Part shown: piece by piece, positions 1 through 64,000 of the stretch
Layout of the letters: the number at the start of each line of letters is the position of its first letter
Numbering within the stretch: the stretch's first letter is position 1
Source of the DNA: a virus
Taxonomy: Duplodnaviria > Heunggongvirae > Uroviricota > Caudoviricetes
Length of the DNA: 64,000 nucleotides
IMG/VR virus record: IMGVR_UViG_3300028992_000036
Reading direction: 5' to 3' (one strand)
Notes under the pieces: generated by a model
Told to the model about the DNA's origin: nothing
What the model saw: the letters and a program-made list of their open reading frames with translations, nothing else
Database searches by the model: none
Position numbers and translations under genes: made by a program

Positions 1-76
1 GTTACCACCAAACGAATCGGAAAATCGATACTGGAAAAAACTCTAACTCGGTGGCCAGTTTTTGTTGACCACTTCA
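1..76 (+). mobile_element. IS3-family (IS911-like) insertion sequence, right end only; element continues beyond window start
   Basis: nt 1-76 is ~93% identical, in inverted orientation, to 55777-55852 (terminal TGAAGTG... plus transposase OrfB C-terminus ...[10 protein letters not shown]). Family name is from memory of IS911/IS3-group transposase motifs, not a search. Confidence 0.6.
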
Positions 77-820
77 ATCTCCGATCTCGCCAAGCAGGAA
101 AATGTTGCCACGAAGGCCAGAGAACATACCTCCTTCGTTACTTTTACCGCTATGGCCAGAAGCGCCGCTACGCCGCCCGCTACCACCATCGCCACTTCCA
201 GATGTACGAACGCGTACCGGCTTGCTAATCAGTTGCTGACGTCCGATAACTTCGTCCATCTGCTCACGAACCTTTTTCAGTCCCTCGGCAGCCTGACTCG
301 TTGTGACACCCCAATTACTGAGTCGCTTCGTCGTGGTATTAAGGCGCGTATTCATGCCACTCACGGACGCAGAGGCTTCTTTGACCTCCGTACCAAAGCG
401 GCTTGCGCTTTTGCTTGCATAGGTCGCCCAATCAGAGAAATCATTTAGCTCTGATTGCACTTTACGTAATGACGCGGTGAGTTTATCTACTGAAGAAGTT
501 GTCGTATCGACGCGCTCAATCAGGGCTTTAAGACCAGAATTGAGGCCGGTGATGTTGCCACGCATTTTACGCGTAGCATCTGAAGCAAGCTCAAAACCGG
601 CAGCTACATCCTGTAGTTTATCTGCTGTAGAATCGAGCTTGCTTTCCAGAACGCCAATGATACGGGCGACCGAACCCAAAGAGCGTTCAAAGGTTTGGAT
701 TTTTTGAGCAGGCTTTGTTACCTGCTCACCAAATCGAGTAAGCAGTTTCCCCGCACGATCGATTGACGCTGTAAACTGTTTGTCTTCCAGCGACAGGATA
801 AACTCTACGTTTTGTGACAT
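74..820 (-). pseudogene. tail tape measure protein, N-terminal ~250 aa only, truncated by the IS end
   Basis: Coiled-coil, Gly/Ser-rich sequence typical of tape-measure N-termini; position after the chaperone pair; stop codon TGA (74-76) is the IS terminal TGA. ATG at 820 with upstream GAGGA; track start 841 is TTG. Confidence 0.55.
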
Positions 821-827
821 TCCCTTG

Positions 828-1214
828 TCATCCTCTGCCAAATATTTGCATCAGTTGCTCTTTGGCGTCAGGGTCTGCCTTATCCTGGCTTGGATCGTAG
901 ACTTTATCTGTTACGACTGGTCTTCCAATCCTGAGTTGCAAACCCTCCATGAACGCCTTCACAGCCTCGCCATCCGCCTGGGACGCACGAGCGACTTGTA
1001 AGTTGCGGACATCCTCTTCCGCACGCAGACGGTCTATATTGCGACTGAGCATCCAGAACATCGTGAGAGGAACGTTCAGTAGCTCTAATGGCGACACGGC
1101 GTAGTGAGCAACTACACGACTGAAATAGAATCCGAGATCTATTGAGACGGTCCTTGTCCCGGATTCATCGCGGGAAATTACTTTGCCCCTTCGCCAGCCG
1201 CTTTTTCGTTTTCT
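828..1214 (-). CDS. tail assembly chaperone -1 frame extension (T-like part of a G/GT pair), putative
   Basis: The -1 frame relative to 1178..1495 is open from 1214 to 828 and overlaps the last ~12 codons of the upstream chaperone; no canonical slippery heptamer seen. Confidence 0.3.
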   Translation of the reverse strand, partial: RKRKSGWRRGKVISRDESGTRTVSIDLGFYFSRVVAHYAVSPLELLNVPLTMFWMLSRNIDRLRAEEDVRNLQVARASQADGEAVKAFMEGLQLRIGRPVVTDKVYDPSQDKADPDAKEQLMQIFGRG

Positions 1215-1495
1215 TCATCAATCACTTCCATAGCGAAGGTGAAGATCTGCTGGAGTTGCGGAACAGTCAGTTTTTCAAGAACTTCATCAGGCACTGAAGG
1301 GATAACCTTACGAACCAGATCTGCATAAGCTGTCACTTGCTCAACAGGAGACATGTTCATGAGATCTTTGCCTTCCATCTGCTTGATGGAAACGAACAAA
1401 CCTACCGTCATTTCAACGATGGGATATTCCTGACCGCCAAATTTGATGCTTTTCTTCGGAGGCAGAATGGAATCGAGATCGAGTAATTTGGTCAT
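1178..1495 (-). CDS. tail assembly chaperone (G-like), acidic C-terminus
   Basis: 105 aa; lies between major tail protein and tape measure; AAGGA RBS 10 nt upstream of ATG 1495. Confidence 0.5.
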   Translation of the reverse strand: MTKLLDLDSILPPKKSIKFGGQEYPIVEMTVGLFVSIKQMEGKDLMNMSPVEQVTAYADLVRKVIPSVPDEVLEKLTVPQLQQIFTFAMEVIDEENEKAAGEGAK

Positions 1496-1550
1496 TGGTT
1501 TAAATCCTTTTAAAAGAGAGGCTCATCCTGAGCCTCTGCTTAGTTACTGA

Positions 1551-2297
1551 TTAATCTGCGGAGTTAATCGTTACTGACTTAGTAGCCTTCTTAGAACCGC
1601 TATTGCTGGTGAAGGAGATGTTTGCAGTACCCTGCGCCACACCGCGCACAAGACCCGTTTGATCTACCGTGGCCTTTTCCTGGTCTTCGGATTCCCAAAC
1701 ACCGGTTTTGTCTGCGGCATCAGCTGGAGTGATTTCGGCTGTCAGTTGCACAGTTTCTCCAGCTTTTACGGTTGGAGATTCCGGTTTGATCGACACGGTT
1801 TTTACCGGTTTAGGGCCGCTCATTCTTCCCAGAACGCCTTCGTCATCAGGGTACGCACTGAACTGAACAGAGAACACACGAACATCATCAGACTGGTAAG
1901 TCATGGTGAAGTTACCTGCGGTCGCAGCTTTCGGGATGGTCAGAACGTAGTCGGTAGTGTCCTGCGGAGTCAGAACCAGCTCTTTGGCTACGTCGATCAG
2001 GTTGACACCCTGTGCGGAAGTGATGGTCACAGCGTTGTCGTCTTCGTTCAGAGTAGACCCCGGCATCAGATCGACCATATTTTTCAACACAGACTCGGCC
2101 AGCGGCGCAGTAATGGTAATGTTACGACCCTGCACCAGCTCGGACATAATTGTCTGCCCGTGCTGGTCGACAGTGACTTTCAGCGTTTCAGTGGCTACTT
2201 CAACCTGAACACCACCTTTGGTGTAACCCAAATCCACACCACCAAACGACACCTTACAGGCACCAAGTTTGATGTTTTTTACATGGGTATTAGACAT
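1551..2297 (-). CDS. major tail protein with C-terminal Ig-like (Big_2-type) domain
   Basis: C-terminal ...VTATDQ..ATVDQTGLV..GTA.I-type Ig repeat; position upstream of chaperones; ATG 2297 with AAGGAG RBS (track start 2333 is further upstream). Confidence 0.6.
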   Translation of the reverse strand: MSNTHVKNIKLGACKVSFGGVDLGYTKGGVQVEVATETLKVTVDQHGQTIMSELVQGRNITITAPLAESVLKNMVDLMPGSTLNEDDNAVTITSAQGVNLIDVAKELVLTPQDTTDYVLTIPKAATAGNFTMTYQSDDVRVFSVQFSAYPDDEGVLGRMSGPKPVKTVSIKPESPTVKAGETVQLTAEITPADAADKTGVWESEDQEKATVDQTGLVRGVAQGTANISFTSNSGSKKATKSVTINSAD

Positions 2298-2371
2298 TGA
2301 TGGAAAACTCCTTTTTCCGTTAATTCTACGCATTCATTGCGCTAATAGTAAGTATATACTTACCGATTAAC

Positions 2372-2755
2372 TTAATTCAATAAATAGCCAGCAAATTCAA
2401 CAGGAATGCCTGCTTCTATTAATGCTCCATCATTTTTGGGATAAATGATTGGCATCGCAATCGGTCGTACCAGTCGAAAATAAACACCACCAGATTCCGT
2501 TTCCTCTACTGGAAACATCTCAATGATTTTATTGGCTTTCTCAACCGTCGTAGTAATTGACGAACCACGCACAATGATTGTGAATGATTCGTGATAAAAG
2601 CCCTGTAGCTCATGATCGATGCTGATACCGGTATTTGGGTTAATAAGCAGGACGCCAGATTTCACATTGGCAGGCAAGTAGTGACAGAAAATGTCAGTCC
2701 CGACCGTGCCAATCTTTGCCTTCTGCATCAAACTTGCAAACGCTTCAATAAACAC
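2372..2755 (-). CDS. neck/tail-completion protein, hypothetical
   Basis: ORF in head-tail joining block; GTG 2755 preceded by GAGAGG and adjacent to the upstream stop. Confidence 0.4.
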   Translation of the reverse strand: MFIEAFASLMQKAKIGTVGTDIFCHYLPANVKSGVLLINPNTGISIDHELQGFYHESFTIIVRGSSITTTVEKANKIIEMFPVEETESGGVYFRLVRPIAMPIIYPKNDGALIEAGIPVEFAGYLLN

Positions 2756-2756
2756 A

Positions 2757-3230
2757 TTAACCTCTCGTAAATCCGGCTTTTCTGGCAGCCTCAAGAATCG
2801 CTTCTGAGAACTGCTTCTCGCTAATTTCCACCGCTCTTTCCAGAAAGTGTGGCCCAACACGGGGTTTAACACCGGCAATTGGTGGGTTTGTCACGTTCTT
2901 CATTCGAGAAAGATAACCGAGTCGGTATTTACCCAGCTCCATGTACTTAGCATAGTCACCTACTTCTACGCCCGGATGCCCCTGACGTGGTTTTGCTCCA
3001 GACACAGAAAGCTCAATACGCAGCCCTGAATAACCTTCTTTAATCACCCTGGCAAAGATGGCTGTCTCCAGAGATCCGGTTTCCAGCGGGGCCATTGCAC
3101 GGCTGAGGCGCTCAACCAAACGCGCCAGCTTTTCCATGTCCCGAATAAGATATCGCTTAAATGCTTTCTGGCTGTTGTTGAGTCTATTCCCCGCACGTTT
3201 GAACTGATGCGCATCGTATTTCAGACCCAT
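2757..3230 (-). CDS. head-tail joining protein, hypothetical
   Basis: 157-aa ORF; ATG 3230 with AGGGG RBS; overlaps upstream stop by 10 nt. Confidence 0.45.
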   Translation of the reverse strand: MGLKYDAHQFKRAGNRLNNSQKAFKRYLIRDMEKLARLVERLSRAMAPLETGSLETAIFARVIKEGYSGLRIELSVSGAKPRQGHPGVEVGDYAKYMELGKYRLGYLSRMKNVTNPPIAGVKPRVGPHFLERAVEISEKQFSEAILEAARKAGFTRG

Positions 3231-3565
3231 ATATTCGCCCCTACTTCAAGATGCCCAGGTCTTCCTCGTAGCCCCCAGCGGCGATGAACACTGGACACCT
3301 TTAATTTTTGACCTTCAAGGATCAGTACATCATCAAGTTGTACAGCCGCTTCTAAAGGGACAACTAACACAGCATCAAACAGCTCCAGACTCGCCTTACC
3401 ACGACTACCAGAGCTATCAGCACGAACTGACGATTTCTCATTACTCTGTTCGAACTTAACCACGCCGACATTCGTCTTCCTGACGAATTGTAATTGCGCC
3501 TCACCGTAAACGTTCTTTGCGCCAAAGCGGTAGATCGCAATTTCTGTTTGCCATGAAATATTCAT
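3221..3565 (-). CDS. head-tail joining protein, hypothetical
   Basis: ATG 3565 preceded by GGGAGAG RBS; track start 3661 is over-extended. Confidence 0.4.
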   Translation of the reverse strand: MNISWQTEIAIYRFGAKNVYGEAQLQFVRKTNVGVVKFEQSNEKSSVRADSSGSRGKASLELFDAVLVVPLEAAVQLDDVLILEGQKLKVSSVHRRWGLRGRPGHLEVGANIWV

Positions 3566-3644
3566 GCTCTCTCCCTGTTGTTGTCGGTCGCTCTCATTAC
3601 TGGCCAAAAAACCTTTCGACCAAAAGTAAATAATGCGACTGGCG

Positions 3645-4478
3645 TTACGCACGGCGAACAATCATACGGTTGTTGATGTAACTGACCAGCAAGCGCCAGG
3701 TACTACGAGCCACATGCACGTTTGCAGCTTTACCGGTACGGTACATGTTGGTTGTTTCACCGATGGACTCTGACAAAATGCCATCCTCTCGTGCTGCGGC
3801 TACATCATTGCCATTTGCGATCTCACACGCTTCGTTGACAACGGCAAGCATCAACGCTTCTTTGAAGTAGTCAGGGAACTCTTCAAACTTCTCCTGCGTC
3901 ATCTTTTCCCAATCGACTAAATCATGCCGGTACGCTCCATCTGCTTCCCACGGAATGTCATACACATTCAGCATATTTTGAGGGCGATCGTATCGGTCAA
4001 AGTCGATACGTAGAATTTTGCGGATTGAGAACGGTAAAGTTTTAATTCGTCTGGTAGCCTCAATGAGACGCTTGCGCATTAAGCCTTCACCATCCGACAG
4101 CAAAGTGTCCCCATTCAGCATATCGATCGCCTGCATTTGAGCATCAGCGACAGTTGCAAACGACTGTTCTGGTATCGACAGTTCAAAACTATTCAGCAGA
4201 ACATACATTTGCCGCTCTTCATGCGTCAGACCCGATGCAACAGCCTTCACAATGACGTACCGCAGATCTCGCTCTTTCTCAGAGAGCTGGTTATATTCAG
4301 CCGACACGACAACCGGAATCGACATTTGACCGCTGGTAATTTCTAGCGGCTCGCCATCAACGAGAATAGCCCCGGTGCTGTCCTTTACTGTGTAGGTGGC
4401 AGATTCGATATCCAGCACGTTGAAGGCAAATGAAAGAGAAACAGCTTCACCGCTACGATACGAGTCGATCTGCGCCAT
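3645..4478 (-). CDS. head-tail connector/adaptor-region protein, hypothetical
   Basis: 277-aa ORF; start overlaps upstream stop (TAATG), indicating translational coupling. Confidence 0.45.
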   Translation of the reverse strand: MAQIDSYRSGEAVSLSFAFNVLDIESATYTVKDSTGAILVDGEPLEITSGQMSIPVVVSAEYNQLSEKERDLRYVIVKAVASGLTHEERQMYVLLNSFELSIPEQSFATVADAQMQAIDMLNGDTLLSDGEGLMRKRLIEATRRIKTLPFSIRKILRIDFDRYDRPQNMLNVYDIPWEADGAYRHDLVDWEKMTQEKFEEFPDYFKEALMLAVVNEACEIANGNDVAAAREDGILSESIGETTNMYRTGKAANVHVARSTWRLLVSYINNRMIVRRA

Positions 4479-4912
4479 TACTCACCGCCTTGTGCTTTCA
4501 GGATGCCGTCAATCATTTCGACAATTCCTTTCGCTTTGACACCAACCTGATTACCAATAACTCGTAGACCGGCAATACCTTCGTTGTCTGCAATTGACTC
4601 CAGCTCTTCTCGTGTGAAAGTCTGGATCTGTTTGGCCGGTTCATCTGGTGTCCCACGTTTCATTGGCACAATGTCAGGCGCTGCTGGCTCGGTAATCAGG
4701 TCTGCTGTCAATTCACCACGATCACTGTATGCGGCAGACGGAGAAACATTTTTGCCCTCTACTGTTGACGCTCGCATTGAAGCACAAATCCTCTGCTGAT
4801 CGATAAAAGGCAACTCCGCTACGGATACCCCGTTCTCGAACTGAACGCCACACAGCATTCCCGAATAACCGGAAAATTGCGGTTCTAATAAAACAATTTT
4901 TGCTGGTTTCAT
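4478..4912 (-). CDS. head-associated protein, hypothetical
   Basis: 144-aa ORF; GGAGAG RBS 10 nt upstream of ATG 4912. Confidence 0.45.
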   Translation of the reverse strand: MKPAKIVLLEPQFSGYSGMLCGVQFENGVSVAELPFIDQQRICASMRASTVEGKNVSPSAAYSDRGELTADLITEPAAPDIVPMKRGTPDEPAKQIQTFTREELESIADNEGIAGLRVIGNQVGVKAKGIVEMIDGILKAQGGE

Positions 4913-4956
4913 AACGCTTTCTCTCCACTTGGGCGGCGAAAGCCGCCCAATATCGG

Positions 4957-5877
4957 TTATTCCTGTGCGGCAGTAACTTCTACAGTTGCTGTCGCTTTGT
5001 GGCTACCATCTTGGGTAGTAACCTCGATTGTGGCAGTACCAGCCGCAACACCAGTTACAACACCGGTTTCGCTGTCAACCGTTGCAAACTCGGTATTTTT
5101 GGATTCCCAAGTAACGGTTTTATTTGTGGCTCCTGCCGGCTCGACATTTGCTGTCAGCTGAACAGTTTTGTTTGCCTCAACGGTTGTGCTATTTGGGTCG
5201 ATTTCGACGCCGGTAACAGCCACAACAGGCGCAGTTACTTCCACCGTTGCAGTTGCCTTTTTGCTGCCATCTTGGGAAACGATCTCAATCGTCGCAGTGC
5301 CAACTTCTACACCAGTAACGTTCCCGCTCTGGTCTACCGTTGCCTTATCTTCATTTTTGGAAGACCAGGTAACAGCCTTATTCGTCGCATTTGACGGCTG
5401 AACATTCGCTTTCAGACTGACTGATTTCCCTTTCTCAACAGACGTTGATTCTGGCGTTACCGTTACGGATTGAACGGCTACCGGATTTACGGTGACTTCC
5501 ACTGAAGCGGAAAGCTGGGTTTCCTGATCAGTTGCAGTAATTTTTACTTTGCCTGGTGCTACGCCAGTTACTAATCCAGTGCCGTTAACGGTTGCAATTT
5601 GGTCATTGGCTGACTTCCAGGTGAATGAACTGGCACTCTTACCCATACTAATACCTGCACTAAGTTGAACAGTTTTCCCAACCAAAACTGACGGTGAAGC
5701 CGGGGTTATGTTTACGGATTGGGAGAGGGGAACCGCCTGCAAACAAGCAGATAGCTGACTTTGTTGCCGCTCGGTTAAAGGTTCATCGGAGATAGAATTG
5801 GTAAATCCGGCACGGCACATATGCCCCGTAAAATCCGAAAATGCCTCTTCCGTAATCTTCATCTTTTGTTCTGGCAT
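4957..5877 (-). CDS. head decoration protein with three tandem Ig-like (Big_2-type) domains
   Basis: Three repeats of ...ATV(D/N)..G.VTGV..G.A.I... ; immediately downstream of major capsid gene; AGGAG RBS. Confidence 0.55.
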   Translation of the reverse strand: MPEQKMKITEEAFSDFTGHMCRAGFTNSISDEPLTERQQSQLSACLQAVPLSQSVNITPASPSVLVGKTVQLSAGISMGKSASSFTWKSANDQIATVNGTGLVTGVAPGKVKITATDQETQLSASVEVTVNPVAVQSVTVTPESTSVEKGKSVSLKANVQPSNATNKAVTWSSKNEDKATVDQSGNVTGVEVGTATIEIVSQDGSKKATATVEVTAPVVAVTGVEIDPNSTTVEANKTVQLTANVEPAGATNKTVTWESKNTEFATVDSETGVVTGVAAGTATIEVTTQDGSHKATATVEVTAAQE

Positions 5878-5889
5878 TTCTCGCTCCTA

Positions 5890-5917
5890 CAAAAAGGGTG
5901 GGCGTATAGCCCACCCT
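5890..5917 (-). terminator. intrinsic terminator/attenuator between capsid and decoration genes
   Basis: GGGTGGGC-gtata-GCCCACCC hairpin followed by a T-run on the minus strand. Confidence 0.5.
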
Positions 5918-5950
5918 TTAACATAGATAACTACTTATCTACTACACTGA

Positions 5951-6826
5951 TTAAATTTTTACATTGGTCAGTGCAGCGATAGCCTTATCGTGCTTATTCG
6001 CCAGAGAGCAGTACCACTTCACACGGGTACGTACTGCGTCTTTGTTCTGTACAGTACCAATGTTTTCAACAACGATACCTGCGTTATCGCCGCCATACAG
6101 ACCAGTAACGCCGTTCTCTTCTGACAGATGCAAGCAGTAGATGCTTGCTTTGCCAGAATCAGTCGGGATGAAGTCGTTGATGATGAACGGAACGCCGTTA
6201 TGACACAGCATCGGACGACCGAAGTTCTCCATCATGATTTCAGACGGACCTACGTTTACTGTACGCAGCAGCGCACGGTAAGCACGAAGGTGCTCTGAAC
6301 GCATCATGATGCAGTCAGCACCAAGATCTTTCACCGCATCGACCAGTTCGTCGAACATAGAGAAAGTCATAGATGCACCGGCGATATCGATCTTCTGATC
6401 TGCGTGCATCAGGCGTGGAATGCCGTCAAACGCTTTGTTGTTGGTGCTGGAGTCACCCAAAATCAGATTGCGACGGAACGCACGAGCCAGACCTTTAACT
6501 TTCTGACGAACCTGAATAGCCAACTGGTTATTGGTGTCGGCCATAGTGGTTGCCAGGAATTTATCAACGTCTACGTCACCAGCCAGAATACGCAGTTTCG
6601 CAACGCATTCTTCGAAGGTTGCTGCACCTTCCGGGATGGTGTCGTTAACGTCGATGAAGGTAGCCTCACTCAGCGTTTTTTCACGGTTGTACAGATATGC
6701 CTTTGAAGTAATTTTCATAAAAGGCAGGATGGCAAACAGGTCATCGCGATCGATGATGGTTTCAATCACGCCCTGTTCAAGTTCGTTGTTAGACAGCTTT
6801 TCAGCTTCTTCACGCAGTAATGGCAT
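5951..6826 (-). CDS. major capsid protein
   Basis: 291 aa, placed scaffold -> capsid -> decoration; followed by an attenuator; AAGGG RBS. Confidence 0.6.
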   Translation of the reverse strand: MPLLREEAEKLSNNELEQGVIETIIDRDDLFAILPFMKITSKAYLYNREKTLSEATFIDVNDTIPEGAATFEECVAKLRILAGDVDVDKFLATTMADTNNQLAIQVRQKVKGLARAFRRNLILGDSSTNNKAFDGIPRLMHADQKIDIAGASMTFSMFDELVDAVKDLGADCIMMRSEHLRAYRALLRTVNVGPSEIMMENFGRPMLCHNGVPFIINDFIPTDSGKASIYCLHLSEENGVTGLYGGDNAGIVVENIGTVQNKDAVRTRVKWYCSLANKHDKAIAALTNVKI

Positions 6827-6851
6827 CTATCAATTCCCTTTGATTTAGATG

Positions 6852-7739
6852 TTACTTAAGTCCAATTTTCCCCAGACCGGAGGCCAACTTATCCATAGTC
6901 GACTTGTTCTTCGGTTGGGATATTGTGTAGGTCGATTTGGAATGTGAGCCTACACCCTGCTTGGCTTCGCTACGCATCAATGCGTCAGCTTCCGGATCTG
7001 CCCGCACAATGCGTTCAATCGCGGATTCAAACGGCAACGGCTTACCTTCACCGTCAACCAGAACAGCTCGTTCTTTATGACCTGCCGGTTTGTCATAACC
7101 CACTACGCTACCGTCTTCACCCACTTCAAAATGAGAACCGTAGATCACGCGGGCTTTTGCCGGAGTCATCAGAACTTTGTCACGTAGGAAGAGAGAGTTA
7201 CTGAAGGAAGCGCCCACGGTCATCTCGACTAATTGAGATTTCAGTGATGCGTTTTCACTTTCCAGTGCTGCATAACGTTCGTCACGCTGTGCCAGCTCTG
7301 CCTGGTGTGCTTCGATCATCTGTTTTTTAACAGCATCGAACTCACCACGACGCTCCAGTTCAGCTTGCTCCGCCTCACGACGTGCGTTTTCTGCGGCCTG
7401 TTCAGCTTCTAAAAGCTGGCGAGCACGCGCCGGGTCGATTTCACCGTACTGAGCAAGCTGATCGGCCAATGTGCGCTCTTTCTCTTTGCGCTTCATGTTC
7501 TCTTTCAGCAGTTCAGCACCAGCTTTCTTGATTTTGCGAAGTTCGGCCAGTAACTCTTCATGAGTCATGCCAGCGTATTCGTCATCACCCTTCGGCTGCT
7601 CTTTTTGTTCACCCTGCTTGTCAGGATCTTGTGTACTCTGCTCATTATCAGCAGCTACACCGCCAGCGCCCCCACGCTCATGCGCTTCAGCAACATCCAT
7701 CAGACCACGACGGGCCAAAAGCATTTGCCACAGTTTCAT
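6852..7739 (-). CDS. scaffolding protein (charged coiled-coil)
   Basis: Highly charged E/K/A/Q-rich helical sequence between portal and capsid; same AAAGGGAATT RBS context as the capsid gene. Confidence 0.55.
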   Translation of the reverse strand: MKLWQMLLARRGLMDVAEAHERGGAGGVAADNEQSTQDPDKQGEQKEQPKGDDEYAGMTHEELLAELRKIKKAGAELLKENMKRKEKERTLADQLAQYGEIDPARARQLLEAEQAAENARREAEQAELERRGEFDAVKKQMIEAHQAELAQRDERYAALESENASLKSQLVEMTVGASFSNSLFLRDKVLMTPAKARVIYGSHFEVGEDGSVVGYDKPAGHKERAVLVDGEGKPLPFESAIERIVRADPEADALMRSEAKQGVGSHSKSTYTISQPKNKSTMDKLASGLGKIGLK

Positions 7740-7760
7740 AAAAATTCCCTTTGTTACTTA

Positions 7761-9335
7761 TCACTCGTTCTCTTGAGTAGATGAGTCCCCATTCCCTCGG
7801 GGTTGATCTTGCCCGCTTTCTTGGGCTGCACCACGATCATAAGTAAGTACTGACTTATTTTCAAGGGTATTTAGATCATTTTTTGGCGGAAAATTCAAGA
7901 GATCTTTATCAAATTCCTTTTTCATCGCCTCAGTAATGTTCGGGAAAATCTTCTCAATAAGCATTTCCATCTGGTGACGACGTACAGAGTCCGGTGCCTG
8001 AAGTAATGACAGTTTCTCGGCAACAGAAAATTCATCTGTAAGGCCACGAATATCGAAACTTTCTGGATACGCAATTAAAGAGTGGTCTTCGTCCAGATCT
8101 ACCCCCATCCATTTCGCAACCAGTAGCATGATTTGGCGTTCAGCCCTTTCCAGACGCTCTGCTTTTGTGACAAGCAAGCTATTTACACGCTGGAAGTCAT
8201 ACATTTTTGCGGCACCAGATGAGTTATCAATTCCCTGTGCGTTGTCCTGCTTCGTTCGCTCACCAGCGACACCAACTGAATGGTAGATTTCGTTAATCAC
8301 CGTCTTAATCGTAGTGATGATCATCTGAGCTTGTTTCGGGTCTGGTGACAAATAAAACGGCTGGTTTCCACCTTCAGAATCGTAGGTGAAGACTCGCTTT
8401 GTGCCCATTTCAAGCACTTTAGTGTGGTTTTCATCACCAGGTAAAAGCGACTGTACCGGTATAGCCAACTGGCTAAATGTCTGATCCTGAATAATGGCAT
8501 CAAGGTTTGACAGATAGTTTGCAACCGCACGATCAAGATAAGCGATATCATCGATCAACGATGGGCTGAAATACGGTGATTCACTTTCTCCAATACAATC
8601 AACAGGAAACACAGGAACTACGCTGAGATTATGCTCACCGCTATCCTCTAAAATAACTTTTGCCTGACGGCGACCTGCTCCACCAGCGCCCTTCTTCACT
8701 TCCTCACGGAACAGATACCACTCGTTTTGTGTCCACAGACGATAACGTTGGTATTCCTGACCTGTAGAAGTAAAAGGATCTGCGTCATCACGAGCGACTT
8801 CCACAATTAACGCCCACAACATATTCCCGTCGTCGTCCCATGCCACATCCAGCATTTGCTGAGGTGAAATCCAGTAGGCGTAGGCGCGAGCATCTTTCTT
8901 TTTCTCGTCAGCTACTGACTCAACATCACCACTCATCGTGCTATCGACAACAACCCATATGCGACCGTAAATAGACGACTGCAAATCAATAGCGGCCATA
9001 AATGAGTCAATAGAGGCATTCTGGCGAGTCGCACGTTTCCAGAAATTGCGGATCTGCTCTGGTGCCTCTTCGATATTTCTATGAATGTCTTCTTTAAAGA
9101 GATATTTGTTGATGAGGTTTACCACCTCACGAGTGTGGTTGAAGCGATAAGCACGCTCAACTCGCTCCTTAAACTCCTGATCTCCCTCTTTAAAGTAACG
9201 AAAGATATTGTCTGTAAACCAACCACGCCCGCCAGCGTAAGTGCTGGCGAGGAAGTCCCAATGTTCTTTTTTCTTTTCGTATTCCGGGTGGCGTCGCGCC
9301 ACCAGATCCTTAATTTGTTTGTCGTTCAATTCCAT
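7761..9335 (-). CDS. portal protein
   Basis: 524 aa, immediately downstream of terminase large subunit, upstream of scaffold. Confidence 0.6.
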   Translation of the reverse strand: MELNDKQIKDLVARRHPEYEKKKEHWDFLASTYAGGRGWFTDNIFRYFKEGDQEFKERVERAYRFNHTREVVNLINKYLFKEDIHRNIEEAPEQIRNFWKRATRQNASIDSFMAAIDLQSSIYGRIWVVVDSTMSGDVESVADEKKKDARAYAYWISPQQMLDVAWDDDGNMLWALIVEVARDDADPFTSTGQEYQRYRLWTQNEWYLFREEVKKGAGGAGRRQAKVILEDSGEHNLSVVPVFPVDCIGESESPYFSPSLIDDIAYLDRAVANYLSNLDAIIQDQTFSQLAIPVQSLLPGDENHTKVLEMGTKRVFTYDSEGGNQPFYLSPDPKQAQMIITTIKTVINEIYHSVGVAGERTKQDNAQGIDNSSGAAKMYDFQRVNSLLVTKAERLERAERQIMLLVAKWMGVDLDEDHSLIAYPESFDIRGLTDEFSVAEKLSLLQAPDSVRRHQMEMLIEKIFPNITEAMKKEFDKDLLNFPPKNDLNTLENKSVLTYDRGAAQESGQDQPRGNGDSSTQENE

Positions 9336-9361
9336 TTGAATAACCTTAGATAATTACCTAC

Positions 9362-10618
9362 CTATCGAGAACCACCAAGAATAACACGGTTTTTGACTGG
9401 ATACCTACGATGTACTGGATAGCCCAATGCGTCTGCACTATGCTCAATGCCACCTGTCTTATCCATATCTCGTGTTCCAGGCTTGTAGATGACTTTTTCC
9501 AGTGAATCAATCAAATGCTTGCACTTCGGATCGATATACAACCGGATATCTCCAGATGCGGTCATCAGCATTCGGTTAACAGCATTAACACGATCCGCAA
9601 TTGGCGGGTGCTTTTTCGAATAATCGACACGTAAGAATCCCTTCTCTTTGAATATGTCGACGTCAGACTCCCCGCGAGCATGTTGGCGATAAGCACCTGC
9701 CGGATCTGGAAATACCGTTATCTGTGATTTCCAGCGCCAGAAGCGTCTCTCAAGCTCATCACAAACCTCTGCCGTGTTAGAGGAAAAGAGCACCAATTCA
9801 TCAATTGCCCATAGCTCACCATTTGGCTGAGGTTGCAAAATTACTGAAGACATCGGGTCAATGTTGAAGTCCTGCCCTACCCATATAGGCAACCGAGGGT
9901 TGAACTGAAGCGGTTTTACATGCACGTTACGATCGAACGGGTAGTAAACGCGCCCGGACATGTTCTCAAAGCTCGCCAGGTACTCCTGAGCGAACGATTT
10001 CGGGTCCATATCGTTCTTAGCAGCTTCAATTTCCGCCGTAGGCACAAACGGAGAATCGGCAGTTACAAACTGCCAGCTCTTCCACTGTCCCTTTCTTTGC
10101 AGCTCTACGTTCTGGCCTATAGTCCACAGTTTGTGAAATTCCGAGAAACCTTTTGGCGTACCAATGATAAGTGCACCGCCGCGTGTCGATGAAAGAGTAG
10201 GTCGTAACACCTTGTACCAGGTGTCAGCCTTCATATCCTGAAATTCATCAAGCACTACAAAATGCAACGCTACGCCGCGCAGAGTGTCAGGCTTATCAGC
10301 ACCTTTGAGGGCGATCTCCGAACCGTTCTTCAACACGATTGTCATCGTGGTGTCGTTCTTTTTCCTAACCCACTTACGAGGCAGAACTTCCTGTAGATCG
10401 TCCCACAAAATCTGGCGAGCCATCTGGTAAGTAGGAGCGACATACCAGACCCTTTGCTTTTTTTCCTTTGCCGCCGCACGAATAATAGTGGAGATCGACA
10501 ACCGGGATTTTCCCCAGCGTCGACCAGCACAAACAACTTTAAATCGATGCGGAGACTGGAAGACTTTCATCTGTCCAGAATGCAGTTGCACAAGACTGAG
10601 CGAGGACGGGATTGCCAT
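9362..10618 (-). CDS. terminase large subunit
   Basis: Walker A VVCAGRRWGKS, Walker B HFVVLDEF, C-terminal nuclease-type region; start overlaps small-subunit stop (TAATG). Confidence 0.8.
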   Translation of the reverse strand: MAIPSSLSLVQLHSGQMKVFQSPHRFKVVCAGRRWGKSRLSISTIIRAAAKEKKQRVWYVAPTYQMARQILWDDLQEVLPRKWVRKKNDTTMTIVLKNGSEIALKGADKPDTLRGVALHFVVLDEFQDMKADTWYKVLRPTLSSTRGGALIIGTPKGFSEFHKLWTIGQNVELQRKGQWKSWQFVTADSPFVPTAEIEAAKNDMDPKSFAQEYLASFENMSGRVYYPFDRNVHVKPLQFNPRLPIWVGQDFNIDPMSSVILQPQPNGELWAIDELVLFSSNTAEVCDELERRFWRWKSQITVFPDPAGAYRQHARGESDVDIFKEKGFLRVDYSKKHPPIADRVNAVNRMLMTASGDIRLYIDPKCKHLIDSLEKVIYKPGTRDMDKTGGIEHSADALGYPVHRRYPVKNRVILGGSR

Positions 10619-11250
10619 TATTCGTCCTCCCCTTCACTTCCATCATCTGTCGCATCAAATTCGCTTAGAGCTTCTTCTTCCAACGTCTCAAGCAATTCGT
10701 CATCGATGATTTCAGGCTCGTCGTCTTCCTGACGTAATTTCGCCACCTGGGAAGGCGTAAGCTCACCAAATACCAGATTCGGAATTTCTTCCTCGTCATT
10801 TTCCGCATGATCCATGCCCAATGCTTTGGACGAAACTTCAAAGCATTTTGCAAGGGTATTACTGGCTCTCTGTAAGCTCTTGAGAGAATCCTCAATCGCC
10901 CCTAAAGGCTTACCCTCACGTTTGGCCGTAGTGACTTCGACCATCACCATCTGCCCCAACGCATACGCCCAGCCGTCATAACGTGTACGACGTTCTTCTA
11001 TCTTTTCCGCACGGGCTTTAGCGCGAAGCTCTGCGTCAGATTTAAGAGACTCACGAACCATCTTCCCAACAGAGTCCGCGCCTTTCTCTAATCCTCGCTT
11101 TTTGAAATGTCTGGAGAGTGTTTCACGACGAATGCCGTACTCTTCCTCCAGCTTTGAGAGTGTATATTCGCCTGACGTCCATTTGGCTTCAGCTTCGGCC
11201 CACTCCGCTGGTGTCAGGCGAGTTTTTACCTCGTCTTTTTCGACCGTCAT
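10618..11250 (-). CDS. terminase small subunit, putative
   Basis: 210 aa, N-terminal HTH-like region, acidic C-terminus, directly upstream of and coupled to the large subunit. Confidence 0.5.
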   Translation of the reverse strand: MTVEKDEVKTRLTPAEWAEAEAKWTSGEYTLSKLEEEYGIRRETLSRHFKKRGLEKGADSVGKMVRESLKSDAELRAKARAEKIEERRTRYDGWAYALGQMVMVEVTTAKREGKPLGAIEDSLKSLQRASNTLAKCFEVSSKALGMDHAENDEEEIPNLVFGELTPSQVAKLRQEDDEPEIIDDELLETLEEEALSEFDATDDGSEGEDE

Positions 11251-11366
11251 AGATCCCTCTAAAACACACAGAGCGCGTCCATGCGCTCTAAAACAACTTG
11301 TTTACTGCATTTTCTAACCAACTTGTTTTCTGGGTTGTTTAATTAGGTCTGGGCATGTCTTATTAA

Positions 11367-11422
11367 GCCTGCTTCCGTATATATTTAATAAGTTACTTAT
11401 TATTTATATATACAGAAGCAGG
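11367..11422. repeat. 56-bp palindromic element (17-18-bp arms, AT-rich loop), copy 1 of 2
   Basis: GCCTGCTTCCGTATATAT ... ATATATACAGAAGCAGG; near-identical copy at 36864-36922 with the same single arm mismatch. Confidence 0.55.
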
Positions 11423-11446
11423 TCTTTAAATAAGCTCCCAGACCGA

Positions 11447-11713
11447 TTACATCACCAGTAACTTCGCTTTGGCTCGACCTAAAGTGGTTAACCCAAGAGT
11501 TCGGCGGTGATAGCGATTGTCACTGCGTTGGCGCGTATGCCCTTTCTCCACAAGCCCCTTTTTTATCAGAGCGCGAATTGAGAACTGGATACTTTGCTTG
11601 GTTGTCTTGTACGGCAAAACTTCAAGCAATTCGTCCAGATCAAGTAGATAACCTCGCTCATAACCGAGATTGAGCGTTTTGATGATGTCCTTTTGTTTAT
11701 CGGTTAACGTCAT
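11447..11713 (-). CDS. small winged-helix DNA-binding protein, putative regulator
   Basis: 88 aa; AAGGA RBS 8 nt upstream; helix-turn-helix-like segment; basic C-terminus. Confidence 0.4.
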   Translation of the reverse strand: MTLTDKQKDIIKTLNLGYERGYLLDLDELLEVLPYKTTKQSIQFSIRALIKKGLVEKGHTRQRSDNRYHRRTLGLTTLGRAKAKLLVM

Positions 11714-11722
11714 GGCAAATCC

Positions 11723-12613
11723 TTATGCCGGTAAAGCAATTTCTAACGGTTTATCCAAAGGTTGTTTGTCGAATGCCAGCAGTGGCAGCGTGTCAGGCAG
11801 TCGACGACCAAAGTCAGGGTTTCGATACACCCCATACAACGGAGACGTAAAGCTCAGGTTGTGAATGTCCTTGAGCAACTTCACAATGCTGGCCTCGTCC
11901 ACCAGACTGTCGGCAATGTCCTGAATCGTCGTGCCACGATTCCGCCCAGCTTTTGCCAGGGAACTGTTCTTGTGGTAGTCCGCCACCAGATCACGCAGTG
12001 CACGGCGACGACGAGACTCGCTCATTGCGAACAACTCTTTGACGATCGCCTCGTTATCACCCGGGTCGGAACGGAAATGGCGCTGGAATACACGCAGTGC
12101 ACTTTCATAGCTCTTCGGTCGCTCAGGGCGGATGAACTTAAACCCTGCTTTCATGGCGAAGGGATTGTATTTGCTCATCGAGGACTGGATCTCAATGATT
12201 GGCCGGTCATGCATCCTGCTAACCAGGTTAATCATTCGATAAGAGACGCCTACGCCACGATACTGAGTATCCACAACTGAGCGACTGATCACCGCAAAGT
12301 TGTTATTCACGTACCGACCCCAGTACTGGTTAGCCACGGTGGTATTAGTGGTTGGTTTCAACTTAGGAAACATGCGGTGGCGAGGTGCCAACAGTAGTTT
12401 CGGGTAAGCCATAACCACGACGCCCACCAGACGGTCATCAAGTTCGCAGCGATAGTAAGTTGGCGCGAAAGGTTTGCCGTCTGTTTTGTAGTGAAGCGAC
12501 TTAAGAGCGTGCCAGTCCTCTACAGTTCCCTTTGTAACAGTCATTCGCTCCAGAAAGTCCAGATGACGCGGAAACTCTTCAGGGCGGTAGCGTTTAATGA
12601 TGATGTCCGTCAT
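11723..12613 (-). CDS. hypothetical protein, coupled to upstream ATPase
   Basis: 296-aa ORF; start overlaps upstream stop (ATGA). Confidence 0.4.
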   Translation of the reverse strand: MTDIIIKRYRPEEFPRHLDFLERMTVTKGTVEDWHALKSLHYKTDGKPFAPTYYRCELDDRLVGVVVMAYPKLLLAPRHRMFPKLKPTTNTTVANQYWGRYVNNNFAVISRSVVDTQYRGVGVSYRMINLVSRMHDRPIIEIQSSMSKYNPFAMKAGFKFIRPERPKSYESALRVFQRHFRSDPGDNEAIVKELFAMSESRRRRALRDLVADYHKNSSLAKAGRNRGTTIQDIADSLVDEASIVKLLKDIHNLSFTSPLYGVYRNPDFGRRLPDTLPLLAFDKQPLDKPLEIALPA

Positions 12614-13275
12614 GAATGGACCTCATCGTGACTACCATTGTGATATTCCACCTTCACGCGTTCTTTGTAGTGCTTGGTGATCTGCATATCCGGGCGCAGC
12701 GCGTTCTTCAGGTCTTCGTGAGTCGTCGCCACCATTACCGTCGCACCAACCTTTCGAGCGGCACGCTGGAGGTTAGACGCCACAACCTGAGCGGTTACAC
12801 GGTCGAGAACAGCGCCGAACTCGTCAGCAGCCCACACTTTAGCGCCTGACTCAATCAGTTTGGCAATCTTGAGACGATATTTCTGGCCGTCTGACATTTC
12901 AGAAGGCTTGCGAACAAACAGATATGCATCGTTCAGACCAGCCATAGATAACAACCCAAGCGCATCACTGGTCGTTTTGCCCAACTGATCGATGACGTTA
13001 ACCTCATTATCGAAGGTAAAATCATCGATGGAGGCTACAGACAGCCCTTCATCCTTCATCTGTCGTTGCAACTCGCGCAGCACAACGGATTTGCCGGAAC
13101 CGGATTGGCCGGTGATGTACACCACATCGCCCTGCTTCACTTCCAGCTCCAGATTGTCGTAAAGCGTCCACTCTTTTTCGTCCAGGCCAAGCCCGAACGA
13201 CTCAGCGATTTCCAACGTGCGCGTGGTTTTATTTACGCGTGTCTGAAACGATACGTTGATGATGTATTTGCTCAT
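12610..13275 (-). CDS. stand-alone ABC-type ATPase
   Basis: Walker A GQSGSGKS, signature-like SDGQKYRL, Walker B VWAADEFG, H-loop TTHED; no transmembrane domain. Confidence 0.6.
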   Translation of the reverse strand: MSKYIINVSFQTRVNKTTRTLEIAESFGLGLDEKEWTLYDNLELEVKQGDVVYITGQSGSGKSVVLRELQRQMKDEGLSVASIDDFTFDNEVNVIDQLGKTTSDALGLLSMAGLNDAYLFVRKPSEMSDGQKYRLKIAKLIESGAKVWAADEFGAVLDRVTAQVVASNLQRAARKVGATVMVATTHEDLKNALRPDMQITKHYKERVKVEYHNGSHDEVHS

Positions 13276-13940
13276 GCAGCCATCTCCCCGGAAGAGATCT
13301 TCTCCGCATATGCCACAAATGCGTCTACCCCGCTTTCTCCCGTCATTTCTTCCATGTGGGCAAGCAAATCACCAACAACAATGGCAGAGCCAGCAGGGAG
13401 CGTTTTAAAGCCCAATACGTCGACAACACGTACTTCTTCCGCTGCAACTTCACGACTGATCTCGGTGTGTTCATCCTTCTGTCGTTTAGTTTCTTCGCCA
13501 AGATCGATAACTAGCGAGTCGGTGTCCATTTCTTCTGTCATACTGCCAACGAGAACATTCAACTCACGCTCTTCAAAGCCGAAAACCTCGATATCGTCCA
13601 GAACAAGCGACTCAAGCTCTTTCTGTAGCTTAATTGCATCGTAATCAATGCTGGCAAGTCGGTTATCTTCAAGGCGCTTCGCACGAACCTCGTCATCACT
13701 GAGATCATCGCGAACAATAACCGGTACGCGCTCAAGTCCAGCAAAAATTGCAGCCTCACGGCGGCCGTGGCCAGTAATAATTACGTCGTTCTTATCGACC
13801 GTAATTGGCTGGTCAAATCCGCGCTTTTTAATGGCTGCGGCTAGATCTCGGATCTGCTGTTCATCATGCTTTTTGGCATTCATCTCATAGGGAATAAGAT
13901 CTGCCGGGTCGCGATATACGATTTCAAACTTTTTGGTCAT
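13272..13940 (-). CDS. ParB-like nuclease domain protein
   Basis: ParB/Srx N-terminal motif ITGHGRREAA; AAGGAG RBS before ATG 13940; coupled to neighbours. Confidence 0.6.
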   Translation of the reverse strand: MTKKFEIVYRDPADLIPYEMNAKKHDEQQIRDLAAAIKKRGFDQPITVDKNDVIITGHGRREAAIFAGLERVPVIVRDDLSDDEVRAKRLEDNRLASIDYDAIKLQKELESLVLDDIEVFGFEERELNVLVGSMTEEMDTDSLVIDLGEETKRQKDEHTEISREVAAEEVRVVDVLGFKTLPAGSAIVVGDLLAHMEEMTGESGVDAFVAYAEKISSGEMAA

Positions 13941-14620
13941 TACATACGCTCCTTGTAGTAGTCGACCAGCCACACCAGAGCCTCACCAGCGTTCTCCATT
14001 TCATTACCGGTGTTAATAGCCTGCTCTTTGATGATGTTTTTTATGGTTTCTGCAACACGATCTGACGCATCGAAAGTTACTTTGAAGCGCATGGTCTGAT
14101 GTTCCGCACCCACACGTTCGGTTTTCTCTCGTTTGTCGGTATCGACAGGCTCATCACTACCACGAGACAACGCCTCCAGTGCTTCAAGGTCGATTGCCGC
14201 CTCTTTTGCTAAAACCATCGAGATTTCGTCGTCATACGGGGCGATTTCAGACAGTTGATAGTCAAGTTCTGACTGAATTTCTTCAATGAAGCGTTGCAAT
14301 GCGATTTGGTCGTCTTCACCGTATCGCTCGTTGTCCACCAGTGACATCTGTTTAGCTACGACATCGCTAATTTTGCCCACAGAAAGCACCGGAACCGTTG
14401 AAATTCCTTGCTCAATAGCAGCACGCCAGCGATGTTCGCCGCCGAGGATTTCAAAAAATCCATCTTCAAGTTCACGAGCCAAAATTGGCTTAAAAAAGCC
14501 CAATTTTTCGATAGAACCTTTCAGTTTTTCAAAATTCTGCGCACCAACCGAATTGGTGTTCCAGGTATTCGGGCGAAGGTTGGCAACATCAACCTGCAAA
14601 ATCGTGATTTTTACATCCAT
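13940..14620 (-). CDS. ParB-like nuclease domain protein
   Basis: Motif LGGEHRWRAA; start ambiguous (ATG 14620 or GTG 14638). Confidence 0.6.
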   Translation of the reverse strand: MDVKITILQVDVANLRPNTWNTNSVGAQNFEKLKGSIEKLGFFKPILARELEDGFFEILGGEHRWRAAIEQGISTVPVLSVGKISDVVAKQMSLVDNERYGEDDQIALQRFIEEIQSELDYQLSEIAPYDDEISMVLAKEAAIDLEALEALSRGSDEPVDTDKREKTERVGAEHQTMRFKVTFDASDRVAETIKNIIKEQAINTGNEMENAGEALVWLVDYYKERM

Positions 14621-14702
14621 TTTATTGCTACAATCCACTAAGTAATCACTTACTTATTATAATAGCCAAATAACATACAAAAGGCACTAAGGAAAGAGGT
14701 TT

Positions 14703-16262
14703 ATGACTGTTCGGATTGTATCTAACGCAGTAAATGCGCTTATTTCTGGCGCAGATGACAAGGTAAAGCAACTGGTGCAGCAAATGTTGAGCTACGAAGT
14801 CGAGACTGGCGACTGGAAGGGCACAAGCACGATGTTCAACTGGAGTAAAAACTCGTTCCCTGCTGGCTTTGCCAAGCCTGTAGCGGCGAACTTGAACAAG
14901 GCGGGCATCAAATGTGTTCATATCCGCAAAGACAAAGCCCCGGCGCTTGGTAAACCAAATCCGGCGGTTAACCCATTCCCATACAATCCTGATTATGCGT
15001 ATCAGGATCAGACTGTGGAAACACTGGTTCGAGAGGGAATGATGATTGCGCAGATCGCTACTGGTGGCGGGAAATCTAACGTTGCCTGCAAAGCAGCTGC
15101 ACGTATCGGTCGAATGACATTATTTTTAACAACCCGCTCTGTTCTGATGTTTCAAATGGCCGAAAACTTCCAGAGATCCATCGACTACCGCGCCGAAAAT
15201 GGCGAACCGTGGTTAAAAGACCAAAAGGTTGGAGTCATTGGCTCGGGTGAGTTCCAGGTATCACGACATATCAACGTCGCTACAGTTCAAACTCTTGCAA
15301 GTTTCCTCGAAGAACCACCACGCGATGCAACACCAGATAAGAAAAGCTACCACCTCAAACGTCGGGAGTTGGTGAAACGCTTCCTTTCAAGTGTCTCTCT
15401 TCTTATTCTGGAAGAGGCGCATGAGTCTTCAGGCTCAAATTTCTATGACATCGCCAGATTATGTGTGAACGCAGACTATCGTCTGGCGCTTACAGCCACG
15501 CCGTTCATGAAGGATTCGACGGAAGCCAACATGCGCCTGATGGCGGTGGCCGGGCGAATTGAAATTAAAGTCACAGAAAAGTACCTGATTGATCGAGGCA
15601 TTCTGGCAAAGCCGTACTTCCTTTATCATAAAGTTGCCTACAAGCCAGACGAGGCCAGAATCAAGGCCGAACTTGCCAACAAACACCTCAATTTTAGAGT
15701 TGGTATGAGCACCGCCTACCAAAAGGCTTATCAGTTGGGGATCGTGTATAATTTGGGACGTAACGAGGCCATTGTTCGCGAAGCATTGCTCTATAAGCAA
15801 CATTCTCTCAATTGTATGACTCTGGTTCGTCTTAAACGCCACGGGCAAATCCTGATGGAAATGATGAAAGAGTCCGGCCTTAGAGTTGACTTCATCTATG
15901 GGGAATCTAACCAGGCGACAAGGCAAGCAAAGCTGAACAGTTTAGCGTCTGGAGAAATAGATGTTTTAATAGGCTCGACTATTCTGGATGTCGGTGTTGA
16001 TGTGCCAAGCGTTGGTGCGGTCATTCTTGCTGGTGGTGGGAAAGCAGAAGTTGAAATGAGGCAGCGTGTCGGTCGTGGCTTACGAGCCAAAAAAAATCAG
16101 GCAAACGTGTGTTTTATCACTGATTTCATTGACATTAGCAACAAATACCTGTTGTCTCACTCTTATGAGCGAAAACACATCATCGACACCACACCTGGCT
16201 TTGCAGAAGGTGTATTGCCTATTGATGGAGCATTCGATTTTGGAGTTCTGAAACGAGATTAG
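14703..16262 (+). CDS. SF2 DNA helicase (ResIII/DEAH-like)
   Basis: Motif I ATGGGKS, motif II LILEEAH, C-terminal helicase motifs; AAGGAAAGAGG RBS. Confidence 0.7.
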   Translation: MTVRIVSNAVNALISGADDKVKQLVQQMLSYEVETGDWKGTSTMFNWSKNSFPAGFAKPVAANLNKAGIKCVHIRKDKAPALGKPNPAVNPFPYNPDYAYQDQTVETLVREGMMIAQIATGGGKSNVACKAAARIGRMTLFLTTRSVLMFQMAENFQRSIDYRAENGEPWLKDQKVGVIGSGEFQVSRHINVATVQTLASFLEEPPRDATPDKKSYHLKRRELVKRFLSSVSLLILEEAHESSGSNFYDIARLCVNADYRLALTATPFMKDSTEANMRLMAVAGRIEIKVTEKYLIDRGILAKPYFLYHKVAYKPDEARIKAELANKHLNFRVGMSTAYQKAYQLGIVYNLGRNEAIVREALLYKQHSLNCMTLVRLKRHGQILMEMMKESGLRVDFIYGESNQATRQAKLNSLASGEIDVLIGSTILDVGVDVPSVGAVILAGGGKAEVEMRQRVGRGLRAKKNQANVCFITDFIDISNKYLLSHSYERKHIIDTTPGFAEGVLPIDGAFDFGVLKRD

Positions 16263-16264
16263 TT

Positions 16265-16543
16265 ATGAGCGAAAAGAAAACAACTTATTGTCAGGTAGCA
16301 TTGTCTGATAAGGCCAATGACAAACTTGGAAAGTTTCAAGTGAAACTAAAAGAAAAAAATATCAAAATGTCTAAGGCTGAAGTCATAAATACCATTCTGG
16401 AACAATTGACAATGGCCGACTTTGACAAGGTTATATCTTCTGTCGGGGCTTCCGCTAAGACTCGTGAGAAAATCATGCGTATCTATGAGAACTCTAATAT
16501 GACAAAGGAAGATCTCGAAACGCTATTAAGCAGATTAAAATAA
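16265..16543 (+). CDS. small putative DNA-binding/regulatory protein
   Basis: 92 aa; begins 3 nt after helicase stop. Confidence 0.35.
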   Translation: MSEKKTTYCQVALSDKANDKLGKFQVKLKEKNIKMSKAEVINTILEQLTMADFDKVISSVGASAKTREKIMRIYENSNMTKEDLETLLSRLK

Positions 16544-16569
16544 TCACGCTATCAATTAGGGAGACAAAG

Positions 16570-17034
16570 ATGAAGTCTCCCATACTGTTCACTTTCTGTT
16601 CTAAAACTATCATGAAATACTCGCTTCTCCCTCTACTAACGTTACCAGTGTTGATGCTTACCGCGTGCCAATCACGCCCAATATCAATCCATGACGCCAA
16701 ACCAGCACCGCAGGCCAAAGTGTTCAAGTATCAAAGCGCAGCGCCAGCTACGTTGGTGGTAATGAGAGACACAGGTTTTGTAGGAGCTGGATGTGATGCT
16801 TCCATTTTCATCAACGGCGAAACTGTCGCAAAACTGGCTACAGGCGAAAAAGCGACTTTCCATTTAAATGCCGGAGAATTAATTGTGGGTGCATCTCTTG
16901 AAGGTGCAGGTTTATGTGCTCTAAACCCCGCTCGTCAAGAGCGAGAAACGACTCTGAAGAATGGAGACACAAAAGCGTTCAGGGTGTTCACCAGCAATTC
17001 TGGTGACATCGACATTCTGCCAACAACTCTGTGA
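16570..17034 (+). CDS. lipoprotein, putative
   Basis: Signal with lipobox LTAC (..LPVLMLTACQ); GGGAGA RBS; alternative start at 16612. Confidence 0.5.
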   Translation: MKSPILFTFCSKTIMKYSLLPLLTLPVLMLTACQSRPISIHDAKPAPQAKVFKYQSAAPATLVVMRDTGFVGAGCDASIFINGETVAKLATGEKATFHLNAGELIVGASLEGAGLCALNPARQERETTLKNGDTKAFRVFTSNSGDIDILPTTL

Positions 17035-17038
17035 TGAC

Positions 17039-17563
17039 ATGACAACCAAAGATATTACCTACGGTATCCAAGCTGAACTCTGGCCGCGAGATTACACTAA
17101 CGTTGAAAAACTACTGATGTTCTGGCGCAGAGAACAAATTCCTGTAAGGGTCACTCTCGAAGATGGCCAGGCGTTTTGCATGTACGTTTATGGCCTCATG
17201 CCATCTCGTAACAAAGTTGACCTTTGCCCAGCCCCTTTTGACAAAGAAAATCGTATAAGGCTCCCACTTGAACGCATTAGTACAATTGAATCAGGTGTGG
17301 TTGACAGTATCGCTCACGATTTCAAAGGTCGACTAACAGTTCACCCTGATTATGTCGATAATCGGCCATCACGCCGCGATTTTTTTGCAATTTGCAACCA
17401 AGCCTACAAAGCAAACAAATCTATAAGGGTGTACATGGCGGATGGCCGTGAAATTGAGGGGGTGTCAGCAGGCGCAGATGCTTGTCAGGTTACACTACGT
17501 GTCGAGAACGGTAGAAAAATAGTTGTTTTGTTCGATTGGGTTGAACGAATTTTGCCTTTTTGA
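17039..17563 (+). CDS. hypothetical protein
   Basis: 174-aa ORF from ATG 17039, directly after the lipoprotein stop. Confidence 0.4.
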   Translation: MTTKDITYGIQAELWPRDYTNVEKLLMFWRREQIPVRVTLEDGQAFCMYVYGLMPSRNKVDLCPAPFDKENRIRLPLERISTIESGVVDSIAHDFKGRLTVHPDYVDNRPSRRDFFAICNQAYKANKSIRVYMADGREIEGVSAGADACQVTLRVENGRKIVVLFDWVERILPF

Positions 17564-17566
17564 GTT

Positions 17567-17875
17567 ATGAAATCGATATTGTTACCACCATTATTTTTAC
17601 TTTGCTCAGTTACGGCAAATGCAATGGACTATAAGCCTGTCATTCAGTCGCTGATGAATGACGTGTGCTCAACGTCTCAGAATGTATCAGTTTGCATGTA
17701 TCAATTTTCGGCAGCCGTAAAAGCAGGAAAAGCGATAGGTGAGAATGTGGAACTGTGTAAGAAAGTGGCAAATGAAGAAAGGGCAATGTTGGATTGCGAA
17801 TCTAGCGAGTCATCGGCACAGTTCGTTGATGCGCTATTTGACACCAATCGTAAGGCTGTAGAGTCTGTTCAATAA
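17567..17875 (+). CDS. small secreted protein, putative
   Basis: N-terminal signal peptide MKSILLPPLFLLCSVTANA; 102 aa. Confidence 0.4.
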   Translation: MKSILLPPLFLLCSVTANAMDYKPVIQSLMNDVCSTSQNVSVCMYQFSAAVKAGKAIGENVELCKKVANEERAMLDCESSESSAQFVDALFDTNRKAVESVQ

Positions 17876-18064
17876 ATCTATAAGGTTAATAACCGGCTAA
17901 GTCCGGCTATTATTTTTCACATCACTTCTTTATATCTACAAATCAAATAACCTAAATATATATAAGGTCTAAAGCCGCAATCGATTATTTATTTAGGGAA
18001 CACCTTCGACGATCTCGCTTTTATTTCTAGGACTTTCATCCCTGCAAAAAATTTTAAAAAAACA

Positions 18065-18092
18065 CTTGCAATCTATTTTCGCGTATCGATAA
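18065..18092 (+). promoter_or_regulatory. sigma70-type promoter candidate for the AT-rich moron
   Basis: TTGCAA - 16 nt - GATAAT, ~70 nt upstream of ATG 18159. Confidence 0.4.
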
Positions 18093-18158
18093 TTGAACTC
18101 GTCGAAAGCGAAGACGCTAACGACAATAAATTTTAAATTTACATAAGGAAAAATTATC

Positions 18159-18809
18159 ATGGCTAACATTATCATTTCTAAAAAATCCATCATTGAAGCT
18201 GCTTCCATTGTATCCGATGAACTGCGCGAAAAAGCAGATCTGGCAACTCAAACATATAACGAACATTATAAAAATGGTACGCACACTAAAGCAGACAAAG
18301 CAAATATGCAAGCTGCGACCACTAAACTTGCTTACTTCATCAACAACGTCGTAAACGCAGTAGAAGACGAAAAATTATGCTCTGTTTTCTACTATGCGAT
18401 TAAAGCAAGCAAACAAGCGCCAGAAGTATTTTTCCGTGATGCAATGACTAATAGTTATTCTCTGGAAAAACTGGTTTATCTGGTTAAATCAATTAAATCT
18501 GGTAAATGCGTTTATTCCATCGCTGATATGTCAGGATCTCGTGTATTCGCTTTAATCGATATGATTAACGACGAGATCGACACGTTCACCAATGGCGCTG
18601 TTTTCGATTTAATGAATGAAGCTAAAAAAGCGTGCGAAATTAAATTGGACGCTGGCTATACTCAAGCCAACCAGTTGATCAATCTTTGCGAACGTCTTGG
18701 ACTTGTTGAGAAAGTCAAAGGAATGGGAAGCGCAAAAGCTGGTACACAGCAATATCGCTTTATCAAGAATGATTTCTACAATTATTTAGCTGATGCTTTT
18801 AAAGCGTAA
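18159..18809 (+). CDS. hypothetical protein in AT-rich moron
   Basis: 216 aa; AAGGAAAAA RBS; markedly lower GC than flanks; followed by a hairpin at 18819-18839. Confidence 0.5.
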   Translation: MANIIISKKSIIEAASIVSDELREKADLATQTYNEHYKNGTHTKADKANMQAATTKLAYFINNVVNAVEDEKLCSVFYYAIKASKQAPEVFFRDAMTNSYSLEKLVYLVKSIKSGKCVYSIADMSGSRVFALIDMINDEIDTFTNGAVFDLMNEAKKACEIKLDAGYTQANQLINLCERLGLVEKVKGMGSAKAGTQQYRFIKNDFYNYLADAFKA

Positions 18810-18859
18810 TTAATGGAATCAAGCGCCCACTATGGGCGCTTTAAAGGAGCTTTAAAAAA

Positions 18860-19063
18860 ATGGTCAGCTATGACAAGATCCGCGCAAAGTATCGCGCAAA
18901 GTATCGCGCTTATAAACTGGAATTAATCGATGATTTGATCGCGCAACGCGACCAATTAAATTTTACGTTTTCTGATTTGCTTAACAGCAAGCGAGATTGC
19001 AAGCGCAAACGTGAATACTTACGTTTAAGCGCATTAATCGGAAAACTTCAAAATTCTATTTAA
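18860..19063 (+). CDS. small basic hypothetical protein
   Basis: 67 aa; AAAGGAG RBS; contains a tandem 12-nt repeat encoding AKYRAKYRA. Confidence 0.4.
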   Translation: MVSYDKIRAKYRAKYRAYKLELIDDLIAQRDQLNFTFSDLLNSKRDCKRKREYLRLSALIGKLQNSI

Positions 19064-19084
19064 TTTTTTTTAAGGAGCTTAATC

Positions 19085-19315
19085 ATGTTTGTTCTTATCG
19101 CTGGCGTTAACGTCCATAATGAATATTATGTTAATCGCATCGCTGGGATCGCTGGTTACGCTGGGCGCGCAGTCGAGCTTATAGATGAAACGACGCGCAA
19201 AATTGACTTATTGAGCGACCAGGAGCGAAAAAAAGCAGACGTGAACGACGCTGATATATTTTTAATGTTAAAAGCGTTTGTAGAAATGGGATTTAAAATC
19301 AGTTTACACAAATAA
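19085..19315 (+). CDS. small hypothetical protein
   Basis: 76 aa; AAGGAG RBS 7 nt upstream. Confidence 0.4.
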   Translation: MFVLIAGVNVHNEYYVNRIAGIAGYAGRAVELIDETTRKIDLLSDQERKKADVNDADIFLMLKAFVEMGFKISLHK

Positions 19316-19320
19316 AATCG

Positions 19321-19346
19321 AGCGCCCACTATGGGCGCTTTTTTTC
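19321..19346 (+). terminator. Rho-independent terminator
   Basis: AGCGCCCACTATGGGCGCT hairpin + TTTTTTT; same hairpin (no T-run) at 18819-18839. Confidence 0.6.
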
Positions 19347-19367
19347 GTTTCCAATACACCTACCATA

Positions 19368-19392
19368 ACGCGCCATCATTGGCGCGTTTTTA
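19368..19392 (+). terminator. second hairpin terminator
   Basis: AACGCGCCA-tcat-TGGCGCGTT followed by TTTTT. Confidence 0.45.
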
Positions 19393-19804
19393 TTGTCTTT
19401 AACTCACTCCAACAACATAAAAATAAGCGCCAAAATAACGCCATAGACGCGCTTTTATATCCTTACCAGTACATGCCCATTACTTAACACATTAACGCGC
19501 TTAAAACGCATTATATTGCGCTATAGAGTATGGTTAATCATTGGCTTTTAGTCTTGCTATGTGATCCGCGTTTATTTGTCGGTGCGGATCGGCATTTTGT
19601 TTTGTTCTGTATCCGCTCGCGTATTATGTGCGCGTGATTTTTCACATAATCACACCACTTAATCACGTATGTGATTATGCTACGAAAGAAATCTGGATGT
19701 CTCAGGCGACGAAAGTCATCATAATTTCCCCCGCTCACCTGTCCGACAACCGCTGGTTGGATTCCACCAGCTTCCCGATGTTTTTTCTACACAAAGGCGA
19801 ATGC

Positions 19805-19921
19805 AGCCGTTTCCCGAAAAAATCCTGGCCGTTCCCCGTCGGCTCATGAATACGTTCCTCGCCGTTTCTGAAAATTTCCCTGCGGCAGCTGGTGGCTATA
19901 GAGAAAGGGCCGTTTCTGGCC
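19805..19921. repeat. iteron-like direct repeats (GCCGTT(T)CCC(C)GAA family), cluster 1
   Basis: 4-5 copies at ~20-22 bp spacing in a convergent intergenic region. Confidence 0.45.
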
Positions 19922-19931
19922 CTCTTCTCAG

Positions 19932-20414
19932 TTACACGCCATCAAGGATGTGGATGCGGTTGCTTGCGTATACATTCAGCATAAAGTTAGCGCAAAACAG
20001 TTTCCATGTATCAACGCCAGCGGTATACGTAATGTTTTTGCATTTAATTGCATTGTTGGCGATCCGCATCCCCTGCGATACTGCTTCATCGTCGGAAAAT
20101 TTGAACGACGATTGAGTTTTAATCCAGACAGAAATCTGCGTAGCGAACTCAATCAGCTTGGACTGGCAGAATCGCCCGGAGCGCACCGGAAAGACGAACG
20201 TTCCGAATCCAGAATTTACCACATATGCTTTCTCAAATACCCGCGAGTAACGACGATTGCCAATGATGTCGCGTGCAATAATGCATTTTTCTTGTGCTGA
20301 CAGTTCTACCGTCTCATTGTCGCGCCATGCACCAAGTACTCGTTTTTCAATGTCAGAGAACGTTACAGCGATATTGCCATGTGCGGGTGCGTTTACAGTA
20401 GCGATAAAATTCAT
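19932..20414 (-). CDS. hypothetical early protein
   Basis: 160 aa; AAGGA RBS; motif A upstream at 20435-20467. Confidence 0.5.
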   Translation of the reverse strand: MNFIATVNAPAHGNIAVTFSDIEKRVLGAWRDNETVELSAQEKCIIARDIIGNRRYSRVFEKAYVVNSGFGTFVFPVRSGRFCQSKLIEFATQISVWIKTQSSFKFSDDEAVSQGMRIANNAIKCKNITYTAGVDTWKLFCANFMLNVYASNRIHILDGV

Positions 20415-20764
20415 GATTAATTCCTTATCGTAAATAACAAATTGTTTTCTTGTTGGTGTTAATTATCGTTGTACGAATAAGGCGTCAAAGTGGAAAGTTG
20501 CGGTAGCCGGACGGGAACAGGTGGGTTTGTCGGTTGCCTGGAGGTAAGAGGTTGGTGTTATTAGCCTGAGGGAAACAGGATGGTCATTTAAGACCACCAA
20601 TGCTGGTGGCCTTAATAATTATCGCCCGATTACGCTAAGGATCTTTTCCTCAACTGATTTGTTGTTGCGACTAAACTGCCTTGCGTATCTGATGACAGAA
20701 GAGGCGTTTTGCTTTCTGACCATCTCGGCTCTTTCCTTCAGGCGTTTCTTGAAATCGCCCATAT

Positions 20765-21139
20765 TTACCACCAGGCGCAGAAGGTCAGTCTGTTATTGTG
20801 AAAGTCGTGGTTCTTAATCAGATCTTCCACAAGCTCTTTCAACTGCCCCACATCATGCCAGTAACCTTCGTCGTACTCCTGACTGCCGAAGAAAAAACCT
20901 TCCCGAGTAGGCAAGTACTCTTCGCAATTGCTTTCGTTTATGTGCATCAAATGAGCTTTCAGAAGACAAATGTCATTCATCGTTAATTCTAAAAGCTCAC
21001 AATTTTCGACTTCACCTACGTTGCGCTCCATCCACCCAACGAGCGCATTGAACTTACGGAAGTAAGCAACCTGCTTTCTGGATGCCTCGTTATTCAGATC
21101 GTTTTTAGGCTGTGTCTCGATATAGATATCAAGTCCCAT
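20765..21139 (-). CDS. small acidic hypothetical early protein
   Basis: ATG 21139 with AAGGAAA RBS; motif A core at 21196-21210. Confidence 0.5.
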   Translation of the reverse strand: MGLDIYIETQPKNDLNNEASRKQVAYFRKFNALVGWMERNVGEVENCELLELTMNDICLLKAHLMHINESNCEEYLPTREGFFFGSQEYDEGYWHDVGQLKELVEDLIKNHDFHNNRLTFCAWW

Positions 21140-21256
21140 GATGGTTTCCTTATTAACTTGCTTCAGTAAAATCATTTTCACAAATCAGATAAGGCAGAAA
21201 ACAAATTGTTATCGGGCTTAATAAAATGGCGCGGTTTACGCGCCATTTAAAGAGGA

Positions 21257-21652
21257 TTAAGCGAATACGCTTTCAGGGATTAAGGTGTCGGCAGGAATGC
21301 CAGAGGTAATGCGCAGGCCGTACTGACCAATCCAGGTAGTGTTGGTATTCAGGCTGGAGGCGAATACGGTGTTAACCATATTCATCATGGTTTCAAACAC
21401 CTCTTCATCAACCTGGCGGAAGTAGTTCTCGATTTTCAGCAGCAGCGGGTCAGTTGCATCGAGAATGGACTGGTATTGAGTCGCGTACTCGCCGCCGGAG
21501 GCATCACCTTTACGCACGATCGTACTGGCCTGGACTTCGGCACCAGTTTCGGTGTTGTACGTAACAACGGTAATTTTTGCCACATTCTTACCTTCGGCGG
21601 TTTCAGAGGCATAGTAAACATCAACTGTCAGTTTTTCGCGTTTAACGGTCAT
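21257..21652 (-). CDS. hypothetical protein
   Basis: 131 aa; GGAGAG RBS; preceded by motif B (21695-21716) and a terminator. Confidence 0.5.
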   Translation of the reverse strand: MTVKREKLTVDVYYASETAEGKNVAKITVVTYNTETGAEVQASTIVRKGDASGGEYATQYQSILDATDPLLLKIENYFRQVDEEVFETMMNMVNTVFASSLNTNTTWIGQYGLRITSGIPADTLIPESVFA

Positions 21653-21716
21653 TTCACTCTCCGTAGTGTCTTGATTATTTTTCTATTTTATAATCGTAGG
21701 TATGTACTTACAATAC

Positions 21717-21744
21717 AAAAAAGCCCCGTAAGGATGGCGGGGCT
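21717..21744 (-). terminator. Rho-independent terminator
   Basis: GCCCCG-taaggatgg-CGGGGC hairpin followed by TTTTTT on the minus strand. Confidence 0.5.
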
Positions 21745-21778
21745 GTCGTACGGTCGACTAATTACCACTTGCACATTA

Positions 21779-22090
21779 TCAGGCTATTGCCATCACTGAT
21801 GCTCTCTGAATTTCTTGCTGGGCCACGCGGTTAACTTCCATCAAAGCCAGTTCGAGCTGATGTTCCGGCCACATTCTTTGAAATGCCATCCAGCCTTTTC
21901 CACGCTGGCGACGAACATTCATTACATAACGAGTAAAGGTGTTTTTATCGAAAGACACCGCTGTTTCACGGAACAGACGAATAGAGGTTCCATTGGCAAC
22001 GATGTCCAGCAAAGTTAATTGAGCAACCAGCGCAGGCTTCTCTTTTCTCTTCTGGTCTTTGTCCAGACCAAGAACCAATGATTTTTTCAT
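21779..22090 (-). CDS. small basic hypothetical early protein
   Basis: ATG 22090 with GGAG RBS; motif A at 22102-22135. Confidence 0.45.
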   Translation of the reverse strand: MKKSLVLGLDKDQKRKEKPALVAQLTLLDIVANGTSIRLFRETAVSFDKNTFTRYVMNVRRQRGKGWMAFQRMWPEHQLELALMEVNRVAQQEIQRASVMAIA

Positions 22091-22244
22091 CACAACTCCG
22101 TAAACAACTTGTTTTCTCAATGGCGTAAATAATACCAGTAAGAAAACGGCTACAAAGCATATTGATCAGGTGTATGAGCGATATGCAGGTTCTTCCCTGC
22201 GGCTACAGATGAAGTTAAGCCAGCATTGCTGGCTTTGGTTGGGT

Positions 22245-22574
22245 TTACTCGAATACTTCAAGAAACTCCTGAACGTCCCAATGCTGGACGAGGTGAAGAT
22301 AGACCTTAGAAATCACGTCATTTTCGCTATCGCATGTGAAGTAGTACTTCTGGCTGCGGTTGTATGTGTCCACACAAAATTCGCTCATATCCATAAAGTC
22401 AGCATCTTCACCCATGTCGCAAATCATCAAAGCAGGTGCATCATCACGAGTCATCAGCTCCAGCACCCATCTTGAATTAATCAGAGTGGAAGACCAACCT
22501 TCCAGCTCATAGAACTGGTCAAACTCTTTTTGAGTTAATTTCTTGATTTGGTTGATGTCGATATTTGCAAACAT
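22245..22574 (-). CDS. small highly acidic hypothetical early protein
   Basis: ATG 22574 with AAGGA RBS; motif A directly upstream (22586-22620); D/E-rich composition. Confidence 0.5.
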   Translation of the reverse strand: MFANIDINQIKKLTQKEFDQFYELEGWSSTLINSRWVLELMTRDDAPALMICDMGEDADFMDMSEFCVDTYNRSQKYYFTCDSENDVISKVYLHLVQHWDVQEFLEVFE

Positions 22575-22929
22575 AAAGCAATCCTTAAACAACATGTTTT
22601 CTTGATGGTGTTATTATCGCAATAACGCACAGGCGAAAAAGGATTTTATTCCGGTGAATATGGTTTTGGCAGTGAGTTTTCAGGTTCAGTACCGAGTATA
22701 CTTTTTACATTATTCTGATTTAGTGGCCGAAGGTGGCTGGTGGGCAGAATAATCCTCTCCCCGAAAACCTACTGAAATCGATTGTGACCCGTTGGCTGTC
22801 TGGCACAATTACGCTGTAGCTGGGCATTCAGAGGGAATCCAGCGGTAAGCAAGTCCGCCTACGTGAGCGCCTCTCTTCTTCCCGCACATTACAGGTGGGT
22901 AGCCGCAACTCTCCCTCTCGCTATACCGG

Positions 22930-23075
22930 TACGCCGCCGTTCCTGAACCGGCATCGAGCCTTTTCCCGAAATCCACACAGGCAACTCGACCGTTTCCCTG
23001 AAAACCTCCAGCCGTTCCCCGAAGGCAACCCAGCCGTTTCTGTAGCGGGATGCAACCTTTTCCCTGTATGGACCG
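22930..23075. repeat. iteron-like direct repeats (CCGTT(T)CCC(T)GAA family), cluster 2
   Basis: About six copies at ~21-bp phase; same family as 19805-19921. Confidence 0.45.
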
Positions 23076-24136
23076 AAGGCTGACCGTAGGGGTGTTACGG
23101 GGGATAAAATCAGGAGTTGAATAAATACGAAAAAGGAGGCGACACCCCTCCTTCCCTCCCCACTTATACATACCTGGCTTCTTCGCTATACATGTTGTGT
23201 TTTATCTGTCTCAACCTCTCTATAGGCGTTAATGCTCACTCCTTCCAGAATGTTCTATACGGCAACTATTTCTGTTGGTGAATTGGGTGTGTTGTTCTCT
23301 CTGTCGGTGTATGTGGTTTCGTTCGTTTTGCGGTGGTTCTTCTATGGGGTGTTCTCGTCGTTTTGGTGATTGTTCTTCTCCGTGTATGGAGTAATGGCAG
23401 GTGGGCGATTCCTTTCGTTGTTGTGTTTGAGTTGTTTGTCTGGAGTGTGTGAAAGGCTTTTGCAGTTATTCGTGTATTGGGTAATGGCATTTCCCGTGAT
23501 TGTTGTGTTTCGTGTCTTTTGGGATTGAGAGAAACCTTGCGGTTACAGGCTTCGTTGGGGTTTCAGTGATTCTGGTGTTCTTCGCTGTTTGGGGAATGGC
23601 GTGTCGTGGGTATCGCGCGTATGAATGTTTTCGGATTGCCTGTGAAAGTTAGGTTGGTTGTCCGGTAGCCTGGGGAGAAGAGGTGGGTCTTTTCGGTAGC
23701 CTGCCATAAAGAGGTTGGTTGTTTTTGGAAATGGCATTTGTGTTATTTAGTTGTTTTGTTATGCCTGAAAATAAGTTGTTTATATGGTTGTGTAACGCAA
23801 CGGGAGCGATTTTGAGCGTGTGTTTTTGTTGGTAGTATGTTGGGTCGTCTGTGGTGAAAATTGGACGCTGTGGCGCTGTCTGCTGCGTAGAGTTACGGGT
23901 ATAAGCAGTGATGTGTGAAAACGTCAATTTTTTAGACCAAATCGGGTGAAAGCGTTGATGTTTCGTTGATCTGTTATTCAGTTGTTTTCTTGATTGTATA
24001 AACAACTATAACTTATTGATATTTAAGGATGTGATTGCGGGTATGGAAGAAGAGTAGTGGCGATCAACGGATTCTTATAGAAAAGAATCAAATTGTGACC
24101 GCCATTATCAACTGATTGATTTGTTTACTTGTGTAG

Positions 24137-24535
24137 TCAGTTCTCGAAATGAATAGGGTCAACGTAATGCCGCTCACCGCTTTTACCATTACACAGCACT
24201 GTAACTTTCGCCTTTTCACTCCAGGCTGAGTATAGAAAGTTCCCATCAGGTTGAACATGGTAACGAGAGAAGTAAACATCGCCGACTGAGGCGTCGAACA
24301 TGTTCCTATCTTTTTCACTTTGGGCAAGCGAGATGGATATCACCGAATTCCCATTTGGGGAAACGATTTTAAATTTATTCCCTATATCCATAACAATATT
24401 GTAACCAGGTAATTGCTTGTGTGTTTCCGGATCTATTTTCATGCATCGTGGGTACACGATAGTGTTAGGCTCTTCAACTGGCGTGGCATTAGCAGAAAGC
24501 ACAAAAAATATTAGTGCCAATGGTGCATATTTCAT
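24137..24535 (-). CDS. small secreted protein, putative
   Basis: Signal peptide MKYAPLALIFFVLSANA; GAGGGA RBS; 132 aa; low GC. Confidence 0.5.
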   Translation of the reverse strand: MKYAPLALIFFVLSANATPVEEPNTIVYPRCMKIDPETHKQLPGYNIVMDIGNKFKIVSPNGNSVISISLAQSEKDRNMFDASVGDVYFSRYHVQPDGNFLYSAWSEKAKVTVLCNGKSGERHYVDPIHFEN

Positions 24536-24735
24536 TTATCCCTCACAATTTCCAATTTTCCAGACCATCGTCTATTTCAGCGTCAGGGTGGAATTGTACC
24601 GCATCAAATCCTACATCGAGCACCTTTCGAATGTTCTTGATGGTTAGACTGGCCCCCTGAATCTCCAGACAACCAGTATCACTTAAATAAGTGATAGTCT
24701 TAATACTAGTTTTTAGACTAGTCATTGGAGAACAG

Positions 24736-25101
24736 ATGATTGATGTCTTAGGGCCGGAGAAACGCAGACGGCGTACCACACAGGAAAAGATCGCAATTGT
24801 TCAGCAGAGCTTTGAACCGGGGATGACGGTCTCCCTCGTTGCCCGGCAACATGGTGTAGCAGCCAGCCAGTTATTTCTCTGGCGTAAGCAATACCAGGAA
24901 GGAAGTCTTACTGCTGTCGCCGCCGGAGAACAGGTTGTTCCTGCCTCTGAACTTGCTGCCGCCATGAAGCAGATTAAAGAACTCCAGCGCCTGCTCGGCA
25001 AGAAAACGATGGAAAATGAACTCCTCAAAGAAGCCGTTGAATATGGACGGGCAAAAAAGTGGATAGCGCACGCGCCCTTATTGCCCGGGGATGGGGAGTA
25101 A
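24736..25101 (+). CDS. insC: IS2 transposase OrfA (InsC)
   Basis: [32 protein letters not shown]... recognised as IS2 InsC. Confidence 0.85.
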
Positions 25102-25964
25102 GCTTAGTCAGCCGTTGTCTCCGGGTGTCGCGTGCGCAGTTGCACGTCATTCTCAGACGAACCGATGACTGGATGGATGGCCGCCGCAGTCGTCACACTG
25201 ATGATACGGATGTGCTTCTCCGTATACACCATGTTATCGGAGAGCTGCCCACGTATGGTTATCGTCGGGTATGGGCGCTGCTTCGCAGACAGGCAGAACT
25301 TGATGGTATGCCTGCGATCAATGCCAAACGTGTTTACCGGATCATGCGCCAGAATGCGCTGTTGCTTGAGCGAAAACCTGCTGTACCGCCATCGAAACGG
25401 GCACATACAGGCAGAGTGGCCGTGAAAGAAAGCAATCAGCGATGGTGCTCTGACGGGTTCGAGTTCTGCTGTGATAACGGAGAGAGACTGCGTGTCACGT
25501 TCGCGCTGGACTGCTGTGATCGTGAGGCACTGCACTGGGCGGTGACTACCGGCGGCTTCAACAGTGAAACAGTACAGGACGTCATGCTGGGAGCGGTGGA
25601 ACGCCGCTTCGGCAACGATCTTCCGTCGTCTCCAGTGGAATGGCTGACGGATAATGGTTCATGCTACCGGGCTAATGAAACACGCCAGTTCGCCCGGATG
25701 TTGGGACTTGAACCGAAGAACACGGCGGTGCGGAGTCCGGAGAGTAACGGAATAGCAGAGAGCTTCGTGAAAACGATAAAGCGTGACTACATCAGTATCA
25801 TGCCCAAACCAGACGGGTTAACGGCAGCAAAGAACCTTACAGAGGCGTTCGAGCATTATAACGAATGGCATCCGCATAGTGCGCTGGGTTATCGCTCGCC
25901 ACGGGAATATCTGCGGCAGCGGGCTTGTAATGGGTTAAGTGATAACAGATGTCTGGAAATATAG
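25059..25964 (+). CDS. insD: IS2 transposase OrfB (InsD), DDE catalytic domain
   Basis: GTG start; [23 protein letters not shown]... recognised as IS2 InsD; overlaps insC in the -1 frame. Confidence 0.85.
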
Positions 25965-26165
25965 GGGCAAATCCAATGGTTTGCTATGTGACACCGTAAT
26001 CACGCAGCTTTTCTTCCCTCCCCTGACTCCCCCATACTCCGTTTCTGTACCCAATTGAGTCCGAGATTGTATGGTGCTCGAAACAGATATTTGGTAGACA
26101 CTCAGAGTCATGCTGTGTAACGAGGGTAGGGCTACTAACTGTCGTCTTATACAATTTGGTGAGTT

Positions 26166-26414
26166 TCAGCATTTTACCACCCCGTTCGGAAACAACTCAT
26201 TCGCCGTAGTTGATATAACCTCCCAATTAACGCCGACATCAGCGTTATGGCATTGTCTGATTTTTTGCATCACCTGTACGCATTGTTCATCAGTGAGATC
26301 TGTCCTTACTTCAGCAATATCTTCTTTGTGCCACATAACCATGAGTAAGGGTTCGTCTTCTGGATAGTTTTTCAGTTTCTCGATGATTTCTTTTGCTGTT
26401 CCAAACATCTTCAT
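26166..26414 (-). CDS. small acidic hypothetical protein with two upstream motif-A copies
   Basis: 82 aa; GGAG RBS; motif A at 26419-26453 and 26467-26486 links it to the phage-like early genes. Confidence 0.45.
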   Translation of the reverse strand: MKMFGTAKEIIEKLKNYPEDEPLLMVMWHKEDIAEVRTDLTDEQCVQVMQKIRQCHNADVGVNWEVISTTANELFPNGVVKC

Positions 26415-26520
26415 CTCCTAAACAATTTGTTTTCTTATATGACTTATTATCTCAATCAACAAAAGGTAGAAAACAAATTGTTTTAGAGTTTGTTAAAGTC
26501 AGAAGGGGTTGTGTCTATAT

Positions 26521-26546
26521 GAAAATGCCCGGCGTGTTGCCGGGCA
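26521..26546 (-). terminator. metG intrinsic terminator
   Basis: GCCCGGC-aacac-GCCGGGC hairpin followed by ATTTT on the minus strand, ~25 nt after the metG stop. Confidence 0.5.
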
Positions 26547-26567
26547 TTGCGAAGAGAGGTTGTTTAA

Positions 26568-28601
26568 TTACTTAACCTGGTGGCCAGGTTTAGCACCAGC
26601 ATCCGGGCTTAACAGGAAGATATCTTTCCCGCCGGGGCCAGCAGCCATCACCATGCCTTCAGAGATACCGAAGCGCATTTTACGTGGTGCCAGGTTAGCC
26701 ACCATAATGGTGTGACGACCAATCAGTGCCTGTGGATCTGGATAAGCGGAACGGATGCCTGAGAAGACATTACGCTTTTCACCACCGAGATCCAGCGTCA
26801 GGCGAAGCAGTTTGTCAGAACCTTCTACAAACTCTGCGTTTTCAATCAGCGCCACGCGCAGGTCAACTTTGGCGAAGTCGTCAAAGGTGATAGTTTCCTG
26901 AATCGGGTCGTCAGCCAGTGGGCCAGTTACCGGTGCGGCTGTGGCTTTCACTTCTTCTTTGGATGCTTCCACCAGTGCTTCAACCTGCTTCATATCGATG
27001 CGGTTATACAGTGCCTTGAACGGATTCACTTTATGGCCCAGCAGCGGTTGCTGGATACCATCCCAGGTCAGTTCTGTATTCAGGAATGCTTCTGCACGTT
27101 CAGTCAGTTTCGGCAGTACCGGTTTCAGGTACGTCATCAGCACGCGGAACAGGTTAATGCCCATAGAGCAAATCGCCTGCAGATCGGCATCGCGTCCTTC
27201 CTGCTTTGCCACCACCCACGGAGCCTGTTCATCAACATAGCGGTTAGCCAGGTCAGCCAGTGCCATGATTTCACGGATAGCTTTGCCAAATTCGCGGCTT
27301 TCCCATGCTTCGCCAATCACTTCAGCGGCATCAGTAAAGGTTTTGTACAGTTGCGGGTCAGCCAGTTCGCTTGCCAGCACGCCGTCAAAACGCTTGTTGA
27401 TAAAGCCTGCATTACGGGAGGCCAGGTTAACCACTTTGTTAACGATATCGGCATTCACACGCTGAACGAAATCTTCCAGGTTGAGATCGATATCATCAAT
27501 GCGCGAAGAGAGTTTCGCAGTGTAGTAGTAACGCAGGCTGTCGGCGTCAAAATGATTCAGCCAGGTGCTGGCTTTAATAAAGGTGCCGCGAGACTTGGAC
27601 ATCTTCGCGCCGTTCACCGTCACATAGCCGTGAACAAACAGGTTGGTCGGCTTGCGGAAGTTGCTGCCTTCCAGCATGGCAGGCCAGAACAGGCTGTGGA
27701 AGTAAACGATATCTTTGCCGATGAAGTGGTACAGCTCGGCGGTGGAGTCTTTCTTCCAGTATTCGTCGAAGCTGGTAGTGTCGCCGCGTTTGTCGCACAG
27801 ATTCTTGAAGGAACCCATGTAGCCAATCGGCGCGTCCAGCCAGACGTAGAAGTATTTGCCCGGTGCGTTCGGAATTTCAAAACCGAAGTAAGGTGCGTCA
27901 CGGGAGATATCCCACTGTTGCAGGCCAGATTCAAACCACTCCTGCATTTTGTTTGCCACCTGCTCCTGCAACGCACCGCTGCGGGTCCATGCCTGCAACA
28001 TTTCGCTGAAAGAAGGCAGATCAAAGAAGAAGTGTTCGGAATCACGCATTACCGGTGTAGCGCCAGAAACCACTGATTTCGGCTCGATCAGTTCCGTCGG
28101 GCTGTATGTCGCGCCGCAGACTTCACAGTTATCGCCGTATTGATCCGGCGCTTTACATTTCGGGCATGTGCCTTTTACAAAACGGTCCGGCAGGAACATG
28201 CCTTTTTCCGGGTCGTACAGCTGAGAGATGGTGCGGTTTTTAATAAAACCGTTCTCTTTCAGGCGAGTATAGATAAGCTCGGACAACTGACGGTTCTCTT
28301 CGCTGTGCGTCGAGTGATAGTTGTCATAGCTGATGTTAAAGCCTGCGAAATCAGTCTGATGTTCCTGACTCATTTCGCCAATCATCTGTTCCGGTGTGAT
28401 ACCAAGCTGCTGTGCTTTCAGCATGATTGGCGTACCGTGGGCATCGTCGGCACAGATGAAATTAACCTCGTGGCCGCGCATTCGCTGGTAACGAACCCAG
28501 ACATCAGCCTGGATGTGCTCCAGCATATGGCCGAGGTGGATTGAGCCGTTAGCGTACGGCAGCGCGCACGTCACCAGAATTTTCTTCGCGACTTGGGTCA
28601 T
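26568..28601 (-). CDS. metG: methionyl-tRNA synthetase
   Basis: Protein from [29 protein letters not shown]... with class I HIGH motif (HLGH) and KMSKS; 677 aa; track ORF over-extended by 43 codons. Confidence 0.95.
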
Positions 28602-28758
28602 AGTAGGCATTACTTCTTTGTAGTGAAAAGGGGCTTGATAGTAACAAAATGGCCTTATGTCTGCCATGTGATAACAGCATTTCTCATAAATGATTAAATG
28701 TCGTAGCTGGAGTACACTACAAGGCGACAATTGCGCAAATTAAAATAAAGGAGACGGG

Positions 28759-29859
28759 ATGAGCGAGTCCAAATCGCCGGATGCCCTGAGAGCAATGGTA
28801 GCCGGTACGCTGGCTAATTTTCAGCACCCAACCCTGAAACACAACCTGACTACGCTTAAAGCGTTACACCATGTTGCGTTGATGGATGACACACTGCATG
28901 TCGAACTAATCATGCCTTTCGTGTGGAATAAGCCTTTTGAAGACCTGAAAGAGCAATGTAGTGGTGATCTGCTCCGTATCACTGGCGCAAAGGCTATTGA
29001 CTGGAAGCTGTCGTACAACATTGCCACGCTTAAGCGCGTCAAAAACCAACCAGGCATTAATGGCGTTAAGAACATTATCGCCGTCAGCTCAGGCAAGGGC
29101 GGCGTGGGTAAATCCTCCACGGCGGTAAACCTGGCACTGGCGTTGGCTGCTGAAGGTGCGAAAGTTGGTATTTTGGATGCCGATATCTATGGTCCATCAA
29201 TTCCAACCATGCTGGGCGCGGAAAACCAACGTCCAACCTCACCGGACGGTACTCACATGGCACCTATCATGTCTCATGGCCTGGCAACCAACTCTATTGG
29301 TTATCTGGTCACCGACGACAATGCAATGGTGTGGCGTGGACCGATGGCCAGCAAGGCGCTGATGCAGATGTTGCAGGAAACACTGTGGCCTGATCTGGAC
29401 TATCTCGTTCTCGATATGCCACCGGGCACTGGTGATATTCAATTGACGCTGGCGCAGAACATTCCTGTAACTGGTGCGGTTGTGGTAACTACGCCGCAAG
29501 ACATCGCGCTGATCGATGCGAAGAAAGGCATTGTGATGTTCGAAAAAGTCGAAGTGCCGGTACTGGGTATCGTTGAAAACATGAGTGTGCATATTTGCAG
29601 TAACTGCGGTCATCACGAGCCAATTTTTGGCACCGGTGGCGCACAGAAACTGGCCGAGAAATACAACACGCAGTTGTTAGGCCAAATGCCACTTCATATC
29701 TCTCTTCGTGAAGATCTGGATAACGGAACACCAACCGTTATTAGTCGTCCAGATAGTGAATTTACGGCTATTTATCGTGACCTCGCAGATCGCGTTGCTG
29801 CCCAAATGTATTGGCAAGGTGAAGTAATACCTGGCGAAATCGCATTCCGCGCAGTGTGA
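28759..29859 (+). CDS. apbC: Fe-S cluster carrier ATPase ApbC/Mrp
   Basis: P-loop [12 protein letters not shown], CxxC region ICSNCGHHE; divergent from metG as in E. coli; GGAG RBS. Confidence 0.9.
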
Positions 29860-29866
29860 TAAAAAG

Positions 29867-29995
29867 GTGGTGCTTTTGCCGTTACGCACCACCCCGTCAG
29901 TAGCTGAACAGGAGGGACAGCTGATAGAAACAGAAGCCACTGGAGCACCTCAAAAACACCATCATACACTAAATCAGTAAGTTGGCAGCATCACC
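29867..29995 (-). mobile_element. IS1 remnant (left terminal ~127 bp incl. IRL and first 22 codons of insA)
   Basis: Reverse complement reads GGTGATGCTGCCAACTTACTGATTTAGTGTATGATGG...; InsA N-terminus [24 protein letters not shown]; ends 8 nt after the apbC stop. Confidence 0.8.
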
Positions 29996-30104
29996 GAGCG
30001 CCAGCGGCGAACATATGAGCTTCGGAAATACTAGACATTCTTAACTCCGTTGTTTTCTAGTTGTGGTTATTTTCACAAATAAGAAAAGATAGAAAACAAT
30101 TTAT

Positions 30105-30135
30105 TTAAGGCCACAACTTATGGCCTTTATTTATT
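30105..30135. terminator. bidirectional hairpin terminator candidate
   Basis: GGCCA-caactta-TGGCC hairpin flanked by T-rich runs on both strands. Confidence 0.4.
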
Positions 30136-30157
30136 CATGCCGAAGGATTTGTAGCGT

Positions 30158-30538
30158 CTAATTGCCGGATAAAATGGGGTGAGGTGCTTGCCAGTAGGCT
30201 CCACCGTTCCATGTGAACCCCATGCGAATAAGAGTGTTTATTGCGGCTTTGGTAGACTCCGATTCGACACTGGCTTTACGAAACTCTTGAACCTCTTTCG
30301 CCAACTTGTATGTAATTGTGCAGGGGACGATTGCAGCCCAGCCTTTCTCATGACTGTTAATGACCATCTGGATGTGACCATCCAGAATAGGTTGATTAGG
30401 CATGTTATTGAAAATGTCTGCCTGTTTTTGAATGTGAAGAAAAAGCCTTGCCAGCGCCATTTGCTCACTACGAGACAAGGGATTATCAAGAGGGCTTTTT
30501 GCAAAAGCTGCTATACGCTGTGCATCAATGCCAAACAT
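30158..30538 (-). CDS. hypothetical protein
   Basis: 126 aa; start overlaps upstream stop (TGATG). Confidence 0.45.
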   Translation of the reverse strand: MFGIDAQRIAAFAKSPLDNPLSRSEQMALARLFLHIQKQADIFNNMPNQPILDGHIQMVINSHEKGWAAIVPCTITYKLAKEVQEFRKASVESESTKAAINTLIRMGFTWNGGAYWQAPHPILSGN

Positions 30539-31242
30539 CAGCGCACCTCACCATCTTTATGGCTGGAGTTAACTTCCGTCATTAAATGTCTGACGTAATC
30601 GACAAGAGAGCCGCCTGGTGGAATCTGGCATTCCTCAACTAACTGGAAGTAGATATCCGCTGCATTACGTGTATTGCTACCCGCGCATATTCTTTCTTCC
30701 CGAAGTGCATGAAGCTCGTTGATCAAACGGTCACACTCTCCGTTACGCTGATCCACAACGGCCTCAAGCTCTGCGACGCGTTCACCTGGCGTCTTACCTT
30801 CTTTGCGTTGGATGGTAACGACGAAATCGCCAATTGCAGGGACGTTGTAATCCAGCTCAAGGTAGTTTTTGGCACCGCTGCGGACGAACTCACCCGCGAA
30901 CATGGTGGCGAACATCGCAGAGGCCACTTCTCCGTTGAAAAGTGACTCCAGATCTAACGGAGTCCCGGCAGCAAGAGCCTCTTTTGCTGTATCCATTGCA
31001 TCCATGAACCGATCAAACTCACTAGCGCGCTTTTCCAGGTCTTTCCATTGCTCGCTCCAACGTTTGGCAACGAAGTCTATGAATGTTTTCGCGGATTCAT
31101 CAAAATTCCCCTCAAACTTAACGATGCCTTTATCAATAATGATCTGGCCTACCGCATCCTCTGCATAACCTTTCAATGTAAACTTGAAAGGAAAATCGGA
31201 ATGGCCTGTGACGTTAAAATGCTCTAACTGGAGGTTGCTCAT
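30538..31242 (-). CDS. hypothetical protein
   Basis: 234 aa; AAGAGA RBS. Confidence 0.45.
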   Translation of the reverse strand: MSNLQLEHFNVTGHSDFPFKFTLKGYAEDAVGQIIIDKGIVKFEGNFDESAKTFIDFVAKRWSEQWKDLEKRASEFDRFMDAMDTAKEALAAGTPLDLESLFNGEVASAMFATMFAGEFVRSGAKNYLELDYNVPAIGDFVVTIQRKEGKTPGERVAELEAVVDQRNGECDRLINELHALREERICAGSNTRNAADIYFQLVEECQIPPGGSLVDYVRHLMTEVNSSHKDGEVR

Positions 31243-31303
31243 GTGTTTTTCTCTTATCGTTTAGTAACTACATTCTTACATAAATTAAGTAAGCATTTAC
31301 CTA

Positions 31304-32989
31304 TCATTTAACGCGTTTGAAAACGTATACGCTGACTGTGATCCCTGTGTCTTCAAACTCGTTGGTAAACGACTTCCCTCTGGCATAAACGTAATTATCC
31401 ATCGTCATCCAGTCCAGTATTGGCGCAGTGCCCGGCAATACTGCTACAAGACGCCCGCCGACTTTCAGATGCCCCAGCGCAGCCAGCGTGTGCTCTCTAT
31501 GACGACCAAGCGAGTACGGCGGGTTCATAACGATTTTGTCGAACTGATAACCTGCGTTGTCCTCAGACCACTTTATGAAGTCGCAGCAAATCGTGTTCGT
31601 ATACCCTTTTCCACGCAGGATATCAGCGAAGAGAGGTGCGATTTCTATGCAGGTAACATCTTCCAGATCGGCGTCAATATAGGCCAGAAGATCCCCACGT
31701 CCGGCTTGAGGCTCCAACAGCTTCTCACCAGGCTTCAATTCAGTGGCTCTTGCAACGTACTCAGCAATCAAGCGTGGGGTAGGGTAGAACTGGTGTGATT
31801 TTGTATCCGGTATTAAACCGGTAGCCACAATCGTATTTAGCGTATGGCCGATGTCATACGGGAACTGCCAGTGCTTTTTCTCCTGCACGCCGCCAATGAA
31901 GCTCAGTGTGCGCTCAAGCTCTTCCACCTGCGACTTCTGGAGAGCTGAATCAGAGAAGTACCATACACCTTTGTCTTTGCTCAATCGCCCGTCACGAAGC
32001 GCAGTGCGAACCGGCACGGAGATCGTCTTCTGGATTAAACCGAACTGCTTTGGTGCCCGTGTTTTTGGCGCAGTTCGGCATGGCGCGGGGATTGCAGCAG
32101 GCATACTGTAAGCCAGCACCTCATTCAACTTCCAGGCCACGTCAGGATGTATTTCAAAGTGAACGTTGCCGTTCTTGAACATCTTCACGCGCATCAGATT
32201 TCCATCGACGTTCATCCAGTCACCGGTCTGGCAGTCGTTTGCCCGATACGCAGCTGATAGCACCTCAGCAGTGCGGTTGATGGTAATAAATTCTTTGTGC
32301 GCGAAGAAATGAAGCAAGACACGCAGATCGTCGATGTAGTCCTCTTTGCGATAGTTCACGCTAACGCTGTCCCGCCAGAAATCAGAAATGCAGTCAGCGA
32401 TTATCAGCCGCTCGCTGAAACCATTTGTCTTATTTGTCTTGTGCACAGGACTCAGCGCCTTAAACAAGCCATACACGCGCTCAGAGAGATATTTGTGCCT
32501 GTCATTCAGCAAATTAAGCATCGTGGGTATGACCGTTTCTGCTTTGAACTCCGGTACACCAACGAACTCTTTAACCTTCATCTGGTAGCCGGTTCTGTCA
32601 GTTTTGATGACTTCCTGTTTGCCCTCTATAAACTGCTCGCGCCACTCATCTCGACGGGAAGCTGGCATGATCAGCAAAACGTTAGTCATGTCCGTGACCT
32701 TCCTCCAGTACTCGGCCCAAATATTCTGTTTCACCCATTCCAGATCGACTTTATCCAACCAACCTCGATTTAAACGCGAGCGATCTTCATCTGGTCGATG
32801 GTTTAGTTTCAGCAGGCGATTAATCATGTTGTGGCGTTCGTCGCCATAAACGAAGTTGTGAACCTGATACATGAAGGCGATCTCTTTCTCGCACTCGGCC
32901 ACAATTTCGTGGATAACGTTCATTTCCTGACGATAATCGATAGCAGTGTTTGAGCTGGCATCGTCGATGATGGAAAGGGCTGTATTCAT
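31304..32989 (-). CDS. orphan N6-adenine DNA methyltransferase with large N-terminal domain of unknown function
   Basis: C-terminal FYPTP, motif I EPQAGRGDL, motif IV NPPY; ~400-aa N-terminal extension; motif A at 33001-33035. Confidence 0.65.
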   Translation of the reverse strand: MNTALSIIDDASSNTAIDYRQEMNVIHEIVAECEKEIAFMYQVHNFVYGDERHNMINRLLKLNHRPDEDRSRLNRGWLDKVDLEWVKQNIWAEYWRKVTDMTNVLLIMPASRRDEWREQFIEGKQEVIKTDRTGYQMKVKEFVGVPEFKAETVIPTMLNLLNDRHKYLSERVYGLFKALSPVHKTNKTNGFSERLIIADCISDFWRDSVSVNYRKEDYIDDLRVLLHFFAHKEFITINRTAEVLSAAYRANDCQTGDWMNVDGNLMRVKMFKNGNVHFEIHPDVAWKLNEVLAYSMPAAIPAPCRTAPKTRAPKQFGLIQKTISVPVRTALRDGRLSKDKGVWYFSDSALQKSQVEELERTLSFIGGVQEKKHWQFPYDIGHTLNTIVATGLIPDTKSHQFYPTPRLIAEYVARATELKPGEKLLEPQAGRGDLLAYIDADLEDVTCIEIAPLFADILRGKGYTNTICCDFIKWSEDNAGYQFDKIVMNPPYSLGRHREHTLAALGHLKVGGRLVAVLPGTAPILDWMTMDNYVYARGKSFTNEFEDTGITVSVYVFKRVK

Positions 32990-33130
32990 AATTACACCAT
33001 TAAATAATTTGTTTTCTGATTGGTGTAATTATCGCAAACTTGAAAAGGCATAAAAGCTGCATTCATAGGCGTTACAGCAGATTTAAGGCGTAAAAATGGG
33101 GGCTGTCGCCCCCTGTCGACTGGTGCTGTA

Positions 33131-33697
33131 TTAGAGTGCGTATTGCGTTTTGTGCGGCTGCTTATTCAAGTCATGGCGATGCGTGAGCTCCCGCATCATG
33201 TCTTCAAGGCGACTCTTTGTGTCGTCGAGCTGGTCGGCCATTGCACCTAAAAGCTGGCGAACGGCCATCGGATCGTCGCTGTTTAGTGATGGCATTTTAG
33301 AACCTGCTTTAGAAGACATAAGGTTGATTGCAGACATCAACATCGTTAGAGAGGATTTAAGCCCGGCAATTTCACGATCTTTGCTGGCAATAATCGTCTC
33401 ACTTTTGTTACCGTCATCAGTTTCTTGAGTCTCGCTCACCATATCCAAAGTCGCTTGCAACTTATCAGCTCTCTCTTTTTCAGCAAGGTAATGAACACCG
33501 AAATGGTGTGCCAAAGCTACAATCTGAGTTGGCTCTTCAAAGGTGGAATTAAAATTAAGTATTGTAAACAGTCTCTCAAATATGGAAACGTCTTCTATTC
33601 CTCGAAGAATGGCTAACATTTTGACCAGTTCATTAGCATCCATTTCTTCGAATAAGGCGTTTTGTTCATCAGCTATCGCTTTGCATTTCTTGCACAT
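33131..33697 (-). CDS. hypothetical protein
   Basis: 188 aa; motif A at 33714-33750. Confidence 0.4.
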   Translation of the reverse strand: MCKKCKAIADEQNALFEEMDANELVKMLAILRGIEDVSIFERLFTILNFNSTFEEPTQIVALAHHFGVHYLAEKERADKLQATLDMVSETQETDDGNKSETIIASKDREIAGLKSSLTMLMSAINLMSSKAGSKMPSLNSDDPMAVRQLLGAMADQLDDTKSRLEDMMRELTHRHDLNKQPHKTQYAL

Positions 33698-33994
33698 GTG
33701 TTTTTCCTAATGCTTAAACAAGTTGTTTTCTTATTGTCTTTATTGTGATGTGGCATAAAAGGGGAGCAAGCTAAACGTAAAGGTGCAAACTCTCTATTTC
33801 GGTCAACGAAACACAAGGGCCATTTGGCCCTTGTCATTAACACTTTGCTTTACGAACTAACGGATAAGCGAAGTAGATCGCCAAACCAATGAGGACGCCA
33901 TCAGAAATGACAGACATCATCTTTCCCGTAAAATCCACCAACACCGCCATCACCAGAAGAGCAATGACGATCACAAGCCGGAATCTCTCAAGCA

Positions 33995-34420
33995 TTAGAG
34001 ATAAGCATCCAGTGACAACTGAAGCGCCTGGGCGATCTTTTTCAGTGCCTGCTCTTCTTGTTCACCAATGCCGTCCTGATCGGCAATATCAAGGCACAGA
34101 CACAGAACATCGACCGCCTCTGGAGTACCCGCAATATCAGACAGCTCACGAATAGCCTGTGCATTAGCAGAACGAGGGGACGCTTCGTAACGAGCACGGA
34201 TATTGGCGCTCATTTGGGCAATTTCACCAGCAAACGGAGAAAACGCAGGCAGAGCTGCAATTGTCTTCTCAAGAATGGCAATTTCTTTTGCGTCACATGT
34301 GCCGTCGGCATAGGAGATCATGTACGCGCCCCACACGGTGGCCTCAACCGCATCACGGTTCTCCATTTTTTTGACTTCGATAACAGCTTTACGAGTTTTC
34401 TTTTTGAAGAAACCTAACAT
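33995..34420 (-). CDS. TerB-like domain protein, putative
   Basis: 141 aa helical protein resembling TerB-like modules; motif A at 34443-34475. Weak assignment. Confidence 0.35.
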   Translation of the reverse strand: MLGFFKKKTRKAVIEVKKMENRDAVEATVWGAYMISYADGTCDAKEIAILEKTIAALPAFSPFAGEIAQMSANIRARYEASPRSANAQAIRELSDIAGTPEAVDVLCLCLDIADQDGIGEQEEQALKKIAQALQLSLDAYL

Positions 34421-34513
34421 GTGCTTTCCTTTTATTATTTGTCAAAACAAGTTGTTTTCTAATTACATAAATTGCTTACGCAGAGATGGTCAATGCATAT
34501 GCACTAACAGCCG

Positions 34514-34702
34514 TCAGAAATAACCAAGTACCGAACCAACTGGAAAAACAAAAATCCCAACTACACGAGCCAAGGTCATGCCAGCCTGAAACTGGAGATC
34601 GCCAGAGCAAACAAGTTTTATAATGTTCGATACCCAACCGGCGGCCATAAGGGCAAGAATTGCCAGCCAAATTTTTCCAAAGTGATTTGAAAACCAGTTC
34701 AT
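34514..34702 (-). CDS. small membrane protein (two predicted TM helices)
   Basis: 62 aa hydrophobic; AAGGCGG RBS; start overlaps upstream stop. Confidence 0.4.
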   Translation of the reverse strand: MNWFSNHFGKIWLAILALMAAGWVSNIIKLVCSGDLQFQAGMTLARVVGIFVFPVGSVLGYF

Positions 34703-34950
34703 ACAACCGCCTTAGTCACAGCATGATCCTGAGTAACTGGATGAACTTGAGGTATCGCATCCACCGCCATCCCATCCAGAGTGACAGGACGCTCCACTGG
34801 AGTGGTGGTAATTGTCGTCGACGAAGGTGTGGTGATGGATGAATCCGGCATCAAAAGGCTCTGACCGGCTGGAACGGCTACCGTCGCCAGTGAAACTATA
34901 ATGAGAACGTAGGCCATTGGTTTCAGCCTCTTTCTTTGAAAATTTTCCAT
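34699..34950 (-). CDS. small membrane-anchored Ser/Thr/Pro-rich protein
   Basis: 83 aa; hydrophobic segment AYVLIIVSLATVAVPAG then STP-rich tail; AAGGA RBS. Confidence 0.4.
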   Translation of the reverse strand: MENFQRKRLKPMAYVLIIVSLATVAVPAGQSLLMPDSSITTPSSTTITTTPVERPVTLDGMAVDAIPQVHPVTQDHAVTKAVV

Positions 34951-35206
34951 TCGAACTGTCCTTGTTGTTTTTCTCCTTCACTAAAGGCCGTGCATTTTTC
35001 GCTTCGCGTGAAGAACCAGAGGCAACAATCGCCCCCACGTTCGCAACAACTGACGCTTGATTATCTAAACGTTCATTCAGCAACCGAACGGTAGTCTCTA
35101 GTTCATCAAGGCGTGACATAACACGACCGCTAAATAATTCGGCCAAAATTTGACGTAAAGAACGAGGACGTTTAGTTACAGAAGTGAAATAGGTTTGACG
35201 TGCCAT
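34712..35206 (-). CDS. hypothetical protein; C-terminal half overlaps 34699..34950 out of frame (possible frameshift or sequencing indel)
   Basis: N-terminal ~85 aa look protein-like; remainder is low-complexity typical of out-of-frame translation. Confidence 0.3.
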   Translation of the reverse strand: MARQTYFTSVTKRPRSLRQILAELFSGRVMSRLDELETTVRLLNERLDNQASVVANVGAIVASGSSREAKNARPLVKEKNNKDSSNGKFSKKEAETNGLRSHYSFTGDGSRSSRSEPFDAGFIHHHTFVDDNYHHSSGASCHSGWDGGGCDTSSSSSYSGSCCD

Positions 35207-35354
35207 GTGGACTCCATCCAGTGTCAGAAAGAGTTGCGGCTGGCGATTGCCAGCCGCCTTTCTCGTTCCATCCTGGAACTGTGTCTTACCGACACATTGT
35301 CATCCTGACGCCGATAAGATACATGATTTAAAATGATAGGTAAACACTTACTTA

Positions 35355-35945
35355 CTATTTATTATAAACAAAACCAATATCTTTCTTGTGAGGCATATCT
35401 GCTGCTGAAAAAGCTGCGATCTTCGCGAGTCGATCACATATTTCATTTTCACGATGCCCGGCGTGACCTTTAACCCACTTCCAGCGAACATTATGTCGAC
35501 TTGCGGCCTCATCCAGACGCTTCCACAGATCAACATTCTTTACCGGTTTTTTGTCAGAAGTCATCCATCCATTGCGTTTCCACCATTTCATCCACTGTGT
35601 CATGCCGTTTTTCAGATACTGGCTATCAGAGTGCAAAATAACGTTGCATGGATATTTCAAACGCTCCAGCCCGATAAGTGCCCCCATCATCTCCATGCGG
35701 TTATTGGTGGTGCTATGAAAACCATCTGAGAACTCGCGTTCCTCACCACGATACTGGAGAACGATACCGTAACCGCCCGGGCCACCCGGATTTTTAAGGC
35801 AAGAGCCATCACTAAAGATTTTCACGGTTTTAAGCTGGGGATTGAACTCTACGACAGGCGTTGTGGGATTGGTGCGGGGGGAATTTTTGTTTTTGGCTTT
35901 TTTGCGAGTTTTTGCTTGCGATCGGGCTGGTGTCTTCGTCGTCAT
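35355..35945 (-). CDS. ribonuclease HI homologue with basic N-terminal extension
   Basis: FSDGSC...[11 protein letters not shown]...HSDSQY...VKGHAGH motifs closely resemble E. coli RnhA; CAGGAG RBS before ATG 35945. Confidence 0.75.
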
Positions 35946-36527
35946 ATAAACTCCTGAATCAAGCGCCGCGCCGATTTTTCCTCGCGCGTGCGCACACGCG
36001 TGCGTGTTAATAATTATTAAAATAAACAAATTACTTCCCAGAACAGGTTTTTATAAACCTGAACTGAACGAACGAAGTGAGTGAAGTTCACCTCGAACGA
36101 AGTGAGAGGTTGTCTTTTCAGGTAATACTCTCCCAGGGAGGTGAGTATAAAAATCTCTCACCAACCTGGTCGTTTCATAACCTGAAAAGTTATGGTCTAA
36201 GTCTACTGCCAGCTTAGACTTGGGAAGTTATGGATGACAGCACCCCAGAACCGAGATCTTCCCACACTTTATGAAGGGGAGTACTGGATTCAACCTCTCG
36301 AAACACCCCAGACTCGACAATCATAAAGTGACCCTTGTCTCTGCTCACTTTGGTTCCCCCTTCCCCGACACCTAAACGGCACCAGTTCTACGCTGGTAGT
36401 GAGCTTTTTTAAACCTGACGCCAGTGACGCTTACCCCCACCCATCAGGTCGAGTCTCCAGTCTACGACTGGAAACTATCAGATCTTAGCACTTACAATTC
36501 ACTTTATGAATAGTTTGTACTTATCTA

Positions 36528-36758
36528 TCATTGTGATTGATTATTTTCTCTACCATGTAGTTGAACATTCAAGGCAAACACCTCATTGATCAACTCACCT
36601 AAAAGCTGTTCAACAAGTTCGCGATGCTCGCCAAGATGCAAGCACTTAATTGCCCATTCGTACAAGTTGAAAGCCTGCTCACGATCTTTCATCATTTCAC
36701 GAGCCTGGGCCAGAAAATCGCTCTCTACGAGCGCAACGACATTAGTCGGGTATGACAT
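36528..36758 (-). CDS. small hypothetical protein
   Basis: 76 aa from ATG 36758 with AAGGA RBS. Confidence 0.4.
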   Translation of the reverse strand: MSYPTNVVALVESDFLAQAREMMKDREQAFNLYEWAIKCLHLGEHRELVEQLLGELINEVFALNVQLHGRENNQSQ

Positions 36759-36863
36759 GTTGGTTTCCTTAAAGTGGTTCATAAAATCGATTTTAAAGCG
36801 TCTGGGAAGGGGTTCTAGTGGATTCTGTTGTGATGTTCAGGTCTGGAGTCTCTGATACAAAAC

Positions 36864-36922
36864 AGCCTGCTTCCGTATATTAATAATTAATATGTAGTTA
36901 TTTATATATACAGAAGCAGGCT
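36864..36922. repeat. palindromic element, copy 2 of 2
   Basis: AGCCTGCTTCCGTATAT ... ATATATACAGAAGCAGGCT; same arms and same mismatch as copy 1. Confidence 0.55.
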
Positions 36923-36943
36923 AATTACAGACGCCAGAACAAA

Positions 36944-37537
36944 CTAAGCAGCCTTCTTTGATGGTCTTTTTTTCCTGATCACATTCGCAGGATCATACCC
37001 TCCCAGACTTTTCATGACGTCCAAAGGGATCTTGCTTATAGAGTGCCCAGCGTCCTGACAGAATCCTCGAAAAACAACGAGCATACTGCCACCTGGGTTG
37101 ATGTTTACTTCTACCTGACCCAGATTTACGTCAGGCTCGACAAACGCTACGCGGCCACCAGACAGAATAATCGTCTCATTCGCACACTCTGTTGCACGCT
37201 CATACCACTTTGTATCTAGGGATTGAGGAATTAGCATCACTGTTGTAACTCCGCGAGCCTGCTCACGTATAGCCGCATCAATCCAGGGGTAGATTTTGGA
37301 GTAGGGTGGATTGAGGAAGGCAATTGTACCTGGCTGTCCCCATTCAGATTTCAAAGCATCACGCTCAACGCCTATGAAATTAGGCAGCTTTGCATTGTCC
37401 TTGTTGCAGGCAACGTCAACATCAAATGTCACTCCAAGATAACGTTGAATGGCAGAAAACAGCCAGTCAGGTGTTCTCCAGAGGTCACGAAGAGAGTTGT
37501 CACGCTTTCGCTGTTTGATTTTTTCGGCTGCAATCAT
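36944..37537 (-). CDS. phage-type Dam-family N6-adenine DNA methyltransferase
   Basis: NPPYS motif in a short ~197-aa protein typical of small phage Dam-like methylases; motif B immediately upstream. Confidence 0.7.
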   Translation of the reverse strand: MIAAEKIKQRKRDNSLRDLWRTPDWLFSAIQRYLGVTFDVDVACNKDNAKLPNFIGVERDALKSEWGQPGTIAFLNPPYSKIYPWIDAAIREQARGVTTVMLIPQSLDTKWYERATECANETIILSGGRVAFVEPDVNLGQVEVNINPGGSMLVVFRGFCQDAGHSISKIPLDVMKSLGGYDPANVIRKKRPSKKAA

Positions 37538-37596
37538 CTTCTTTCTCGATAGGTAAGTAAATACCTATTTTTGCATTTGATTTTATGTCTGGCAAT

Positions 37597-37646
37597 CAAA
37601 TAAAACGCGCCAGAAATGCAAACGAGAAGCTCTCTGGCGCGTTTTT
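37597..37646. terminator. bidirectional intrinsic terminator
   Basis: CGCGCCAGA ... TCTGGCGCG stem with T-runs on both strands. Confidence 0.5.
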
Positions 37647-37720
37647 GTGGTGCTGGGTATGTGATTGGCTTACCCAGTACTATAAAGCTCTCTATGGGCT
37701 TTATTTTAAGTAGGGGAACG

Positions 37721-38530
37721 TCATCCAATAGTGTACTCCGCGACAAACTTCTTAACGATCGGTGATTCTTCGTTCAATGTTAGATTTCCACCGTCTCTAA
37801 CGGCAATTCCTGTCGCTGGAAATACAGCCATCATTTGCCCAGCCTGAGTTGACGCAGTGTTAAGCGGATACGGTTTTTCTGGATTGCTCATTAAAGCAAT
37901 CTTAATACTATTACTTGTAGCCTTCTTTTCTGTGAGAAGGTGTCTCATGGAAATTACCGTGTAAACACTAATATCTGGACCTCCGCTAAACCAATTAAGA
38001 AGGTTTAATATCTTATCCTTTGCTTTGACAGGCGCGTTATCGTAAGCGTCTAAGAAAATATCTTTTTCTAAGCCCGCTTTATTGAAAAACGAATCATCTT
38101 TATCACTTAAAGTAAAACGAGGACCTCTTGCAGTACGAGCTTTTTTATTTGTATTGCTATCATTTGACTGTTGAACTTTTAATTCATCATTAACCTCAAC
38201 ACACTCTTCAACCTCAATAAATCCCAATTGTTCTGGCTCGTTTTCGGCAGCTTCAACACTTTCAGCGTTAATTACGTTTATAGGCTCATGCGCTAACTCC
38301 AACTCATTTAAAGCAGAGCTGAAATCACCTGCTTTTTCTTCATTGAAAAGTTCTTCGGCAACATCATCAGAACTCATGGCTACGCCAGCATCTAGGCCGA
38401 GCAGCAGATCGTCAATATCATCAGTATTTTCAACCTGTGCAGCTTTTTTTACTGGTTCATCAAGTGATTGCAACATGGCTGTCAGCTCGTCCAGATCATC
38501 ATTTGTCATTACATTTTCAACCGAACTCAT
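37721..38530 (-). CDS. acidic hypothetical protein
   Basis: 269 aa, N-terminal half D/E-rich; GAAGGAG RBS. Confidence 0.45.
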   Translation of the reverse strand: MSSVENVMTNDDLDELTAMLQSLDEPVKKAAQVENTDDIDDLLLGLDAGVAMSSDDVAEELFNEEKAGDFSSALNELELAHEPINVINAESVEAAENEPEQLGFIEVEECVEVNDELKVQQSNDSNTNKKARTARGPRFTLSDKDDSFFNKAGLEKDIFLDAYDNAPVKAKDKILNLLNWFSGGPDISVYTVISMRHLLTEKKATSNSIKIALMSNPEKPYPLNTASTQAGQMMAVFPATGIAVRDGGNLTLNEESPIVKKFVAEYTIG

Positions 38531-38688
38531 GTAAGTCTCCTTCTGTTTGGTTACATTTGCGTTTCGATGGCTGCATTTTGACTAAACCTATCAGGCGGAA
38601 AAGTATTAAATACAGGCAGAAAATGATTGAAAGGCGACTGTTCTTTAAAAAAAAGCCTACTTTAAACTTTTTAAAGTAGGCTTTTGTT

Positions 38689-39246
38689 TTACACAATTTC
38701 AGAGGGTAATTTAAAAAATCCGTACTTATTACGTGCCTTAAAGAAGCATTGCATCATTAAGTTTGTGTCATATAAGGCACTATGTGCTTTGGCATGATCG
38801 TATATAAAGCCAAGAGAGAAGGCCAACTCTTCAAGGCGGGGACGTTTACCGTCTTCTGTGGCCCACAATCCCGATAACATAGTATCTATAACAGGAACTT
38901 CTGGCAGTCTTACTCCATACCCTGAAAACTCGTGTCGAATAAATGGTATATCAAATGCTTCGCCGTTATGAGCAACCCACACACTACATGCCCCCATATA
39001 AGCGCCAATTTCGCTGGCATGATTTGACAACAAAGGTTCAGCTGCGAGCTGTTCCAATGAAATGCCATGAACGGCTTGAGCTTTCGGATCTATGTTTCTG
39101 CGAGGGTTAAAACGCATCTCCAGACTATCAATATGTCTCTGTGTCTCCAGTTCATAGCGGGTAATTGCGATTTCAATAATTTTATGACCAGCAAGGAAAT
39201 CCAGTCCCGTAGACTCGATATCGATGCCTGCAACAATCGTTGTCAT
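38689..39246 (-). CDS. DnaQ-like 3'-5' exonuclease (DEDDh)
   Basis: Exo I GIDIESTG, Exo III HSALYD; AAGGAG RBS. Confidence 0.7.
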   Translation of the reverse strand: MTTIVAGIDIESTGLDFLAGHKIIEIAITRYELETQRHIDSLEMRFNPRRNIDPKAQAVHGISLEQLAAEPLLSNHASEIGAYMGACSVWVAHNGEAFDIPFIRHEFSGYGVRLPEVPVIDTMLSGLWATEDGKRPRLEELAFSLGFIYDHAKAHSALYDTNLMMQCFFKARNKYGFFKLPSEIV

Positions 39247-39255
39247 CAGAACTCC

Positions 39256-39675
39256 TTACAACTTCTTAGCGCCCTTAAGTAGTGCGCTACGTACAAATTG
39301 AGCCGCTTTTTTCAAAGTTTCTTCACTGGTTTCACAGACAATCGGATCTTTCCACTTACCTGACACAGTGTTGAGAATATTGATTTGGTTGCTATCCAGA
39401 CAAACAGAGATATAAAGCACTGTGCCACCAGCCAGCATCAAATGCATAGGAAACAGAGGCTTTTTACTGCCTTCACTGAACTGAGACATGGCGATGTTAA
39501 TGGCTTCACCCACTTGTGTACCAACAAGCCCCTGCGCAGTTTCGAATATGGCACGAATAGCCAGACGAGCCTCTCGATCGCTCATAAGCGACCGGGAATG
39601 TTCGTCCGCTACACGAATCAAAGCCTCTGTTGTTTTCCGATCCAGTTCATCTTCAAGCAACATTTCACTAAACAT
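39256..39675 (-). CDS. hypothetical protein
   Basis: 139 aa; AAGGA RBS. Confidence 0.45.
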   Translation of the reverse strand: MFSEMLLEDELDRKTTEALIRVADEHSRSLMSDREARLAIRAIFETAQGLVGTQVGEAINIAMSQFSEGSKKPLFPMHLMLAGGTVLYISVCLDSNQINILNTVSGKWKDPIVCETSEETLKKAAQFVRSALLKGAKKL

Positions 39676-39736
39676 TTTTTATCCTTAACCCATTTTGAGA
39701 GTTTTATTGTCGCAATGTCGAAGAGGCGAACAATTT

Positions 39737-40381
39737 CTAATGAACGGTCACTCGGCCACAGAACCGGTTTTCTATCTTTTCTACAGCGTTATCTAGCATT
39801 CTCATCACTGATCTGGCTCTTGCTTCAACCGTGCGATATCGGTTGGAAACGACGAAGGTTTGCAGATCTCCCCTTTGCGGATGCAGGTGAATTTTTGTCA
39901 GTTCCCCGCACATCAACGCATCAATACGAGCGACATACAGACGGTCTAATGATGCTCGTTGTGATCGCAAGTAATCTCGCTCTGAGAGAGCGACTCCCGG
40001 GCGTAAGCCAGCAATGGCGTTAAAGTTTGAAATAGCAGTTTTGTGGCAAAACTTTTCGATATCGAGGGCTAACTCAATACACCGATCTTCATTTGTATGG
40101 CCGACCAAATCCAACGTGTAGGCCATAACATCAGCAGGTGTGCGATCGATAACAAAGCCTTCAACACCACGCGTAAGTAGCTCTATATGCTTTGCTATTT
40201 CCATTTGAATCTGAAGCCGCTCATATAGAGGCATAGAATCACCTACTCGAACACCGAGGCGGCTCATCAAACTTCCGACACCAGCATCCACGTAAGGGAT
40301 TCCGTAATGTTTGTCGATATATTTAGCCAGGGTTGTTTTCCCACTGCCCTGAGCACCAGTGATCCCAATCCGGTAATCCAT
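39737..40381 (-). CDS. P-loop NTPase, putative (deoxy)nucleotide kinase
   Basis: Walker A GITGAQGSGKTT near the N-terminus; coupled to DHFR (TAATG). Confidence 0.5.
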   Translation of the reverse strand: MDYRIGITGAQGSGKTTLAKYIDKHYGIPYVDAGVGSLMSRLGVRVGDSMPLYERLQIQMEIAKHIELLTRGVEGFVIDRTPADVMAYTLDLVGHTNEDRCIELALDIEKFCHKTAISNFNAIAGLRPGVALSERDYLRSQRASLDRLYVARIDALMCGELTKIHLHPQRGDLQTFVVSNRYRTVEARARSVMRMLDNAVEKIENRFCGRVTVH

Positions 40382-40857
40382 TACGACCTTCTGTATACGA
40401 TCTGCGAAAAGCCAGGCTCTTCCTCGCTGGCTCGTTGGGTATAAGCTGTTTCAACAGGCACAAAGCCTAAGTTACGCATCATGCTTGCCGGGAAGAATGC
40501 ATCGGCGTTTGGTACATCAATGCCGATGTGGGAGAGCCAAATCTCTTCAACATGCGGCATGAATAGCGAGTAAATTTGTTCCCCGCCAATCACCCACACA
40601 GGCTCTGGTAATCGCAACACATCATCCACACCAGCAGGGTAGAATCCATTTGGTACAAAGCCATGAGAGCGCGTCAAAACGAGGTTATGACGCTCTGGAA
40701 GAGGGCGTTTGAGACTTTCCATCGTTTTACGCCCCATAACGACAGTGGCGTTTTTGGTGAGTCTCTTAAATAGCTTCAGATCGGTAGAACAACGCCAGGG
40801 GAGTTCATTCGCTATGCCGATCTCATAGTTACGGCCAACAGCAGCGATCATCTTCAT
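40381..40857 (-). CDS. dihydrofolate reductase
   Basis: DHFR pattern ..IAAV..IG....LPW....DL..FK..T....VVMGRKT.ES...PLP.R.N.VLTR ... VIGGEQIY; 158 aa. Confidence 0.8.
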   Translation of the reverse strand: MKMIAAVGRNYEIGIANELPWRCSTDLKLFKRLTKNATVVMGRKTMESLKRPLPERHNLVLTRSHGFVPNGFYPAGVDDVLRLPEPVWVIGGEQIYSLFMPHVEEIWLSHIGIDVPNADAFFPASMMRNLGFVPVETAYTQRASEEEPGFSQIVYRRS

Positions 40858-41267
40858 TTGCTCACCTCATAGATGACCGGTCGATGGTGAGAGTCGGCTA
40901 AAGCGGCACGGAGTCGAGGATCGTGCACCAGCGCAGCGATAAGCAGATCGCCTTTATGCTCCGCTAATGTGCGCTTAATATGCTTCTCATAACTGGTGCC
41001 ATTCGGTACGAGATGAAGCCAGTCATAATCAACGCCAAAATCTTTCAGCCATCGTTTAGTTGGCGCTTCAAGAGTTTCAGAGCGGCTACTGATAAGCACC
41101 ACTTCAGCCCCTGAGCGAGCAAAACCACGCAACATACGGCTGGTGGGGAAAATGAGTTCATCACCGGCAATGAATTGGCCTGCATCCGAGTCAGATACAG
41201 ATTTACGATGGCTGGTATTTGCCAGCACACCTTCAATTTCGCATAAGACATACATACCTCTTGCCAT
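40854..41267 (-). CDS. hypothetical protein
   Basis: ATG 41267 two nt after the thyA stop; track start over-extended. Confidence 0.4.
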   Translation of the reverse strand: MARGMYVLCEIEGVLANTSHRKSVSDSDAGQFIAGDELIFPTSRMLRGFARSGAEVVLISSRSETLEAPTKRWLKDFGVDYDWLHLVPNGTSYEKHIKRTLAEHKGDLLIAALVHDPRLRAALADSHHRPVIYEVSK

Positions 41268-41268
41268 A

Positions 41269-42372
41269 TCACACCGCCACTGGAACCTTGATCCACGGTA
41301 GAGGGGCATAGCCAAGAATAAGAATCTCGTCCCATTTGAAATCATCCAGCTCAGACCATTCATTAGGGAATATAACGACCGGATCTGAATGCTCTGGAGC
41401 CTGTCGTTGCATTAGCTCACACACACCTTCCATGTGGTTGTTGTACAAATGCACGTCAAAGCCAAAATGCACAAATGCACCGGCCATGTGACCCGTAATC
41501 TTCGCGAGAAAATGAGTGAGAATGCCATAGCCAGCAATATTGAATGGCATACCAACAAAAGTGTCTACGCTACGCTGTACGAGGCAGGAGTTGAGGATGC
41601 GTTTGGGGATTCCAAGTTCATCCAGTTCAGTTTCAGTAACACTGCCGTCCATCTCCAGATCGTATAGCATCTTGGTGTAGATAGACTCATAACCGAGGCG
41701 ACTGTGTTGAAGACCAATGTCAGTTGCCATCGTTAAACGGGTTTCAAAATCCAGTTCACGACTCCACAAAGAGAAGACAAAGTGGCAAGGTGGCAGTTTC
41801 ATATCCTCAAGCTCGCCTACGTTCCATGCGTTAAGCATGATGCGACGATCGGTAGGGTTCGTGCGCAGTGTATCGACAATACGCTGTAGCTGATCGATTT
41901 CACGGGACAGCACTACGCGATCTTCACTGATACCCAGGTATCCCTCGACTTTGTACCCGCGTTCACGGAAAGTAGCGATCTTGCTCAGATATTCACTATG
42001 GCTCACGATGCGGGTATCTTCCCATCGACGCCACTGCTTACCGTAAACCGGCCCCAAATCGCCATTCTCATCGGCCCATGCATCCCAAATCTTAACGCCG
42101 TTATCCTTGAGAAATTGGATGTTGCCCGTGCCTTTCAGATACCACTCAAGTTCGACAAGCAGTGGCTTAAGATTTACCGCCTTTCCAGAAATAAGCGGCA
42201 CAGTCCCACCAGTAAGCATGTAGTAAGAGGGAACGTAGCAGGTGCTTAAAGTACCAGTGCCTGTGCGATCATCAGCCTGCACGCCGCTTTTAAGCACCGT
42301 CTCAATAACTTTTGCATACGATGCGTTTGTTACCTGACCGTTCGTATGCTCACGATTCAAAAGGAGTGACAC
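41269..42372 (-). CDS. thyA: thymidylate synthase with two insertions relative to canonical ThyA
   Basis: DRTGTGT, WADENGDLGPVYGKQWR, AWNVGEL, catalytic PPCH, PFNIAGY (Asn suggests dUMP specificity), C-terminal PLPWIKVPVAV; ~367 aa vs ~264 in E. coli; GTG 42372 with GAGG RBS. Confidence 0.8.
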   Translation of the reverse strand: MSLLLNREHTNGQVTNASYAKVIETVLKSGVQADDRTGTGTLSTCYVPSYYMLTGGTVPLISGKAVNLKPLLVELEWYLKGTGNIQFLKDNGVKIWDAWADENGDLGPVYGKQWRRWEDTRIVSHSEYLSKIATFRERGYKVEGYLGISEDRVVLSREIDQLQRIVDTLRTNPTDRRIMLNAWNVGELEDMKLPPCHFVFSLWSRELDFETRLTMATDIGLQHSRLGYESIYTKMLYDLEMDGSVTETELDELGIPKRILNSCLVQRSVDTFVGMPFNIAGYGILTHFLAKITGHMAGAFVHFGFDVHLYNNHMEGVCELMQRQAPEHSDPVVIFPNEWSELDDFKWDEILILGYAPLPWIKVPVAV

Positions 42373-42543
42373 AAAAACCTCACAAAGATAAGTGACCACT
42401 TATTCATTAAGTGAGTTTACATTTATTGAGGGAACAAGGCCAGATAGATAAAAAAATGGTGGCCATAGGCCACCAAAAACGAATAGTTGTTTCAGAAATT
42501 TAACGCGCCAGCGCAATATACACAGATAGATAACTACCTACAA

Positions 42544-43413
42544 TTATTTTTTGATCATTCCGTACATTGCTGAGGCTTTAGCTTGCTCAACAAAGGAGGA
42601 TAAATCGACATCACTATAGGTTGGAGACTTCAGAATCTTTCCATCGGAAATTCGAAAACCGATCATCTTATCGGTGCCATCAGCATGGCGAAATCCCAGG
42701 TCAGAAGAGTCGTATTTGCAGTTGGCCACAGCATGGCGACGCTCTTCGGCATCTGCAGGCCATAATTTTGTCATGTTGGACCGATGAATTTCGCCAACCA
42801 GCTCGACGACATTGATACCGAGAAAATCAGCCAGTCGATAAGTCATCATGCACGCCACATAGATTTTGTTCATTACACGGCGCAGTTCCTGAATCAGCTC
42901 AGAATCCTTAACAGTCTTCTTCTCAAGTTTATCTGCCAGCTCTTCGAGCATACATGACGCCTCACGAGCTTCCTGAAATGGCATTGCCATATCATCGAAA
43001 ACAGTGTTACCAGGCACAAAAATTGTCTGCATAAAGCGATCAATGCTCTGTTCCTGCGTGTAATAAGTCATGCCGGTAGAAATACCACCTTTGATGGCGA
43101 CCATCGTACCAACACCAACGTATAAAAAGTCGGCCATTGCATCCAGCAGTTGCTCAATATCCCCATTCATTGCGGCTGGAATACCTTCCACTACAGCTTC
43201 TTCATGAATCAGGCTTGCACGGAGACGAAGCAGCTCTGGTGTCGGCATAACGCGTCTCGGATGCTGGAAGAGTTCATGAAACTGATCGACCATCTTGTAA
43301 ATACTTTCAGTGGCTACACCATGGCCTTCATGCAATTCATATGGTTCTGGCTTAAATCCAATGAGTCGATCGGTGGCAAGTTTCAGGTGGTCAGTCAGTT
43401 TGGTAAAGTTCAT
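42544..43413 (-). CDS. MazG-like nucleotide pyrophosphohydrolase, putative (tandem repeat)
   Basis: Two EExxE...D-type helical segments; weak assignment; GAAGGA RBS. Confidence 0.35.
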   Translation of the reverse strand: MNFTKLTDHLKLATDRLIGFKPEPYELHEGHGVATESIYKMVDQFHELFQHPRRVMPTPELLRLRASLIHEEAVVEGIPAAMNGDIEQLLDAMADFLYVGVGTMVAIKGGISTGMTYYTQEQSIDRFMQTIFVPGNTVFDDMAMPFQEAREASCMLEELADKLEKKTVKDSELIQELRRVMNKIYVACMMTYRLADFLGINVVELVGEIHRSNMTKLWPADAEERRHAVANCKYDSSDLGFRHADGTDKMIGFRISDGKILKSPTYSDVDLSSFVEQAKASAMYGMIKK

Positions 43414-43490
43414 GCTAGTTTTGTTCCTTCTTAATTCTTGTGATCCATTGTGGCCCAGCGTTGCCAGGCCACATAATGCTTTGTATCGGT

Positions 43491-44633
43491 TTACAGGTCT
43501 GCAAACTGGCTTAGAGAAGCCTTATCCACGGTAGAATCGATCTGACCTACCAGATATGTGCTTTGCTCTGCCTCTTGTGGTGCAATTTGCAGTGTGTCGG
43601 TTAACAACCACTTGTTCATCCAGACCAGCGGGTCAGTGGTAACTTCTGGAAATAAAGCCTTCAGGCCAAGACGATTCATAGCCAGATTGGTGCGGTATTT
43701 TACATAGGTTTTGAGAATATCCGCGTTTAAACCAATCATCGAACCGTCTTTGAAGAGATAGTCTGCCCAGTTCATTTCTTGTTCGGCGACTGATTTCATG
43801 GTGTCGTAAATGACGTTTTCTTCATCAGCAGCAATCTCTTTCCACAATAAACCTTCGCGACCGGTACGCATGAAGCGGATCATGCGTTCAGTTCCTTCGC
43901 AATGCAGAGCTTCATCACGGGCAATAAAGCGCATAATTTTGGTGTTACCCTCAAGCAACTTCCGTTCACCAAAGGCAAACGTACATGCAAAACTTACGTA
44001 GAAACGGATCGCCTCAAGCGCATTAATGGACACCAACGTGCGGAAAAGCTGACGATGCAAAGGGTATGGCTCCCAGCCATATTCATTTACGTACAGACGC
44101 TCAAATTCCTTCTCACCTAACGACTGGCGCTCGCAGGTCATCCCATAAAGCCTGTCATATTCAGCAGAGATACTGATCGCTCGGTTGATGATTTCTTCAT
44201 CCGTAACAATACCGTCAAAAACAATGCTCGGATCGTCCACCATGCCACGAATAATGTGGGTGTAGCTGCGGCTATGGATAGTCTCAGAGAAAGACCACGT
44301 TTCAACCCACGTTTCCAGTTCAGGAATAGAGATAAGCGGCAGCAGCGTTGCATTTGGGCTACGTCCCTGAACTGAATCGAGTAACGTTTGATAACGGAGA
44401 TTGCTCAGAAAAATGTGACGTTCGTGGTCCCGCAGCTTCGTGTTGAAGTCGATACGATCGCTCGAAATATCAACTTCTTCCGGCCGCCAGAAGAAAGACA
44501 ATTGACGTTCAATCAACTTTTCAAAATCACGGTATTTTTGCTGATCGTAACGTGCCACGTTGACAGATTGTCCGAGGAACATAGGCTCTTTGGTTGCATC
44601 ATTAGCACCCAAACGGAACGTTGAATATGACAT
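43491..44633 (-). CDS. nrdB: ribonucleotide reductase class Ia beta subunit
   Basis: Strong similarity to E. coli NrdB pattern ([40 protein letters not shown]-terminal ...QIDS.VD); ATG 44633 with AAGGA RBS. Confidence 0.85.
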
Positions 44634-44738
44634 GTGTTTTTCCTTTTTCTTTTTTATGTGTTTAAACAAGTTGTTATCTTATTTGTTTAAACAAGGCTTA
44701 CAAATCAAAGAGAAGGTGGGGATACACCCCACCATATG

Positions 44739-47054
44739 TCAGATTTTGCAGGCTCCGTCGCACTCATCTTCTGGCTCGACGGCTACAGCTTGCGTCAGTG
44801 GATTCTGCGGTTCGTCGTCATCACGCTTTCCTGCCCCATCTCTGGTGTTGTGGTAGTAAAGCGTTTTAACTCCCATCTTGTAGGCGAGAAGCACATCTGA
44901 CAGTAGCGTCATCATTGGGACTTTATCGCCTTCAAAGCGAGAAGGGTCATAGTTGGTATTGGCTGAAATAGCCTGGTCAAAGAACTTCTGGATGATCGCC
45001 ACCTTTGTCAGATAGCCGCGGTTGTCCGGCATATCCCACAGGTATTCATACTGTTCCTTCAGTTTTTCAAACTCAGGCACGACCATCTTGACGATGCCGT
45101 CCTTAGAAGATTTCACTGACACCGGGCCACGAGGCGGTTCGATGCCGTTGGTGGAATTAGTGATCTGGCTGGAAGTCTCGCATGGCATTTGTGCCGTCAG
45201 TGTGGAGTTGCGAAGGCCGTATTTTGCAATACGTTCACGCAGTTCTTCCCACGGCATCTTTAACTCAAAGTTGGTTTCGCCACTTTCGTCTAATGAAGAA
45301 CGGTAATGGTCGATCGGCAACTGACCAATTGCGTACTTGGTCTGCTCAAACCAGTCACACTCACCTTTTGCTTCAGCAAGTCGGCAGCTGGCATCAAGAA
45401 GGTAATACTGGATAGCTTCGAACGTTTCATGCACCAGTTTATTGCCAGCGGTATCAGAATAACGAACGCCATTTTTTGCCAGGTAATAAGCAAAGTTGGT
45501 TACACCAATTCCCAAGCTACGACGAGCTTTGGCAGGCACTTCGGCTGCCTCCATCGGATAGTCTTGATAATCCAGTAACGAATCCAGTGCAGCAACGGCA
45601 TAGAACGCCACCTCTTTAAGAGACTCCAGTGAACGGATGGCTCCGAGGTTAAAAGCGGATAAAGTGCATAGCGCGATCTCACCGTTCGGGTCGTCGGTAA
45701 ATGCCAGTGGACGGGTGGGTAGGGTGATCTCCATACACAGGTTTGACTGGCGGACAGGTGCAAGAGCAGGAATGAAAGCGCCATGCTCATTAATATGATC
45801 GACGTTCGCAATATAAATTCGGCCCGTGGACGCTCGTTCCTGCATCAGAGATGAGAACAGCTCAATGGCAGGTACTGACTTCTTGCGAATTGAATCATCG
45901 GCTTCGTATTTATGGTACAGCTTTTCAAACAGATCCTGGTCTGTGAAGAAGGCTTCGTACATATCAGGCACATCATGCGGGCTGAACAGAGTGATGTTCT
46001 CGCTTCTGACGAGTCGACGGTACATCAGACGGTTACTCATGACACCGTAATCAAGATGGCGAACGCGGTTTTCATCGATACCACGGTTATTTTTCACCAC
46101 CAGCAGACTTTCAACTTCAAGATGCCAAATCGGGTAAAACGCTGTTGCTGCGCCACCACGGACACCACCTTGCGAGCAAGATTTAACAGCAGTCTGGAAA
46201 TGCTTCAGGAATGGAATAACTCCGGTATGGGTGGCTTCACCATTGCGGATCTCGCTGCCCAGCGCACGGATACGGCCAAAACCAATACCAATTCCAGCAC
46301 GACGTGAAACGTAGTCGATAATTGCGGCTGAAGCTGCACTAATCCCTTTCAGACTATCGCCAGACTCAATCAGCACACAACTGGAGAACTGACGGGTTGG
46401 AGTACGGACGCCGGCCATGATTGGTGTGGGCAGAGACAGTTTGAACGTACTTGTAACGTCATAGAAACCTTTGACCATCTCCATACGTGTTTTGCCAGCG
46501 CAGTCGTCTTCCCAATTCTGGAACAGACACATGCCCACCAGCATATAGATATGTTGCGGCCCCTCATGAATCTCACCAGTAACACGGTTTTGAACGAGGT
46601 ATTTGCTTTGCAATTGCACCGTAGCCGCATAGCCAAAAAGATCGTCACGTTTAGGCTTAATGTAATTGCCGAGTTCTTCGATCTCTTCAAATGAATAATG
46701 TGTCAGCAAATCCTTGTCATAAACGCCCTTGCTAACGTTCTTGATAATGTGTTGGTAGAAGTTCGGATAGTCGTAACGACCGAAGGCATCTTTGCGGATT
46801 TTAAAAATGTTCAGGCGGGCAGCCACCTGCGAGTAATTTGGTGCATCTGGTGAGATCAAATCAGCGGCAGATTTAACCAAAGCCTCATGCAACTGGCTGG
46901 TGGTAATCCCATCAAAAATGCTGGCCGCAGCTCCCATTGCTACAGCGGATGCGCTTACACCACGAATGCCTTCTACGCCATACATTACGACGCGGTTGTA
47001 TTTTTCTTCGGATAACGGCTCTGTTTGGCCGTTACGTTTTACGATGCTTATCAT
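44739..47054 (-). CDS. nrdA: ribonucleotide reductase class Ia alpha subunit
   Basis: Near-collinear with E. coli NrdA (LVQNRVTGEI, PTPIMSGVRTPTRQFSSCVLIE, SQGGVRGGAAT, NLC.EI.LPT, C-terminal CxGACKI). Confidence 0.9.
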   Translation of the reverse strand: MISIVKRNGQTEPLSEEKYNRVVMYGVEGIRGVSASAVAMGAAASIFDGITTSQLHEALVKSAADLISPDAPNYSQVAARLNIFKIRKDAFGRYDYPNFYQHIIKNVSKGVYDKDLLTHYSFEEIEELGNYIKPKRDDLFGYAATVQLQSKYLVQNRVTGEIHEGPQHIYMLVGMCLFQNWEDDCAGKTRMEMVKGFYDVTSTFKLSLPTPIMAGVRTPTRQFSSCVLIESGDSLKGISAASAAIIDYVSRRAGIGIGFGRIRALGSEIRNGEATHTGVIPFLKHFQTAVKSCSQGGVRGGAATAFYPIWHLEVESLLVVKNNRGIDENRVRHLDYGVMSNRLMYRRLVRSENITLFSPHDVPDMYEAFFTDQDLFEKLYHKYEADDSIRKKSVPAIELFSSLMQERASTGRIYIANVDHINEHGAFIPALAPVRQSNLCMEITLPTRPLAFTDDPNGEIALCTLSAFNLGAIRSLESLKEVAFYAVAALDSLLDYQDYPMEAAEVPAKARRSLGIGVTNFAYYLAKNGVRYSDTAGNKLVHETFEAIQYYLLDASCRLAEAKGECDWFEQTKYAIGQLPIDHYRSSLDESGETNFELKMPWEELRERIAKYGLRNSTLTAQMPCETSSQITNSTNGIEPPRGPVSVKSSKDGIVKMVVPEFEKLKEQYEYLWDMPDNRGYLTKVAIIQKFFDQAISANTNYDPSRFEGDKVPMMTLLSDVLLAYKMGVKTLYYHNTRDGAGKRDDDEPQNPLTQAVAVEPEDECDGACKI

Positions 47055-47061
47055 GTATCAC

Positions 47062-47092
47062 CAAATAAAGAGGGCCACTATATTTAGTGGCC
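47062..47092 (-). terminator. hairpin terminator/attenuator in nrdA leader
   Basis: GGGCCACTA-aata-TAGTGGCCC followed by TCTTTATTT on the minus strand, 15 nt upstream of the nrdA ATG. Confidence 0.45.
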
Positions 47093-47127
47093 CATGTTAA
47101 TAGATAAGCACTTACCTATCAATGAGA

Positions 47128-47697
47128 TCAAATGAGAGACTTGAGAACATCGCGCACCTGGCGAAACTGATCTGTTTGCATACCGGTATGGATGGCAGCC
47201 ACCGCATCAGCCAAATGTTCGTTTTTGTTCACGAGAACATCCTGTCCAGATTGCTTACGACGCAGCCACGGTGCTTTAGGGTGTTTTTTCGTAGCCCACT
47301 GGATAATCTCTTCTTTCGATGTAGTAAGTTTATTGCCAACAAAATGCTTGATTTCGTTTGGAGTGACCTGGATCAATGGCTTATCCACACACGCAAGTAC
47401 ACCGATACAAATACCGTAAGACGTCTGCGAACGAGAGTTTTGGCTCCCAACCGGTAGTTCACAAAAAACCATATTCGCCTTATCAATGATTGGCTTCGCA
47501 ACACGCCATATTTCACTGGCACGGCGCAGATCGTCACTGTTCACACGAACGGTCTTTTTGTTACTCCCCGCTTTAGTCTCAACAAGAGTAAGGCCGTGAA
47601 TCTCAAGTTCGTCCGTTTCAAGGTCTAAAGTGCCCACAGCAAGCCCAAAGTTGCTCATAGAGGGATCAACACCAACTACGCTGATTTTTTTACTCAT
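47128..47697 (-). CDS. RuvC-like Holliday junction resolvase
   Basis: N-terminal VVGVDPSMSNFGLAV and C-terminal HLADAVAAIHTG resemble RuvC catalytic motifs; AAGGAG RBS. Confidence 0.65.
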   Translation of the reverse strand: MSKKISVVGVDPSMSNFGLAVGTLDLETDELEIHGLTLVETKAGSNKKTVRVNSDDLRRASEIWRVAKPIIDKANMVFCELPVGSQNSRSQTSYGICIGVLACVDKPLIQVTPNEIKHFVGNKLTTSKEEIIQWATKKHPKAPWLRRKQSGQDVLVNKNEHLADAVAAIHTGMQTDQFRQVRDVLKSLI

Positions 47698-47706
47698 ATA
47701 GTCTCC

Positions 47707-48450
47707 TTACCATGTTCCCCATAGAGGGTTTTCCAATAATCTCGCCTCCAACGAATTGGCTACTATTGCCGTTTGCAACGTTGGTTGGGGATAGTTTGCA
47801 AAGTCTGAATACTCATTTTCCTGCGTGACACGTTTATCTACGGCATGTTTAACGCCACTTGCTATGAAATGACGCATGATGCCCAACAGCCTCCGACTGT
47901 CTGCACTATCGTTTGCTAAAACATGAGGGAGCTGAAGTTCGATTTCTACCATTTCTCCATACTTACCAACAAACTGTAGTTTGTCCGCACTGTACTTTTT
48001 ATCCCTCCTTTGGATAAGGAAACCAGTAAAAGCATCACCTGGCGATGCCAAACTATCCACCCGCTTATTGGCAAGTCGAATAAGGTTCGTGAAAGCCATA
48101 CAGTGATGCGCACCCATTCCCCCAAAGAACCCTTCGCTATTAATGTTAAGATCTTCAGTTTCATGGGATGCAATAAACCCAGGCCCGACGTTGGGAAGAT
48201 ATCCCCCCTCAACAAAAGGATTAATCAGGATCGGCGCAATACATCCAGGTGGTAGTGATTTCAAACTTTGCATCAATGGTGTCTCGGATATTAGACCAAG
48301 CAACGCGGCGAATTGTACTCCGTCAATATTGTTGCTGCCCCATAGAATACGTGGAGCCGCACCATTGGAAGTATGCCCATTGATCAGTTTTATCGACTGC
48401 ATCACTGCAAATACCTGCAAAAACTGCGAGCGGCTTAATTTAAACGACAT
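47707..48450 (-). CDS. hypothetical protein
   Basis: 247 aa; AGAGGGG RBS; overlaps upstream gene end by 10 nt. Confidence 0.45.
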   Translation of the reverse strand: MSFKLSRSQFLQVFAVMQSIKLINGHTSNGAAPRILWGSNNIDGVQFAALLGLISETPLMQSLKSLPPGCIAPILINPFVEGGYLPNVGPGFIASHETEDLNINSEGFFGGMGAHHCMAFTNLIRLANKRVDSLASPGDAFTGFLIQRRDKKYSADKLQFVGKYGEMVEIELQLPHVLANDSADSRRLLGIMRHFIASGVKHAVDKRVTQENEYSDFANYPQPTLQTAIVANSLEARLLENPLWGTW

Positions 48451-50356
48451 AGCTGCGCCCCTCTTTAACTTCCAGCGTAATAGTTTCCCGGAACCATGAC
48501 TTCATCTCTTTATGGGAGATAATCAGCACAGTACCTCGCTCGCGAGCTTTGGACTCCAGAATACCCATGAGGCGTTCAAGACCGGCTGTATCGAGTGCAT
48601 CGTCAATTTCGTCGCCGATAAACAAATCGATGTTTTTACTCGCCCGGTTACTAACCAGATCCTGCAATGCCAAAGAACACGCAATGCGAACCTTCCGCTT
48701 CTCACCACCAGAGAGGGTTTGGAACGACTTACTTGAACCTTTCTTCTGCACACTAATGTTGAATTTGTCGCGATACTCACCTTTTTTAGTGACATCCATC
48801 GTCGACCACTCAGCAGTAATATTCCCGTCAGACAACGTATTGAGATACTCGGCAGTGCGTGTATTCAGGAAAGGCGTAACAGACGTCAAAATATGAGAAC
48901 GCACCCCGGCAGGAGAGTAGACCTGACGAGCTTTTTCCAATAGCAACGTTTGTTCCTGAATAGCCTTCAACTCATCTTTTAAGGACTTGAAGGTAGACTT
49001 ACTGGATACCAGGTTATCTTCGTGTCTGGCGATAAGAGCAATAAACGGATTAATCTCTTTTGATATACGATCGACCTCAGTACGAGCACGAGTCACAAGA
49101 GACTCAATAGCAACAACCTCCTTCTCACGATGACGCAAAGATGAGAGTTGTTTCGTAAGCTCTTCAATCCGGGCAATGATAGCCGTTACATCAGGTGTCG
49201 TTTTAACAAGGGCAGACTCAATGCTTAACGCTTTCTCAAGATTCGTTTTGTGTTTAGCCATTGCCTCTGCAAGTGTCTTCGCCTGACCAATTTCCTGACG
49301 TGCTTGTTCAATGAAATTCTCCTTCACCGTTGATAGATCTTCTTCGCAGTAGGCTTTGCCACAAGTAGGGCATGGTGATCCCACTTTAGTACCAACCTCT
49401 TCTGCTTTGGTCTTAAAATTACGCGCGCGGCTCATTGCATCAGCCTGACTATTTTCTGTAGCTTTGATGCTTGCCCGAATATCAGTTATCGCACCACGAA
49501 CTTTGAGCAACTTGGCGTCATGTTCTTCTTTTGAGGCTAACTTTTTGCGCTCACTTTCGATTGCCTTCTCGGTATCACGGATCTGTTCGGGAAGAGTGCG
49601 GATCTCAAGTTCAACTTCCGTTAACTCAACTTCGGCACTGGCCAGCCCAGCCAGGGCATCGTCATAACGTTTAGAACGCTCTTGCTCCCATGATTCAGAG
49701 GAGGCTTTCGCTGACTCAATTTCTGACTGTGTTGCCTCAATGGTCGAGATTGTCGACTCCAATTTGGTTTTAACCACATCCATACGTGCGGCAGCTGCAT
49801 TAGCTCGCTCACGAGCAATAGCGTAGGCGCGTGTCAGTCTGTCAACGCCAGCGGCTTCTTCTACGATGGTTTTGAGGTTTTTGTCGGACATTCCAGGTAA
49901 ATCTGGCATAGCTTCTTGGCTCGCATAGATGGAAGCCATGAAAACCTCTTTAGATGCACCGATCAGACGCTCGACGAACTCTTGCGTCAGCGCATCTTTG
50001 CCTTTCGTCATATCGCCGTCTTCACCACGAACGATAAGCCGATTTTTGAACTCTTTGTGTTTACGGTGACGAATGATCGCATATCTCTTGCCTTCATCCT
50101 CGATGGTTACTGCAACACGACAGTTCTTTTCATGGTCGGTAGACAACACATCGTCCCCCTTCACACCATGAGCTGTTTCGCCATAAAGACACCACATCAG
50201 GCTATTCATTAGCGTTGACTTTCCAGAGCCATTACTTGATGCGGAACTATCATCACTATTAACACCCTGAATGAGCACTAAACCACGCTGATCTAACTCG
50301 ACCTCCGCGCTGGCGATAGCCATAAAATTCTCAACCTGGAGCTTTAAAAACTTCAT
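48440..50356 (-). CDS. SbcC/Rad50-like recombination ATPase
   Basis: Walker A NGSGKST, long coiled-coil with central CPTCG hook-like motif, C-terminal LSGGEKRK and Walker B DEIDDALD. Confidence 0.8.
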   Translation of the reverse strand: MKFLKLQVENFMAIASAEVELDQRGLVLIQGVNSDDSSASSNGSGKSTLMNSLMWCLYGETAHGVKGDDVLSTDHEKNCRVAVTIEDEGKRYAIIRHRKHKEFKNRLIVRGEDGDMTKGKDALTQEFVERLIGASKEVFMASIYASQEAMPDLPGMSDKNLKTIVEEAAGVDRLTRAYAIARERANAAAARMDVVKTKLESTISTIEATQSEIESAKASSESWEQERSKRYDDALAGLASAEVELTEVELEIRTLPEQIRDTEKAIESERKKLASKEEHDAKLLKVRGAITDIRASIKATENSQADAMSRARNFKTKAEEVGTKVGSPCPTCGKAYCEEDLSTVKENFIEQARQEIGQAKTLAEAMAKHKTNLEKALSIESALVKTTPDVTAIIARIEELTKQLSSLRHREKEVVAIESLVTRARTEVDRISKEINPFIALIARHEDNLVSSKSTFKSLKDELKAIQEQTLLLEKARQVYSPAGVRSHILTSVTPFLNTRTAEYLNTLSDGNITAEWSTMDVTKKGEYRDKFNISVQKKGSSKSFQTLSGGEKRKVRIACSLALQDLVSNRASKNIDLFIGDEIDDALDTAGLERLMGILESKARERGTVLIISHKEMKSWFRETITLEVKEGRSYVV

Positions 50357-50585
50357 ATAACACCTTTGATACCGTGTGTTAGCTTTTGACCTTCTTTCAA
50401 TCTGAACTCCGTATGCGCCGGGAAGGATCTGCGCCTCAATACGCCTTTTCTGGTTAACCTTCCAAGATAAAACGCTACGGGATTTCCTTGTGGCGGGTAG
50501 GGCTTGTGAAACATCACCGTCTGGCCTCGTTCAAGTCTTTTCATCGTGATGGCAAAGTCTCGAAAGCTCCCATAACGACTTTGCC

Positions 50586-51671
50586 TCACACAGCCTCCGA
50601 ACTCTCCGCTTCGGTGAGGATTTCCTGACACAAAATATCCAACTTGCTCAGATCAAATCCGCCGTCAGTATCGTGGACAATCTTGCAATAAGCAGATACC
50701 GACTCTCCCAGGCTATCGATTTTGCTGGTTTCCGTTGTGCTTGCTGTCCCTTCCATCATTGATGACTTACGGATGAAGTTGCACACGACACCTTTTGCAC
50801 CCATTGTTTTGAGGATGTTCTGGTACTTAATGCCTTCTTCATCGTTCTCAATTACGGCGCGGAAACGCACGTAGTTGCCGCGAATTTGGTCATCGGCAAC
50901 ATAATCTTCCAGGTTAATGAATTTAGGCGCACTGGTTTCGTAGTGACTGAAACTGCCGTCCGGGTTTACGATCATGTAACCAGCCAGAGATCCAACATCT
51001 CCCCAATTTTGATGGGTCAGCGCACCGACACTGATAACTCCAGGAATGACCTCTTTGTGGTTGTGGTAATGCCCACTAAGCACGAGACGAAAGCCGATAT
51101 CCTTTAACTCCTGCGCATCGATACCGACGTCAGGCATTGTTGGAATGGCTTTGTTAATGGATGTATGGATAACAACGTCATGGTTATCACCTTCTACGCT
51201 CTTACGTAATGCTTTCAGATCGCTGATAAGCTCCGCATGATTGTTACGCCAGCTAATCAGGTGGACAGTCACATCACCAATTTTTATTGAGTGTGGGCGC
51301 TTGCCACATACGATTACCACGCCGATAGAACTCAGCGATGCTGCTGCGTTGGCGCTATATACTGAATCGTTGGTTTCAAGATCGTGATTACCGGCCAGCA
51401 TTACTACTGTCAGATCAAGCTCGTTGATAATCCACTTGTACGTTTCAGTTACGTAATGCAAAACAGAAGGGGACACAGTTCCTCGGACGTGAAATGTATC
51501 ACCGGCAACCAACATGTACTTACAACCGGCCTTCTTCATGGCGATGGCTGCTTCTTTCGTTGCTTCCAACTGTATTTCAAGTCTGGAGTTAAGCCCCTCT
51601 GCGTTCGTCGTGGAGAACGCATCCCATTTGTGGTAGTGGCAGTCAGAAATGACGCCGTATGGCAAAGTCAT
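50586..51671 (-). CDS. SbcD/Mre11-like nuclease
   Basis: Calcineurin-like phosphoesterase motifs DCHYH, GDTFH, GNHD, GHYH; AAAGGAAA RBS. Confidence 0.8.
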   Translation of the reverse strand: MTLPYGVISDCHYHKWDAFSTTNAEGLNSRLEIQLEATKEAAIAMKKAGCKYMLVAGDTFHVRGTVSPSVLHYVTETYKWIINELDLTVVMLAGNHDLETNDSVYSANAAASLSSIGVVIVCGKRPHSIKIGDVTVHLISWRNNHAELISDLKALRKSVEGDNHDVVIHTSINKAIPTMPDVGIDAQELKDIGFRLVLSGHYHNHKEVIPGVISVGALTHQNWGDVGSLAGYMIVNPDGSFSHYETSAPKFINLEDYVADDQIRGNYVRFRAVIENDEEGIKYQNILKTMGAKGVVCNFIRKSSMMEGTASTTETSKIDSLGESVSAYCKIVHDTDGGFDLSKLDILCQEILTEAESSEAV

Positions 51672-51925
51672 GTGTTTTTCCTTTGTGGTTATTTTGATAC
51701 AAATTTTAAGAGCAATGAGAAGGTAAACAACTATGCATAACGGTATGTTAGGAATGAAACGAGCGTCTTAATATACAAAACTTATAAGTAAGTATATACC
51801 TATTTATTGTGGCGCAACTTTGCTTGTCTGTATGACTAAAAATAAGACAGGATCACTGTAGAACGCTATGAGAGCTATTTTGAGGAGGCGTAGATTCTAT
51901 CTACGCCAATATACGATCTGGAGGG

Positions 51926-52570
51926 TTACAGCGCGTCAGTGGGCTTTTTACGCGCTGCGTTTATGCTTATGACGCCAGCTTTTGGACGTGGGTCAACAAG
52001 GTTAAGCTCTTCTTCGCTGTGGTATTCGAGGTCGAACTCACGTTTTACATGTCTGATGTAGATTGCGGTGAGCAGGCTATCTTTGGTCAGAAAGTGTCCG
52101 TAGGATTTGCGGATCACTTCTTCTACCTTCTCGATTTTCTCACCACCCATACAGAGATGATTAAACCGGCTGTGTTTCCGCAACATTTCGTCTACTGGGC
52201 CTGAGTAAACCTTGTCTACTTTCCCAAAACGGATGATTTTCCCTGTGTCTGCGGATACGAGGCAAATCAGCTTGTCTGGTGATAAACGATCTCGCCACGT
52301 CACACCTGAACGGAGTGTGTTGAAGTAGGGAGCATCCAATCCGATGATCGGTTTACGAAATGCGAGTAATGGAACGTACCTGATGCAACTGTTTAAATGA
52401 AAATTCACACCAGCCTTATCAAGTTTAATTCTGGTTTCGTAGATCGGGCACTTCGCCGCTATACCGCAGATGTCACAAAGCAACTTCTGCTTATTCAGGT
52501 TGGAATTTGATTCGATAGTGTAGGAGCCGTCTTCAAGACGACGAACCCAGCGCGTGCGTTTTAGATCCAT
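51926..52570 (-). CDS. hypothetical protein divergent from repA
   Basis: 214-aa ORF; no clear RBS. Confidence 0.35.
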   Translation of the reverse strand: MDLKRTRWVRRLEDGSYTIESNSNLNKQKLLCDICGIAAKCPIYETRIKLDKAGVNFHLNSCIRYVPLLAFRKPIIGLDAPYFNTLRSGVTWRDRLSPDKLICLVSADTGKIIRFGKVDKVYSGPVDEMLRKHSRFNHLCMGGEKIEKVEEVIRKSYGHFLTKDSLLTAIYIRHVKREFDLEYHSEEELNLVDPRPKAGVISINAARKKPTDAL

Positions 52571-52769
52571 ATGTCATTTTTCTGTGATTGTTAGCCGAGG
52601 CAACGATAACCCACCAGGTGCGCCGAAGGTAGTAAATGCCTGTTTTAATTATTCACATATCCACAGGATAGATCCTAATAAAGAGATCCATAGATAGATC
52701 CTTATATAGATCAAATAAGATCCCCGATCGCTGTAAGCCGCGCCACGACTGGTCTGAAGTCATGTTCAT

Positions 52770-52871
52770 GTATGCTGTCAGCGGTAATTGATAGTCTGTC
52801 AGCGGTTCACCGTATGCTGCCAACTGTTTTTGGTATTCTGTCAGCGGCAAATCAAGTATGCTGTCAGCGGT
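52770..52871. repeat. replication iterons, upstream set (5 copies, ~21-22 bp phase)
   Basis: (G)TATGCTGTCAGCGGT-type direct repeats at 52770, 52791, 52811, 52832, 52856. Confidence 0.7.
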
Positions 52872-52891
52872 TGAATGACAAAGGTGTCCAC

Positions 52892-53986
52892 ATGTCCACA
52901 AAAAATAAAAAAGGTAAAAATAACAAAGAAGTAGAAGATAACATCGACAACTTTGAAGAAGGTTCCCTTGAATTGTACACAGGGGAACTTGTCCCTAATA
53001 GCAACAATACAGTCCAACCAATTGCGTTGATGCGACTGGGGTTGTTCGTCCCCACGCTTAAGGGAACAAAATACAGTAAACGTAACAAGCCAAATGAGAT
53101 CGATGCTTCAAAGGAGCTTGTCCAGCTCGAAGTAGCCCGTTCTGAAGGCTATTCCGATATCAAGATAACCGGTCCTCGTCTCGACATGGATCATGATTTC
53201 AAAACGTGGGTGGGCGTTGTGCGTTCGCTGGCAGAATACGGCGAACCTAACGGTCGTGTCGAGTTAAGCATCACGAAATTTGCGAAGTTTTGTGGCTATC
53301 CATCGTCACAGATCCGCAAAACACTCCGCGACCGGCTTACAAACAGTCTTTTGAAGATCATGCGTACAACTCTGTCTTTCCAGAGAACGTATGAAGAAAA
53401 GAACGTCGACGGCTCTAACAAGATCTCGCTTCTGATGGTGCACCTCATCAATAGCGTGGACTACAACGAGCAGAAAGATACGGTGGTGTTCTATGCAGAA
53501 CCGAAGCTGGCCGAACTATATCGCTTTGACCATAAGGTTCTTTTGCAGTTAAAGGTTATCAATAAGCTACCACGCAAAGAAACAGCACAGGCTCTGTACA
53601 CCTTCATCGAAAGTCTTCCAACCAAGCCTGCGCCGGTATCGCTTGCTCGATTGCGTGCGCGACTCAATTTGAGTAGCAGGAATGTCAGCTCGCAGAATCA
53701 GACTATACGTAACGGCTTAAAAGCTCTCCAAGATTTGGGCTATCTCGAATACAGCGAGATTAAGCGTGGGCGGTCGATCTATATCCAGATTCACAGCCGC
53801 AATCCAAAACTCAAAGTCGCACCGCCAAAACCTGAAGACATCGAACCCAAAAAACCAGATGAGAAAGCCGGGGAAATTGATGCCAAACAGAACATTATCA
53901 ATAAGATAACCGAACTTTCGCAGAATTTGACGCCTGAAAATATCAAGATGATTGAGATCCTTTCCAATAGTCTCAAACTGCTTTGA
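52892..53986 (+). CDS. repA: plasmid-type replication initiator RepA
   Basis: 364 aa from ATG 52892 (AAAGGTG RBS), flanked by iteron arrays; iteron-binding initiator layout. Confidence 0.7.
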   Translation: MSTKNKKGKNNKEVEDNIDNFEEGSLELYTGELVPNSNNTVQPIALMRLGLFVPTLKGTKYSKRNKPNEIDASKELVQLEVARSEGYSDIKITGPRLDMDHDFKTWVGVVRSLAEYGEPNGRVELSITKFAKFCGYPSSQIRKTLRDRLTNSLLKIMRTTLSFQRTYEEKNVDGSNKISLLMVHLINSVDYNEQKDTVVFYAEPKLAELYRFDHKVLLQLKVINKLPRKETAQALYTFIESLPTKPAPVSLARLRARLNLSSRNVSSQNQTIRNGLKALQDLGYLEYSEIKRGRSIYIQIHSRNPKLKVAPPKPEDIEPKKPDEKAGEIDAKQNIINKITELSQNLTPENIKMIEILSNSLKLL

Positions 53987-54518
53987 TATGCTGTCAGCGG
54001 TGAAATGTATGCTATCAGCGGCTATTTTTCTGAAAAGTATGCTGTGAACGGTTAAAGATATGCTACCAGCGGTATAGTGAGATGAACGTATGCTGTGAGC
54101 GGTAAATCATCTATCACCACTCAATGCTCTGCCATACCTCCCCAGTGGTTACTAACCTCGAAGAGTGCATTCCATATAGGTTTGCGCTCACTAACATTCT
54201 ATTGCTATTGCGCTGATTGCTTGTAGTGAAAGGCATTTGTTGCCTGCTACTCCCTGATAGAATGTATGCTGTCAGCGGTGTTTTATTGAGGAATTTTTGT
54301 TTGGATATGCTATCAGCGGTAATTAATGGTATATGTCAGACCTTCGTATGCTGCCAGCGGTAATTTTGTTCTGGTTATACCCATACCGGGACACATTATT
54401 CATGCAATGTCTTAAGTATGCTGTCAGCGGTAAAAAATCGAGTAAAGTATGCTGTGAGCGGTGAGATAGACTCTCGATATGCTATCAGCGGTAGTTGATT
54501 GTGTATGCTGTCAGCGGT
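53986..54518. repeat. replication/incompatibility iterons, downstream set (~12 copies in two groups)
   Basis: TATGCT(G/A)T(C/G)AGCGGT-type direct repeats from the repA stop to 54518. Confidence 0.7.
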
Positions 54519-54565
54519 GACGACTATGAAATATGACTGCGGAACGTGCCGCAGTCAGTTTGCAT

Positions 54566-54778
54566 TTAGTGTATTTTCTTTAACAGACCCCAAAGTGTTC
54601 CGGCTTTTGTAGTCAGTTTTCCTGTTTCTGGATCGTACATACGCCATTCACGCCGCTGGTGGACGATATACCCATCTTCACGTTCCAGACGCTCAAGAAT
54701 GCCAGGCTGCTTGAAACCCTTAGCACGCCAGTAGCCGCTTGTTTTCTCGATTTCCAGACCTGCCAGTGTTAATGCCAT
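54566..54778 (-). CDS. small hypothetical protein
   Basis: 70 aa; start overlaps upstream stop (TAATG). Confidence 0.4.
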   Translation of the reverse strand: MALTLAGLEIEKTSGYWRAKGFKQPGILERLEREDGYIVHQRREWRMYDPETGKLTTKAGTLWGLLKKIH

Positions 54779-55113
54779 TACCCAACCTCCTTGCAGTCAT
54801 CGAAAAGGTAGCTGTCGTTCTTCGCGTGAACGCCGTATACATCACCCGATTTGTTGTAAACGAACCTATCTTTACCTACGCCAGATAGTTCGCCGTTACG
54901 TTTAGTGAGAAACGGGGAAGACAGGACGCGATCATCGCGTACCACATAAAACTGTTCGCCACGGTCCACAACCATCGCGCCGTAATTAGCTTTAACGGCG
55001 TTGCGGATCAGGCCGTTTTTCGCTTCGACCACAAACATTTCGCACTCATAGACATGTGTGTCCGCAAAGACGGGGAGAGTGAGCAGCGCCAGTACCAGGG
55101 CTGTTTTCTTCAT
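54778..55113 (-). CDS. small secreted protein, putative
   Basis: Signal peptide MKKTALVLALLTLPVFA; AAGGAG RBS. Confidence 0.5.
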   Translation of the reverse strand: MKKTALVLALLTLPVFADTHVYECEMFVVEAKNGLIRNAVKANYGAMVVDRGEQFYVVRDDRVLSSPFLTKRNGELSGVGKDRFVYNKSGDVYGVHAKNDSYLFDDCKEVG

Positions 55114-55289
55114 GCCACGACTCCTTTGAAAACGCCTAATGCTGAGTCGAAGACCAGTACTACGGCCAGCGCATTGATCATCACATCATTAACAGGCGCC
55201 AGCGCTTTACGGATTGCCCCTGTGAAGATGCAGTCGAGCACAAAGGCTATCGAGATAATAAGTAACGTGATATCTAATAAAATTTTCAC
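55110..55289 (-). CDS. 59-aa hydrophobic small membrane protein (below ORF-track cutoff), putative
   Basis: GTG start; MKILLDITLLIISIAFVLDCIFTGAIRK...; stop overlaps downstream ATG (ATGA); motif B-like sequence directly upstream. Confidence 0.3.
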   Translation of the reverse strand: MKILLDITLLIISIAFVLDCIFTGAIRKALAPVNDVMINALAVVLVFDSALGVFKGVVA

Positions 55290-55328
55290 GATAGGTAAAT
55301 GCTAACTTATATATTTTTGCTGTAAATA

Positions 55329-55604
55329 TCACTCAAAAGTGCTGATACCCAAAATGCGCTCAAGATGGGCCGCGTCTTCATCGCTTACCAGCATTGTGTC
55401 GTCTACGTACCAGCAGCTACCGTTGTGCCAACAAACACCGTCATCATCGATATAAATAGAATCCGCATCCATTCCTGTGTATTCAACTAGATTGCGTTCA
55501 ATTGCCGCTTGAATTTCTTCATCGTTCAGCCCGTCGCACTTGATCATGAACAACGGGTAAACGTCATAGTCGGTACTAGATGAAATGCGAACCAAAGTCT
55601 TCAT
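55329..55604 (-). CDS. small acidic hypothetical protein
   Basis: ATG 55604 with AAGGAG RBS; motif B at 55621-55638. Confidence 0.4.
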   Translation of the reverse strand: MKTLVRISSSTDYDVYPLFMIKCDGLNDEEIQAAIERNLVEYTGMDADSIYIDDDGVCWHNGSCWYVDDTMLVSDEDAAHLERILGISTFE

Positions 55605-55783
55605 GTGTTTTCTCCTTGTTGGTAAGTACTTATCTATCTTAATGGGCGCTATAAGGCGCACAATCATTGTGTTCAGGCTGGTGGAAAGAACTTCTCCAGC
55701 GTGTGGTTGATAGCCTTATCAATGTGCATCAGGTGCCAGACGACCATATCTTTGCTTCCAATGCCGCGAGTGTAGATGAAGTG

Positions 55784-56289
<506 letters not shown>

Positions 56290-56480
56290 TGGCTCGGTCA
56301 CGGCGAACTGCCGTTCAAGGTAGTTAGGGATAGCAACATGTTCATGACCACCACGTTTATACCGGTGAGTCGGCTGCTGACAGCTGACCAGCCCCAGCTC
56401 CTTGGCAATTTGACGTCCTTTCAGGCCTGGTGACCCACCTAATAACTCTGAGACTGCCTTCAGCAAACCATCACTCCTTT

Positions 56481-59400
56481 CTACCTACCCACCATTCGTT
56501 GCATACTTTGCGTCCACGAGGCTTTAAATGCTGAATCTCCTGCGAACAACTTGTAGAGCTCAAGTTCATCTTTACGGCGTTGCAGCATGATTTCCTTGAG
56601 CATTTTTTCGAAGGCCAAATTTCGATTATGGGGATCTGGGTTGTTTTTGTATTTCGATTCGAAGTCAGGGTGATTGCGGATACTTTCAGCGATGTTCACG
56701 AACTTAACCTTTTGCTCTTCAGGTGTGGCACTCCAGCCCTGGAACCATCGCTCATTAAATGTGCGAATGATTTCATCCAGCGGGTCAGTTTCTTTTTCAC
56801 CGCCATGCACCCCACGTGGGTTCGGATTTTGAGGATCAAGCTCCGCTTCTTGGTCACTAAGTTTAATGCTGTGGTTAAGCTTCACACGTTGCAAACCGTA
56901 TGAACTCAGATCGACAGAATCGAGAAGCTCATCAATAGCATCAGCATCGGGATCTTCCACTTTCAATTTCGGTATTAAAAACTTCAGGAACCAAAACAGT
57001 TTTTCCCAGCTGACCATTTCATAAGGCATGATAGAAGCCATCTGCCCATAGATTTTAACGAACTGTTTGGCTTTAATCTTAAAGTCCACTTTAGCTTCAG
57101 CTTCAAGATCTAGTTCATGGTCAAACCGCGCTGCGGCAATATCAATGATTGGACTGAGTGTTTGGGCGTCTTCATTCTTGAAATAACGCGTCACAAAGTC
57201 TTCAACTTCATACCACTCGTACACACCGACATCGTCCATTTCATCTTTCAACTCGTGCAGTACGTTTATATCTGTAGCTTGGGACAATGACGTTGCTGTA
57301 TAGAAAGGATCGAATGCTGATTGAATATCTTCAACCGAGTTGAAAAAATCCAGGATAAACAAGTCTTCTGTTTTCTTCCCTAGCTTAGGTGCACTGCGAT
57401 TGAGCCTAGATAGCGCCTGAACACACAAGACACTGGCGAGCTTCTTATCTACATACATGGCGCAAAGCTTAGGCTGGTCAAACCCAGTCAGATACTTGTT
57501 AGCAACCACTAAAAGTCGATACTCATCGGTATCAAACATATCTTTGGTATCTGACTCGGCAAAACCATTAATATCTGCTTCGGTATATTCAATACCATCA
57601 ACTTCTTTGGTTCCTGAGAAAGCAATGGCAACTTTAAACGGGTTTCCTTGCTCCTCAAGTATTCGCCTTATCGCTTTGTAGTATCGAATGGCCGCCTCAA
57701 TATTTTGAGTGACCACCATTCCTTTACCTTTACCTTTGAGCTTTTTCGTATTCACGACATGCGGAACAAAATGCTCCAGCATAATCTCTGCCTTGATATC
57801 AATTGTTTGCTGGCTTCGTTCTACATAAGCTCTGAGTTTTTTCTGCGCCTTTTTGGTATCAAACTCAGGGTTATCAGCAATTGATTTCTCAATCTCATAA
57901 TAACTTTTGTACGTCGTATAATTTGCCAGCACATCCAAGATGAAGCCTTCTTCAATGGCTTGTTTCATCGAATACAAGTGAAACGGCTTGTAAGAGCCAT
58001 CTTCTTGGCGTTGACCAAATTTCTCCAAAGTGCTGTTTTTTGGTGTCGCTGTAAATGCCAGGTACGACGCATTCCCGCGCATCTTACGCGATCTCATCGC
58101 CTGAAGGATTTTATCCTGAGCATCTTCTGCCTCTTCGACTTCAGACTTGCCCATCGCTCGGTTCATATTGTCATGCGCCGAACCAGACTGTGAGCTGTGT
58201 GCTTCATCGATGATCACTGCAAAGCGCTTGTCACTAAGATCGGCGATACCATCAATAATGAACGGGAATTTCTGAATCGTCGTTATAATAATCTTTTTGC
58301 CATTCTCCAGCGCCTGCTTAAGCTCAGAAGACTTATTCGCTGGGGCAATAATGTTCTTTACTTCAGAAAACTCTTTAATGTTATCCCGCAGCTGCTTGTC
58401 CAATAGGCGTCTATCGGTGACCACAATCACAGAGTCAAACAACGGCTGCTCCAAGCTTTTTCCGCCTGCCACATCAGACGAAGCAGGATAGGTTTCAATT
58501 AGCTGATAAGCTGCCCAGGTAATCGAGTTAGACTTACCTGAACCGGCTGAGTGTTGAATTAAGTAAGTCTGACCGACACCGTGCTGGGCGGCATGGTCTA
58601 CTAATTTTCTCACCACATCCAATTGATGGTATCGAGGAAAGAACAGGGTTCGCTTGGGTAATGGATCTTTGCTTGACCCATCCAGACGCACAAAATGCTG
58701 AATAATATTCGCCAAGCTGTCTTTAGTGAATACTTCTTGCCATAGGTATGCCGTTTTATGGCCAGATGGATTCGGCGGGTTGCCTTGTCCAAGATTGTGA
58801 CCTTTATTGAACGGCAAGAAGAATGTACTGCTACCTGATAACTTGGTGGTCATATACACTTCGTCGGTATCGACCGCCATATGCACTAGGCAGCGGCCAA
58901 AGGTCAGCAATGGCTGAGTTGCATCCCGATCATCTCGATACTGCTTTTGGCCGTGATAACGTGCTGTTTGCCCGGTCCATGCGTTCTTCAACTCCAGCGT
59001 TATCAAGGGTATTCCGTTGATAAACAATACCATGTCGATTTCTTGTAGGGGATTTACCATGGAATAGCGCACTTGGCGAGTACAACTAAACACGTTATCT
59101 GCAAAGTTTTGCTTTACCTTCTCACTACTACTTGCCAAAGGGGCTGGATAGAGCAAATTGAAATGAGCATCGTCTACGCTTAGCCCTTTCTTAAGTAAAT
59201 GAAGAATGCCATGCTTCTTAATCAGTCGGTCAAATCGTTCGAGTAACTTACGTTGCCAATCTGAGGGGTTGTTCTTTTGCAGTTTGGCCAACTCTACTTC
59301 TTGTGTCTTTTGCAGAAATTGCCAGAAAAAACGTTCATCAATGGCATATTGCATATTAAAGTCACTAGCAGCACCAATGAAGTATCCAGCACCCAGTGAC

Positions 59401-59498
59401 TGCTGACTCAGCCCCTCTTTGAGCTCTTCAGTACTGATCCCAGCCAGACATTTCTCAATGGCCGACTCTAATGCTTGTTCATTGGTTTGACTGACCAT
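56481..59498 (-). CDS. hsdR: type I restriction enzyme R subunit
   Basis: N-terminal nuclease motif D..(13)..ELK, helicase motif [13 protein letters not shown] box VIIDEAHSS; 1005 aa; AAGGGA RBS. Confidence 0.85.
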
Positions 59499-59512
59499 AA
59501 TTGTAAGTTCCC

Positions 59513-60676
59513 TTAATCAAAATTCTTCTGTTTCATTGCCTCAGCCGCTTTTTGCAGCGGTCCTTTTAAGGCTTTTTCTAACTTTGTCATCTGCTCTAAG
59601 TGCCACGCAACCGCTTGGGGCCAAGTCTCTTTGTTAAACCCGTCAGCTTTGGTCGAAAACTGGATACGGCAAGATTTCTTCTCATCCAGCCTCATCCACT
59701 CAAGTTCTGCACCAAAAGTATGCTCAATGTCTTGTTTGGACTGACTCAACAAATCAAAAAGGTATTTATTCTCTTCGGTAACCCCACGGCTGATCCAAAG
59801 CTCTACTCGAAGCTCTTTTTGCAGAAATATCAGGTTATACGGACATCCACTTAGCCCTGAGCCTGCTGATAACCAATGATCTTTGCTTGGGCTAATGTTG
59901 TTATAGAGTTGGCAAGAGCTTTTCTGAAACGCCTCTAAGGCACGCTCCCAGTACTCGCGACGCACGGTATGGCGGTTTTTTAGTACCACTTCGGTGGTTT
60001 TTTCTTCCGCTTCCTTGGCATTAATGCCGATCATCAACTCTTTCGCTTCTGGCGTTGGAATGATCTGGTCAATATTAATCAGTAGCTGTTCACCCAGTGA
60101 ATAAGGCGTGATTTTGAAGCAGGCAATGCTAATGCCTTGACCCAATAACCACAGCGCGGTGCTGGTCACTTCTTTGCGAAAGTTTGCCGCAACTAACATA
60201 ATGCGCTGGCTGTTACCCAGGTTGAGCTTTAACTCATCGAGATCGGGCGCATCCAAAAACTCACATATTCTAGCAGAGGCACTTGCAGGGGTATTAAACA
60301 AGTCAACCTCTCCTGTTACAGGCTCATAGCGGTCTAAGTACTGCTGGTAAATTTCAACGATTTGCGCTTTGGTTAAACTTGCGCAGTAGGAGGCATATTT
60401 AAGCGCCTGCCACACCACATCGCGGCCACTGTCGTCCAGCTTGTTTTCAATAATGACCAAGTTGCCATCTTTATCCAGTGCCAGTAAATCTAAGCGTTCA
60501 CGGGTGTCATCAAAGCCATCGAACTCTTTTTGAATAATCAGCAGCTCTTCACCCAGTGCGGAAGGCTCGTGTGCCAACCATTCCTGAAGATTTTTGCGCT
60601 CAGTAAAGCCCAACTCACTGAATCTCTTCGTCTTAACCGGACTAATCCTGTTGGTCTGATGATTTACCGTGAACAT
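59513..60676 (-). CDS. PD-(D/E)xK-like domain protein embedded between hsdS and hsdR
   Basis: N-terminal DLLALDKDGNLVIIENK (D..E.K) nuclease-like motif; no P-loop; 9-14 nt gaps to hsdS and hsdR. Confidence 0.5.
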   Translation of the reverse strand: MFTVNHQTNRISPVKTKRFSELGFTERKNLQEWLAHEPSALGEELLIIQKEFDGFDDTRERLDLLALDKDGNLVIIENKLDDSGRDVVWQALKYASYCASLTKAQIVEIYQQYLDRYEPVTGEVDLFNTPASASARICEFLDAPDLDELKLNLGNSQRIMLVAANFRKEVTSTALWLLGQGISIACFKITPYSLGEQLLINIDQIIPTPEAKELMIGINAKEAEEKTTEVVLKNRHTVRREYWERALEAFQKSSCQLYNNISPSKDHWLSAGSGLSGCPYNLIFLQKELRVELWISRGVTEENKYLFDLLSQSKQDIEHTFGAELEWMRLDEKKSCRIQFSTKADGFNKETWPQAVAWHLEQMTKLEKALKGPLQKAAEAMKQKNFD

Positions 60677-60685
60677 ATTCGCTTC

Positions 60686-62014
60686 CTATTGCTCAACCAT
60701 TTCTGGGGTGATCTTGATTTTTCCTGTCACGGCGCTGTTGATCAGGGTGGTTTTATATTCTTTAAGCTTTTCGATTTGTATTTTTTGATACTCTATAGCT
60801 CGCTCAACATCACCATTTAATCTGTTAATGTACGTAATAATTCCATCTCGTTCATTTTTAGAAGGGGGGAAAGGCACAAAAATGCTATTAAGATTCCCCA
60901 CTGTAAGCTGATTAATTGTTGATGTAAGAAATGTCCCTGATAACATTTTGAAAACATCACTATTTAGAATGCAAAATAAATACTCATTGTGTTTAGATCT
61001 GAATACCGTAGTAAAGGCCCCGAAGCTGTTTCCCTCATCAGCGTCAGATACAAATGCACACTTGCCAATTAGGTCTCGACTTCCATTCCTGGAGCATATC
61101 AAAATATCACCTTTTTTAAGCTTTAAGTGCTCAGGAATAAAGCAATTGACATAAACATTTTCCTTTTCACCATACTTAAACTTCCCTTCGTATAAGTTTG
61201 ATGATCGCGCAACTAGAGTTCCGCCTTTTTCATCACTTAAATCATTTGGCGAATAAGTTAACCCAATGATCGATTTACCAAGATATTTTAACCTCTTAAC
61301 GTCCCAATGCGCTGGAATCTTACCAATCCAATCCACACCGGAGTCTTTCATTGGCACATTGGGATCAAGCCCTTGGGTCACCGCCTGTTGGATGATGATC
61401 TGCTTACGCTCTTTCAGCAGGCTAATTTGCTGCTCTTTGATCGAAATCGCTTCGTCGATTAGAGCGGTTTTCTTGTCGAGGAAGCAGGCAATTAGAAGTT
61501 GTTCCTCGGTTGGTGGCAAAAATACCAAGGCTCGTTTTAATTGAGGCCAATATAGGTTTCTCTGAATTGTTCCTACACCTTTTGAGCTAACTAAGTAATT
61601 AGCCACCATTGCCCCATCTCTGAACAGATAGTTACCAAAGCGGGGAACTATATCTTCCGATAAAGAAAGAACTAAGTAAGCTGGGCTGACTATTCCTCGG
61701 TAATCAGAAACACCGACTGAACCACGCCAAGCTTGCTGATTATTTAAAACAAAGTCACCTGGATCTACCAACTGATACTTAGTCAGATCCGAACTGGTTG
61801 TATTTGTACGTTTTGCATCAACGTCATCGAATTTTATTACTCCTTTGTCCAAATAGACTGATAGAAGCTCTTCATTTTCATTATTAGAAATAGATTTTAA
61901 TTTTGATTTTGCGCACAAAGGAAATGAATTCCAGTGAACTGGTATGGCCCCTATCCATTCAACACCTGAATCTTTATAAGCCTCATATTTCGGCATTTCA
62001 GAAATCTTCATCAT
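60686..62014 (-). CDS. hsdS: type I restriction-modification specificity subunit
   Basis: Two target-recognition domains each beginning KDSGV(E/D)WIG.IP.HW, separated by conserved helical spacer. Confidence 0.8.
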   Translation of the reverse strand: MMKISEMPKYEAYKDSGVEWIGAIPVHWNSFPLCAKSKLKSISNNENEELLSVYLDKGVIKFDDVDAKRTNTTSSDLTKYQLVDPGDFVLNNQQAWRGSVGVSDYRGIVSPAYLVLSLSEDIVPRFGNYLFRDGAMVANYLVSSKGVGTIQRNLYWPQLKRALVFLPPTEEQLLIACFLDKKTALIDEAISIKEQQISLLKERKQIIIQQAVTQGLDPNVPMKDSGVDWIGKIPAHWDVKRLKYLGKSIIGLTYSPNDLSDEKGGTLVARSSNLYEGKFKYGEKENVYVNCFIPEHLKLKKGDILICSRNGSRDLIGKCAFVSDADEGNSFGAFTTVFRSKHNEYLFCILNSDVFKMLSGTFLTSTINQLTVGNLNSIFVPFPPSKNERDGIITYINRLNGDVERAIEYQKIQIEKLKEYKTTLINSAVTGKIKITPEMVEQ

Positions 62015-62020
62015 AACGAC

Positions 62021-64000
62021 TTACCCCTGAACCTTTTTTACTTCCGCACCAAGAATCTGCGCAATCAAACCTTCGGCTTTTTGTTCTAGGTTGATGATGT
62101 CGGTTGCGACCTCTTCTAAACTACGCAGCGGTTTATGACGGTAGAAATACTTATTGAAGCTGATTTCATAGCCAATTTTTACCGTATCTAGGTTTATCCA
62201 TGCTTCATCGACATGAGGCTTCACTTCATCTAGGAAGTACTGGTAAATGCTTTGCTTTAATGGAACAGATTCTGTATCTCGCAGGTCTGAATTGGTCTCG
62301 TAAGTGATATACTCGCCTTTTTTACCGCCTTCTGCTGAAGGAACGGGGTAATAACCAAAATCTGGCAAGTCAGCGACTTCACACTCATAGCGCTCCAGCA
62401 GGTCGTTTAATTTATCACCCGTTAATTTAACTACCTTTTTAACCACTTTCTTGGCGGTTTCGTCATACCAGCTCACCGCGTGAAGAATGGCATTTTTCTC
62501 AGGTGCTGAAAGCTTAATAGCATGGGCTTTTAGCGATTTATCAACTTGGGTTTTAAAGCTATTGAAGTCATCAAATTCAATGCTACCGATGTCAGCCATC
62601 AGCGTTTGTGCAGTTTCAAGCAATGCTTTTAGCGCCAGCCAGTGTTTCACATCAAGCAGTTTGGCCTTAGCCTTAGCATTGAGACTGATGTCGTTATCTT
62701 CACACCAAGAAAGAATGTCTTTCTCGATGGATTTTAAGAAGCTCTTTTTCTGATCTGACCCGTAGCCAGTTTTTTCGTAAACACGTTCGCCGTGCTCTGC
62801 GTACACGTACTCCATCACTTCACTAAGTTGCTTATCAAAACGCAGTGGGGCTATGGCATCTTGAGTAAACTTGGCTTTGCGGCGATCTGGGCGCTCGATA
62901 GTGACTTTGTAGTAGCCAAAATCGTCATTGCTGAATACCTTACTGGCGATGCCAACAGGATCATTGTTTGCATCCAGTGCTCTTTCAACATCCTTACACG
63001 CGAGGTAAGTATCGGTAATTTCCGTGATGTGCTCAGGCGCAAATTCGCAGTTTTTGTTACCTAAGTTCTTGCGCAACTTACGGTAGAGCAAGCTGGCATC
63101 AATTAATTGCACCTTACCTTTACGCGCCTCAGGTTTATTGTTGTTCAACACCCAAATGTAAGTGGTAATGCCAGTGTTATAGAACAGGTTATTAGGTAAC
63201 TGAACGATGGCATCTAGCATGTCGTTTTCAATGATGAAGCGACGAATATTACTTTCGCCACCGCCCGCATCACCGGTAAAGAGCGATGAGCCGTTATGAA
63301 CAGAGGCAATCCGGCTGCCTAATGGACTTACGCTCGGATCTTTCATCTTGTTGACCATCTCCATTAAGAAAAGCAGCTGGCCATCACTCGAACGTGGCGT
63401 GGCATCCACCACTTCGAGATTTCCCCAATAGTCTTTCAGGCTAACCTTAAAACGCGGGTCAATCACATCGCTGCCGTCTTTAATGTACTTCTGTTCAGAC
63501 GCCCAACTCTTACCGTATGGCGGGTTAGACAACATAAAGTCAAAGCGAGAAGCCGCAAACTCGTCGGTAGACAAGGTTGAGCCTACCTTGATGTTCTCAG
63601 GGTTGTTACCTTTGATCATCATGTCCGATTTACAAATCGCGTAGGTCTCGTCATTGATCTCTTTGCCGTAAAGGTAAATATCTCGGCTGTCGTTCGGGTA
63701 TTTCTCTTCAATGAAGTTTTGAGATTCAGTGAGCATACCACCGCTACCACACGCAGGGTCGTAAACGGTCATGGTCAATGGTAGCTGCTCTTTCACTGGG
63801 TCAAAAACCAAGTGTGTCATCAGCTCAATCACTTCCCTAGGTGTAAAGTGCTCACCGGCTTCTTCGTTATTCTCCTCGTTGAACTTACGGATCAACTCTT
63901 CGAACACGTACCCCATACCCAGGTTAGTAAGGGCTGGCATCTTGTTGCCATCTGGGTCTTCGATCGTTTCATGAGTTAAGTTGATGTAAGGGGAAACAAA
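62021..64000 (-). CDS. hsdM: type I restriction-modification methyltransferase subunit, N-terminus beyond window end
   Basis: Motif I DPACGSGGML, motif IV NPPYG; reading frame stays open upstream of the first Met to nt 64000. Confidence 0.85.
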   Translation of the reverse strand, partial: FVSPYINLTHETIEDPDGNKMPALTNLGMGYVFEELIRKFNEENNEEAGEHFTPREVIELMTHLVFDPVKEQLPLTMTVYDPACGSGGMLTESQNFIEEKYPNDSRDIYLYGKEINDETYAICKSDMMIKGNNPENIKVGSTLSTDEFAASRFDFMLSNPPYGKSWASEQKYIKDGSDVIDPRFKVSLKDYWGNLEVVDATPRSSDGQLLFLMEMVNKMKDPSVSPLGSRIASVHNGSSLFTGDAGGGESNIRRFIIENDMLDAIVQLPNNLFYNTGITTYIWVLNNNKPEARKGKVQLIDASLLYRKLRKNLGNKNCEFAPEHITEITDTYLACKDVERALDANNDPVGIASKVFSNDDFGYYKVTIERPDRRKAKFTQDAIAPLRFDKQLSEVMEYVYAEHGERVYEKTGYGSDQKKSFLKSIEKDILSWCEDNDISLNAKAKAKLLDVKHWLALKALLETAQTLMADIGSIEFDDFNSFKTQVDKSLKAHAIKLSAPEKNAILHAVSWYDETAKKVVKKVVKLTGDKLNDLLERYECEVADLPDFGYYPVPSAEGGKKGEYITYETNSDLRDTESVPLKQSIYQYFLDEVKPHVDEAWINLDTVKIGYEISFNKYFYRHKPLRSLEEVATDIINLEQKAEGLIAQILGAEVKKVQG

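What the first reader, a model, noticed from the sequence alone, without database searches (positions are those of the whole stretch)
19316..19931. Convergent intergenic region dense in hairpins, inverted repeats and the same iteron family
Between the end of the plus-strand moron and the end of the minus-strand early cassette lie two terminators, GCGC-rich hairpins, an inverted repeat CACATAATCACA / TGTGATTATG (19645-19676), an 11-bp-stem hairpin at the 19932 stop, and 4-5 GCCGTTTCCCGAA-type repeats (19805-19921). The same iteron family recurs 3 kb away, so both clusters bracket the early cassette.
Basis: seen in the sequence. Interest (0 to 1): 0.55.

Follow-up and report, generated by a model that had tools for sequence, protein, structure and literature searches.

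The report
Conserved phased repeat arrays, phage-plasmid
An unannotated 616-base gap in an SSU5/pHCM2/pMT1-type phage-plasmid holds terminators and a small array of helically phased 'GCCGTTTCCC' repeats that recurs 3 kb away, most likely docking sites on the DNA for an unidentified protein; it is conserved across many enterobacterial plasmids but its function is untested.

Summary
The window is an E. coli SSU5/pHCM2/pMT1-family phage-plasmid. Positions 19316-19931 are an unannotated convergent gap kept at about 600-680 bp in relatives from Salmonella, Yersinia, Klebsiella, Citrobacter, Enterobacter and Cronobacter.

The gap is non-coding: it has no codon periodicity. It contains:
- two strong tandem plus-strand terminators;
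- a GCGC-rich variable middle;
- three to four GCCGTTYC repeats spaced 22 and 33-34 bp apart;
- the minus-strand terminator of the adjacent 160-aa gene.

A second array of six repeats (spacing 22/31/22/22/22) lies at 22936-23064 in the same orientation. The two arrays align significantly (0 of 2000 shuffles). The motif clusters nowhere else in the 112-kb plasmid.

The repeat block is less foldable than shuffled sequence on both strands, shows no covariation and matches no Rfam family. I therefore read it as a phased protein-binding DNA array, like iterons, rather than an RNA.

The binding protein is not identified. Origin, looping or silencing roles are inference only. The repeats are a new variant of a known kind, of moderate interest.

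The parts
19320..19350 (+). Intrinsic terminator T1 (AGCGCCCACTATGGGCGC followed by a T-run), ending the plus-strand gene block.
   Evidence: Found by the terminator scan. Folding of 19316-19400 gives z -6.2. The stem is invariant in 10 relatives. It is present in three copies in the distant relative L095.
19367..19397 (+). Second tandem intrinsic terminator T2 (ACGCGCCA-loop-TGGCGCGT followed by a T-run).
   Evidence: The stem is nearly invariant while the loop varies among relatives.
19400..19700 (.). Variable, GCGC/CGCG-rich non-coding middle segment. It contains a GATC-bearing inverted repeat (19562-19591), a small hairpin (19618-19634), one DnaA-box-like TTTTTCACA (19638-19646) and the subtype-specific inverted repeat 19645-19654 / 19670-19679.
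   Evidence: GCGC occurs 9 times against 1.34 expected. Folding of 19555-19650 gives z -2.8. A GATC pair about 24-26 bp apart is kept in 17 of 24 non-redundant relatives. TTWTNCACA is not enriched in the window. There is no 3-base periodicity.
19764..19771 (-). Chi octamer (GCTGGTGG on the minus strand), to the left of the repeat array.
   Evidence: A minus-strand Chi lies within 520 bp to the left of repeat 1 in 64 of 69 distinct family sequences. Its offset differs by subtype (-42, -63, -87).
19806..19870 (+). Repeat array, cluster 1: GCCGTTTCCC (19806), GCCGTTCCCC (19828) and GCCGTTTCTG (19861), spaced 22 and 33 bp.
   Evidence: The spacing of 22 then 33/34 is conserved across the family. 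Core and spacing are kept where the spacer sequence changes (L090). The CCGTTTCCC core is also kept in L095, whose 160-aa protein is 51% identical. The block is unstructured as RNA, z +1.3 and +1.9.
19877..19895 (+). TTTCCCTGCGG repeat variant followed by a plus-strand Chi octamer (19888-19895).
   Evidence: TTCCCTGCGG-AGCTGGTGG is invariant in alignment A1. A plus-strand Chi lies at +81 to +84 from repeat 1 in most of the 56 of 69 family sequences that carry one within 130 bp.
19901..19929 (-). Intrinsic terminator T6 of the 160-aa gene (19932-20414, minus strand). Its loop and stem contain a fourth GCCGTTTC copy (19909).
   Evidence: MFE -23.2 kcal/mol, z -3.0. Fourteen sequence variants all keep a minus-strand hairpin of -18 to -27 kcal/mol through paired changes such as GGGCC/GGCCC against GGGGC/GCCCC. 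The minus strand is more stable than the plus strand in 13 of the 14.
22936..23064 (+). Repeat array, cluster 2: six copies (GCCGTTCCTG, GCCTTTTCCC, ACCGTTTCCC, GCCGTTCCCC, GCCGTTTCTG, ACCTTTTCCC) spaced 22, 31, 22, 22, 22. It is paralogous to cluster 1.
   Evidence: The alignment to cluster 1 is significant. No consensus RNA structure was found. The overlapping ORFs (22809-23171 minus, 22895-23083 plus) are not annotated in RefSeq.
23130..23156 (-). Minus-strand intrinsic terminator immediately upstream (in minus sense) of cluster 2. This mirrors the position of T6 relative to cluster 1.
   Evidence: Found by the terminator scan. Conserved across the family.

Best explanation
The conserved part of the gap is a cis-acting DNA element. 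It is a short array of direct repeats with an approximately 12-bp core (yCyrGCCGTTTCCCrA), placed on one face of the helix at spacings of 22 and 33-34 bp, and it serves as a cooperative docking platform for a sequence-specific DNA-binding protein.

A larger paralogous array of six repeats lies 1.4-3.9 kb away in the same orientation, on the far side of a cassette of small genes. Each array sits just past a minus-strand terminator. Cluster 1 is also shielded from plus-strand transcription by two tandem terminators. This is what one expects for a nucleoprotein complex that transcription must not sweep away.

What is shown: the repeats are real and paralogous, they are phased, they are conserved across the family beyond the neighbouring proteins, they are non-coding, and they lack RNA structure.

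What is inferred:
- that a protein binds them;
- that the same protein binds both arrays and can bridge them, by looping or handcuffing as at P1 incC/incA, R6K or P4 ori/crr;
- that the outcome is control of the bracketed cassette or of a replication or other DNA transaction of the phage lytic cycle rather than of plasmid maintenance.

The rest of the gap is ordinary transcription punctuation (three terminators) plus a poorly conserved GCGC-rich spacer.
For: - Motif clustering: 7 of 9 GCCGTTYC copies in 64 kb fall in two clusters on the same strand, with no other cluster in the 112-kb plasmid.
- Paralogy: the alignment of the two clusters scores 39 against 16.7 +/- 2.4 for shuffles, 0 of 2000.
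- Phasing: across 24 and 23 non-redundant relatives, adjacent spacings are 22 (82 times), 31 (16), 33/34 (19) and 44 (4), all near multiples of about 11 bp. Exceptions: 48 bp (7), from the repeat-3 to repeat-4 step (repeat 4 is not counted as phased, paragraph 7 of the full report), plus single odd values (21, 23, 53, 66).
- Information content sits in about 12 bp of each 22-bp unit.
- Core and spacing persist when the spacer sequence changes (L090). The core also persists in L095, where the flanking 160-aa protein is only 51% identical.
- Conservation of the block (0.85-0.92) is at or near the top of the range for the adjacent coding sequence (0.74-0.93).
- There is no codon periodicity: 0.22/0.19/0.18 against 0.25/0.07/0.11 in the neighbouring gene.
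- RNA evidence is negative. There is no Rfam hit. RNAalifold finds only the terminators. The block folds worse than shuffles on both strands, z +1.3 and +1.9.
- Both arrays lie directly after minus-strand terminators.
Against: - No binding protein was identified.
  - The plasmid Rep has unrelated iterons.
  - The three conserved neighbours (103, 160 and 216 aa) have no Pfam domain.
  - No solved homologue was found by sequence for the 160- and 216-aa families.
- Phasing near multiples of 11 could in principle also suit a Rho loading site on plus-strand RNA.
- The fourth copy, inside the terminator, is out of phase (46-48 bp), so it may be coincidental.
- Nothing here demonstrates binding, looping or any phenotype.
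- pMT1 keeps cluster 1 but has lost cluster 2, so the pair is not needed for plasmid maintenance.
Confidence: 0.5

Rival explanations
1. The gap is a replication origin, for example the lytic-cycle origin of the phage. The repeats would be initiator iterons, the adjacent AT/GCGC-rich segment with GATC sites and a DnaA-box-like sequence would be the unwinding and host-factor region, and cluster 2 would be an auxiliary or enhancer site as in P4 ori/crr. This is a specific sub-case of the best explanation.
For: - The layout runs terminators, AT/GCGC-rich segment, GATC pair, TTTTTCACA, then phased repeats.
- In L095 the same place holds an array of about nine tandem 8-bp units and three GATC within 35 bp.
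- A pair of Chi sites faces inward on the two sides of the repeats in 55 of 69 family sequences.
- The element encodes its own replisome genes and RNase H but has no assigned lytic origin.
Against: - No initiator-like gene is adjacent.
- DnaA boxes are not enriched, and the one present is degenerate in most relatives.
- The GATC count is not above expectation.
- The T-A and keto skew minima lie at about 54 kb, next to the plasmid Rep origin. The G-C minimum at 14.7 kb coincides with a flip in gene orientation.
- A Chi polarity switch at the gap, seen post hoc in this plasmid, is not reproduced in pHCM2 (permutation 1478 of 5000).
Confidence: 0.2
2. The arrays are centromere-like or silencing sites for a partition-type protein: a ParB_N-domain protein encoded about 5 kb to the left, or the small partner of the plasmid's ParA-like ATPase. 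The model is parC of R1 or parC1/parC2 of pB171, which are phased direct repeats in two clusters.
For: - The anatomy is phased direct repeats in two clusters.
- Two ParB_N proteins and an ABC-type ATPase are conserved at window positions about 13.9-15 kb.
Against: - The arrays do not flank or adjoin any par operon. The ParA-like ATPase gene is tens of kb away.
- No test of binding was possible.
Confidence: 0.1
3. The repeat block acts as RNA. One version is an unstructured, C-rich plus-strand Rho-loading (rut) site that stops antisense transcription into the cassette. The other is a minus-strand GGA-rich protein sponge of the CsrB type.
For: - The block is unstructured on both strands.
- The plus strand is pyrimidine- and C-rich, with YC motifs about every 11 nt.
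- The minus strand carries five GGA motifs, some as AGGGA (sequence).
Against: - Two strong terminators already block plus-strand entry, and no plus-strand promoter is predicted in the gap.
- On the minus strand both arrays lie after terminators.
- A 10-nt core including GCCG is conserved far beyond what rut or CsrA sites require.
- There are no consistent hairpin-loop GGA sites and no covariation.
- No sRNA was reported in the homologous pMT1 gap.
Confidence: 0.1
4. The similarity is only a relic of an old segmental duplication or a decayed gene, with no present function beyond the terminators.
For: - The alignment between the clusters extends about 17 bp upstream of the first repeat.
- Other short segments are also duplicated between the two neighbourhoods: the 31-nt D1 repeats and the promoter-like elements.
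Against: - The core and spacing are kept across genera where flanking proteins have diverged to 51-70% identity and where spacers have changed.
- Conservation of the block is at or near the top of the range for the adjacent coding sequence.
- There is no codon periodicity.
Confidence: 0.07

Closest known systems
Iteron arrays of theta-type plasmid and phage replicons that have a second, distant array (P1 incC/incA flanking repA; F ori2 incB/incC flanking repE; R6K gamma with alpha/beta; P4 ori and crr). This comparison rests on my own knowledge.
   Same: - Direct repeats have a conserved core in units of about 22 bp and are phased on one helical face.
- There are two clusters of the same family, a few kb apart in direct orientation, bracketing genes.
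- The arrays are insulated from transcription.
   Different: - No recognisable initiator gene lies between or beside the arrays.
- The plasmid's own Rep is 30 kb away and uses different iterons.
- AT-rich unwinding-element and DnaA-box features are weak or subtype-specific.
- Origin activity is untested.
Centromere repeat arrays of type Ib/II partition systems (R1 parC; pB171 parC1/parC2). This comparison rests on my own knowledge.
   Same: Short direct repeats at multiples of about 11 bp, arranged in two clusters, which bind a small dimeric protein cooperatively.
   Different: The arrays are not adjacent to a par operon. The bracketed genes show no ParA, ParM or ParR signatures.
Canonical intrinsic terminators and Chi (GCTGGTGG) sites.
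   Same: T1, T2 and T6 are textbook GC hairpins with a U-tract. The octamers at 19764 (minus strand) and 19888 (plus strand) are exact Chi sequences.
   Different: These features explain the flanks of the gap but not the repeat block. The inward-facing Chi pair around the repeats is conserved, yet its role is unknown.

Membership tests
Iteron-type replication origin or copy-control locus | Three or more direct repeats of about 17-22 bp with a conserved core, in helical phase. | tested here: met
   Cluster 1 is spaced 22, then 33/34. Cluster 2 is spaced 22/31/22/22/22. The core is about 12 bp. All of this is conserved across the family.
Iteron-type replication origin or copy-control locus | A cognate initiator (Rep) gene adjacent to or between the arrays, or the same repeats at the plasmid's known ori. 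| tested here: not met
   The Rep (RepB family) gene is at about 51.4-52.7 kb and has unrelated 21-bp iterons at 52766-52871. Adjacent genes have no Rep-like domain or fold. No GCCGTTTCCC cluster lies near rep.
Iteron-type replication origin or copy-control locus | An adjacent AT-rich unwinding element with DnaA boxes or other host-factor sites. | tested here: inconclusive
   There is one TTTTTCACA at 19638, but the pattern is not enriched (5 found, 7.5 expected in the window). It is degenerate in relatives. A GATC pair is kept in 17 of 24 sequences, but the count is not above chance.
Iteron-type replication origin or copy-control locus | Initiator binding and origin or incompatibility activity. 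| not testable with these tools
   This requires EMSA or footprinting, origin cloning, incompatibility tests or marker-frequency analysis.
Plasmid centromere (parC/parS-type repeat array) | A repeat array next to a partition operon whose adaptor protein binds it. | tested here: not met
   The ParA-like ATPase gene lies elsewhere on the plasmid. The ParB_N genes are about 5 kb away, with other genes in between. Binding could not be tested.
Structured non-coding RNA or small RNA | A match to a known family, or a conserved secondary structure with covariation and above-background stability. | tested here: not met
   There are no Rfam hits at gathering thresholds; the 19200-20000 E-value search gave only sub-threshold matches (E >= 0.17, bits far below gathering) on the terminator/left part, and the 22500-24200 search none. 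RNAalifold finds only the terminators. The repeat block gives z +1.3 and +1.9. Y. pestis sRNA-seq reports no sRNA there.
Protein-coding gene or pseudogene | Three-base periodicity of substitutions and a conserved reading frame. | tested here: not met
   Variability by phase is 0.22/0.19/0.18 in the gap and 0.20/0.21/0.21 in the 19696-19849 ORF, against 0.25/0.07/0.11 in the 160-aa gene. That ORF is frameshifted or interrupted by stops in relatives.
Intrinsic (Rho-independent) terminator | A GC-rich hairpin followed by a U-tract, on the strand of the upstream gene, maintained by compensatory changes. | tested here: met
   T1 and T2. T6: where 14 variants all fold.

The most novel reading that the evidence does not exclude
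The two repeat arrays may belong to one previously undescribed module conserved across SSU5/pHCM2-type phage-plasmids. The other parts would be the adjacent, highly conserved 0.9-kb non-coding stretch (23160-24010, minus strand A+C-rich, ending at its own terminator) and the two orphan proteins always found between the arrays (about 103 aa and 160 aa).

One possibility is a lytic-cycle origin or replication switch that uses a new type of initiator and a long unstructured RNA. Another is a DNA-looping switch that gates early genes. Either way, a large family of clinically common plasmids, including pHCM2 and pMT1, would carry a second, unrecognised cis-acting control locus.
Probability: 0.15. 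Interest if true: 0.75.

Novelty: new variant of a known kind. Interest (0 to 1): 0.42.

Why it matters
SSU5/pHCM2/pMT1-type phage-plasmids are widespread in clinical E. coli, Klebsiella, Enterobacter and Salmonella, and pMT1 is a Y. pestis virulence plasmid. A distant DNA search with the gap found matches in 770 plasmid records.

In the eleven RefSeq, GenBank and PLSDB records I inspected, no feature is listed in this gap. A roughly 1.4-1.6-kb stretch at the corresponding position is likewise empty in most of the RefSeq/PLSDB records inspected, while the Cyrano and PhiR41_1 phage records call small ORFs there.

If the arrays are binding sites for a plasmid- or phage-encoded factor, they mark a second cis-acting control locus separate from the known Rep origin. 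That locus would be relevant to copy-number control, incompatibility, the lysis-lysogeny switch and engineering of these elements. It would also give a direct handle, by DNA pull-down, for assigning function to conserved orphan proteins. If the arrays prove inert, the gap is just well-conserved transcription punctuation.

Tried and rejected
- **Small protein.** The 51-73-aa plus-strand ORF (19628/19696-19849) and the 42-aa minus-strand ORF are rejected. They have no periodicity, and relatives carry frameshifts or stops.
- **Known RNA family.** None reached a gathering threshold; an E <= 10 search of the gap (19200-20000) gave only sub-threshold matches (E >= 0.17), and an E <= 1 search of the cluster-2 region gave none.
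- **Consensus RNA structure.** For the gap and for cluster 2, on both strands, only the terminators emerge. A candidate GNRA-like hairpin near 19708 is weak and ambiguous.
- **Minus-strand sRNA at 19418-19505.** This would run from the predicted TTAACC-16-TATAAT promoter to a weak hairpin. The fold gives z -0.14 and the promoter is not conserved.
- **RepA iterons.** They are a different sequence family.
- **Identifying the binding protein.**
  - Pfam and PHROGs annotate the neighbours only as families of unknown function.
  - Profile searches of the 160- and 216-aa families against PDB sequences found nothing.
  - A profile search of the 216-aa family against 1.84 billion representatives found only 23 relatives and no informative Pfam hit.
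- **Origin inferred from skews.**
  - The G-C minimum is confounded by gene orientation.
  - The T-A and keto minima sit near the Rep origin.
  - The junction check of my composite plasmid failed, so whole-plasmid numbers are approximate.
- **Chi polarity switch at the gap.** It appeared as 9:3 against 3:9 in this plasmid, chosen post hoc, and was not reproduced in pHCM2.
- **Literature.** No paper in the library describes these repeats. Y. pestis sRNAs on pMT1 map elsewhere. The LF82/Cyrano transcriptome gives only gene-level values.

Full report
**1. Identity and context**

The window is 100% identical over the 1.7-kb query to E. coli plasmid pRHB17-C18_2 (CP057685.1). It is 97-98.5% identical to Escherichia phages CMS-2020a, PhiR41_1 and Cyrano, so it is an SSU5/pHCM2/pMT1-type phage-plasmid.

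Positions 19316-19931 lie between a plus-strand 76-aa gene (19085-19315) and a minus-strand 160-aa gene (19932-20414). No feature is annotated there in the PLSDB table of the GenBank record, in RefSeq PGAP or in the phage records.

A distant DNA search finds the gap in 770 plasmid records from Klebsiella, Escherichia, Enterobacter, Yersinia (pMT1), Salmonella (pHCM2), Citrobacter and Cronobacter. In nine loci that I fetched, the gap between the two flanking genes is about 590-660 bp.

**2. The observation**

- The two plus-strand terminators are very strong (z -6.2), and their stems are invariant or nearly so across ten relatives.
- The hairpin at the stop codon is the minus-strand terminator of the 160-aa gene.
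- Fourteen sequence variants of that terminator all keep a hairpin of -18 to -27 kcal/mol through paired changes. The minus strand is the more stable strand in 13 of the 14.
- The left half of the gap is GCGC/CGCG-rich (P about 1e-5).
- The 10-bp inverted repeat at 19645-19679 exists only in the window's subtype.

**3. The repeats are real, paralogous and confined to two places**

- GCCGTTYC occurs 9 times in 64 kb. Four copies lie in 19806-19916 and three in 22936-23040, all on the plus strand.
- Allowing one mismatch shows six copies in cluster 2.
- A weight-matrix scan of the window and of the other 48 kb of the plasmid finds no other cluster.
- The two clusters align over 50 columns with score 39. 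Dinucleotide shuffles give 16.7 +/- 2.4, with 0 of 2000 reaching 39. This is the best match to cluster 1 in the whole window.

**4. Family-wide anatomy**

I collected 77 IMG/VR loci, the plasmid loci, and one distant relative, L095, whose 160-aa protein is 51% identical.

- Cluster 1 always shows spacing 22 then 33/34. Cluster 2 shows 22/31/22/22/22.
- Over non-redundant sets, adjacent spacings are 22 (82 times), 31 (16), 33/34 (19) and 44 (4), all near multiples of about 11 bp; a 48-bp step (7 times) comes from the out-of-phase fourth copy (paragraph 7), and 21, 23, 53 and 66 occur once or twice.
- Information content is concentrated in about 12 bp of each 22-bp unit.
- In L090 the spacer sequences differ but the core and the 22/33 spacing persist.
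- In L095 the CCGTTTCCC core is unchanged in both clusters.
- The distance between the clusters varies from about 1.4 kb (L087) to about 3.9 kb (L042), and their orientation is always direct.
- In the shortest versions only two genes lie between the arrays: an approximately 103-aa gene and the 160-aa gene.
- pMT1 retains cluster 1 but has lost cluster 2 and its neighbourhood to an IS1541-associated deletion.

**5. Non-coding, and not a structured RNA**

Substitutions show no 3-base periodicity in the gap (0.22/0.19/0.18) or in the small plus-strand ORF (0.20/0.21/0.21). The adjacent 160-aa gene shows 0.25/0.07/0.11.

Conservation of the repeat block (0.85-0.92) is at or near the top of the range for the adjacent coding sequence (0.74-0.93), and only the spacer between repeats 2 and 3 drops (0.74).

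- No Rfam family reaches its gathering score in the window, and lenient searches of 19200-20000 and 22500-24200 give only sub-threshold or no matches.
- RNAalifold on 24 and 23 diverse sequences recovers only the terminators, on either strand.
- The repeat block folds worse than shuffled sequence on both strands, z +1.3 and +1.9.
- A Y. pestis sRNA-seq study lists two pMT1 sRNAs, both elsewhere on the plasmid.

**6. Interpretation**

Several properties point the same way: direct repeats with a conserved core, spacings at integer numbers of helical turns, spacers that tolerate change, strict orientation, absence of RNA structure, and insulation from transcription. Each array lies just after a minus-strand terminator, and cluster 1 also lies behind two plus-strand terminators. 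Together these are the signature of a duplex-DNA protein-binding array, that is, iteron-like sites.

Two arrays of one family a few kb apart resemble P1 incC/incA, F incB/incC, R6K and P4 ori/crr, where one protein bridges distant arrays. That comparison rests on my own knowledge. Binding, bridging and the biological outcome are inferences.

**7. What it is not, and what could not be settled**

- The plasmid's Rep is 30 kb away and has different 21-bp iterons, so the RepA link is unsupported.
- None of the conserved neighbours (103, 160 and 216 aa) could be assigned a DNA-binding fold or family.
- Evidence for an origin is weak.
  - There is one degenerate DnaA-like box.
  - A GATC pair is conserved in 17 of 24 sequences but is not enriched.
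  - Base skews point to the Rep origin or to gene orientation.
- A post-hoc Chi polarity switch at the gap in this plasmid is not reproduced in pHCM2.
- Chi sites are nonetheless over-represented overall: 13 against 1.7 expected.
- The cassette is Chi-dense: 4 sites in 3 kb here and 7 in 2.6 kb in pHCM2.
- An inward-facing Chi pair flanks repeats 1-3 in 55 of 69 family sequences. The left member sits at subtype-specific positions. I cannot explain this.
- The fourth repeat, inside the terminator, is out of helical phase (46-48 bp) and may be incidental.

**8. Verdict**

The element is best filed as an iteron-like, phased protein-binding DNA array, duplicated on both sides of a small-gene cassette. 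It is a new variant of a known kind whose partner protein and function are unknown. The remainder of the gap is terminators and a variable spacer.

Interest is moderate. The element is unannotated in a clinically widespread plasmid family and is readily testable. Nothing yet shows that it does more than bind a regulator.

Noticed in passing
window 23160-24010 (context 22586-24130): This is a roughly 0.9-kb unannotated stretch with extreme strand asymmetry. The plus strand is G+T-rich (GC skew about +0.45, AT skew about -0.5), so the minus strand is A+C-rich.

- It is the most conserved segment of the neighbourhood (0.8-0.95 across 23 relatives).
- It shows no codon periodicity (0.133/0.133/0.132) and no unusual folding (z -1.4 and +1.2).
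- It ends at a minus-strand terminator (23156-23130) just before cluster 2.
- Cyrano annotates ORFs here (CYRAN_103/104) that are near background expression in lysogeny.

It could be a long unstructured RNA rich in ARN triplets, or a DNA element.
   Followed up: partly
window 20436-20490, 21196-21215, 22103-22157, 22588-22642, 23971-24000: A shared promoter-proximal element lies upstream of each cassette gene. On the minus strand it reads GATAAT/TATTAT, then about 12 nt, then GAAAACAAnTTGTT, which contains an AACAA-TTGTT palindrome. A copy also lies at the far end of the A+C-rich region. This suggests one repressor or operator co-regulating individually promoted genes.
   Followed up: no
window 19764-22743; pHCM2 (L096) 13752-16247: Chi (GCTGGTGG) is over-represented plasmid-wide: 13 against 1.7 expected in the window, and 11 against 1.1 in the rest of the plasmid. 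It is especially dense in the cassette, with 4 sites in 3 kb here and 7 in 2.6 kb in pHCM2. Most of these lie on the strand opposite the genes. An inward-facing pair flanks repeats 1-3 in 55 of 69 relatives.
   Followed up: partly
window 16961-17563 (+): The protein annotated as 'transcriptional regulator' is an FljA-family protein (PF03614, E 2.5e-84) with a weak Hfq-like match (E 1e-3). FljA is known as an mRNA-binding translational repressor (my own knowledge). The gene is conserved in all relatives examined.
   Followed up: no
window 20501-20589 and 23663-23724: Five copies of a roughly 30-nt repeat (CGGTAGCCTGGGGAGAAGAGGTGGGTCTTTT-like) are split between two places: the region upstream of the 160-aa gene and the A+C-rich region. 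This is a second duplicated segment linking the two neighbourhoods.
   Followed up: no
window 52766-52871: The plasmid replicon's own iterons are five copies of about 21 bp (GTATGCTGTCAGCGG core), immediately downstream of the RepB-family rep gene. T-A and keto skew minima fall nearby at about 54 kb.
   Followed up: partly
L095 6732-6803 and 7026-7146 (distant relative; Logan SRR23468752): In the homologous gap of a relative whose 160-aa protein is 51% identical, there is an array of about nine tandem 8-bp units (GCyrTTTA), and three GATC within 35 bp lie next to the array. The T1 terminator hairpin is present three times.
   Followed up: no
window 18159-18809 (+), 19932-20414 (-), 21779-22090 (-): Three orphan proteins are restricted to this phage-plasmid family.

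- The 216-aa protein is unusually conserved: most relatives from other genera are 82-87% identical, against mostly 65-81% for the 160-aa protein. It has only 23 relatives among 1.84 billion representatives.
- The 160-aa model (pLDDT 85) has no fold match.
- The 103-aa model is four beta-strands plus a long helix.

   Followed up: partly

What the first reader, a model, noticed from the sequence alone, without database searches (positions are those of the whole stretch)
19932..22574. Cassette of small, mostly acidic early proteins under motif-A promoters
Five consecutive minus-strand genes (103-160 aa), plus a sixth at 26166-26414, encode unrecognised proteins, several strongly D/E-rich. Each has its own motif-A element and a good RBS. 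Small acidic early proteins behind individual strong promoters are the usual signature of phage anti-restriction or other anti-defence factors.
Basis: inference. Interest (0 to 1): 0.7.

Follow-up and report, generated by a model that had tools for sequence, protein, structure and literature searches.

The report
Phage-plasmid cassette of operator-controlled small genes
A stretch of an E. coli phage-plasmid (SSU5/Cyrano type) carries a row of small, separately switched genes that stay silent while the element lives as a plasmid; two have relatives next to known anti-restriction genes on conjugative plasmids, so some may help incoming DNA survive host defences, but no function is proven.

Summary
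The window is a ~110-kb SSU5/Cyrano-type phage-plasmid of E. coli, not a simple phage. The five minus-strand genes and the sixth are real and conserved, but only three of the five are acidic, and only moderately (pI 4.2-4.75, 13-20% D+E). g1 and g4 are basic.

"Motif-A" is a 17-bp palindrome (AGAAAACAAnTTGTTTA) about 10 nt downstream of an extended -10 box and just upstream of the RBS, an operator-like position. It precedes g1, g4, g5 and g6, lies in inverted form upstream of g2, and is absent from g3. Each gene ends in a hairpin, so these are insulated single-gene units.

In published RNA-seq of phage Cyrano (cassette 98% identical), these genes sit at or near background in lysogens.

g1, g3 and g4 are conserved across the SSU5 supergroup; g2 and g5 are variable.

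g2 homologues sit beside ArdA and ArdB/KlcA genes, and g6 homologues lie in IncF leading regions.

Verdict: an anti-defence or establishment role is plausible for g2, g6 and perhaps g5, and unproven for the rest.

The parts
19932..20414 (-). g1, 160 aa, basic (pI 9.2). Core gene of the SSU5 supergroup, function unknown.
   Evidence: ORF. phrog_1641 at E 7e-97. 70% identical in SSU5 and 30% in pCP102/L006. No Pfam, PDB or PADLOC match.
20434..20450 (-). Motif-A operator-like palindrome of g1 (AGAAAACAATTTGTTAT). It lies 10 nt downstream of cGATAAT and 19 nt upstream of the ATG.
20619..20762 (-). g1b, 47-aa very basic ORF (pI 11). Its ATG lies 2 nt after the g2 stop. Equivalent to CYRAN_109.
   Evidence: It is the only cassette gene clearly above background in Cyrano lysogens (about 6x). 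Found only in close relatives.
20765..21139 (-). g2, 124 aa, acidic (pI 4.75). Member of a broad family with the signature MGLDIYF...FRKxN...PTxEGFFFGSxEYDxxY. Best candidate for an anti-restriction or decoy protein.
21196..21212 (+). Distal, inverted motif-A copy upstream of g2, located just after the g3 terminator.
21257..21652 (-). g3, 131 aa, acidic (pI 4.5). Core gene, also present in N15-like phage-plasmids (phiKO2 Gp62). Has no motif-A.
   Evidence: phrog_2473.. No PDB profile hit.
21685..21713 (-). Sigma-70-like promoter of g3 (TTGTAA-17-TAAAAT).
21779..22090 (-). g4, 103 aa, basic (pI 10.5). Core gene with a conserved C-terminal AQQEIQRA motif. Possible nucleic-acid binder (inference).
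   Evidence: phrog_5125..
22101..22117 (-). Perfect motif-A copy of g4 (AGAAAACAAGTTGTTTA), 10 nt upstream of the ATG and abutting the SD.
22245..22574 (-). g5, 109 aa, the most acidic (pI 4.2, net charge -14). Orphan family confined to SSU5-type phage-plasmids.
22586..22602 (-). Motif-A copy of g5 (AGAAAACATGTTGTTTA), preceded by TTGCGATAAT and followed by AAGGA.
26166..26408 (-). g6, 80 aa, acidic (pI about 4.9). Relatives are labelled DUF1380 in RefSeq and lie in IncF leading regions.
   Evidence: phrog_10258.. Pfam DUF1380 was not matched here.
26419..26484 (-). g6 control region. It holds a proximal motif-A (26419-26435), TTGAGATAAT, and a distal inverted motif-A (26468-26484), with centres 49 bp apart.
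   Evidence: (I9). SSU5 has the same two-copy layout.
19901..19929 (-). Hairpin after the g1 stop codon. Similar hairpins lie at 20588-20615 (after g1b), 21224-21248 (after g3, followed by a U-tract), 21722-21744 (after g4, followed by U6) and 22217-22235 (after g5).
   Evidence: Three of the five have z of about -3.9 to -4.1.
17039..17563 (+). FljA-like gene (Pfam Flag1_repress). A candidate regulator, conserved together with motif-A. This link is a hypothesis only.
   Evidence: E 2.5e-84.. Expressed in Cyrano lysogens (CYRAN_114).

Best explanation
This is the accessory or 'establishment' end of the long leftward gene block of an SSU5/Cyrano-type phage-plasmid.

Architecture. It is a string of insulated single-gene units. 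Most units consist of an extended -10 sigma-70 promoter (TGnGATAAT), a 17-bp palindromic operator (motif-A) over the transcription start and 5' leader, a strong RBS, a small ORF and a terminator hairpin.

Regulation. A so far unidentified element-encoded factor that recognises motif-A keeps these genes, and a wider motif-A regulon, off while the element is maintained as a plasmid. In a naive cell after injection, or after induction, the factor is absent or inactivated and the genes fire.

Composition. The cassette mixes a conserved core (g1, g3, g4; unknown, probably life-cycle functions) with variable acidic cargo (g2, g5 and the outlying g6). The acidic cargo most likely acts as protein decoys or inhibitors of host DNA-targeting enzymes, such as restriction or other nucleases or nucleoid proteins. 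[quoted passage not shown]

Shown: gene reality, module architecture, conservation, and silence in lysogens.
Inferred: repressor binding, expression on entry, and anti-defence activity.
For: - Element identity: 98% identical to about 110-kb E. coli plasmids and to phages Cyrano and CMS-2020a. It was found in 242 of 5426 E. coli genomes, always on plasmids.
- Module: motif-A is enriched, at 19 copies against 6.4 expected. The composite -10 plus motif occurs 4 times against 0.03 expected. Nine sense-oriented copies lie 10-39 nt upstream of start codons.
- Module conservation: the same module is conserved in SSU5, in a divergent lineage L006 and in pCP102. Two-copy layouts have centres 49-51 bp apart.
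- Insulation: hairpins follow each gene.
- Silence in lysogeny: Cyrano LB counts are g2 5.7, g4 12.2, g5 12.8, g3 17 and g1 25.5, against a background of about 9.6 and 95.8 for repressor CYRAN_45. g5 rises about 10-fold in macrophages (PMC9928086).
- Core versus variable genes.
- g6: relatives lie in IncF leading regions near an antirestriction gene, DUF1380 genes and orphan methylases.
- Concept: leading regions are anti-defence islands rich in uncharacterised genes (PMC11541004).
Against: - No cassette protein matches any known anti-defence, DNA-mimic or other family by sequence.
- Two of the five proteins are basic.
- g2's invariant residues (M1 G2 D4, FRKxN, PTxEGFFFG, YDxxY) look like a binding pocket or active site rather than a charge-array DNA mimic.
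- In four virulent phages, g2 relatives sit inside the DNA-metabolism module next to dUTPase and DNA ligase. This fits a replication accessory role equally well.
- g1, g3 and g4 are conserved core genes, and g3's relative in phiKO2 follows a holin-like gene.
- Motif-A also precedes the gene upstream of the large terminase and several DNA-metabolism genes, so it does not mark an 'early' class.
- The motif-A binder is unidentified, and motif-A is absent from the control region of the putative master repressor CYRAN_45.
- DefenseFinder surveys find almost no known anti-defence genes in SSU5-group elements (10.1101/2025.09.12.675607).
Confidence: 0.45

Rival explanations
1. The cassette genes are life-cycle or DNA-metabolism accessory factors of the phage-plasmid (replication, recombination, lysis timing, or the lysis-lysogeny or plasmid-copy decision). 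They are not anti-defence factors. Motif-A simply marks the general lytic regulon.
For: - g1, g3 and g4 are conserved in every SSU5-supergroup lineage examined.
- The g3 homologue in phiKO2 is the last gene of an operon with a holin-like gene.
- Distant g2 relatives are embedded next to dUTPase, DNA ligase, RNR, helicase and PolA in four virulent phages.
- Motif-A also precedes DNA-metabolism and packaging genes.
- g2 has an enzyme-like set of invariant residues.
Against: - g2 and g6 relatives also occur in conjugative-plasmid leading regions beside ArdA, ArdB and methylases, where no phage replication or lysis function applies.
- g2 and g5 are patchy or variable within the supergroup.
- Acidity is conserved in these families.
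Confidence: 0.3
2. Motif-A acts at the RNA level. It is the 5'-leader operator of the element's FljA-like protein (17039-17563), a translational repressor of the family that silences fliC mRNA. The cassette would then be controlled post-transcriptionally rather than by a DNA-binding repressor.
For: - Strong Flag1_repress match at E 2.5e-84.
- FljA-type proteins prevent fliC mRNA translation (PMC2652032).
- Proximal motif-A copies are always sense-oriented and abut the SD.
- The Salmonella and Citrobacter fliC leader carries CAAGTTGT, the motif-A core, 7 nt upstream of its SD.
- An FljA-like gene co-occurs with motif-A in the window, SSU5, pJN2-26 and pCP102.
- CYRAN_114 is expressed in lysogens.
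- There is weak similarity to Hfq: a sub-threshold Pfam hit and a 14-aa segment with z about 4.4.
Against: - Several promoters carry a second, inverted copy at a fixed 49-51 bp upstream, outside the transcript. The -10-to-motif spacing is also fixed. Both features point to DNA-level control.
- mRNA levels themselves are at background in lysogens.
- The 8-mer match to fliC is post hoc.
- Co-occurrence has no discriminating power, because every relative examined has both features.
- The internal Sm-like repeat is not statistically supported.
- The default role of a phage-borne FljA would be to repress host flagellin.
Confidence: 0.15
3. The genes are lysogenic-conversion morons, or defence or superinfection-exclusion genes, that act while the element is a resident plasmid.
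For: - Each gene has a moron-like unit of its own promoter plus terminator.
- The region varies between relatives.
- g3 has an operator-free promoter.
- g1b (CYRAN_109) is expressed about 6x above background in lysogens.
Against: - g1 to g5 are at or near background in Cyrano lysogens and were not called morons by the authors.
- There are no PADLOC hits.
- None has a membrane or signal sequence. The signal-peptide ORF at 24137-24535 lies outside the cassette.
Confidence: 0.07
4. The alternating acidic and basic small proteins (g5/g4, g2/g1b) are toxin-antitoxin or addiction pairs that stabilise the plasmid state.
For: - The charges of neighbouring proteins alternate.
- The g1b start codon lies 2 nt after the g2 stop, which suggests coupling.
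- The control regions have palindromic operators.
- Cyrano carries several other TA systems.
Against: - g4 and g5 each have their own promoter, operator and terminator, and their order is swapped in L006.
- TA loci are expressed in the plasmid state, yet g2, g4 and g5 are silent.
- No TA family matches in Pfam, NCBIfam or PADLOC.
Confidence: 0.03

Closest known systems
Anti-defence islands in the leading regions of conjugative plasmids (Samuel et al., Nature 2024, PMC11541004)
   Same: - Both are clusters of small, mostly uncharacterised genes that are individually or locally promoted, quiet in the established element, and thought to fire on entry.
- Two families are actually shared. g2 relatives lie beside ArdA and ArdB/KlcA. 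g6 relatives lie among DUF1380 genes, an antirestriction gene and orphan methylases.
- The surrounding phage-plasmid DNA also carries ParB-N-domain genes, an orphan Dam methylase and DUF4942.
   Different: - The element enters as injected double-stranded phage DNA. There is no oriT, T-strand or Frpo single-strand promoter.
- Control is instead by a phage-plasmid-specific extended -10 plus motif-A module, which is not found in the conjugative loci.
- No known anti-defence gene is present in this cassette.
- Half of the genes are conserved core genes.
DNA-mimic anti-restriction proteins Ocr (T7 gp0.3) and ArdA
   Same: They are small, acidic proteins expressed from strong promoters before the host can attack incoming DNA.
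   Different: - There is no sequence match.
- Acidity is much weaker, with net charge -7 to -14 against about -28 for Ocr (Ocr sequence recalled from memory).
DMP12 (Neisseria DNA mimic that binds HU; PDB 3w1o) and YfbM/DUF1877 (PDB 1ryl)
   Different: - The g2 family profile finds neither protein at sequence level.
- g2 has a strongly conserved motif set not known from DMP12. This last point rests on my own knowledge and was not tested.
Dispersed-operator immunity regulon of phage-plasmid P1 (C1 repressor with many operators around the genome; established knowledge)
   Same: One short operator sequence is scattered in front of many separate transcription units of a phage-plasmid, overlapping sigma-70 promoters and holding lytic and accessory genes off in the plasmid state.
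   Different: - The motif-A sequence is unrelated and palindromic, whereas the P1 C1 operator is asymmetric.
- The binding protein is unknown.
- Motif-A is absent from the control region of the putative master repressor CYRAN_45.
Prophage morons
   Same: Single genes are bracketed by their own promoter and terminator and inserted between conserved genes.
   Different: Morons are defined by expression from the repressed prophage. These genes are silent in lysogens.

Membership tests
ArdA (PF07275), Ocr and ArdB/KlcA (PF03230) anti-restriction families | Sequence membership in the family profile | tested here: not met
   No Pfam or NCBIfam hit for any of g1 to g6 at E<=1. No PDB sequence hit, by single sequence or by profile.
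DNA-mimic proteins (Ocr/ArdA/DMP12/Arn type) | Very high density of surface Asp/Glu imitating the DNA phosphate backbone (typically >25% D+E and a large negative net charge) | tested here: not met
   D+E is 20% for g5, 17.7% for g2 and 13% for g3, with net charges of -14, -11 and -7. g1 and g4 are basic. Moderate acidity is, however, conserved across the g2 and g5 families. The surface charge geometry of the models could not be examined.
DNA-mimic proteins (DMP12 fold) | Clear structural similarity to a solved DNA mimic | tested here: inconclusive
   [not shown]
DNA-mimic or anti-restriction proteins | Binds and inhibits a restriction enzyme or other DNA-binding protein and relieves restriction in vivo | not testable with these tools
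   Requires expressing each ORF in R-M, BREX or other defence strains, plus pull-downs.
Anti-defence island (leading-region type) | Co-location with known anti-defence genes | tested here: inconclusive
   No known anti-defence gene lies in or next to this cassette. DefenseFinder surveys find little in SSU5-group elements. However, g2 and g6 homologues elsewhere lie beside ArdA, ArdB, an antirestriction gene and methylases.
Anti-defence island (leading-region type) | Silent in the established element, with a burst of expression on entry into a new cell | tested here: inconclusive
   Silence in lysogens is shown by the published Cyrano RNA-seq. Expression on entry has not been tested by anyone, as far as I found.
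Early gene class of the phage | Shared regulatory signal restricted to early genes | tested here: not met
   Motif-A also precedes the gene upstream of the large terminase (11290, 11315), DUF4942, a TerB-like gene and an nrdB-region gene. g3 lacks it.
Prophage moron | Own promoter and terminator | tested here: met
Prophage moron | Expressed from the repressed prophage | tested here: not met
   g1 to g5 are at 0.6-2.7x background in Cyrano lysogens. Only g1b (CYRAN_109) is listed as above background.
DUF1380 (PF07128), for g6 | Match to the Pfam model | tested here: not met
   No DUF1380 hit at E<=1, although RefSeq names close homologues 'DUF1380 family protein'. Genuine DUF1380 genes are neighbours of g6-like genes in IncF plasmids.
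Known anti-phage defence systems (PADLOC) | Match to any defence-system protein model | tested here: not met
   Zero hits for 8 proteins.
FljA / Flag1_repress (PF03614), for the candidate regulator at 17039-17563 | Match above the Pfam gathering score | tested here: met
   281.7 bits against a cutoff of 24, E 2.5e-84. Binding to motif-A was not tested.

The most novel reading that the evidence does not exclude
Motif-A is the operator of the phage-plasmid's own FljA-like protein. Under this reading, FljA, known only as the flagellar phase-variation repressor that blocks fliC mRNA translation, is originally a phage-plasmid master regulator. It would hold a dispersed regulon of at least 12 leaders silent, including this candidate anti-defence cassette, by binding a short A-rich/U-rich palindrome next to the Shine-Dalgarno sequence. 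The Salmonella fliC leader (CAAGTTGT 7 nt upstream of its SD) would then be a captured copy of that operator.
Probability: 0.15. Interest if true: 0.75.

Novelty: new variant of a known kind. Interest (0 to 1): 0.5.

Why it matters
SSU5-type phage-plasmids are common in clinical E. coli, Shigella, Salmonella and Klebsiella and carry resistance genes. Yet screens with known models find almost no anti-defence genes in them.

If this cassette is their counterpart of the plasmid leading-region anti-defence island, three things follow:
- It would explain how these large elements establish themselves in defended hosts.
- It would supply new inhibitor families. The g2 family is shared by conjugative plasmids, phage-plasmids and virulent phages. 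g5 is an orphan.
- It would provide a compact, portable promoter-operator module that marks further candidates in every relative.

The motif-A regulon is also the first handle on how this phage-plasmid group silences its lytic and accessory genes.

Tried and rejected
- **Chromosomal prophage next to metG.** Rejected. The element itself carries metG and apbC, and all 256 matches in E. coli genomes are on plasmids.
- **Sequence searches.** Pfam, NCBIfam, PADLOC and PDB searches, with single sequences and with profiles, found nothing for g1 to g6. A phmmer hit of g5 to multicystatin (E 1e-4) had no stretch passing on its own and was ignored.
- **Rfam on 19000-27000.** No hits.
- **Motif-A as operator of the putative master repressor CYRAN_45.** Rejected. 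Motif-A is absent from the CYRAN_45/46 intergenic region, which has its own GGTAAG..CTTACC repeats.
- **Testing the FljA idea by looking for a motif-A lineage without FljA.** This failed to discriminate, because pCP102 keeps both.
- **Tandem Sm-like repeat in the FljA-like protein.** Not supported (N-half against C-half is not significant). Only weak similarity to Hfq was found, and there was no PDB relative.
- **GGRAACGG repeats flanking the cassette as an Frpo-like single-strand promoter.** Not significant at 4 against 1.5 expected, and folding z is -0.4.
- **AFDB fold search.** Unavailable.
- **BFVD search for g5.** Gave nothing.
- **Other cassette genes in the ArdA/ArdB loci.** None. Only g2 is shared.
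- **H121 as a conjugative context for g6.** It turned out to be phage-plasmid-derived DNA.
Full report
**What the window is.** The region 19500-23000 is 98-99% identical to about 110-kb E. coli plasmids. It was found in 242 of 5426 complete genomes, with all 256 matches on plasmids and none on chromosomes. It also matches the phages Cyrano, CMS-2020a and PhiR41_1. The annotated relatives show the layout of an SSU5/pHCM2-type phage-plasmid: structural genes, two ParB-like genes and a UvsW-like helicase. A long leftward block follows, carrying nrdAB, thyA, dfrA51, an exonuclease, a Dam methylase, RNase H and DUF4942, plus the element's own metG and apbC. That block ends in the cassette under study. 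The metG at 26568-28730 is therefore cargo of the element, not a chromosomal flank.

**The observation.** The five minus-strand ORFs and the sixth exist at the stated coordinates. Each matches a PHROG family of unknown function at E 1e-25 to 1e-97 and is annotated as hypothetical in relatives. I call them:
- g1, 19932-20414, 160 aa
- g2, 20765-21139, 124 aa
- g3, 21257-21652, 131 aa
- g4, 21779-22090, 103 aa
- g5, 22245-22574, 109 aa
- g6, 26166-26408, 80 aa

A seventh ORF was missed: g1b (20619-20762, 47 aa, pI 11), whose ATG lies 2 nt after the g2 stop. "Mostly acidic" is only partly right. g5 (pI 4.2, 20% D+E), g2 (4.75, 17.7%), g3 (4.5, 13%) and g6 (about 4.9) are acidic. g1 (9.2) and g4 (10.5) are basic. 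Even the acidic ones fall far short of a classic DNA mimic such as T7 Ocr, which has 29% D+E and net charge -28 (sequence from memory).

**Motif-A.** The repeated element is the palindrome AGAAAACAAnTTGTTTA.
- Its 13-bp core occurs 19 times in the window against 6.4 expected (0 of 100 shuffles).
- The composite ATAAT-N8-13-AGAAAACA occurs 4 times against 0.03 expected.
- Read on the coding strand, the units are TGnGATAAT (an extended -10 box with no good -35), then 10-11 nt, then motif-A, then 0-20 nt containing the SD, then ATG.
- The motif therefore lies at about +3 to +20, an operator-like position, and is not itself the promoter.
- g1, g4, g5 and g6 have such a proximal, sense-oriented copy.
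- g6 also has a second, inverted copy 49 bp upstream. So do a small ORF at about 30040 and the SSU5 and L006 equivalents, at 49-51 bp.
- g2 has only the distal inverted copy and a degenerate proximal one.
- g3 has none, and has its own TTGTAA-17-TAAAAT promoter.
- Stable hairpins follow g5, g4, g3, g2/g1b and g1. Three have z about -4, and two are followed by U-tracts.

The cassette is thus a row of insulated single-gene transcription units. Motif-A is not confined to it. It also precedes DUF4942, a TerB-like gene, a gene in the nrd region and the gene just upstream of the large terminase, so it marks a wide regulon rather than an "early" class.

**Conservation of the module.** The same promoter-operator module precedes the orthologous genes in Salmonella phage SSU5, in a divergent Enterobacteriaceae lineage (L006) and in Enterobacter plasmid pCP102. 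It is absent from the conjugative-plasmid loci that carry g2 homologues.

**Expression.** PMC9928086 reports RNA-seq of E. coli LF82, whose plasmid pLF82 is phage Cyrano. Cyrano's cassette is 98% identical to the window. Overnight LB normalised counts were as follows.

| Gene | Cyrano locus | Count |
|---|---|---|
| g2 | CYRAN_108 | 5.7 (essentially zero reads) |
| g4 | CYRAN_106 | 12.2 |
| g5 | CYRAN_105 | 12.8 |
| g3 | CYRAN_107 | 17 |
| g1 | CYRAN_111 | 25.5 |
| g1b | CYRAN_109 | 57.9 |
| putative repressor | CYRAN_45 | 95.8 |
| element background | | about 9.6 |

g5 rises about ten-fold in macrophages. Cyrano is induced 39-fold by ciprofloxacin. So the cassette is quiet in the plasmid-prophage state, which argues against moron or defence roles and for expression on entry or induction. 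Expression on entry has not been measured.

**Who binds motif-A?** It is not the putative master repressor. The CYRAN_45/46 control region lacks motif-A and has different repeats.

One candidate lies 2.4 kb from the cassette: the ORF at 17039-17563, a strong member of the FljA family (Pfam Flag1_repress, E 2.5e-84). FljA-type proteins stop translation of fliC mRNA (PMC2652032). The Salmonella and Citrobacter fliC leader, retrieved from reference genomes, reads AACATCAAGTTGTAATTGATAAGGA. It shares the 8-mer CAAGTTGT with motif-A at a similar distance from the SD. The FljA-like gene co-occurs with motif-A in all four lineages checked and is expressed in lysogens.

Against this, the fixed -10-to-motif spacing, the distal inverted copies outside the transcript, and the low mRNA levels favour DNA-level repression. 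The 8-mer match is post hoc. Co-occurrence does not discriminate. Only weak similarity to Hfq was found, with no solved relative. I keep this as a 15% hypothesis. Other candidates are g4 (basic, core, preceded by a perfect motif-A) and the 92-aa ORF at 16265-16543, whose Cyrano equivalent CYRAN_117 is 12x background in lysogens.

**Core and variable genes.** g1, g3 and g4 have orthologues in the same place in SSU5 (70, 55 and 64% identity), in Klebsiella pJN2-26, and in the most divergent lineages L006 and pCP102 (30-41%). g3 also occurs in N15-like phage-plasmids. There, as phiKO2 Gp62, it follows a holin-like gene. g5 is present in only two lineages, always at this position. The slot between g3 and g1 holds different genes in different relatives: g2 here, phrog_1845 in SSU5, both in Cyrano, and four other small genes in L006.

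**The proteins.** None matches Pfam, NCBIfam, PADLOC or any PDB sequence, even with family profiles.

**Guilt by association.**
- A g2 homologue common in E. coli (P0041, 37% identity) lies two genes upstream of ArdA in an IncI-like plasmid region with DUF1281, LPD29 and PilI.
- Another (P0030, 47%) lies 12 nt upstream of a PF03230 Antirestrict (ArdB/KlcA) gene, followed by a polyvalent-protein metallopeptidase and a TraI relaxase.
- A third lies near TraT and Hok, on a contig that ends just downstream.
- g6-like genes in IncF plasmids lie in the classical leading region, between orphan methylases, DUF1380 genes and an antirestriction gene.
- Leading regions are established anti-defence islands rich in uncharacterised genes (PMC11541004).
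- On the other side, four more distant g2 relatives in large virulent phages sit inside the DNA-metabolism module beside dUTPase/dCTP deaminase, DNA ligase, RNR, helicase and PolA. One context is uninformative.

An inhibitor of a host DNA-processing enzyme fits both settings. So does a replication accessory factor.

**Verdict.** The structural part of the finding is real and more interesting than described. It is a conserved, portable promoter-operator-gene-terminator module that builds a variable cassette at the end of the leftward block of SSU5-type phage-plasmids and is silent in lysogeny.

The functional reading is plausible for g2 and g6 (by association) and possible for g5 (conserved acidity, orphan, variable). 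It is unsupported for g1, g3 and g4, which behave as conserved core genes, two of them basic. I put 0.45 on the combined explanation and about 0.3 on a life-cycle or DNA-metabolism role instead. The cassette is a new variant of a known kind, a phage-plasmid analogue of the leading-region anti-defence island with its own control logic, and is not a member of any defined anti-defence family.

Noticed in passing
window 16961/17039-17563 (+): An FljA-like gene (Pfam Flag1_repress, E 2.5e-84) is carried by the phage-plasmid and conserved in SSU5, pJN2-26, Cyrano (CYRAN_114) and pCP102. It may repress host flagellin, be the motif-A regulator, or both. There is weak, sub-threshold similarity to Hfq.
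   Followed up: partly
window 22600-24100: An ORF-free stretch of about 1.5 kb with strong strand skew (the minus strand is A/C-rich). It contains iteron-like repeats CGGTAGCCTGG..AGAGGTGGGT at 23663-23724, with three more copies at 20501-20589 between g1 and g1b. It also has a motif-A copy at 23766 preceded by CGCTCCCGTTGCGTT, which is conserved in SSU5 and L006. No Rfam hit. It could be a non-coding RNA, an origin or a partition site.
   Followed up: partly
window 20619-20762 (-): g1b (CYRAN_109), a 47-aa very basic ORF whose ATG lies 2 nt after the g2 stop, reads about 10x higher than g2 in Cyrano lysogens. This implies an internal promoter, a stable small RNA or an antisense signal. It occurs only in close relatives.
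   Followed up: partly
window 11288-11331; 30042-30107; 33001-33017; 33715-33731; 34444-34460; 44663-44679: Further motif-A copies lie in front of other genes. These are the gene upstream of the large terminase (two tandem copies), a small ORF next to the S24/LexA-like gene, DUF4942, a 188-aa ORF, a TerB-like gene and a gene in the nrd region. Together they form a dispersed regulon across the element.
   Followed up: partly
window 24654-25967: An IS3-family (IS2-like) insertion sequence with 33-bp inverted repeats and orfA/orfB, inserted between the 132-aa signal-peptide ORF (24137-24535) and g6. It is absent at this site in pM160133_p3 and Cyrano.
   Followed up: no
window 26568-29859: The phage-plasmid carries a full-length methionyl-tRNA synthetase (metG) and an apbC/minD-like gene as cargo, as in Cyrano and pM160133_p3. 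The apbC-like gene (CYRAN_99) is expressed in lysogens.
   Followed up: no
L002/L003 (NZ_CP022167.1 83129-83524): In plasmid pM160133_p3 the g3 orthologue is annotated as a pseudogene with an internal stop. g3 is therefore dispensable for plasmid maintenance, at least in that host.
   Followed up: no
L025, L054, L018, L035, L080 (fliC leaders of Salmonella and Citrobacter): The fliC 5' leader (...AACATCAAGTTGTAATTGATAAGGAAAAGATCATG) is identical across Salmonella subspecies and several Citrobacter species. It contains the motif-A core CAAGTTGT. The E. coli and Shigella leader differs (ATCAACGACTTGCAAT).
   Followed up: partly
L122, L129, L130, L132 (metagenomic virulent-phage contigs): Distant g2-family genes recur in a conserved neighbourhood of dUTPase/dCTP deaminase, then one to several small genes (or a PIF1-like helicase), then the g2-like gene, then DNA ligase and a phage sigma-70 and PolA. 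This hints at a DNA-metabolism-linked role for that branch of the family.
   Followed up: partly
L011 (Cyrano 42574-42826): The divergent control region of the putative master repressor CYRAN_45 carries its own repeats (GGTAAGTGCTTACC, CCTTACC, GGTAAG). These are distinct from motif-A, so the element has at least two operator systems.
   Followed up: no

What the first reader, a model, noticed from the sequence alone, without database searches (positions are those of the whole stretch)
22586..22620. Conserved palindromic promoter/operator (motif A) upstream of at least ten genes
A ~35-bp motif with the perfect inverted-repeat core AAACAAnTTGTTT, usually as TAAACAAnTTGTTTTCTnnTGGTGTnAnTATCG, sits 15-60 nt upstream of start codons at 11291-11335, 20435-20467, 21196-21210, 22102-22135, 22586-22620, 26419-26453, 26467-26486, 30047-30110, 33001-33035, 33714-33750, 34443-34475 and 44661-44696. 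On the coding strand it reads as a -10-like GATAAT (sometimes TGnGATAAT) followed by the palindrome and the RBS. This looks like one regulon: a shared early promoter with an operator for a dedicated repressor or activator.
Basis: seen in the sequence. Interest (0 to 1): 0.75.

Follow-up and report, generated by a model that had tools for sequence, protein, structure and literature searches.

The report
Repeated promoter-operator cassette of phage-plasmid
A 17-20 bp palindromic DNA site (AGAAAACAAnTTGTTTA) sits at a fixed place in about a dozen promoters of an SSU5-type phage-plasmid and is most likely the binding site of a still-unidentified repressor that keeps many of the element's own genes silent while it lives as a plasmid.

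Summary
The window is an SSU5/Cyrano-type phage-plasmid (97% identical to Escherichia phage Cyrano). The core AAACAAnTTGTTT occurs 6 times exactly (0 expected). A weight matrix finds 13 strong sites and one conserved half-site, all between 11 and 45 kb and all outside genes. There are none in 130 kb of unrelated enterobacterial DNA. The same motif occurs 16-18 times in Cyrano, Salmonella phage SSU5 and a divergent Klebsiella relative, and stays conserved where the flanking intergenic DNA has diverged.

The recurring anatomy is: upstream-gene terminator, optional second palindrome, CCTTTT, TGnGATAAT (extended -10, no -35), 10-11 nt, AGAAAACAAnTTGTTTA, Shine-Dalgarno, ATG. Paired sites lie exactly 51 bp apart, flanking the promoter, or 25 bp apart. 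As RNA the motif has no stable fold and shows no compensatory changes.

In published RNA-seq of the Cyrano lysogen, motif-linked genes sit at background except parA. The best reading is a DNA operator for an element-encoded repressor that blocks RNA polymerase.

The regulator is not identified. A FljA-family protein and an adjacent small protein track motif presence. This is a new member of a known kind and apparently undescribed.

The parts
22584..22603 (-). Operator O1 of the finding's own site (AAGAAAACATGTTGTTTAAG). It lies upstream of the 109-aa gene 22245..22574 (CYRAN_105-like).
   Evidence: Weight-matrix score 28.0. The ATG follows 9 nt after the site.
22613..22621 (-). Extended -10 element TGCGATAAT, 10 nt upstream of AGAAAAC.
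   Evidence: The same arrangement recurs at 26446-26454, 33028-33036, 22129-22137 (TGGTATTAT) and 30069-30077 (TGTGAAAAT), and without the TG at 20462-20467.
11288..11307 (-). Proximal operator in the leader of the terminase small-subunit gene (10618..11250).
   Evidence: Score 27.3.
11313..11332 (-). Distal operator in the terS leader, 25 bp centre to centre from the proximal one. It is preceded by a further half-site, TTAAACAA.
   Evidence: The doublet is conserved in Cyrano and SSU5.
11261..11289 (-). Hairpin AGAGCGC-6-GCGCTCT plus a T-run, lying between the operators and the terS Shine-Dalgarno sequence.
   Evidence: The whole leader folds at -22.9 kcal/mol.
20432..20451 (-). O1 upstream of the 160-aa gene 19932..20414 (CYRAN_111-like). 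The -10 GATAAT is at 20462-20467.
21195..21214 (+). O2-type copy (reverse orientation) between the terminator hairpin 21224-21248 and the promoter of gene 20765..21181. The O1 partner has been lost here.
   Evidence: The SSU5 orthologue still has the 51-bp pair.
22099..22118 (-). O1 upstream of the 104-aa gene 21779..22093 (CYRAN_106-like). The extended -10 TGGTATTAT lies 11 nt upstream.
   Evidence: Conserved in SSU5.
26417..26436 (-). O1 upstream of the 82-aa gene 26166..26414 (CYRAN_101-like).
   Evidence: Score 30.2.
26467..26486 (+). O2 partner of 26417-26436, 51 bp centre to centre, just downstream of the MetRS terminator hairpin (26522-26548).
30040..30059 (-). Half-site O1 (AGAAAACAAcGGAGttaag). 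Its right half is replaced by the Shine-Dalgarno sequence. The gene behind it is truncated to 15 codons by an IS1-associated deletion.
   Evidence: The same half-site is present in SSU5 and L010.
30090..30109 (+). O2 partner of the half-site, 51 bp away, abutting hairpin 30107-30127.
32999..33018 (-). O1 upstream of the DUF4942 methylase-like gene 31304..32989. The extended -10 is TGCGATAAT.
   Evidence: Present in SSU5 and the Klebsiella relative, lost in Cyrano.
33713..33732 (-). O1 upstream of the 188-aa gene 33131..33697 (CYRAN_87-like). The -10-like hexamer is CACAAT.
   Evidence: Score 30.9.
34442..34461 (-). O1 upstream of the TerB-domain gene 33995..34420.
44661..44680 (-). O1 (AAGATAACAACTTGTTTAAA), with an adjacent half-site TTTAAACAA, upstream of nrdB (43491..44633).
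16265..16543 (+). Candidate regulator: a 92-aa protein (CYRAN_117-like) translationally coupled to the UvsW-like helicase, in the only counter-oriented operon.
   Evidence: Expressed at 12 times background in the Cyrano lysogen. Its N-terminal strand differs between motif-positive and motif-negative relatives. The AF2 model is compatible with a ribbon-helix-helix fold, but the fold search was inconclusive.
17045..17563 (+). Candidate regulator: a FljA-family protein (PF03614) with a C-terminal Hfq/LSM-like stretch.
   Evidence: Present in every motif-positive lineage examined, and absent or unrecognisable in both motif-negative ones.
11447..11713 (-). Disfavoured.
   Evidence: The Pfam LexA_DNA_bind match is only E 0.07. 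The helix TTKQSxQFSxRAL is invariant in motif-negative relatives. Expression is at background in the lysogen.

Best explanation
Motif A is a double-stranded-DNA operator built into a reiterated promoter cassette of SSU5-type phage-plasmids.

Each cassette is a sigma-70 promoter that relies on an extended -10 (TGnGATAAT) and has no -35. The asymmetric palindrome AGAAAACAAnTTGTTTA starts 10-11 bp downstream of the -10. That places its centre at about +14, over the start site and the first transcribed bases. Some promoters carry a second copy 51 bp upstream, centred at about -38 over the -35 region.

A dimeric (or higher-order) repressor encoded by the element binds these sites, cooperatively where two are present. 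It excludes RNA polymerase and so holds about 16-18 transcription units off in the plasmid-prophage state. These units are small accessory genes, the helicase operon, nrdB, a TerB-like operon, a methylase, partly parA, and the leader of the terminase operon.

Shown here: the motif, its enrichment, its fixed geometry, its conservation, and the silence of the linked genes in a lysogen.

Inferred: the transcription start, protein binding, the direction of regulation and the identity of the protein. The best candidates are the two neighbours in the counter-oriented UvsW operon, a 92-aa possibly ribbon-helix-helix protein and a FljA-family protein.
For: Enrichment and specificity:
- Searches show strong enrichment and no copies in control DNA.

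Geometry:
- In 71 non-redundant cassettes from the window, Cyrano, SSU5 and IMG/VR relatives, 29 have a -10-like hexamer exactly 10-11 nt upstream and 22 carry the TG extension. Distance to the ATG ranges from 0 to 48 nt.
- All 21 pairs of sites within 60 bp of each other are 51 bp (15 pairs) or 25 bp (6 pairs) apart. In the 51-bp pairs the AGAAAAC arms always face the promoter.
- Both halves are conserved to the same consensus. There are 29 one-sided deviations and 0 compensatory ones.

Against an RNA element:
- As RNA the motif folds no better than shuffled sequence, at -1.7 to -4 kcal/mol with z from -0.2 to +1.3.
- No Rfam family matches.

Conservation:
- The motif is the conserved block in orthologous upstream regions whose flanks have diverged: helicase, parA, C85, C87, C90, C106 and C111.
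- Sites are gained and lost between lineages, as expected of transcription-factor sites.

Expression:
- In LF82 lysogen RNA-seq (PMC9928086, supplementary file 2) the median is 9.8.
- Motif-linked genes read 5.7-25.5, despite near-consensus extended -10 elements. parA reads 49.8.
Against: - No transcription start, footprint or binding data exist.
- Several copies (34442, 44661, the terS doublet) have no recognisable -10 at the standard distance.
- Low expression in the lysogen is equally expected if these promoters need an activator.
- SSU5 lacks the CI-like repressor and integrase yet keeps 18 sites. The binder therefore cannot be the annotated lysogeny repressor, and the sites may serve the lytic programme rather than lysogeny.
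- No candidate protein has a confirmed DNA-binding fold.
- The correlation of candidates with motif presence rests on only two motif-negative relatives, which may not be independent.
Confidence: 0.6

Rival explanations
1. The motif is an RNA-level operator. It is read in the 5' untranslated region, next to the Shine-Dalgarno sequence, by the element's FljA-family (Sm/Hfq-like) protein. That protein would block translation and destabilise the mRNA, as Salmonella FljA does with fliC mRNA.
For: - A full-length FljA-family protein is encoded in the window (PF03614, E 1e-80, with weak Hfq/LSM matches).
- It is found in every motif-positive lineage and in neither motif-negative one.
- FljA-type repressors are reported to act post-transcriptionally (PMC2652032).
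- The motif abuts the Shine-Dalgarno sequence in several genes.
- The Salmonella/Citrobacter fliC leader has CAAGTTG at a comparable place just upstream of its Shine-Dalgarno sequence.
Against: - Two-fold symmetry has no meaning for a single-stranded RNA site.
- The hairpin is not stable and shows no covariation.
- Spacing is fixed to the -10 and not to the ATG.
- Partner sites lie upstream of the promoter, beyond the preceding terminator, at exactly 51 bp.
- The fliC leaders score -2.4 (Salmonella) and -6 or lower (E. coli) against the motif matrix.
Confidence: 0.12
2. The motif marks a special promoter class that is switched on, not off, by an element-encoded factor made after induction. This would be a middle or delayed-early promoter element, functionally like T4 MotA boxes or P1 Lpa boxes.
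For: - The promoters lack a -35 and are not called by a sigma-70 scan.
- The linked genes are silent in the lysogen.
- The motif persists in SSU5, which lacks the CI-like repressor.
- The O2 position at about -38 resembles a class II activator site.
- The terS leader carries the motif.
Against: - The main and most frequent site is downstream of the -10, at about +4 to +23, where activators rarely act.
- TGn extended -10 promoters normally work without activators.
- Most promoters have only the downstream site.
Confidence: 0.12
3. The sites are primarily dispersed partition (centromere-like) sites for the ParG-like ribbon-helix-helix protein encoded after parA. Silencing of the neighbouring promoters is a by-product. 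This would resemble the dispersed SopB sites of phage-plasmid N15 or the omega protein of pSM19035.
For: - The parA promoter carries the motif in Cyrano, SSU5 and divergent Klebsiella relatives.
- The protein after parA has a ribbon-helix-helix-like sequence with a conserved strand, KSRTMSLED.
- Expression of the par operon is 5-9 times background in the lysogen.
- The only motif-like remnant in the Moellerella relative is upstream of parA.
- No array of repeats lies next to parA that could serve as a conventional centromere.
Against: - The strand of this protein is nearly unchanged in Moellerella, which lacks the motif elsewhere.
- The Moellerella remnant scores only 16.8 in an AT-rich genome, so it may be chance.
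- The strict placement relative to the -10 argues for promoter control as the selected function.
- The protein family is confined to these elements, so no independent context could be checked.
Confidence: 0.1
4. The motif is the binding site of a host transcription factor specific to Enterobacteriaceae, used by the element to sense host state.
For: - The motif is present in elements from Escherichia, Salmonella, Klebsiella and relatives, but absent from the Moellerella (Morganellaceae) element.
- The right half, TGTTTA, resembles a PhoP half-site (from memory, not tested).
Against: - There are 0 sites in 130 kb of enterobacterial chromosome.
- No known E. coli regulator consensus that I could recall has this half-site spacing.
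- L137, a motif-negative relative, was not assigned to a host, so it gives no information on this point.
Confidence: 0.04

Closest known systems
C1 repressor and its dispersed operators in phage-plasmid P1 (from established knowledge, not re-derived here)
   Same: Both are plasmid-prophages in which one short operator is scattered over the genome. The operators sit at many promoters for replication, accessory and other lytic functions. Some occur as pairs that allow cooperative binding.
   Different: The P1 operator is an asymmetric 17-mer of unrelated sequence. Here the site is a 13-bp palindrome with asymmetric flanks, placed at a fixed +14/-38 geometry. No C1 homologue was looked for, and the binder is unknown.
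KorB/KorA global regulons of IncP plasmids and the omega regulon of pSM19035
   Same: A short palindrome (KorB's is 13 bp with a central base) is repeated at a dozen or more promoters of an extrachromosomal element, including partition genes. The element's own small regulators repress from these sites.
   Different: The sequence is unrelated. The two ParB_N-domain proteins of this element are conserved in motif-negative relatives, and no link to the motif was found.
PeSL (promoter-early/stem-loop) cassettes of T4-type phages
   Same: A reiterated unit of terminator hairpin plus promoter flanks many small ORFs in a hyperplastic region. The window's 20-27 kb region is built this way. The cassette even includes a recurrent ribosome-binding region, AAGGAAAnCACATG.
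   Different: The T4 cassettes carry no palindromic operator and are read by host polymerase without a dedicated repressor. Similarity to the T4 early-promoter consensus was not tested.
FljA repressor and the fliC leader in Salmonella
   Same: A FljA-family protein is encoded here. The FljA target also lies between the promoter and the Shine-Dalgarno sequence. The Salmonella/Citrobacter fliC leader shares the heptamer CAAGTTG with the motif.
   Different: FljA is reported to act on mRNA. The fliC leader is not a motif-A site (score -2.4). The anatomy here points to double-stranded DNA.
Dispersed SopB centromere sites of phage-plasmid N15 (from established knowledge)
   Same: Inverted repeats are scattered in a plasmid-prophage genome at or near phage promoters.
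   Different: N15 has four sites that match the F sopC repeat and a known binder. Here there are 16-18 sites locked to promoter geometry.

Membership tests
Sigma-70 extended -10 promoter | TGn immediately upstream of a -10 hexamer with A at position 2 and T at position 6 | tested here: met
   Present at five window sites: 22584, 26417, 32999, 22099 and 30040. Present in 22 of 71 non-redundant cassettes. Other copies have only a weak -10-like hexamer or none.
Sigma-70 extended -10 promoter | Transcription starts 6-8 nt downstream of the -10 | not testable with these tools
   No 5'-end data are available. The published LF82 RNA-seq table gives per-gene counts only.
Canonical sigma-70 promoter | A -35 hexamer resembling TTGACA, 16-18 bp upstream of the -10 | tested here: not met
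   The generic scan calls none of the motif-linked promoters. The -35 region instead reads gCCTTTT or is occupied by the second palindrome.
Palindromic repressor operator (dimeric DNA-binding protein) | Two-fold sequence symmetry with both halves held to the same consensus | tested here: met
   Positions 1-6 on either side of the centre are complementary in consensus. There are 29 one-sided deviations and 0 compensatory ones, and the central base is free.
Palindromic repressor operator (dimeric DNA-binding protein) | The site overlaps the region covered by RNA polymerase at the promoter | tested here: inconclusive
   If GATAAT is the -10, O1 covers about +4 to +23 and O2 about -47 to -28. The start site itself is inferred.
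Palindromic repressor operator (dimeric DNA-binding protein) | A specific protein binds the site and lowers transcription | not testable with these tools
   The only indirect evidence is that 11 of 12 motif-linked Cyrano genes are at or near background in the lysogen.
Structured regulatory RNA (riboswitch, leader, sRNA) | A stable conserved secondary structure with covariation, or a match to a curated family | tested here: not met
   No Rfam match in the whole window. Folding energy is no better than shuffles. No compensatory changes were seen.
P1 C1-operator network | An asymmetric 17-bp operator bound by a C1-family repressor | tested here: not met
   The motif is symmetric and 13 bp at its core. 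The presence of a C1 homologue was not tested.
KorB-type (ParB-family) global operator | A ParB-family protein with a DNA-binding domain that recognises the palindrome | tested here: inconclusive
   Two ParB_N-domain proteins are encoded (window 13272..14638). They are 46-69% identical in motif-negative Moellerella and 56-66% in L137, so they do not track the motif.
FljA / fliC-leader control | A FljA-family protein is encoded by the element | tested here: met
   PF03614, E 1e-80, over residues 4-170 of the Cyrano protein. The window copy is 78% identical.
FljA / fliC-leader control | The target resembles the fliC leader bound by FljA | tested here: not met
   Salmonella and Citrobacter fliC leaders share only CAAGTTG with the motif. 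Matrix scores are -2.4 for Salmonella and -6 or lower for E. coli K-12. The exact FljA binding site could not be retrieved from the literature.
T4-type PeSL cassette | A stem-loop terminator directly followed by a promoter, repeated between small ORFs | tested here: met
   Hairpins at 21224-21248, 26522-26548 and 30107-30127 lie directly upstream of the cassettes. Terminator T-tracts form the CCTTTT element in several relatives.

The most novel reading that the evidence does not exclude
SSU5-type phage-plasmids number about 800 plasmids in PLSDB and include pHCM2-like elements of Salmonella and many Klebsiella and E. coli plasmids. In this reading, the master switch that silences their lytic and accessory genes is not the annotated CI-like repressor. 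It is a protein from the counter-oriented UvsW operon: either the FljA-family Sm-like protein or its 92-aa neighbour. That protein binds the palindrome at about +14 and about -38 of some 18 promoters. If it is the FljA-like protein, it may act on the DNA and on the identical sequence at the 5' end of the mRNA. That would give the FljA family a general role as a mobile-element global regulator, beyond flagellar phase variation.
Probability: 0.2. Interest if true: 0.75.

Novelty: new member of a known kind. Interest (0 to 1): 0.5.

Why it matters
SSU5-type phage-plasmids are among the commonest plasmid-prophages of Enterobacteriaceae. One small par-linked protein alone hits 797 PLSDB plasmids. 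I found no published account of how they control their genes. A full-text search for the motif returned no papers, and searches on SSU5 regulation found only genome surveys and the LF82 study.

A defined operator with fixed geometry at about 16-18 promoters gives a direct experimental handle:
- It can be used as bait to identify the regulator.
- It can be used as a reporter for induction.
- It can serve as a marker to annotate transcription units in hundreds of plasmids.

It also shows that the small ORFs of the variable region are individually promoter-, operator- and terminator-equipped modules. That helps explain how such regions are shuffled.

Tried and rejected
1. Pfam and PHROG scans of ten small motif-linked proteins, looking for an autoregulated DNA-binding protein. 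No DNA-binding domain was found; the only hit was a TerB domain.

2. It has only a weak LexA_DNA_bind match, and its recognition helix is invariant in motif-negative relatives. Rejected as best candidate.

3. The CI-like CYRAN_45. There is no motif nearby, and it is absent from SSU5, which keeps the motif. Rejected.

4. The ParG-like protein after parA. I looked for homologues in ordinary plasmids, to see whether the motif travels with the par module. The family occurs only in SSU5-like elements, so the test was uninformative.

5. Sequence search of three candidates against PDB: no hits.

6. AF2 model of the 92-aa candidate. Mean pLDDT is 82 and the secondary structure is compatible with ribbon-helix-helix. 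The Foldseek PDB search had no significant match; the best was E 3.9, to a ribbon-helix-helix antitoxin. Inconclusive.

7. Comparison with fliC leaders of E. coli, Salmonella and Citrobacter, to test the FljA idea. Only a shared heptamer was found.

8. The two key FljA papers could not be retrieved.

9. IMG/VR loci L111, L112 and L032 have two or more motif-like sites. They share no proteins with Cyrano and were set aside as unrelated or chance.

10. The N-run at 56253-56289 was checked as a possible masked motif copy. It lies inside an IS3-family transposase gene and is unrelated.

11. Co-regulation of motif-linked genes across the ten LF82 RNA-seq conditions. I saw no clear common pattern by eye and did not analyse it statistically.
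Full report
**What the window is.** Megablast of 20-28 kb hits Escherichia phage Cyrano (OV696614, the pLF82 phage-plasmid of E. coli LF82) at 97% identity, plus three similar E. coli elements. The terminase small subunit is 100% identical to Cyrano's, 88% to that of Salmonella phage SSU5 and 91% to Klebsiella phage-plasmids. The window is the reverse complement of the Cyrano record. Most genes are on the minus strand. It runs from head genes (1-11 kb), through an operon of ParB-like and ABC proteins, a counter-oriented UvsW operon, a variable region of small genes (19-35 kb), nucleotide-metabolism genes and RepA.

**Check of the observation.**
- AAACAAnTTGTTT occurs six times exactly, against none in 100 shuffles.
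- The 17-mer with up to three mismatches gives 24 strand-matches against 1.5 expected.
- A 20-mer weight matrix built from 13 copies finds those 13 at score 20 or above and a few weaker ones. First-order Markov surrogates give 0.02. The matrix is circular for these 13 sites; the consensus searches are not.
- All strong sites lie between 11.3 and 44.7 kb. The other 30 kb of the window has none.
- There are none in 50 kb of E. coli K-12 or in 80 kb of Salmonella, Citrobacter and Pantoea chromosome fetched for another purpose.

**Anatomy.** I oriented each copy so that it reads AGAAAACAAnTTGTTTA. Ten copies and one half-site then point the same way as the gene that follows, with the ATG 2-37 nt after the 20-mer. 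AGA on the left is conserved, while the mirror positions on the right are not. In six copies a GATAAT, TATTAT or GAAAAT hexamer lies 10-11 nt upstream, five of them with TG two bases before it. A generic sigma-70 scan does not call these promoters because there is no -35.

I collected 233 copies from the window, Cyrano, SSU5 and IMG/VR contigs found by an exact-pattern scan. Reduced to 71 cassettes less than 75% identical over 120 bp, the set gave these results:
- 29 have the -10-like hexamer at 10 or 11 nt, and 22 have the TG.
- The distance to the first ATG ranges from 0 to 48 nt.
- The reverse-oriented copies form a second class. Each lies upstream of a forward cassette, preceded by the previous gene's terminator hairpin and followed by CCTTTT.
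- Across 16 sequences, all pairs of sites closer than 60 bp are either 51 bp (15 pairs) or 25 bp (6 pairs) apart centre to centre. In all 51-bp pairs the AGAAAAC arms face inward towards the promoter. Some of these pairs are orthologues of each other, but at least five different promoters are involved.

With the -10 at -12 to -7, the downstream site is centred near +14 and the upstream one near -38.

The three reversed copies in the window are therefore upstream partner sites:
- 26467 pairs with 26417.
- 30090 pairs with the half-site at 30040. The half-site is conserved as such in SSU5 and L010; its right half is the Shine-Dalgarno sequence.
- 21195 has lost its partner, which SSU5 still has.

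**The terminase leader.** Upstream of terS there are two full copies 25 bp apart plus a half-site. They are followed directly by a hairpin (AGAGCGC-6-GCGCTCT) and a T-run, then the Shine-Dalgarno sequence. There is no room for a promoter after the hairpin. Transcription of the structural operon must therefore pass both the operators and a terminator-like structure. The doublet is conserved in Cyrano and SSU5. The divergent Klebsiella relative has one copy plus a hairpin.

**DNA or RNA.**
- As RNA the motif folds at -1.7 to -4 kcal/mol, no better than shuffles. The neighbouring terminator hairpins are clearly stable.
- No Rfam family matches anywhere in the window.
- Over the six palindrome pairs in 71 cassettes there are 29 one-sided deviations and no compensatory ones.
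- Spacing is fixed relative to the -10, not the start codon.
- The partner sites sit upstream of the promoter, beyond the preceding terminator, at a quantised distance.

These points favour a two-fold-symmetric protein on double-stranded DNA.

**Conservation.** Whole-genome scans give 16 strong sites in Cyrano, 18 in SSU5 and 17 in the first 100 kb of a divergent Klebsiella ozaenae plasmid (CP027615), whose proteins are 34-80% identical to Cyrano's. Outside the window, the motif also precedes parA, the replicative helicase and CYRAN_58. In alignments of orthologous upstream regions, the motif and the -10 are the conserved blocks while the flanks diverge. Individual sites are gained or lost: the C90 site is lost in Cyrano and the nrdB site is absent in the Klebsiella relative. 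Two more distant relatives with the same gene order have no motif:
- a Moellerella wisconsensis plasmid (0 strong sites in 108 kb, and a different repeated 22-mer);
- contig L137.

**Expression.** The LF82 study (PMC9928086) reports that Cyrano is induced 39-fold by ciprofloxacin. It also gives per-gene RNA-seq values for the lysogen (supplementary file 2). The median of normalised counts is 9.8. Motif-linked genes read as follows:

| Gene | Count |
|---|---|
| terS | 7.1 |
| helicase | 21.1 |
| CYRAN_58 | 5.7 |
| nrdB | 12.9 |
| CYRAN_85 | 7.0 |
| CYRAN_87 | 7.1 |
| CYRAN_101 | 7.5 |
| CYRAN_105 | 12.8 |
| CYRAN_106 | 12.2 |
| CYRAN_110 | 6.7 |
| CYRAN_111 | 25.5 |
| parA | 49.8 |

So promoters with near-consensus extended -10 elements are essentially off in the plasmid state. 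This fits repression, although dependence on an activator would give the same picture.

**Who binds.** This is not settled.
- *The CI-like CYRAN_45.* It is expressed in the lysogen, but has no motif nearby and is absent from SSU5, together with the integrase.
Its predicted recognition helix is the same in the two motif-negative relatives.
- *The two ParB_N proteins.* They are also well conserved in the motif-negative relatives.
- *Proteins present in Cyrano, SSU5 and the Klebsiella relative but missing in Moellerella.* These include CYRAN_37 (a possible winged helix), CYRAN_62, several motif-linked small proteins and a FljA-family protein.
- *The FljA-family protein.* The match is PF03614, E 1e-80, with a C-terminal Hfq/LSM-like stretch. 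It is found in all motif-positive loci that cover the region. It is replaced by an unrecognisable 172-aa protein in L137.
- *Its neighbour, a 92-aa protein coupled to the UvsW helicase.* It is 12 times above background in the lysogen. Its N-terminal strand reads C-Q/H-V/L-x-L in motif-positive lineages and xQF in both negative ones. Its AF2 model (pLDDT 82) has an extended N-terminus and two helices, as in ribbon-helix-helix proteins. The fold search gave nothing significant.
- *The ParG-like protein after parA.* This is a further possibility. Its family is confined to these elements, so it could not be tested in another context.

Only two motif-negative genomes were available, and they may be related. 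These correlations are leads, not tests.

**The FljA lead.** FljA-type proteins are reported to block fliC translation (PMC2652032). I fetched fliC leaders. In Salmonella and Citrobacter, AACATCAAGTTGTAATTGATAAGGA lies just before the start codon and shares CAAGTTG with the motif. It mismatches two of the six invariant positions and scores -2.4 with the matrix. The E. coli K-12 leader is different again. The lead is therefore not supported by sequence. It remains open only through the phyletic pattern.

**Comparison with known systems.** In function, the closest are the dispersed C1 operators of phage-plasmid P1 and the KorA/KorB or omega regulons of plasmids. In construction, the variable region resembles the promoter/stem-loop cassettes of T4-type phages. 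None is a family match. The sequence, the symmetry and the fixed +14/-38 geometry differ, and the binder is unknown. A full-text search for the motif strings found no paper, and searches on SSU5 regulation found none that describes it.

**Verdict.** It is wrong or unproven as to the proposed regulator and the 'early' label. I file it as a new, apparently undescribed member of a familiar kind. It has practical value because it opens the unexplored regulation of a very common group of phage-plasmids.

Noticed in passing
window 17045-17563 (+): A full-length FljA-family protein (the 'repressor of phase-1 flagellin' family, PF03614, with a C-terminal Hfq/LSM-like stretch) is carried by the phage-plasmid. 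It is conserved in SSU5, Klebsiella and other relatives. It could silence host flagellin or serve the element's own regulation.
   Followed up: partly
window about 29870-30000: An IS1 left-end remnant (GGTGATGCTGCCAACTTACTGATTTAG...) lies exactly where the window lacks Cyrano genes CYRAN_93-98, including the S24/UmuD-like protein. The deletion leaves an orphan promoter-operator cassette with a 15-codon ORF (ATG near 30037).
   Followed up: partly
window 24646-25979: A complete IS2 copy (99% identical to IS2 in many phage and prophage records) is inserted in the variable region. It is absent from Cyrano.
   Followed up: no
window 56253-56289: A run of 37 N lies inside what reads as an IS3-family transposase gene. 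This IS is not present in Cyrano, and the Cyrano motif copy upstream of CYRAN_58 has no counterpart in the window.
   Followed up: partly
window 7840-7867, 37554, 51785; about 16 copies in Cyrano: A second dispersed motif, (GA)TAAGTAAGTAC, often followed by CTAT. It is found between genes of the structural, lysis, replication and other operons. It may mark another regulon or promoter class.
   Followed up: no
window about 50-53 kb (near RepA): The 16-mer ACCGCTGACAGCATAC is repeated 6-8 times. These are probably RepA iterons. Cyrano has a different repeat (AATGATTCCATACA), suggesting a different replicon specificity.
   Followed up: no
upstream of nrdB (44633), 33697, 34420; helicase in Cyrano: A recurrent translation-initiation region, AAGGAAA(A/G)CACATG, is shared by several motif-linked genes. 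The reiterated unit therefore extends from the promoter to the start codon.
   Followed up: no
L132-L134 (Moellerella wisconsensis plasmid NZ_CP093251): This syntenic relative lacks motif A. It has about 9 copies of TATAAATACTATGGGAGCTAGG, which begins with TATAAATA (the T4 late-promoter consensus, as I recall it). One copy is upstream of terS and two are divergent pairs. The regulatory vocabulary has been replaced in this lineage.
   Followed up: partly
window 22574-22595 / Cyrano CYRAN_105: The annotated start of CYRAN_105 is an ATG inside the operator (ACATGTT). The ATG at window 22574, preceded by AAGGA, is the more likely start.
   Followed up: no
window 14639-14702: The divergent region between the ParB-like gene and the UvsW operon holds a TATAAT and a 6-bp inverted repeat, AAGTAA-4-TTACTT. 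It is a possible separate operator for the counter-oriented operon that is expressed in the lysogen.
   Followed up: no
window 26568-28730 (-): A full-length methionyl-tRNA synthetase gene is carried by the element, annotated as MetRS in Cyrano. It ends in a strong bidirectional-looking terminator at 26522-26548.
   Followed up: no
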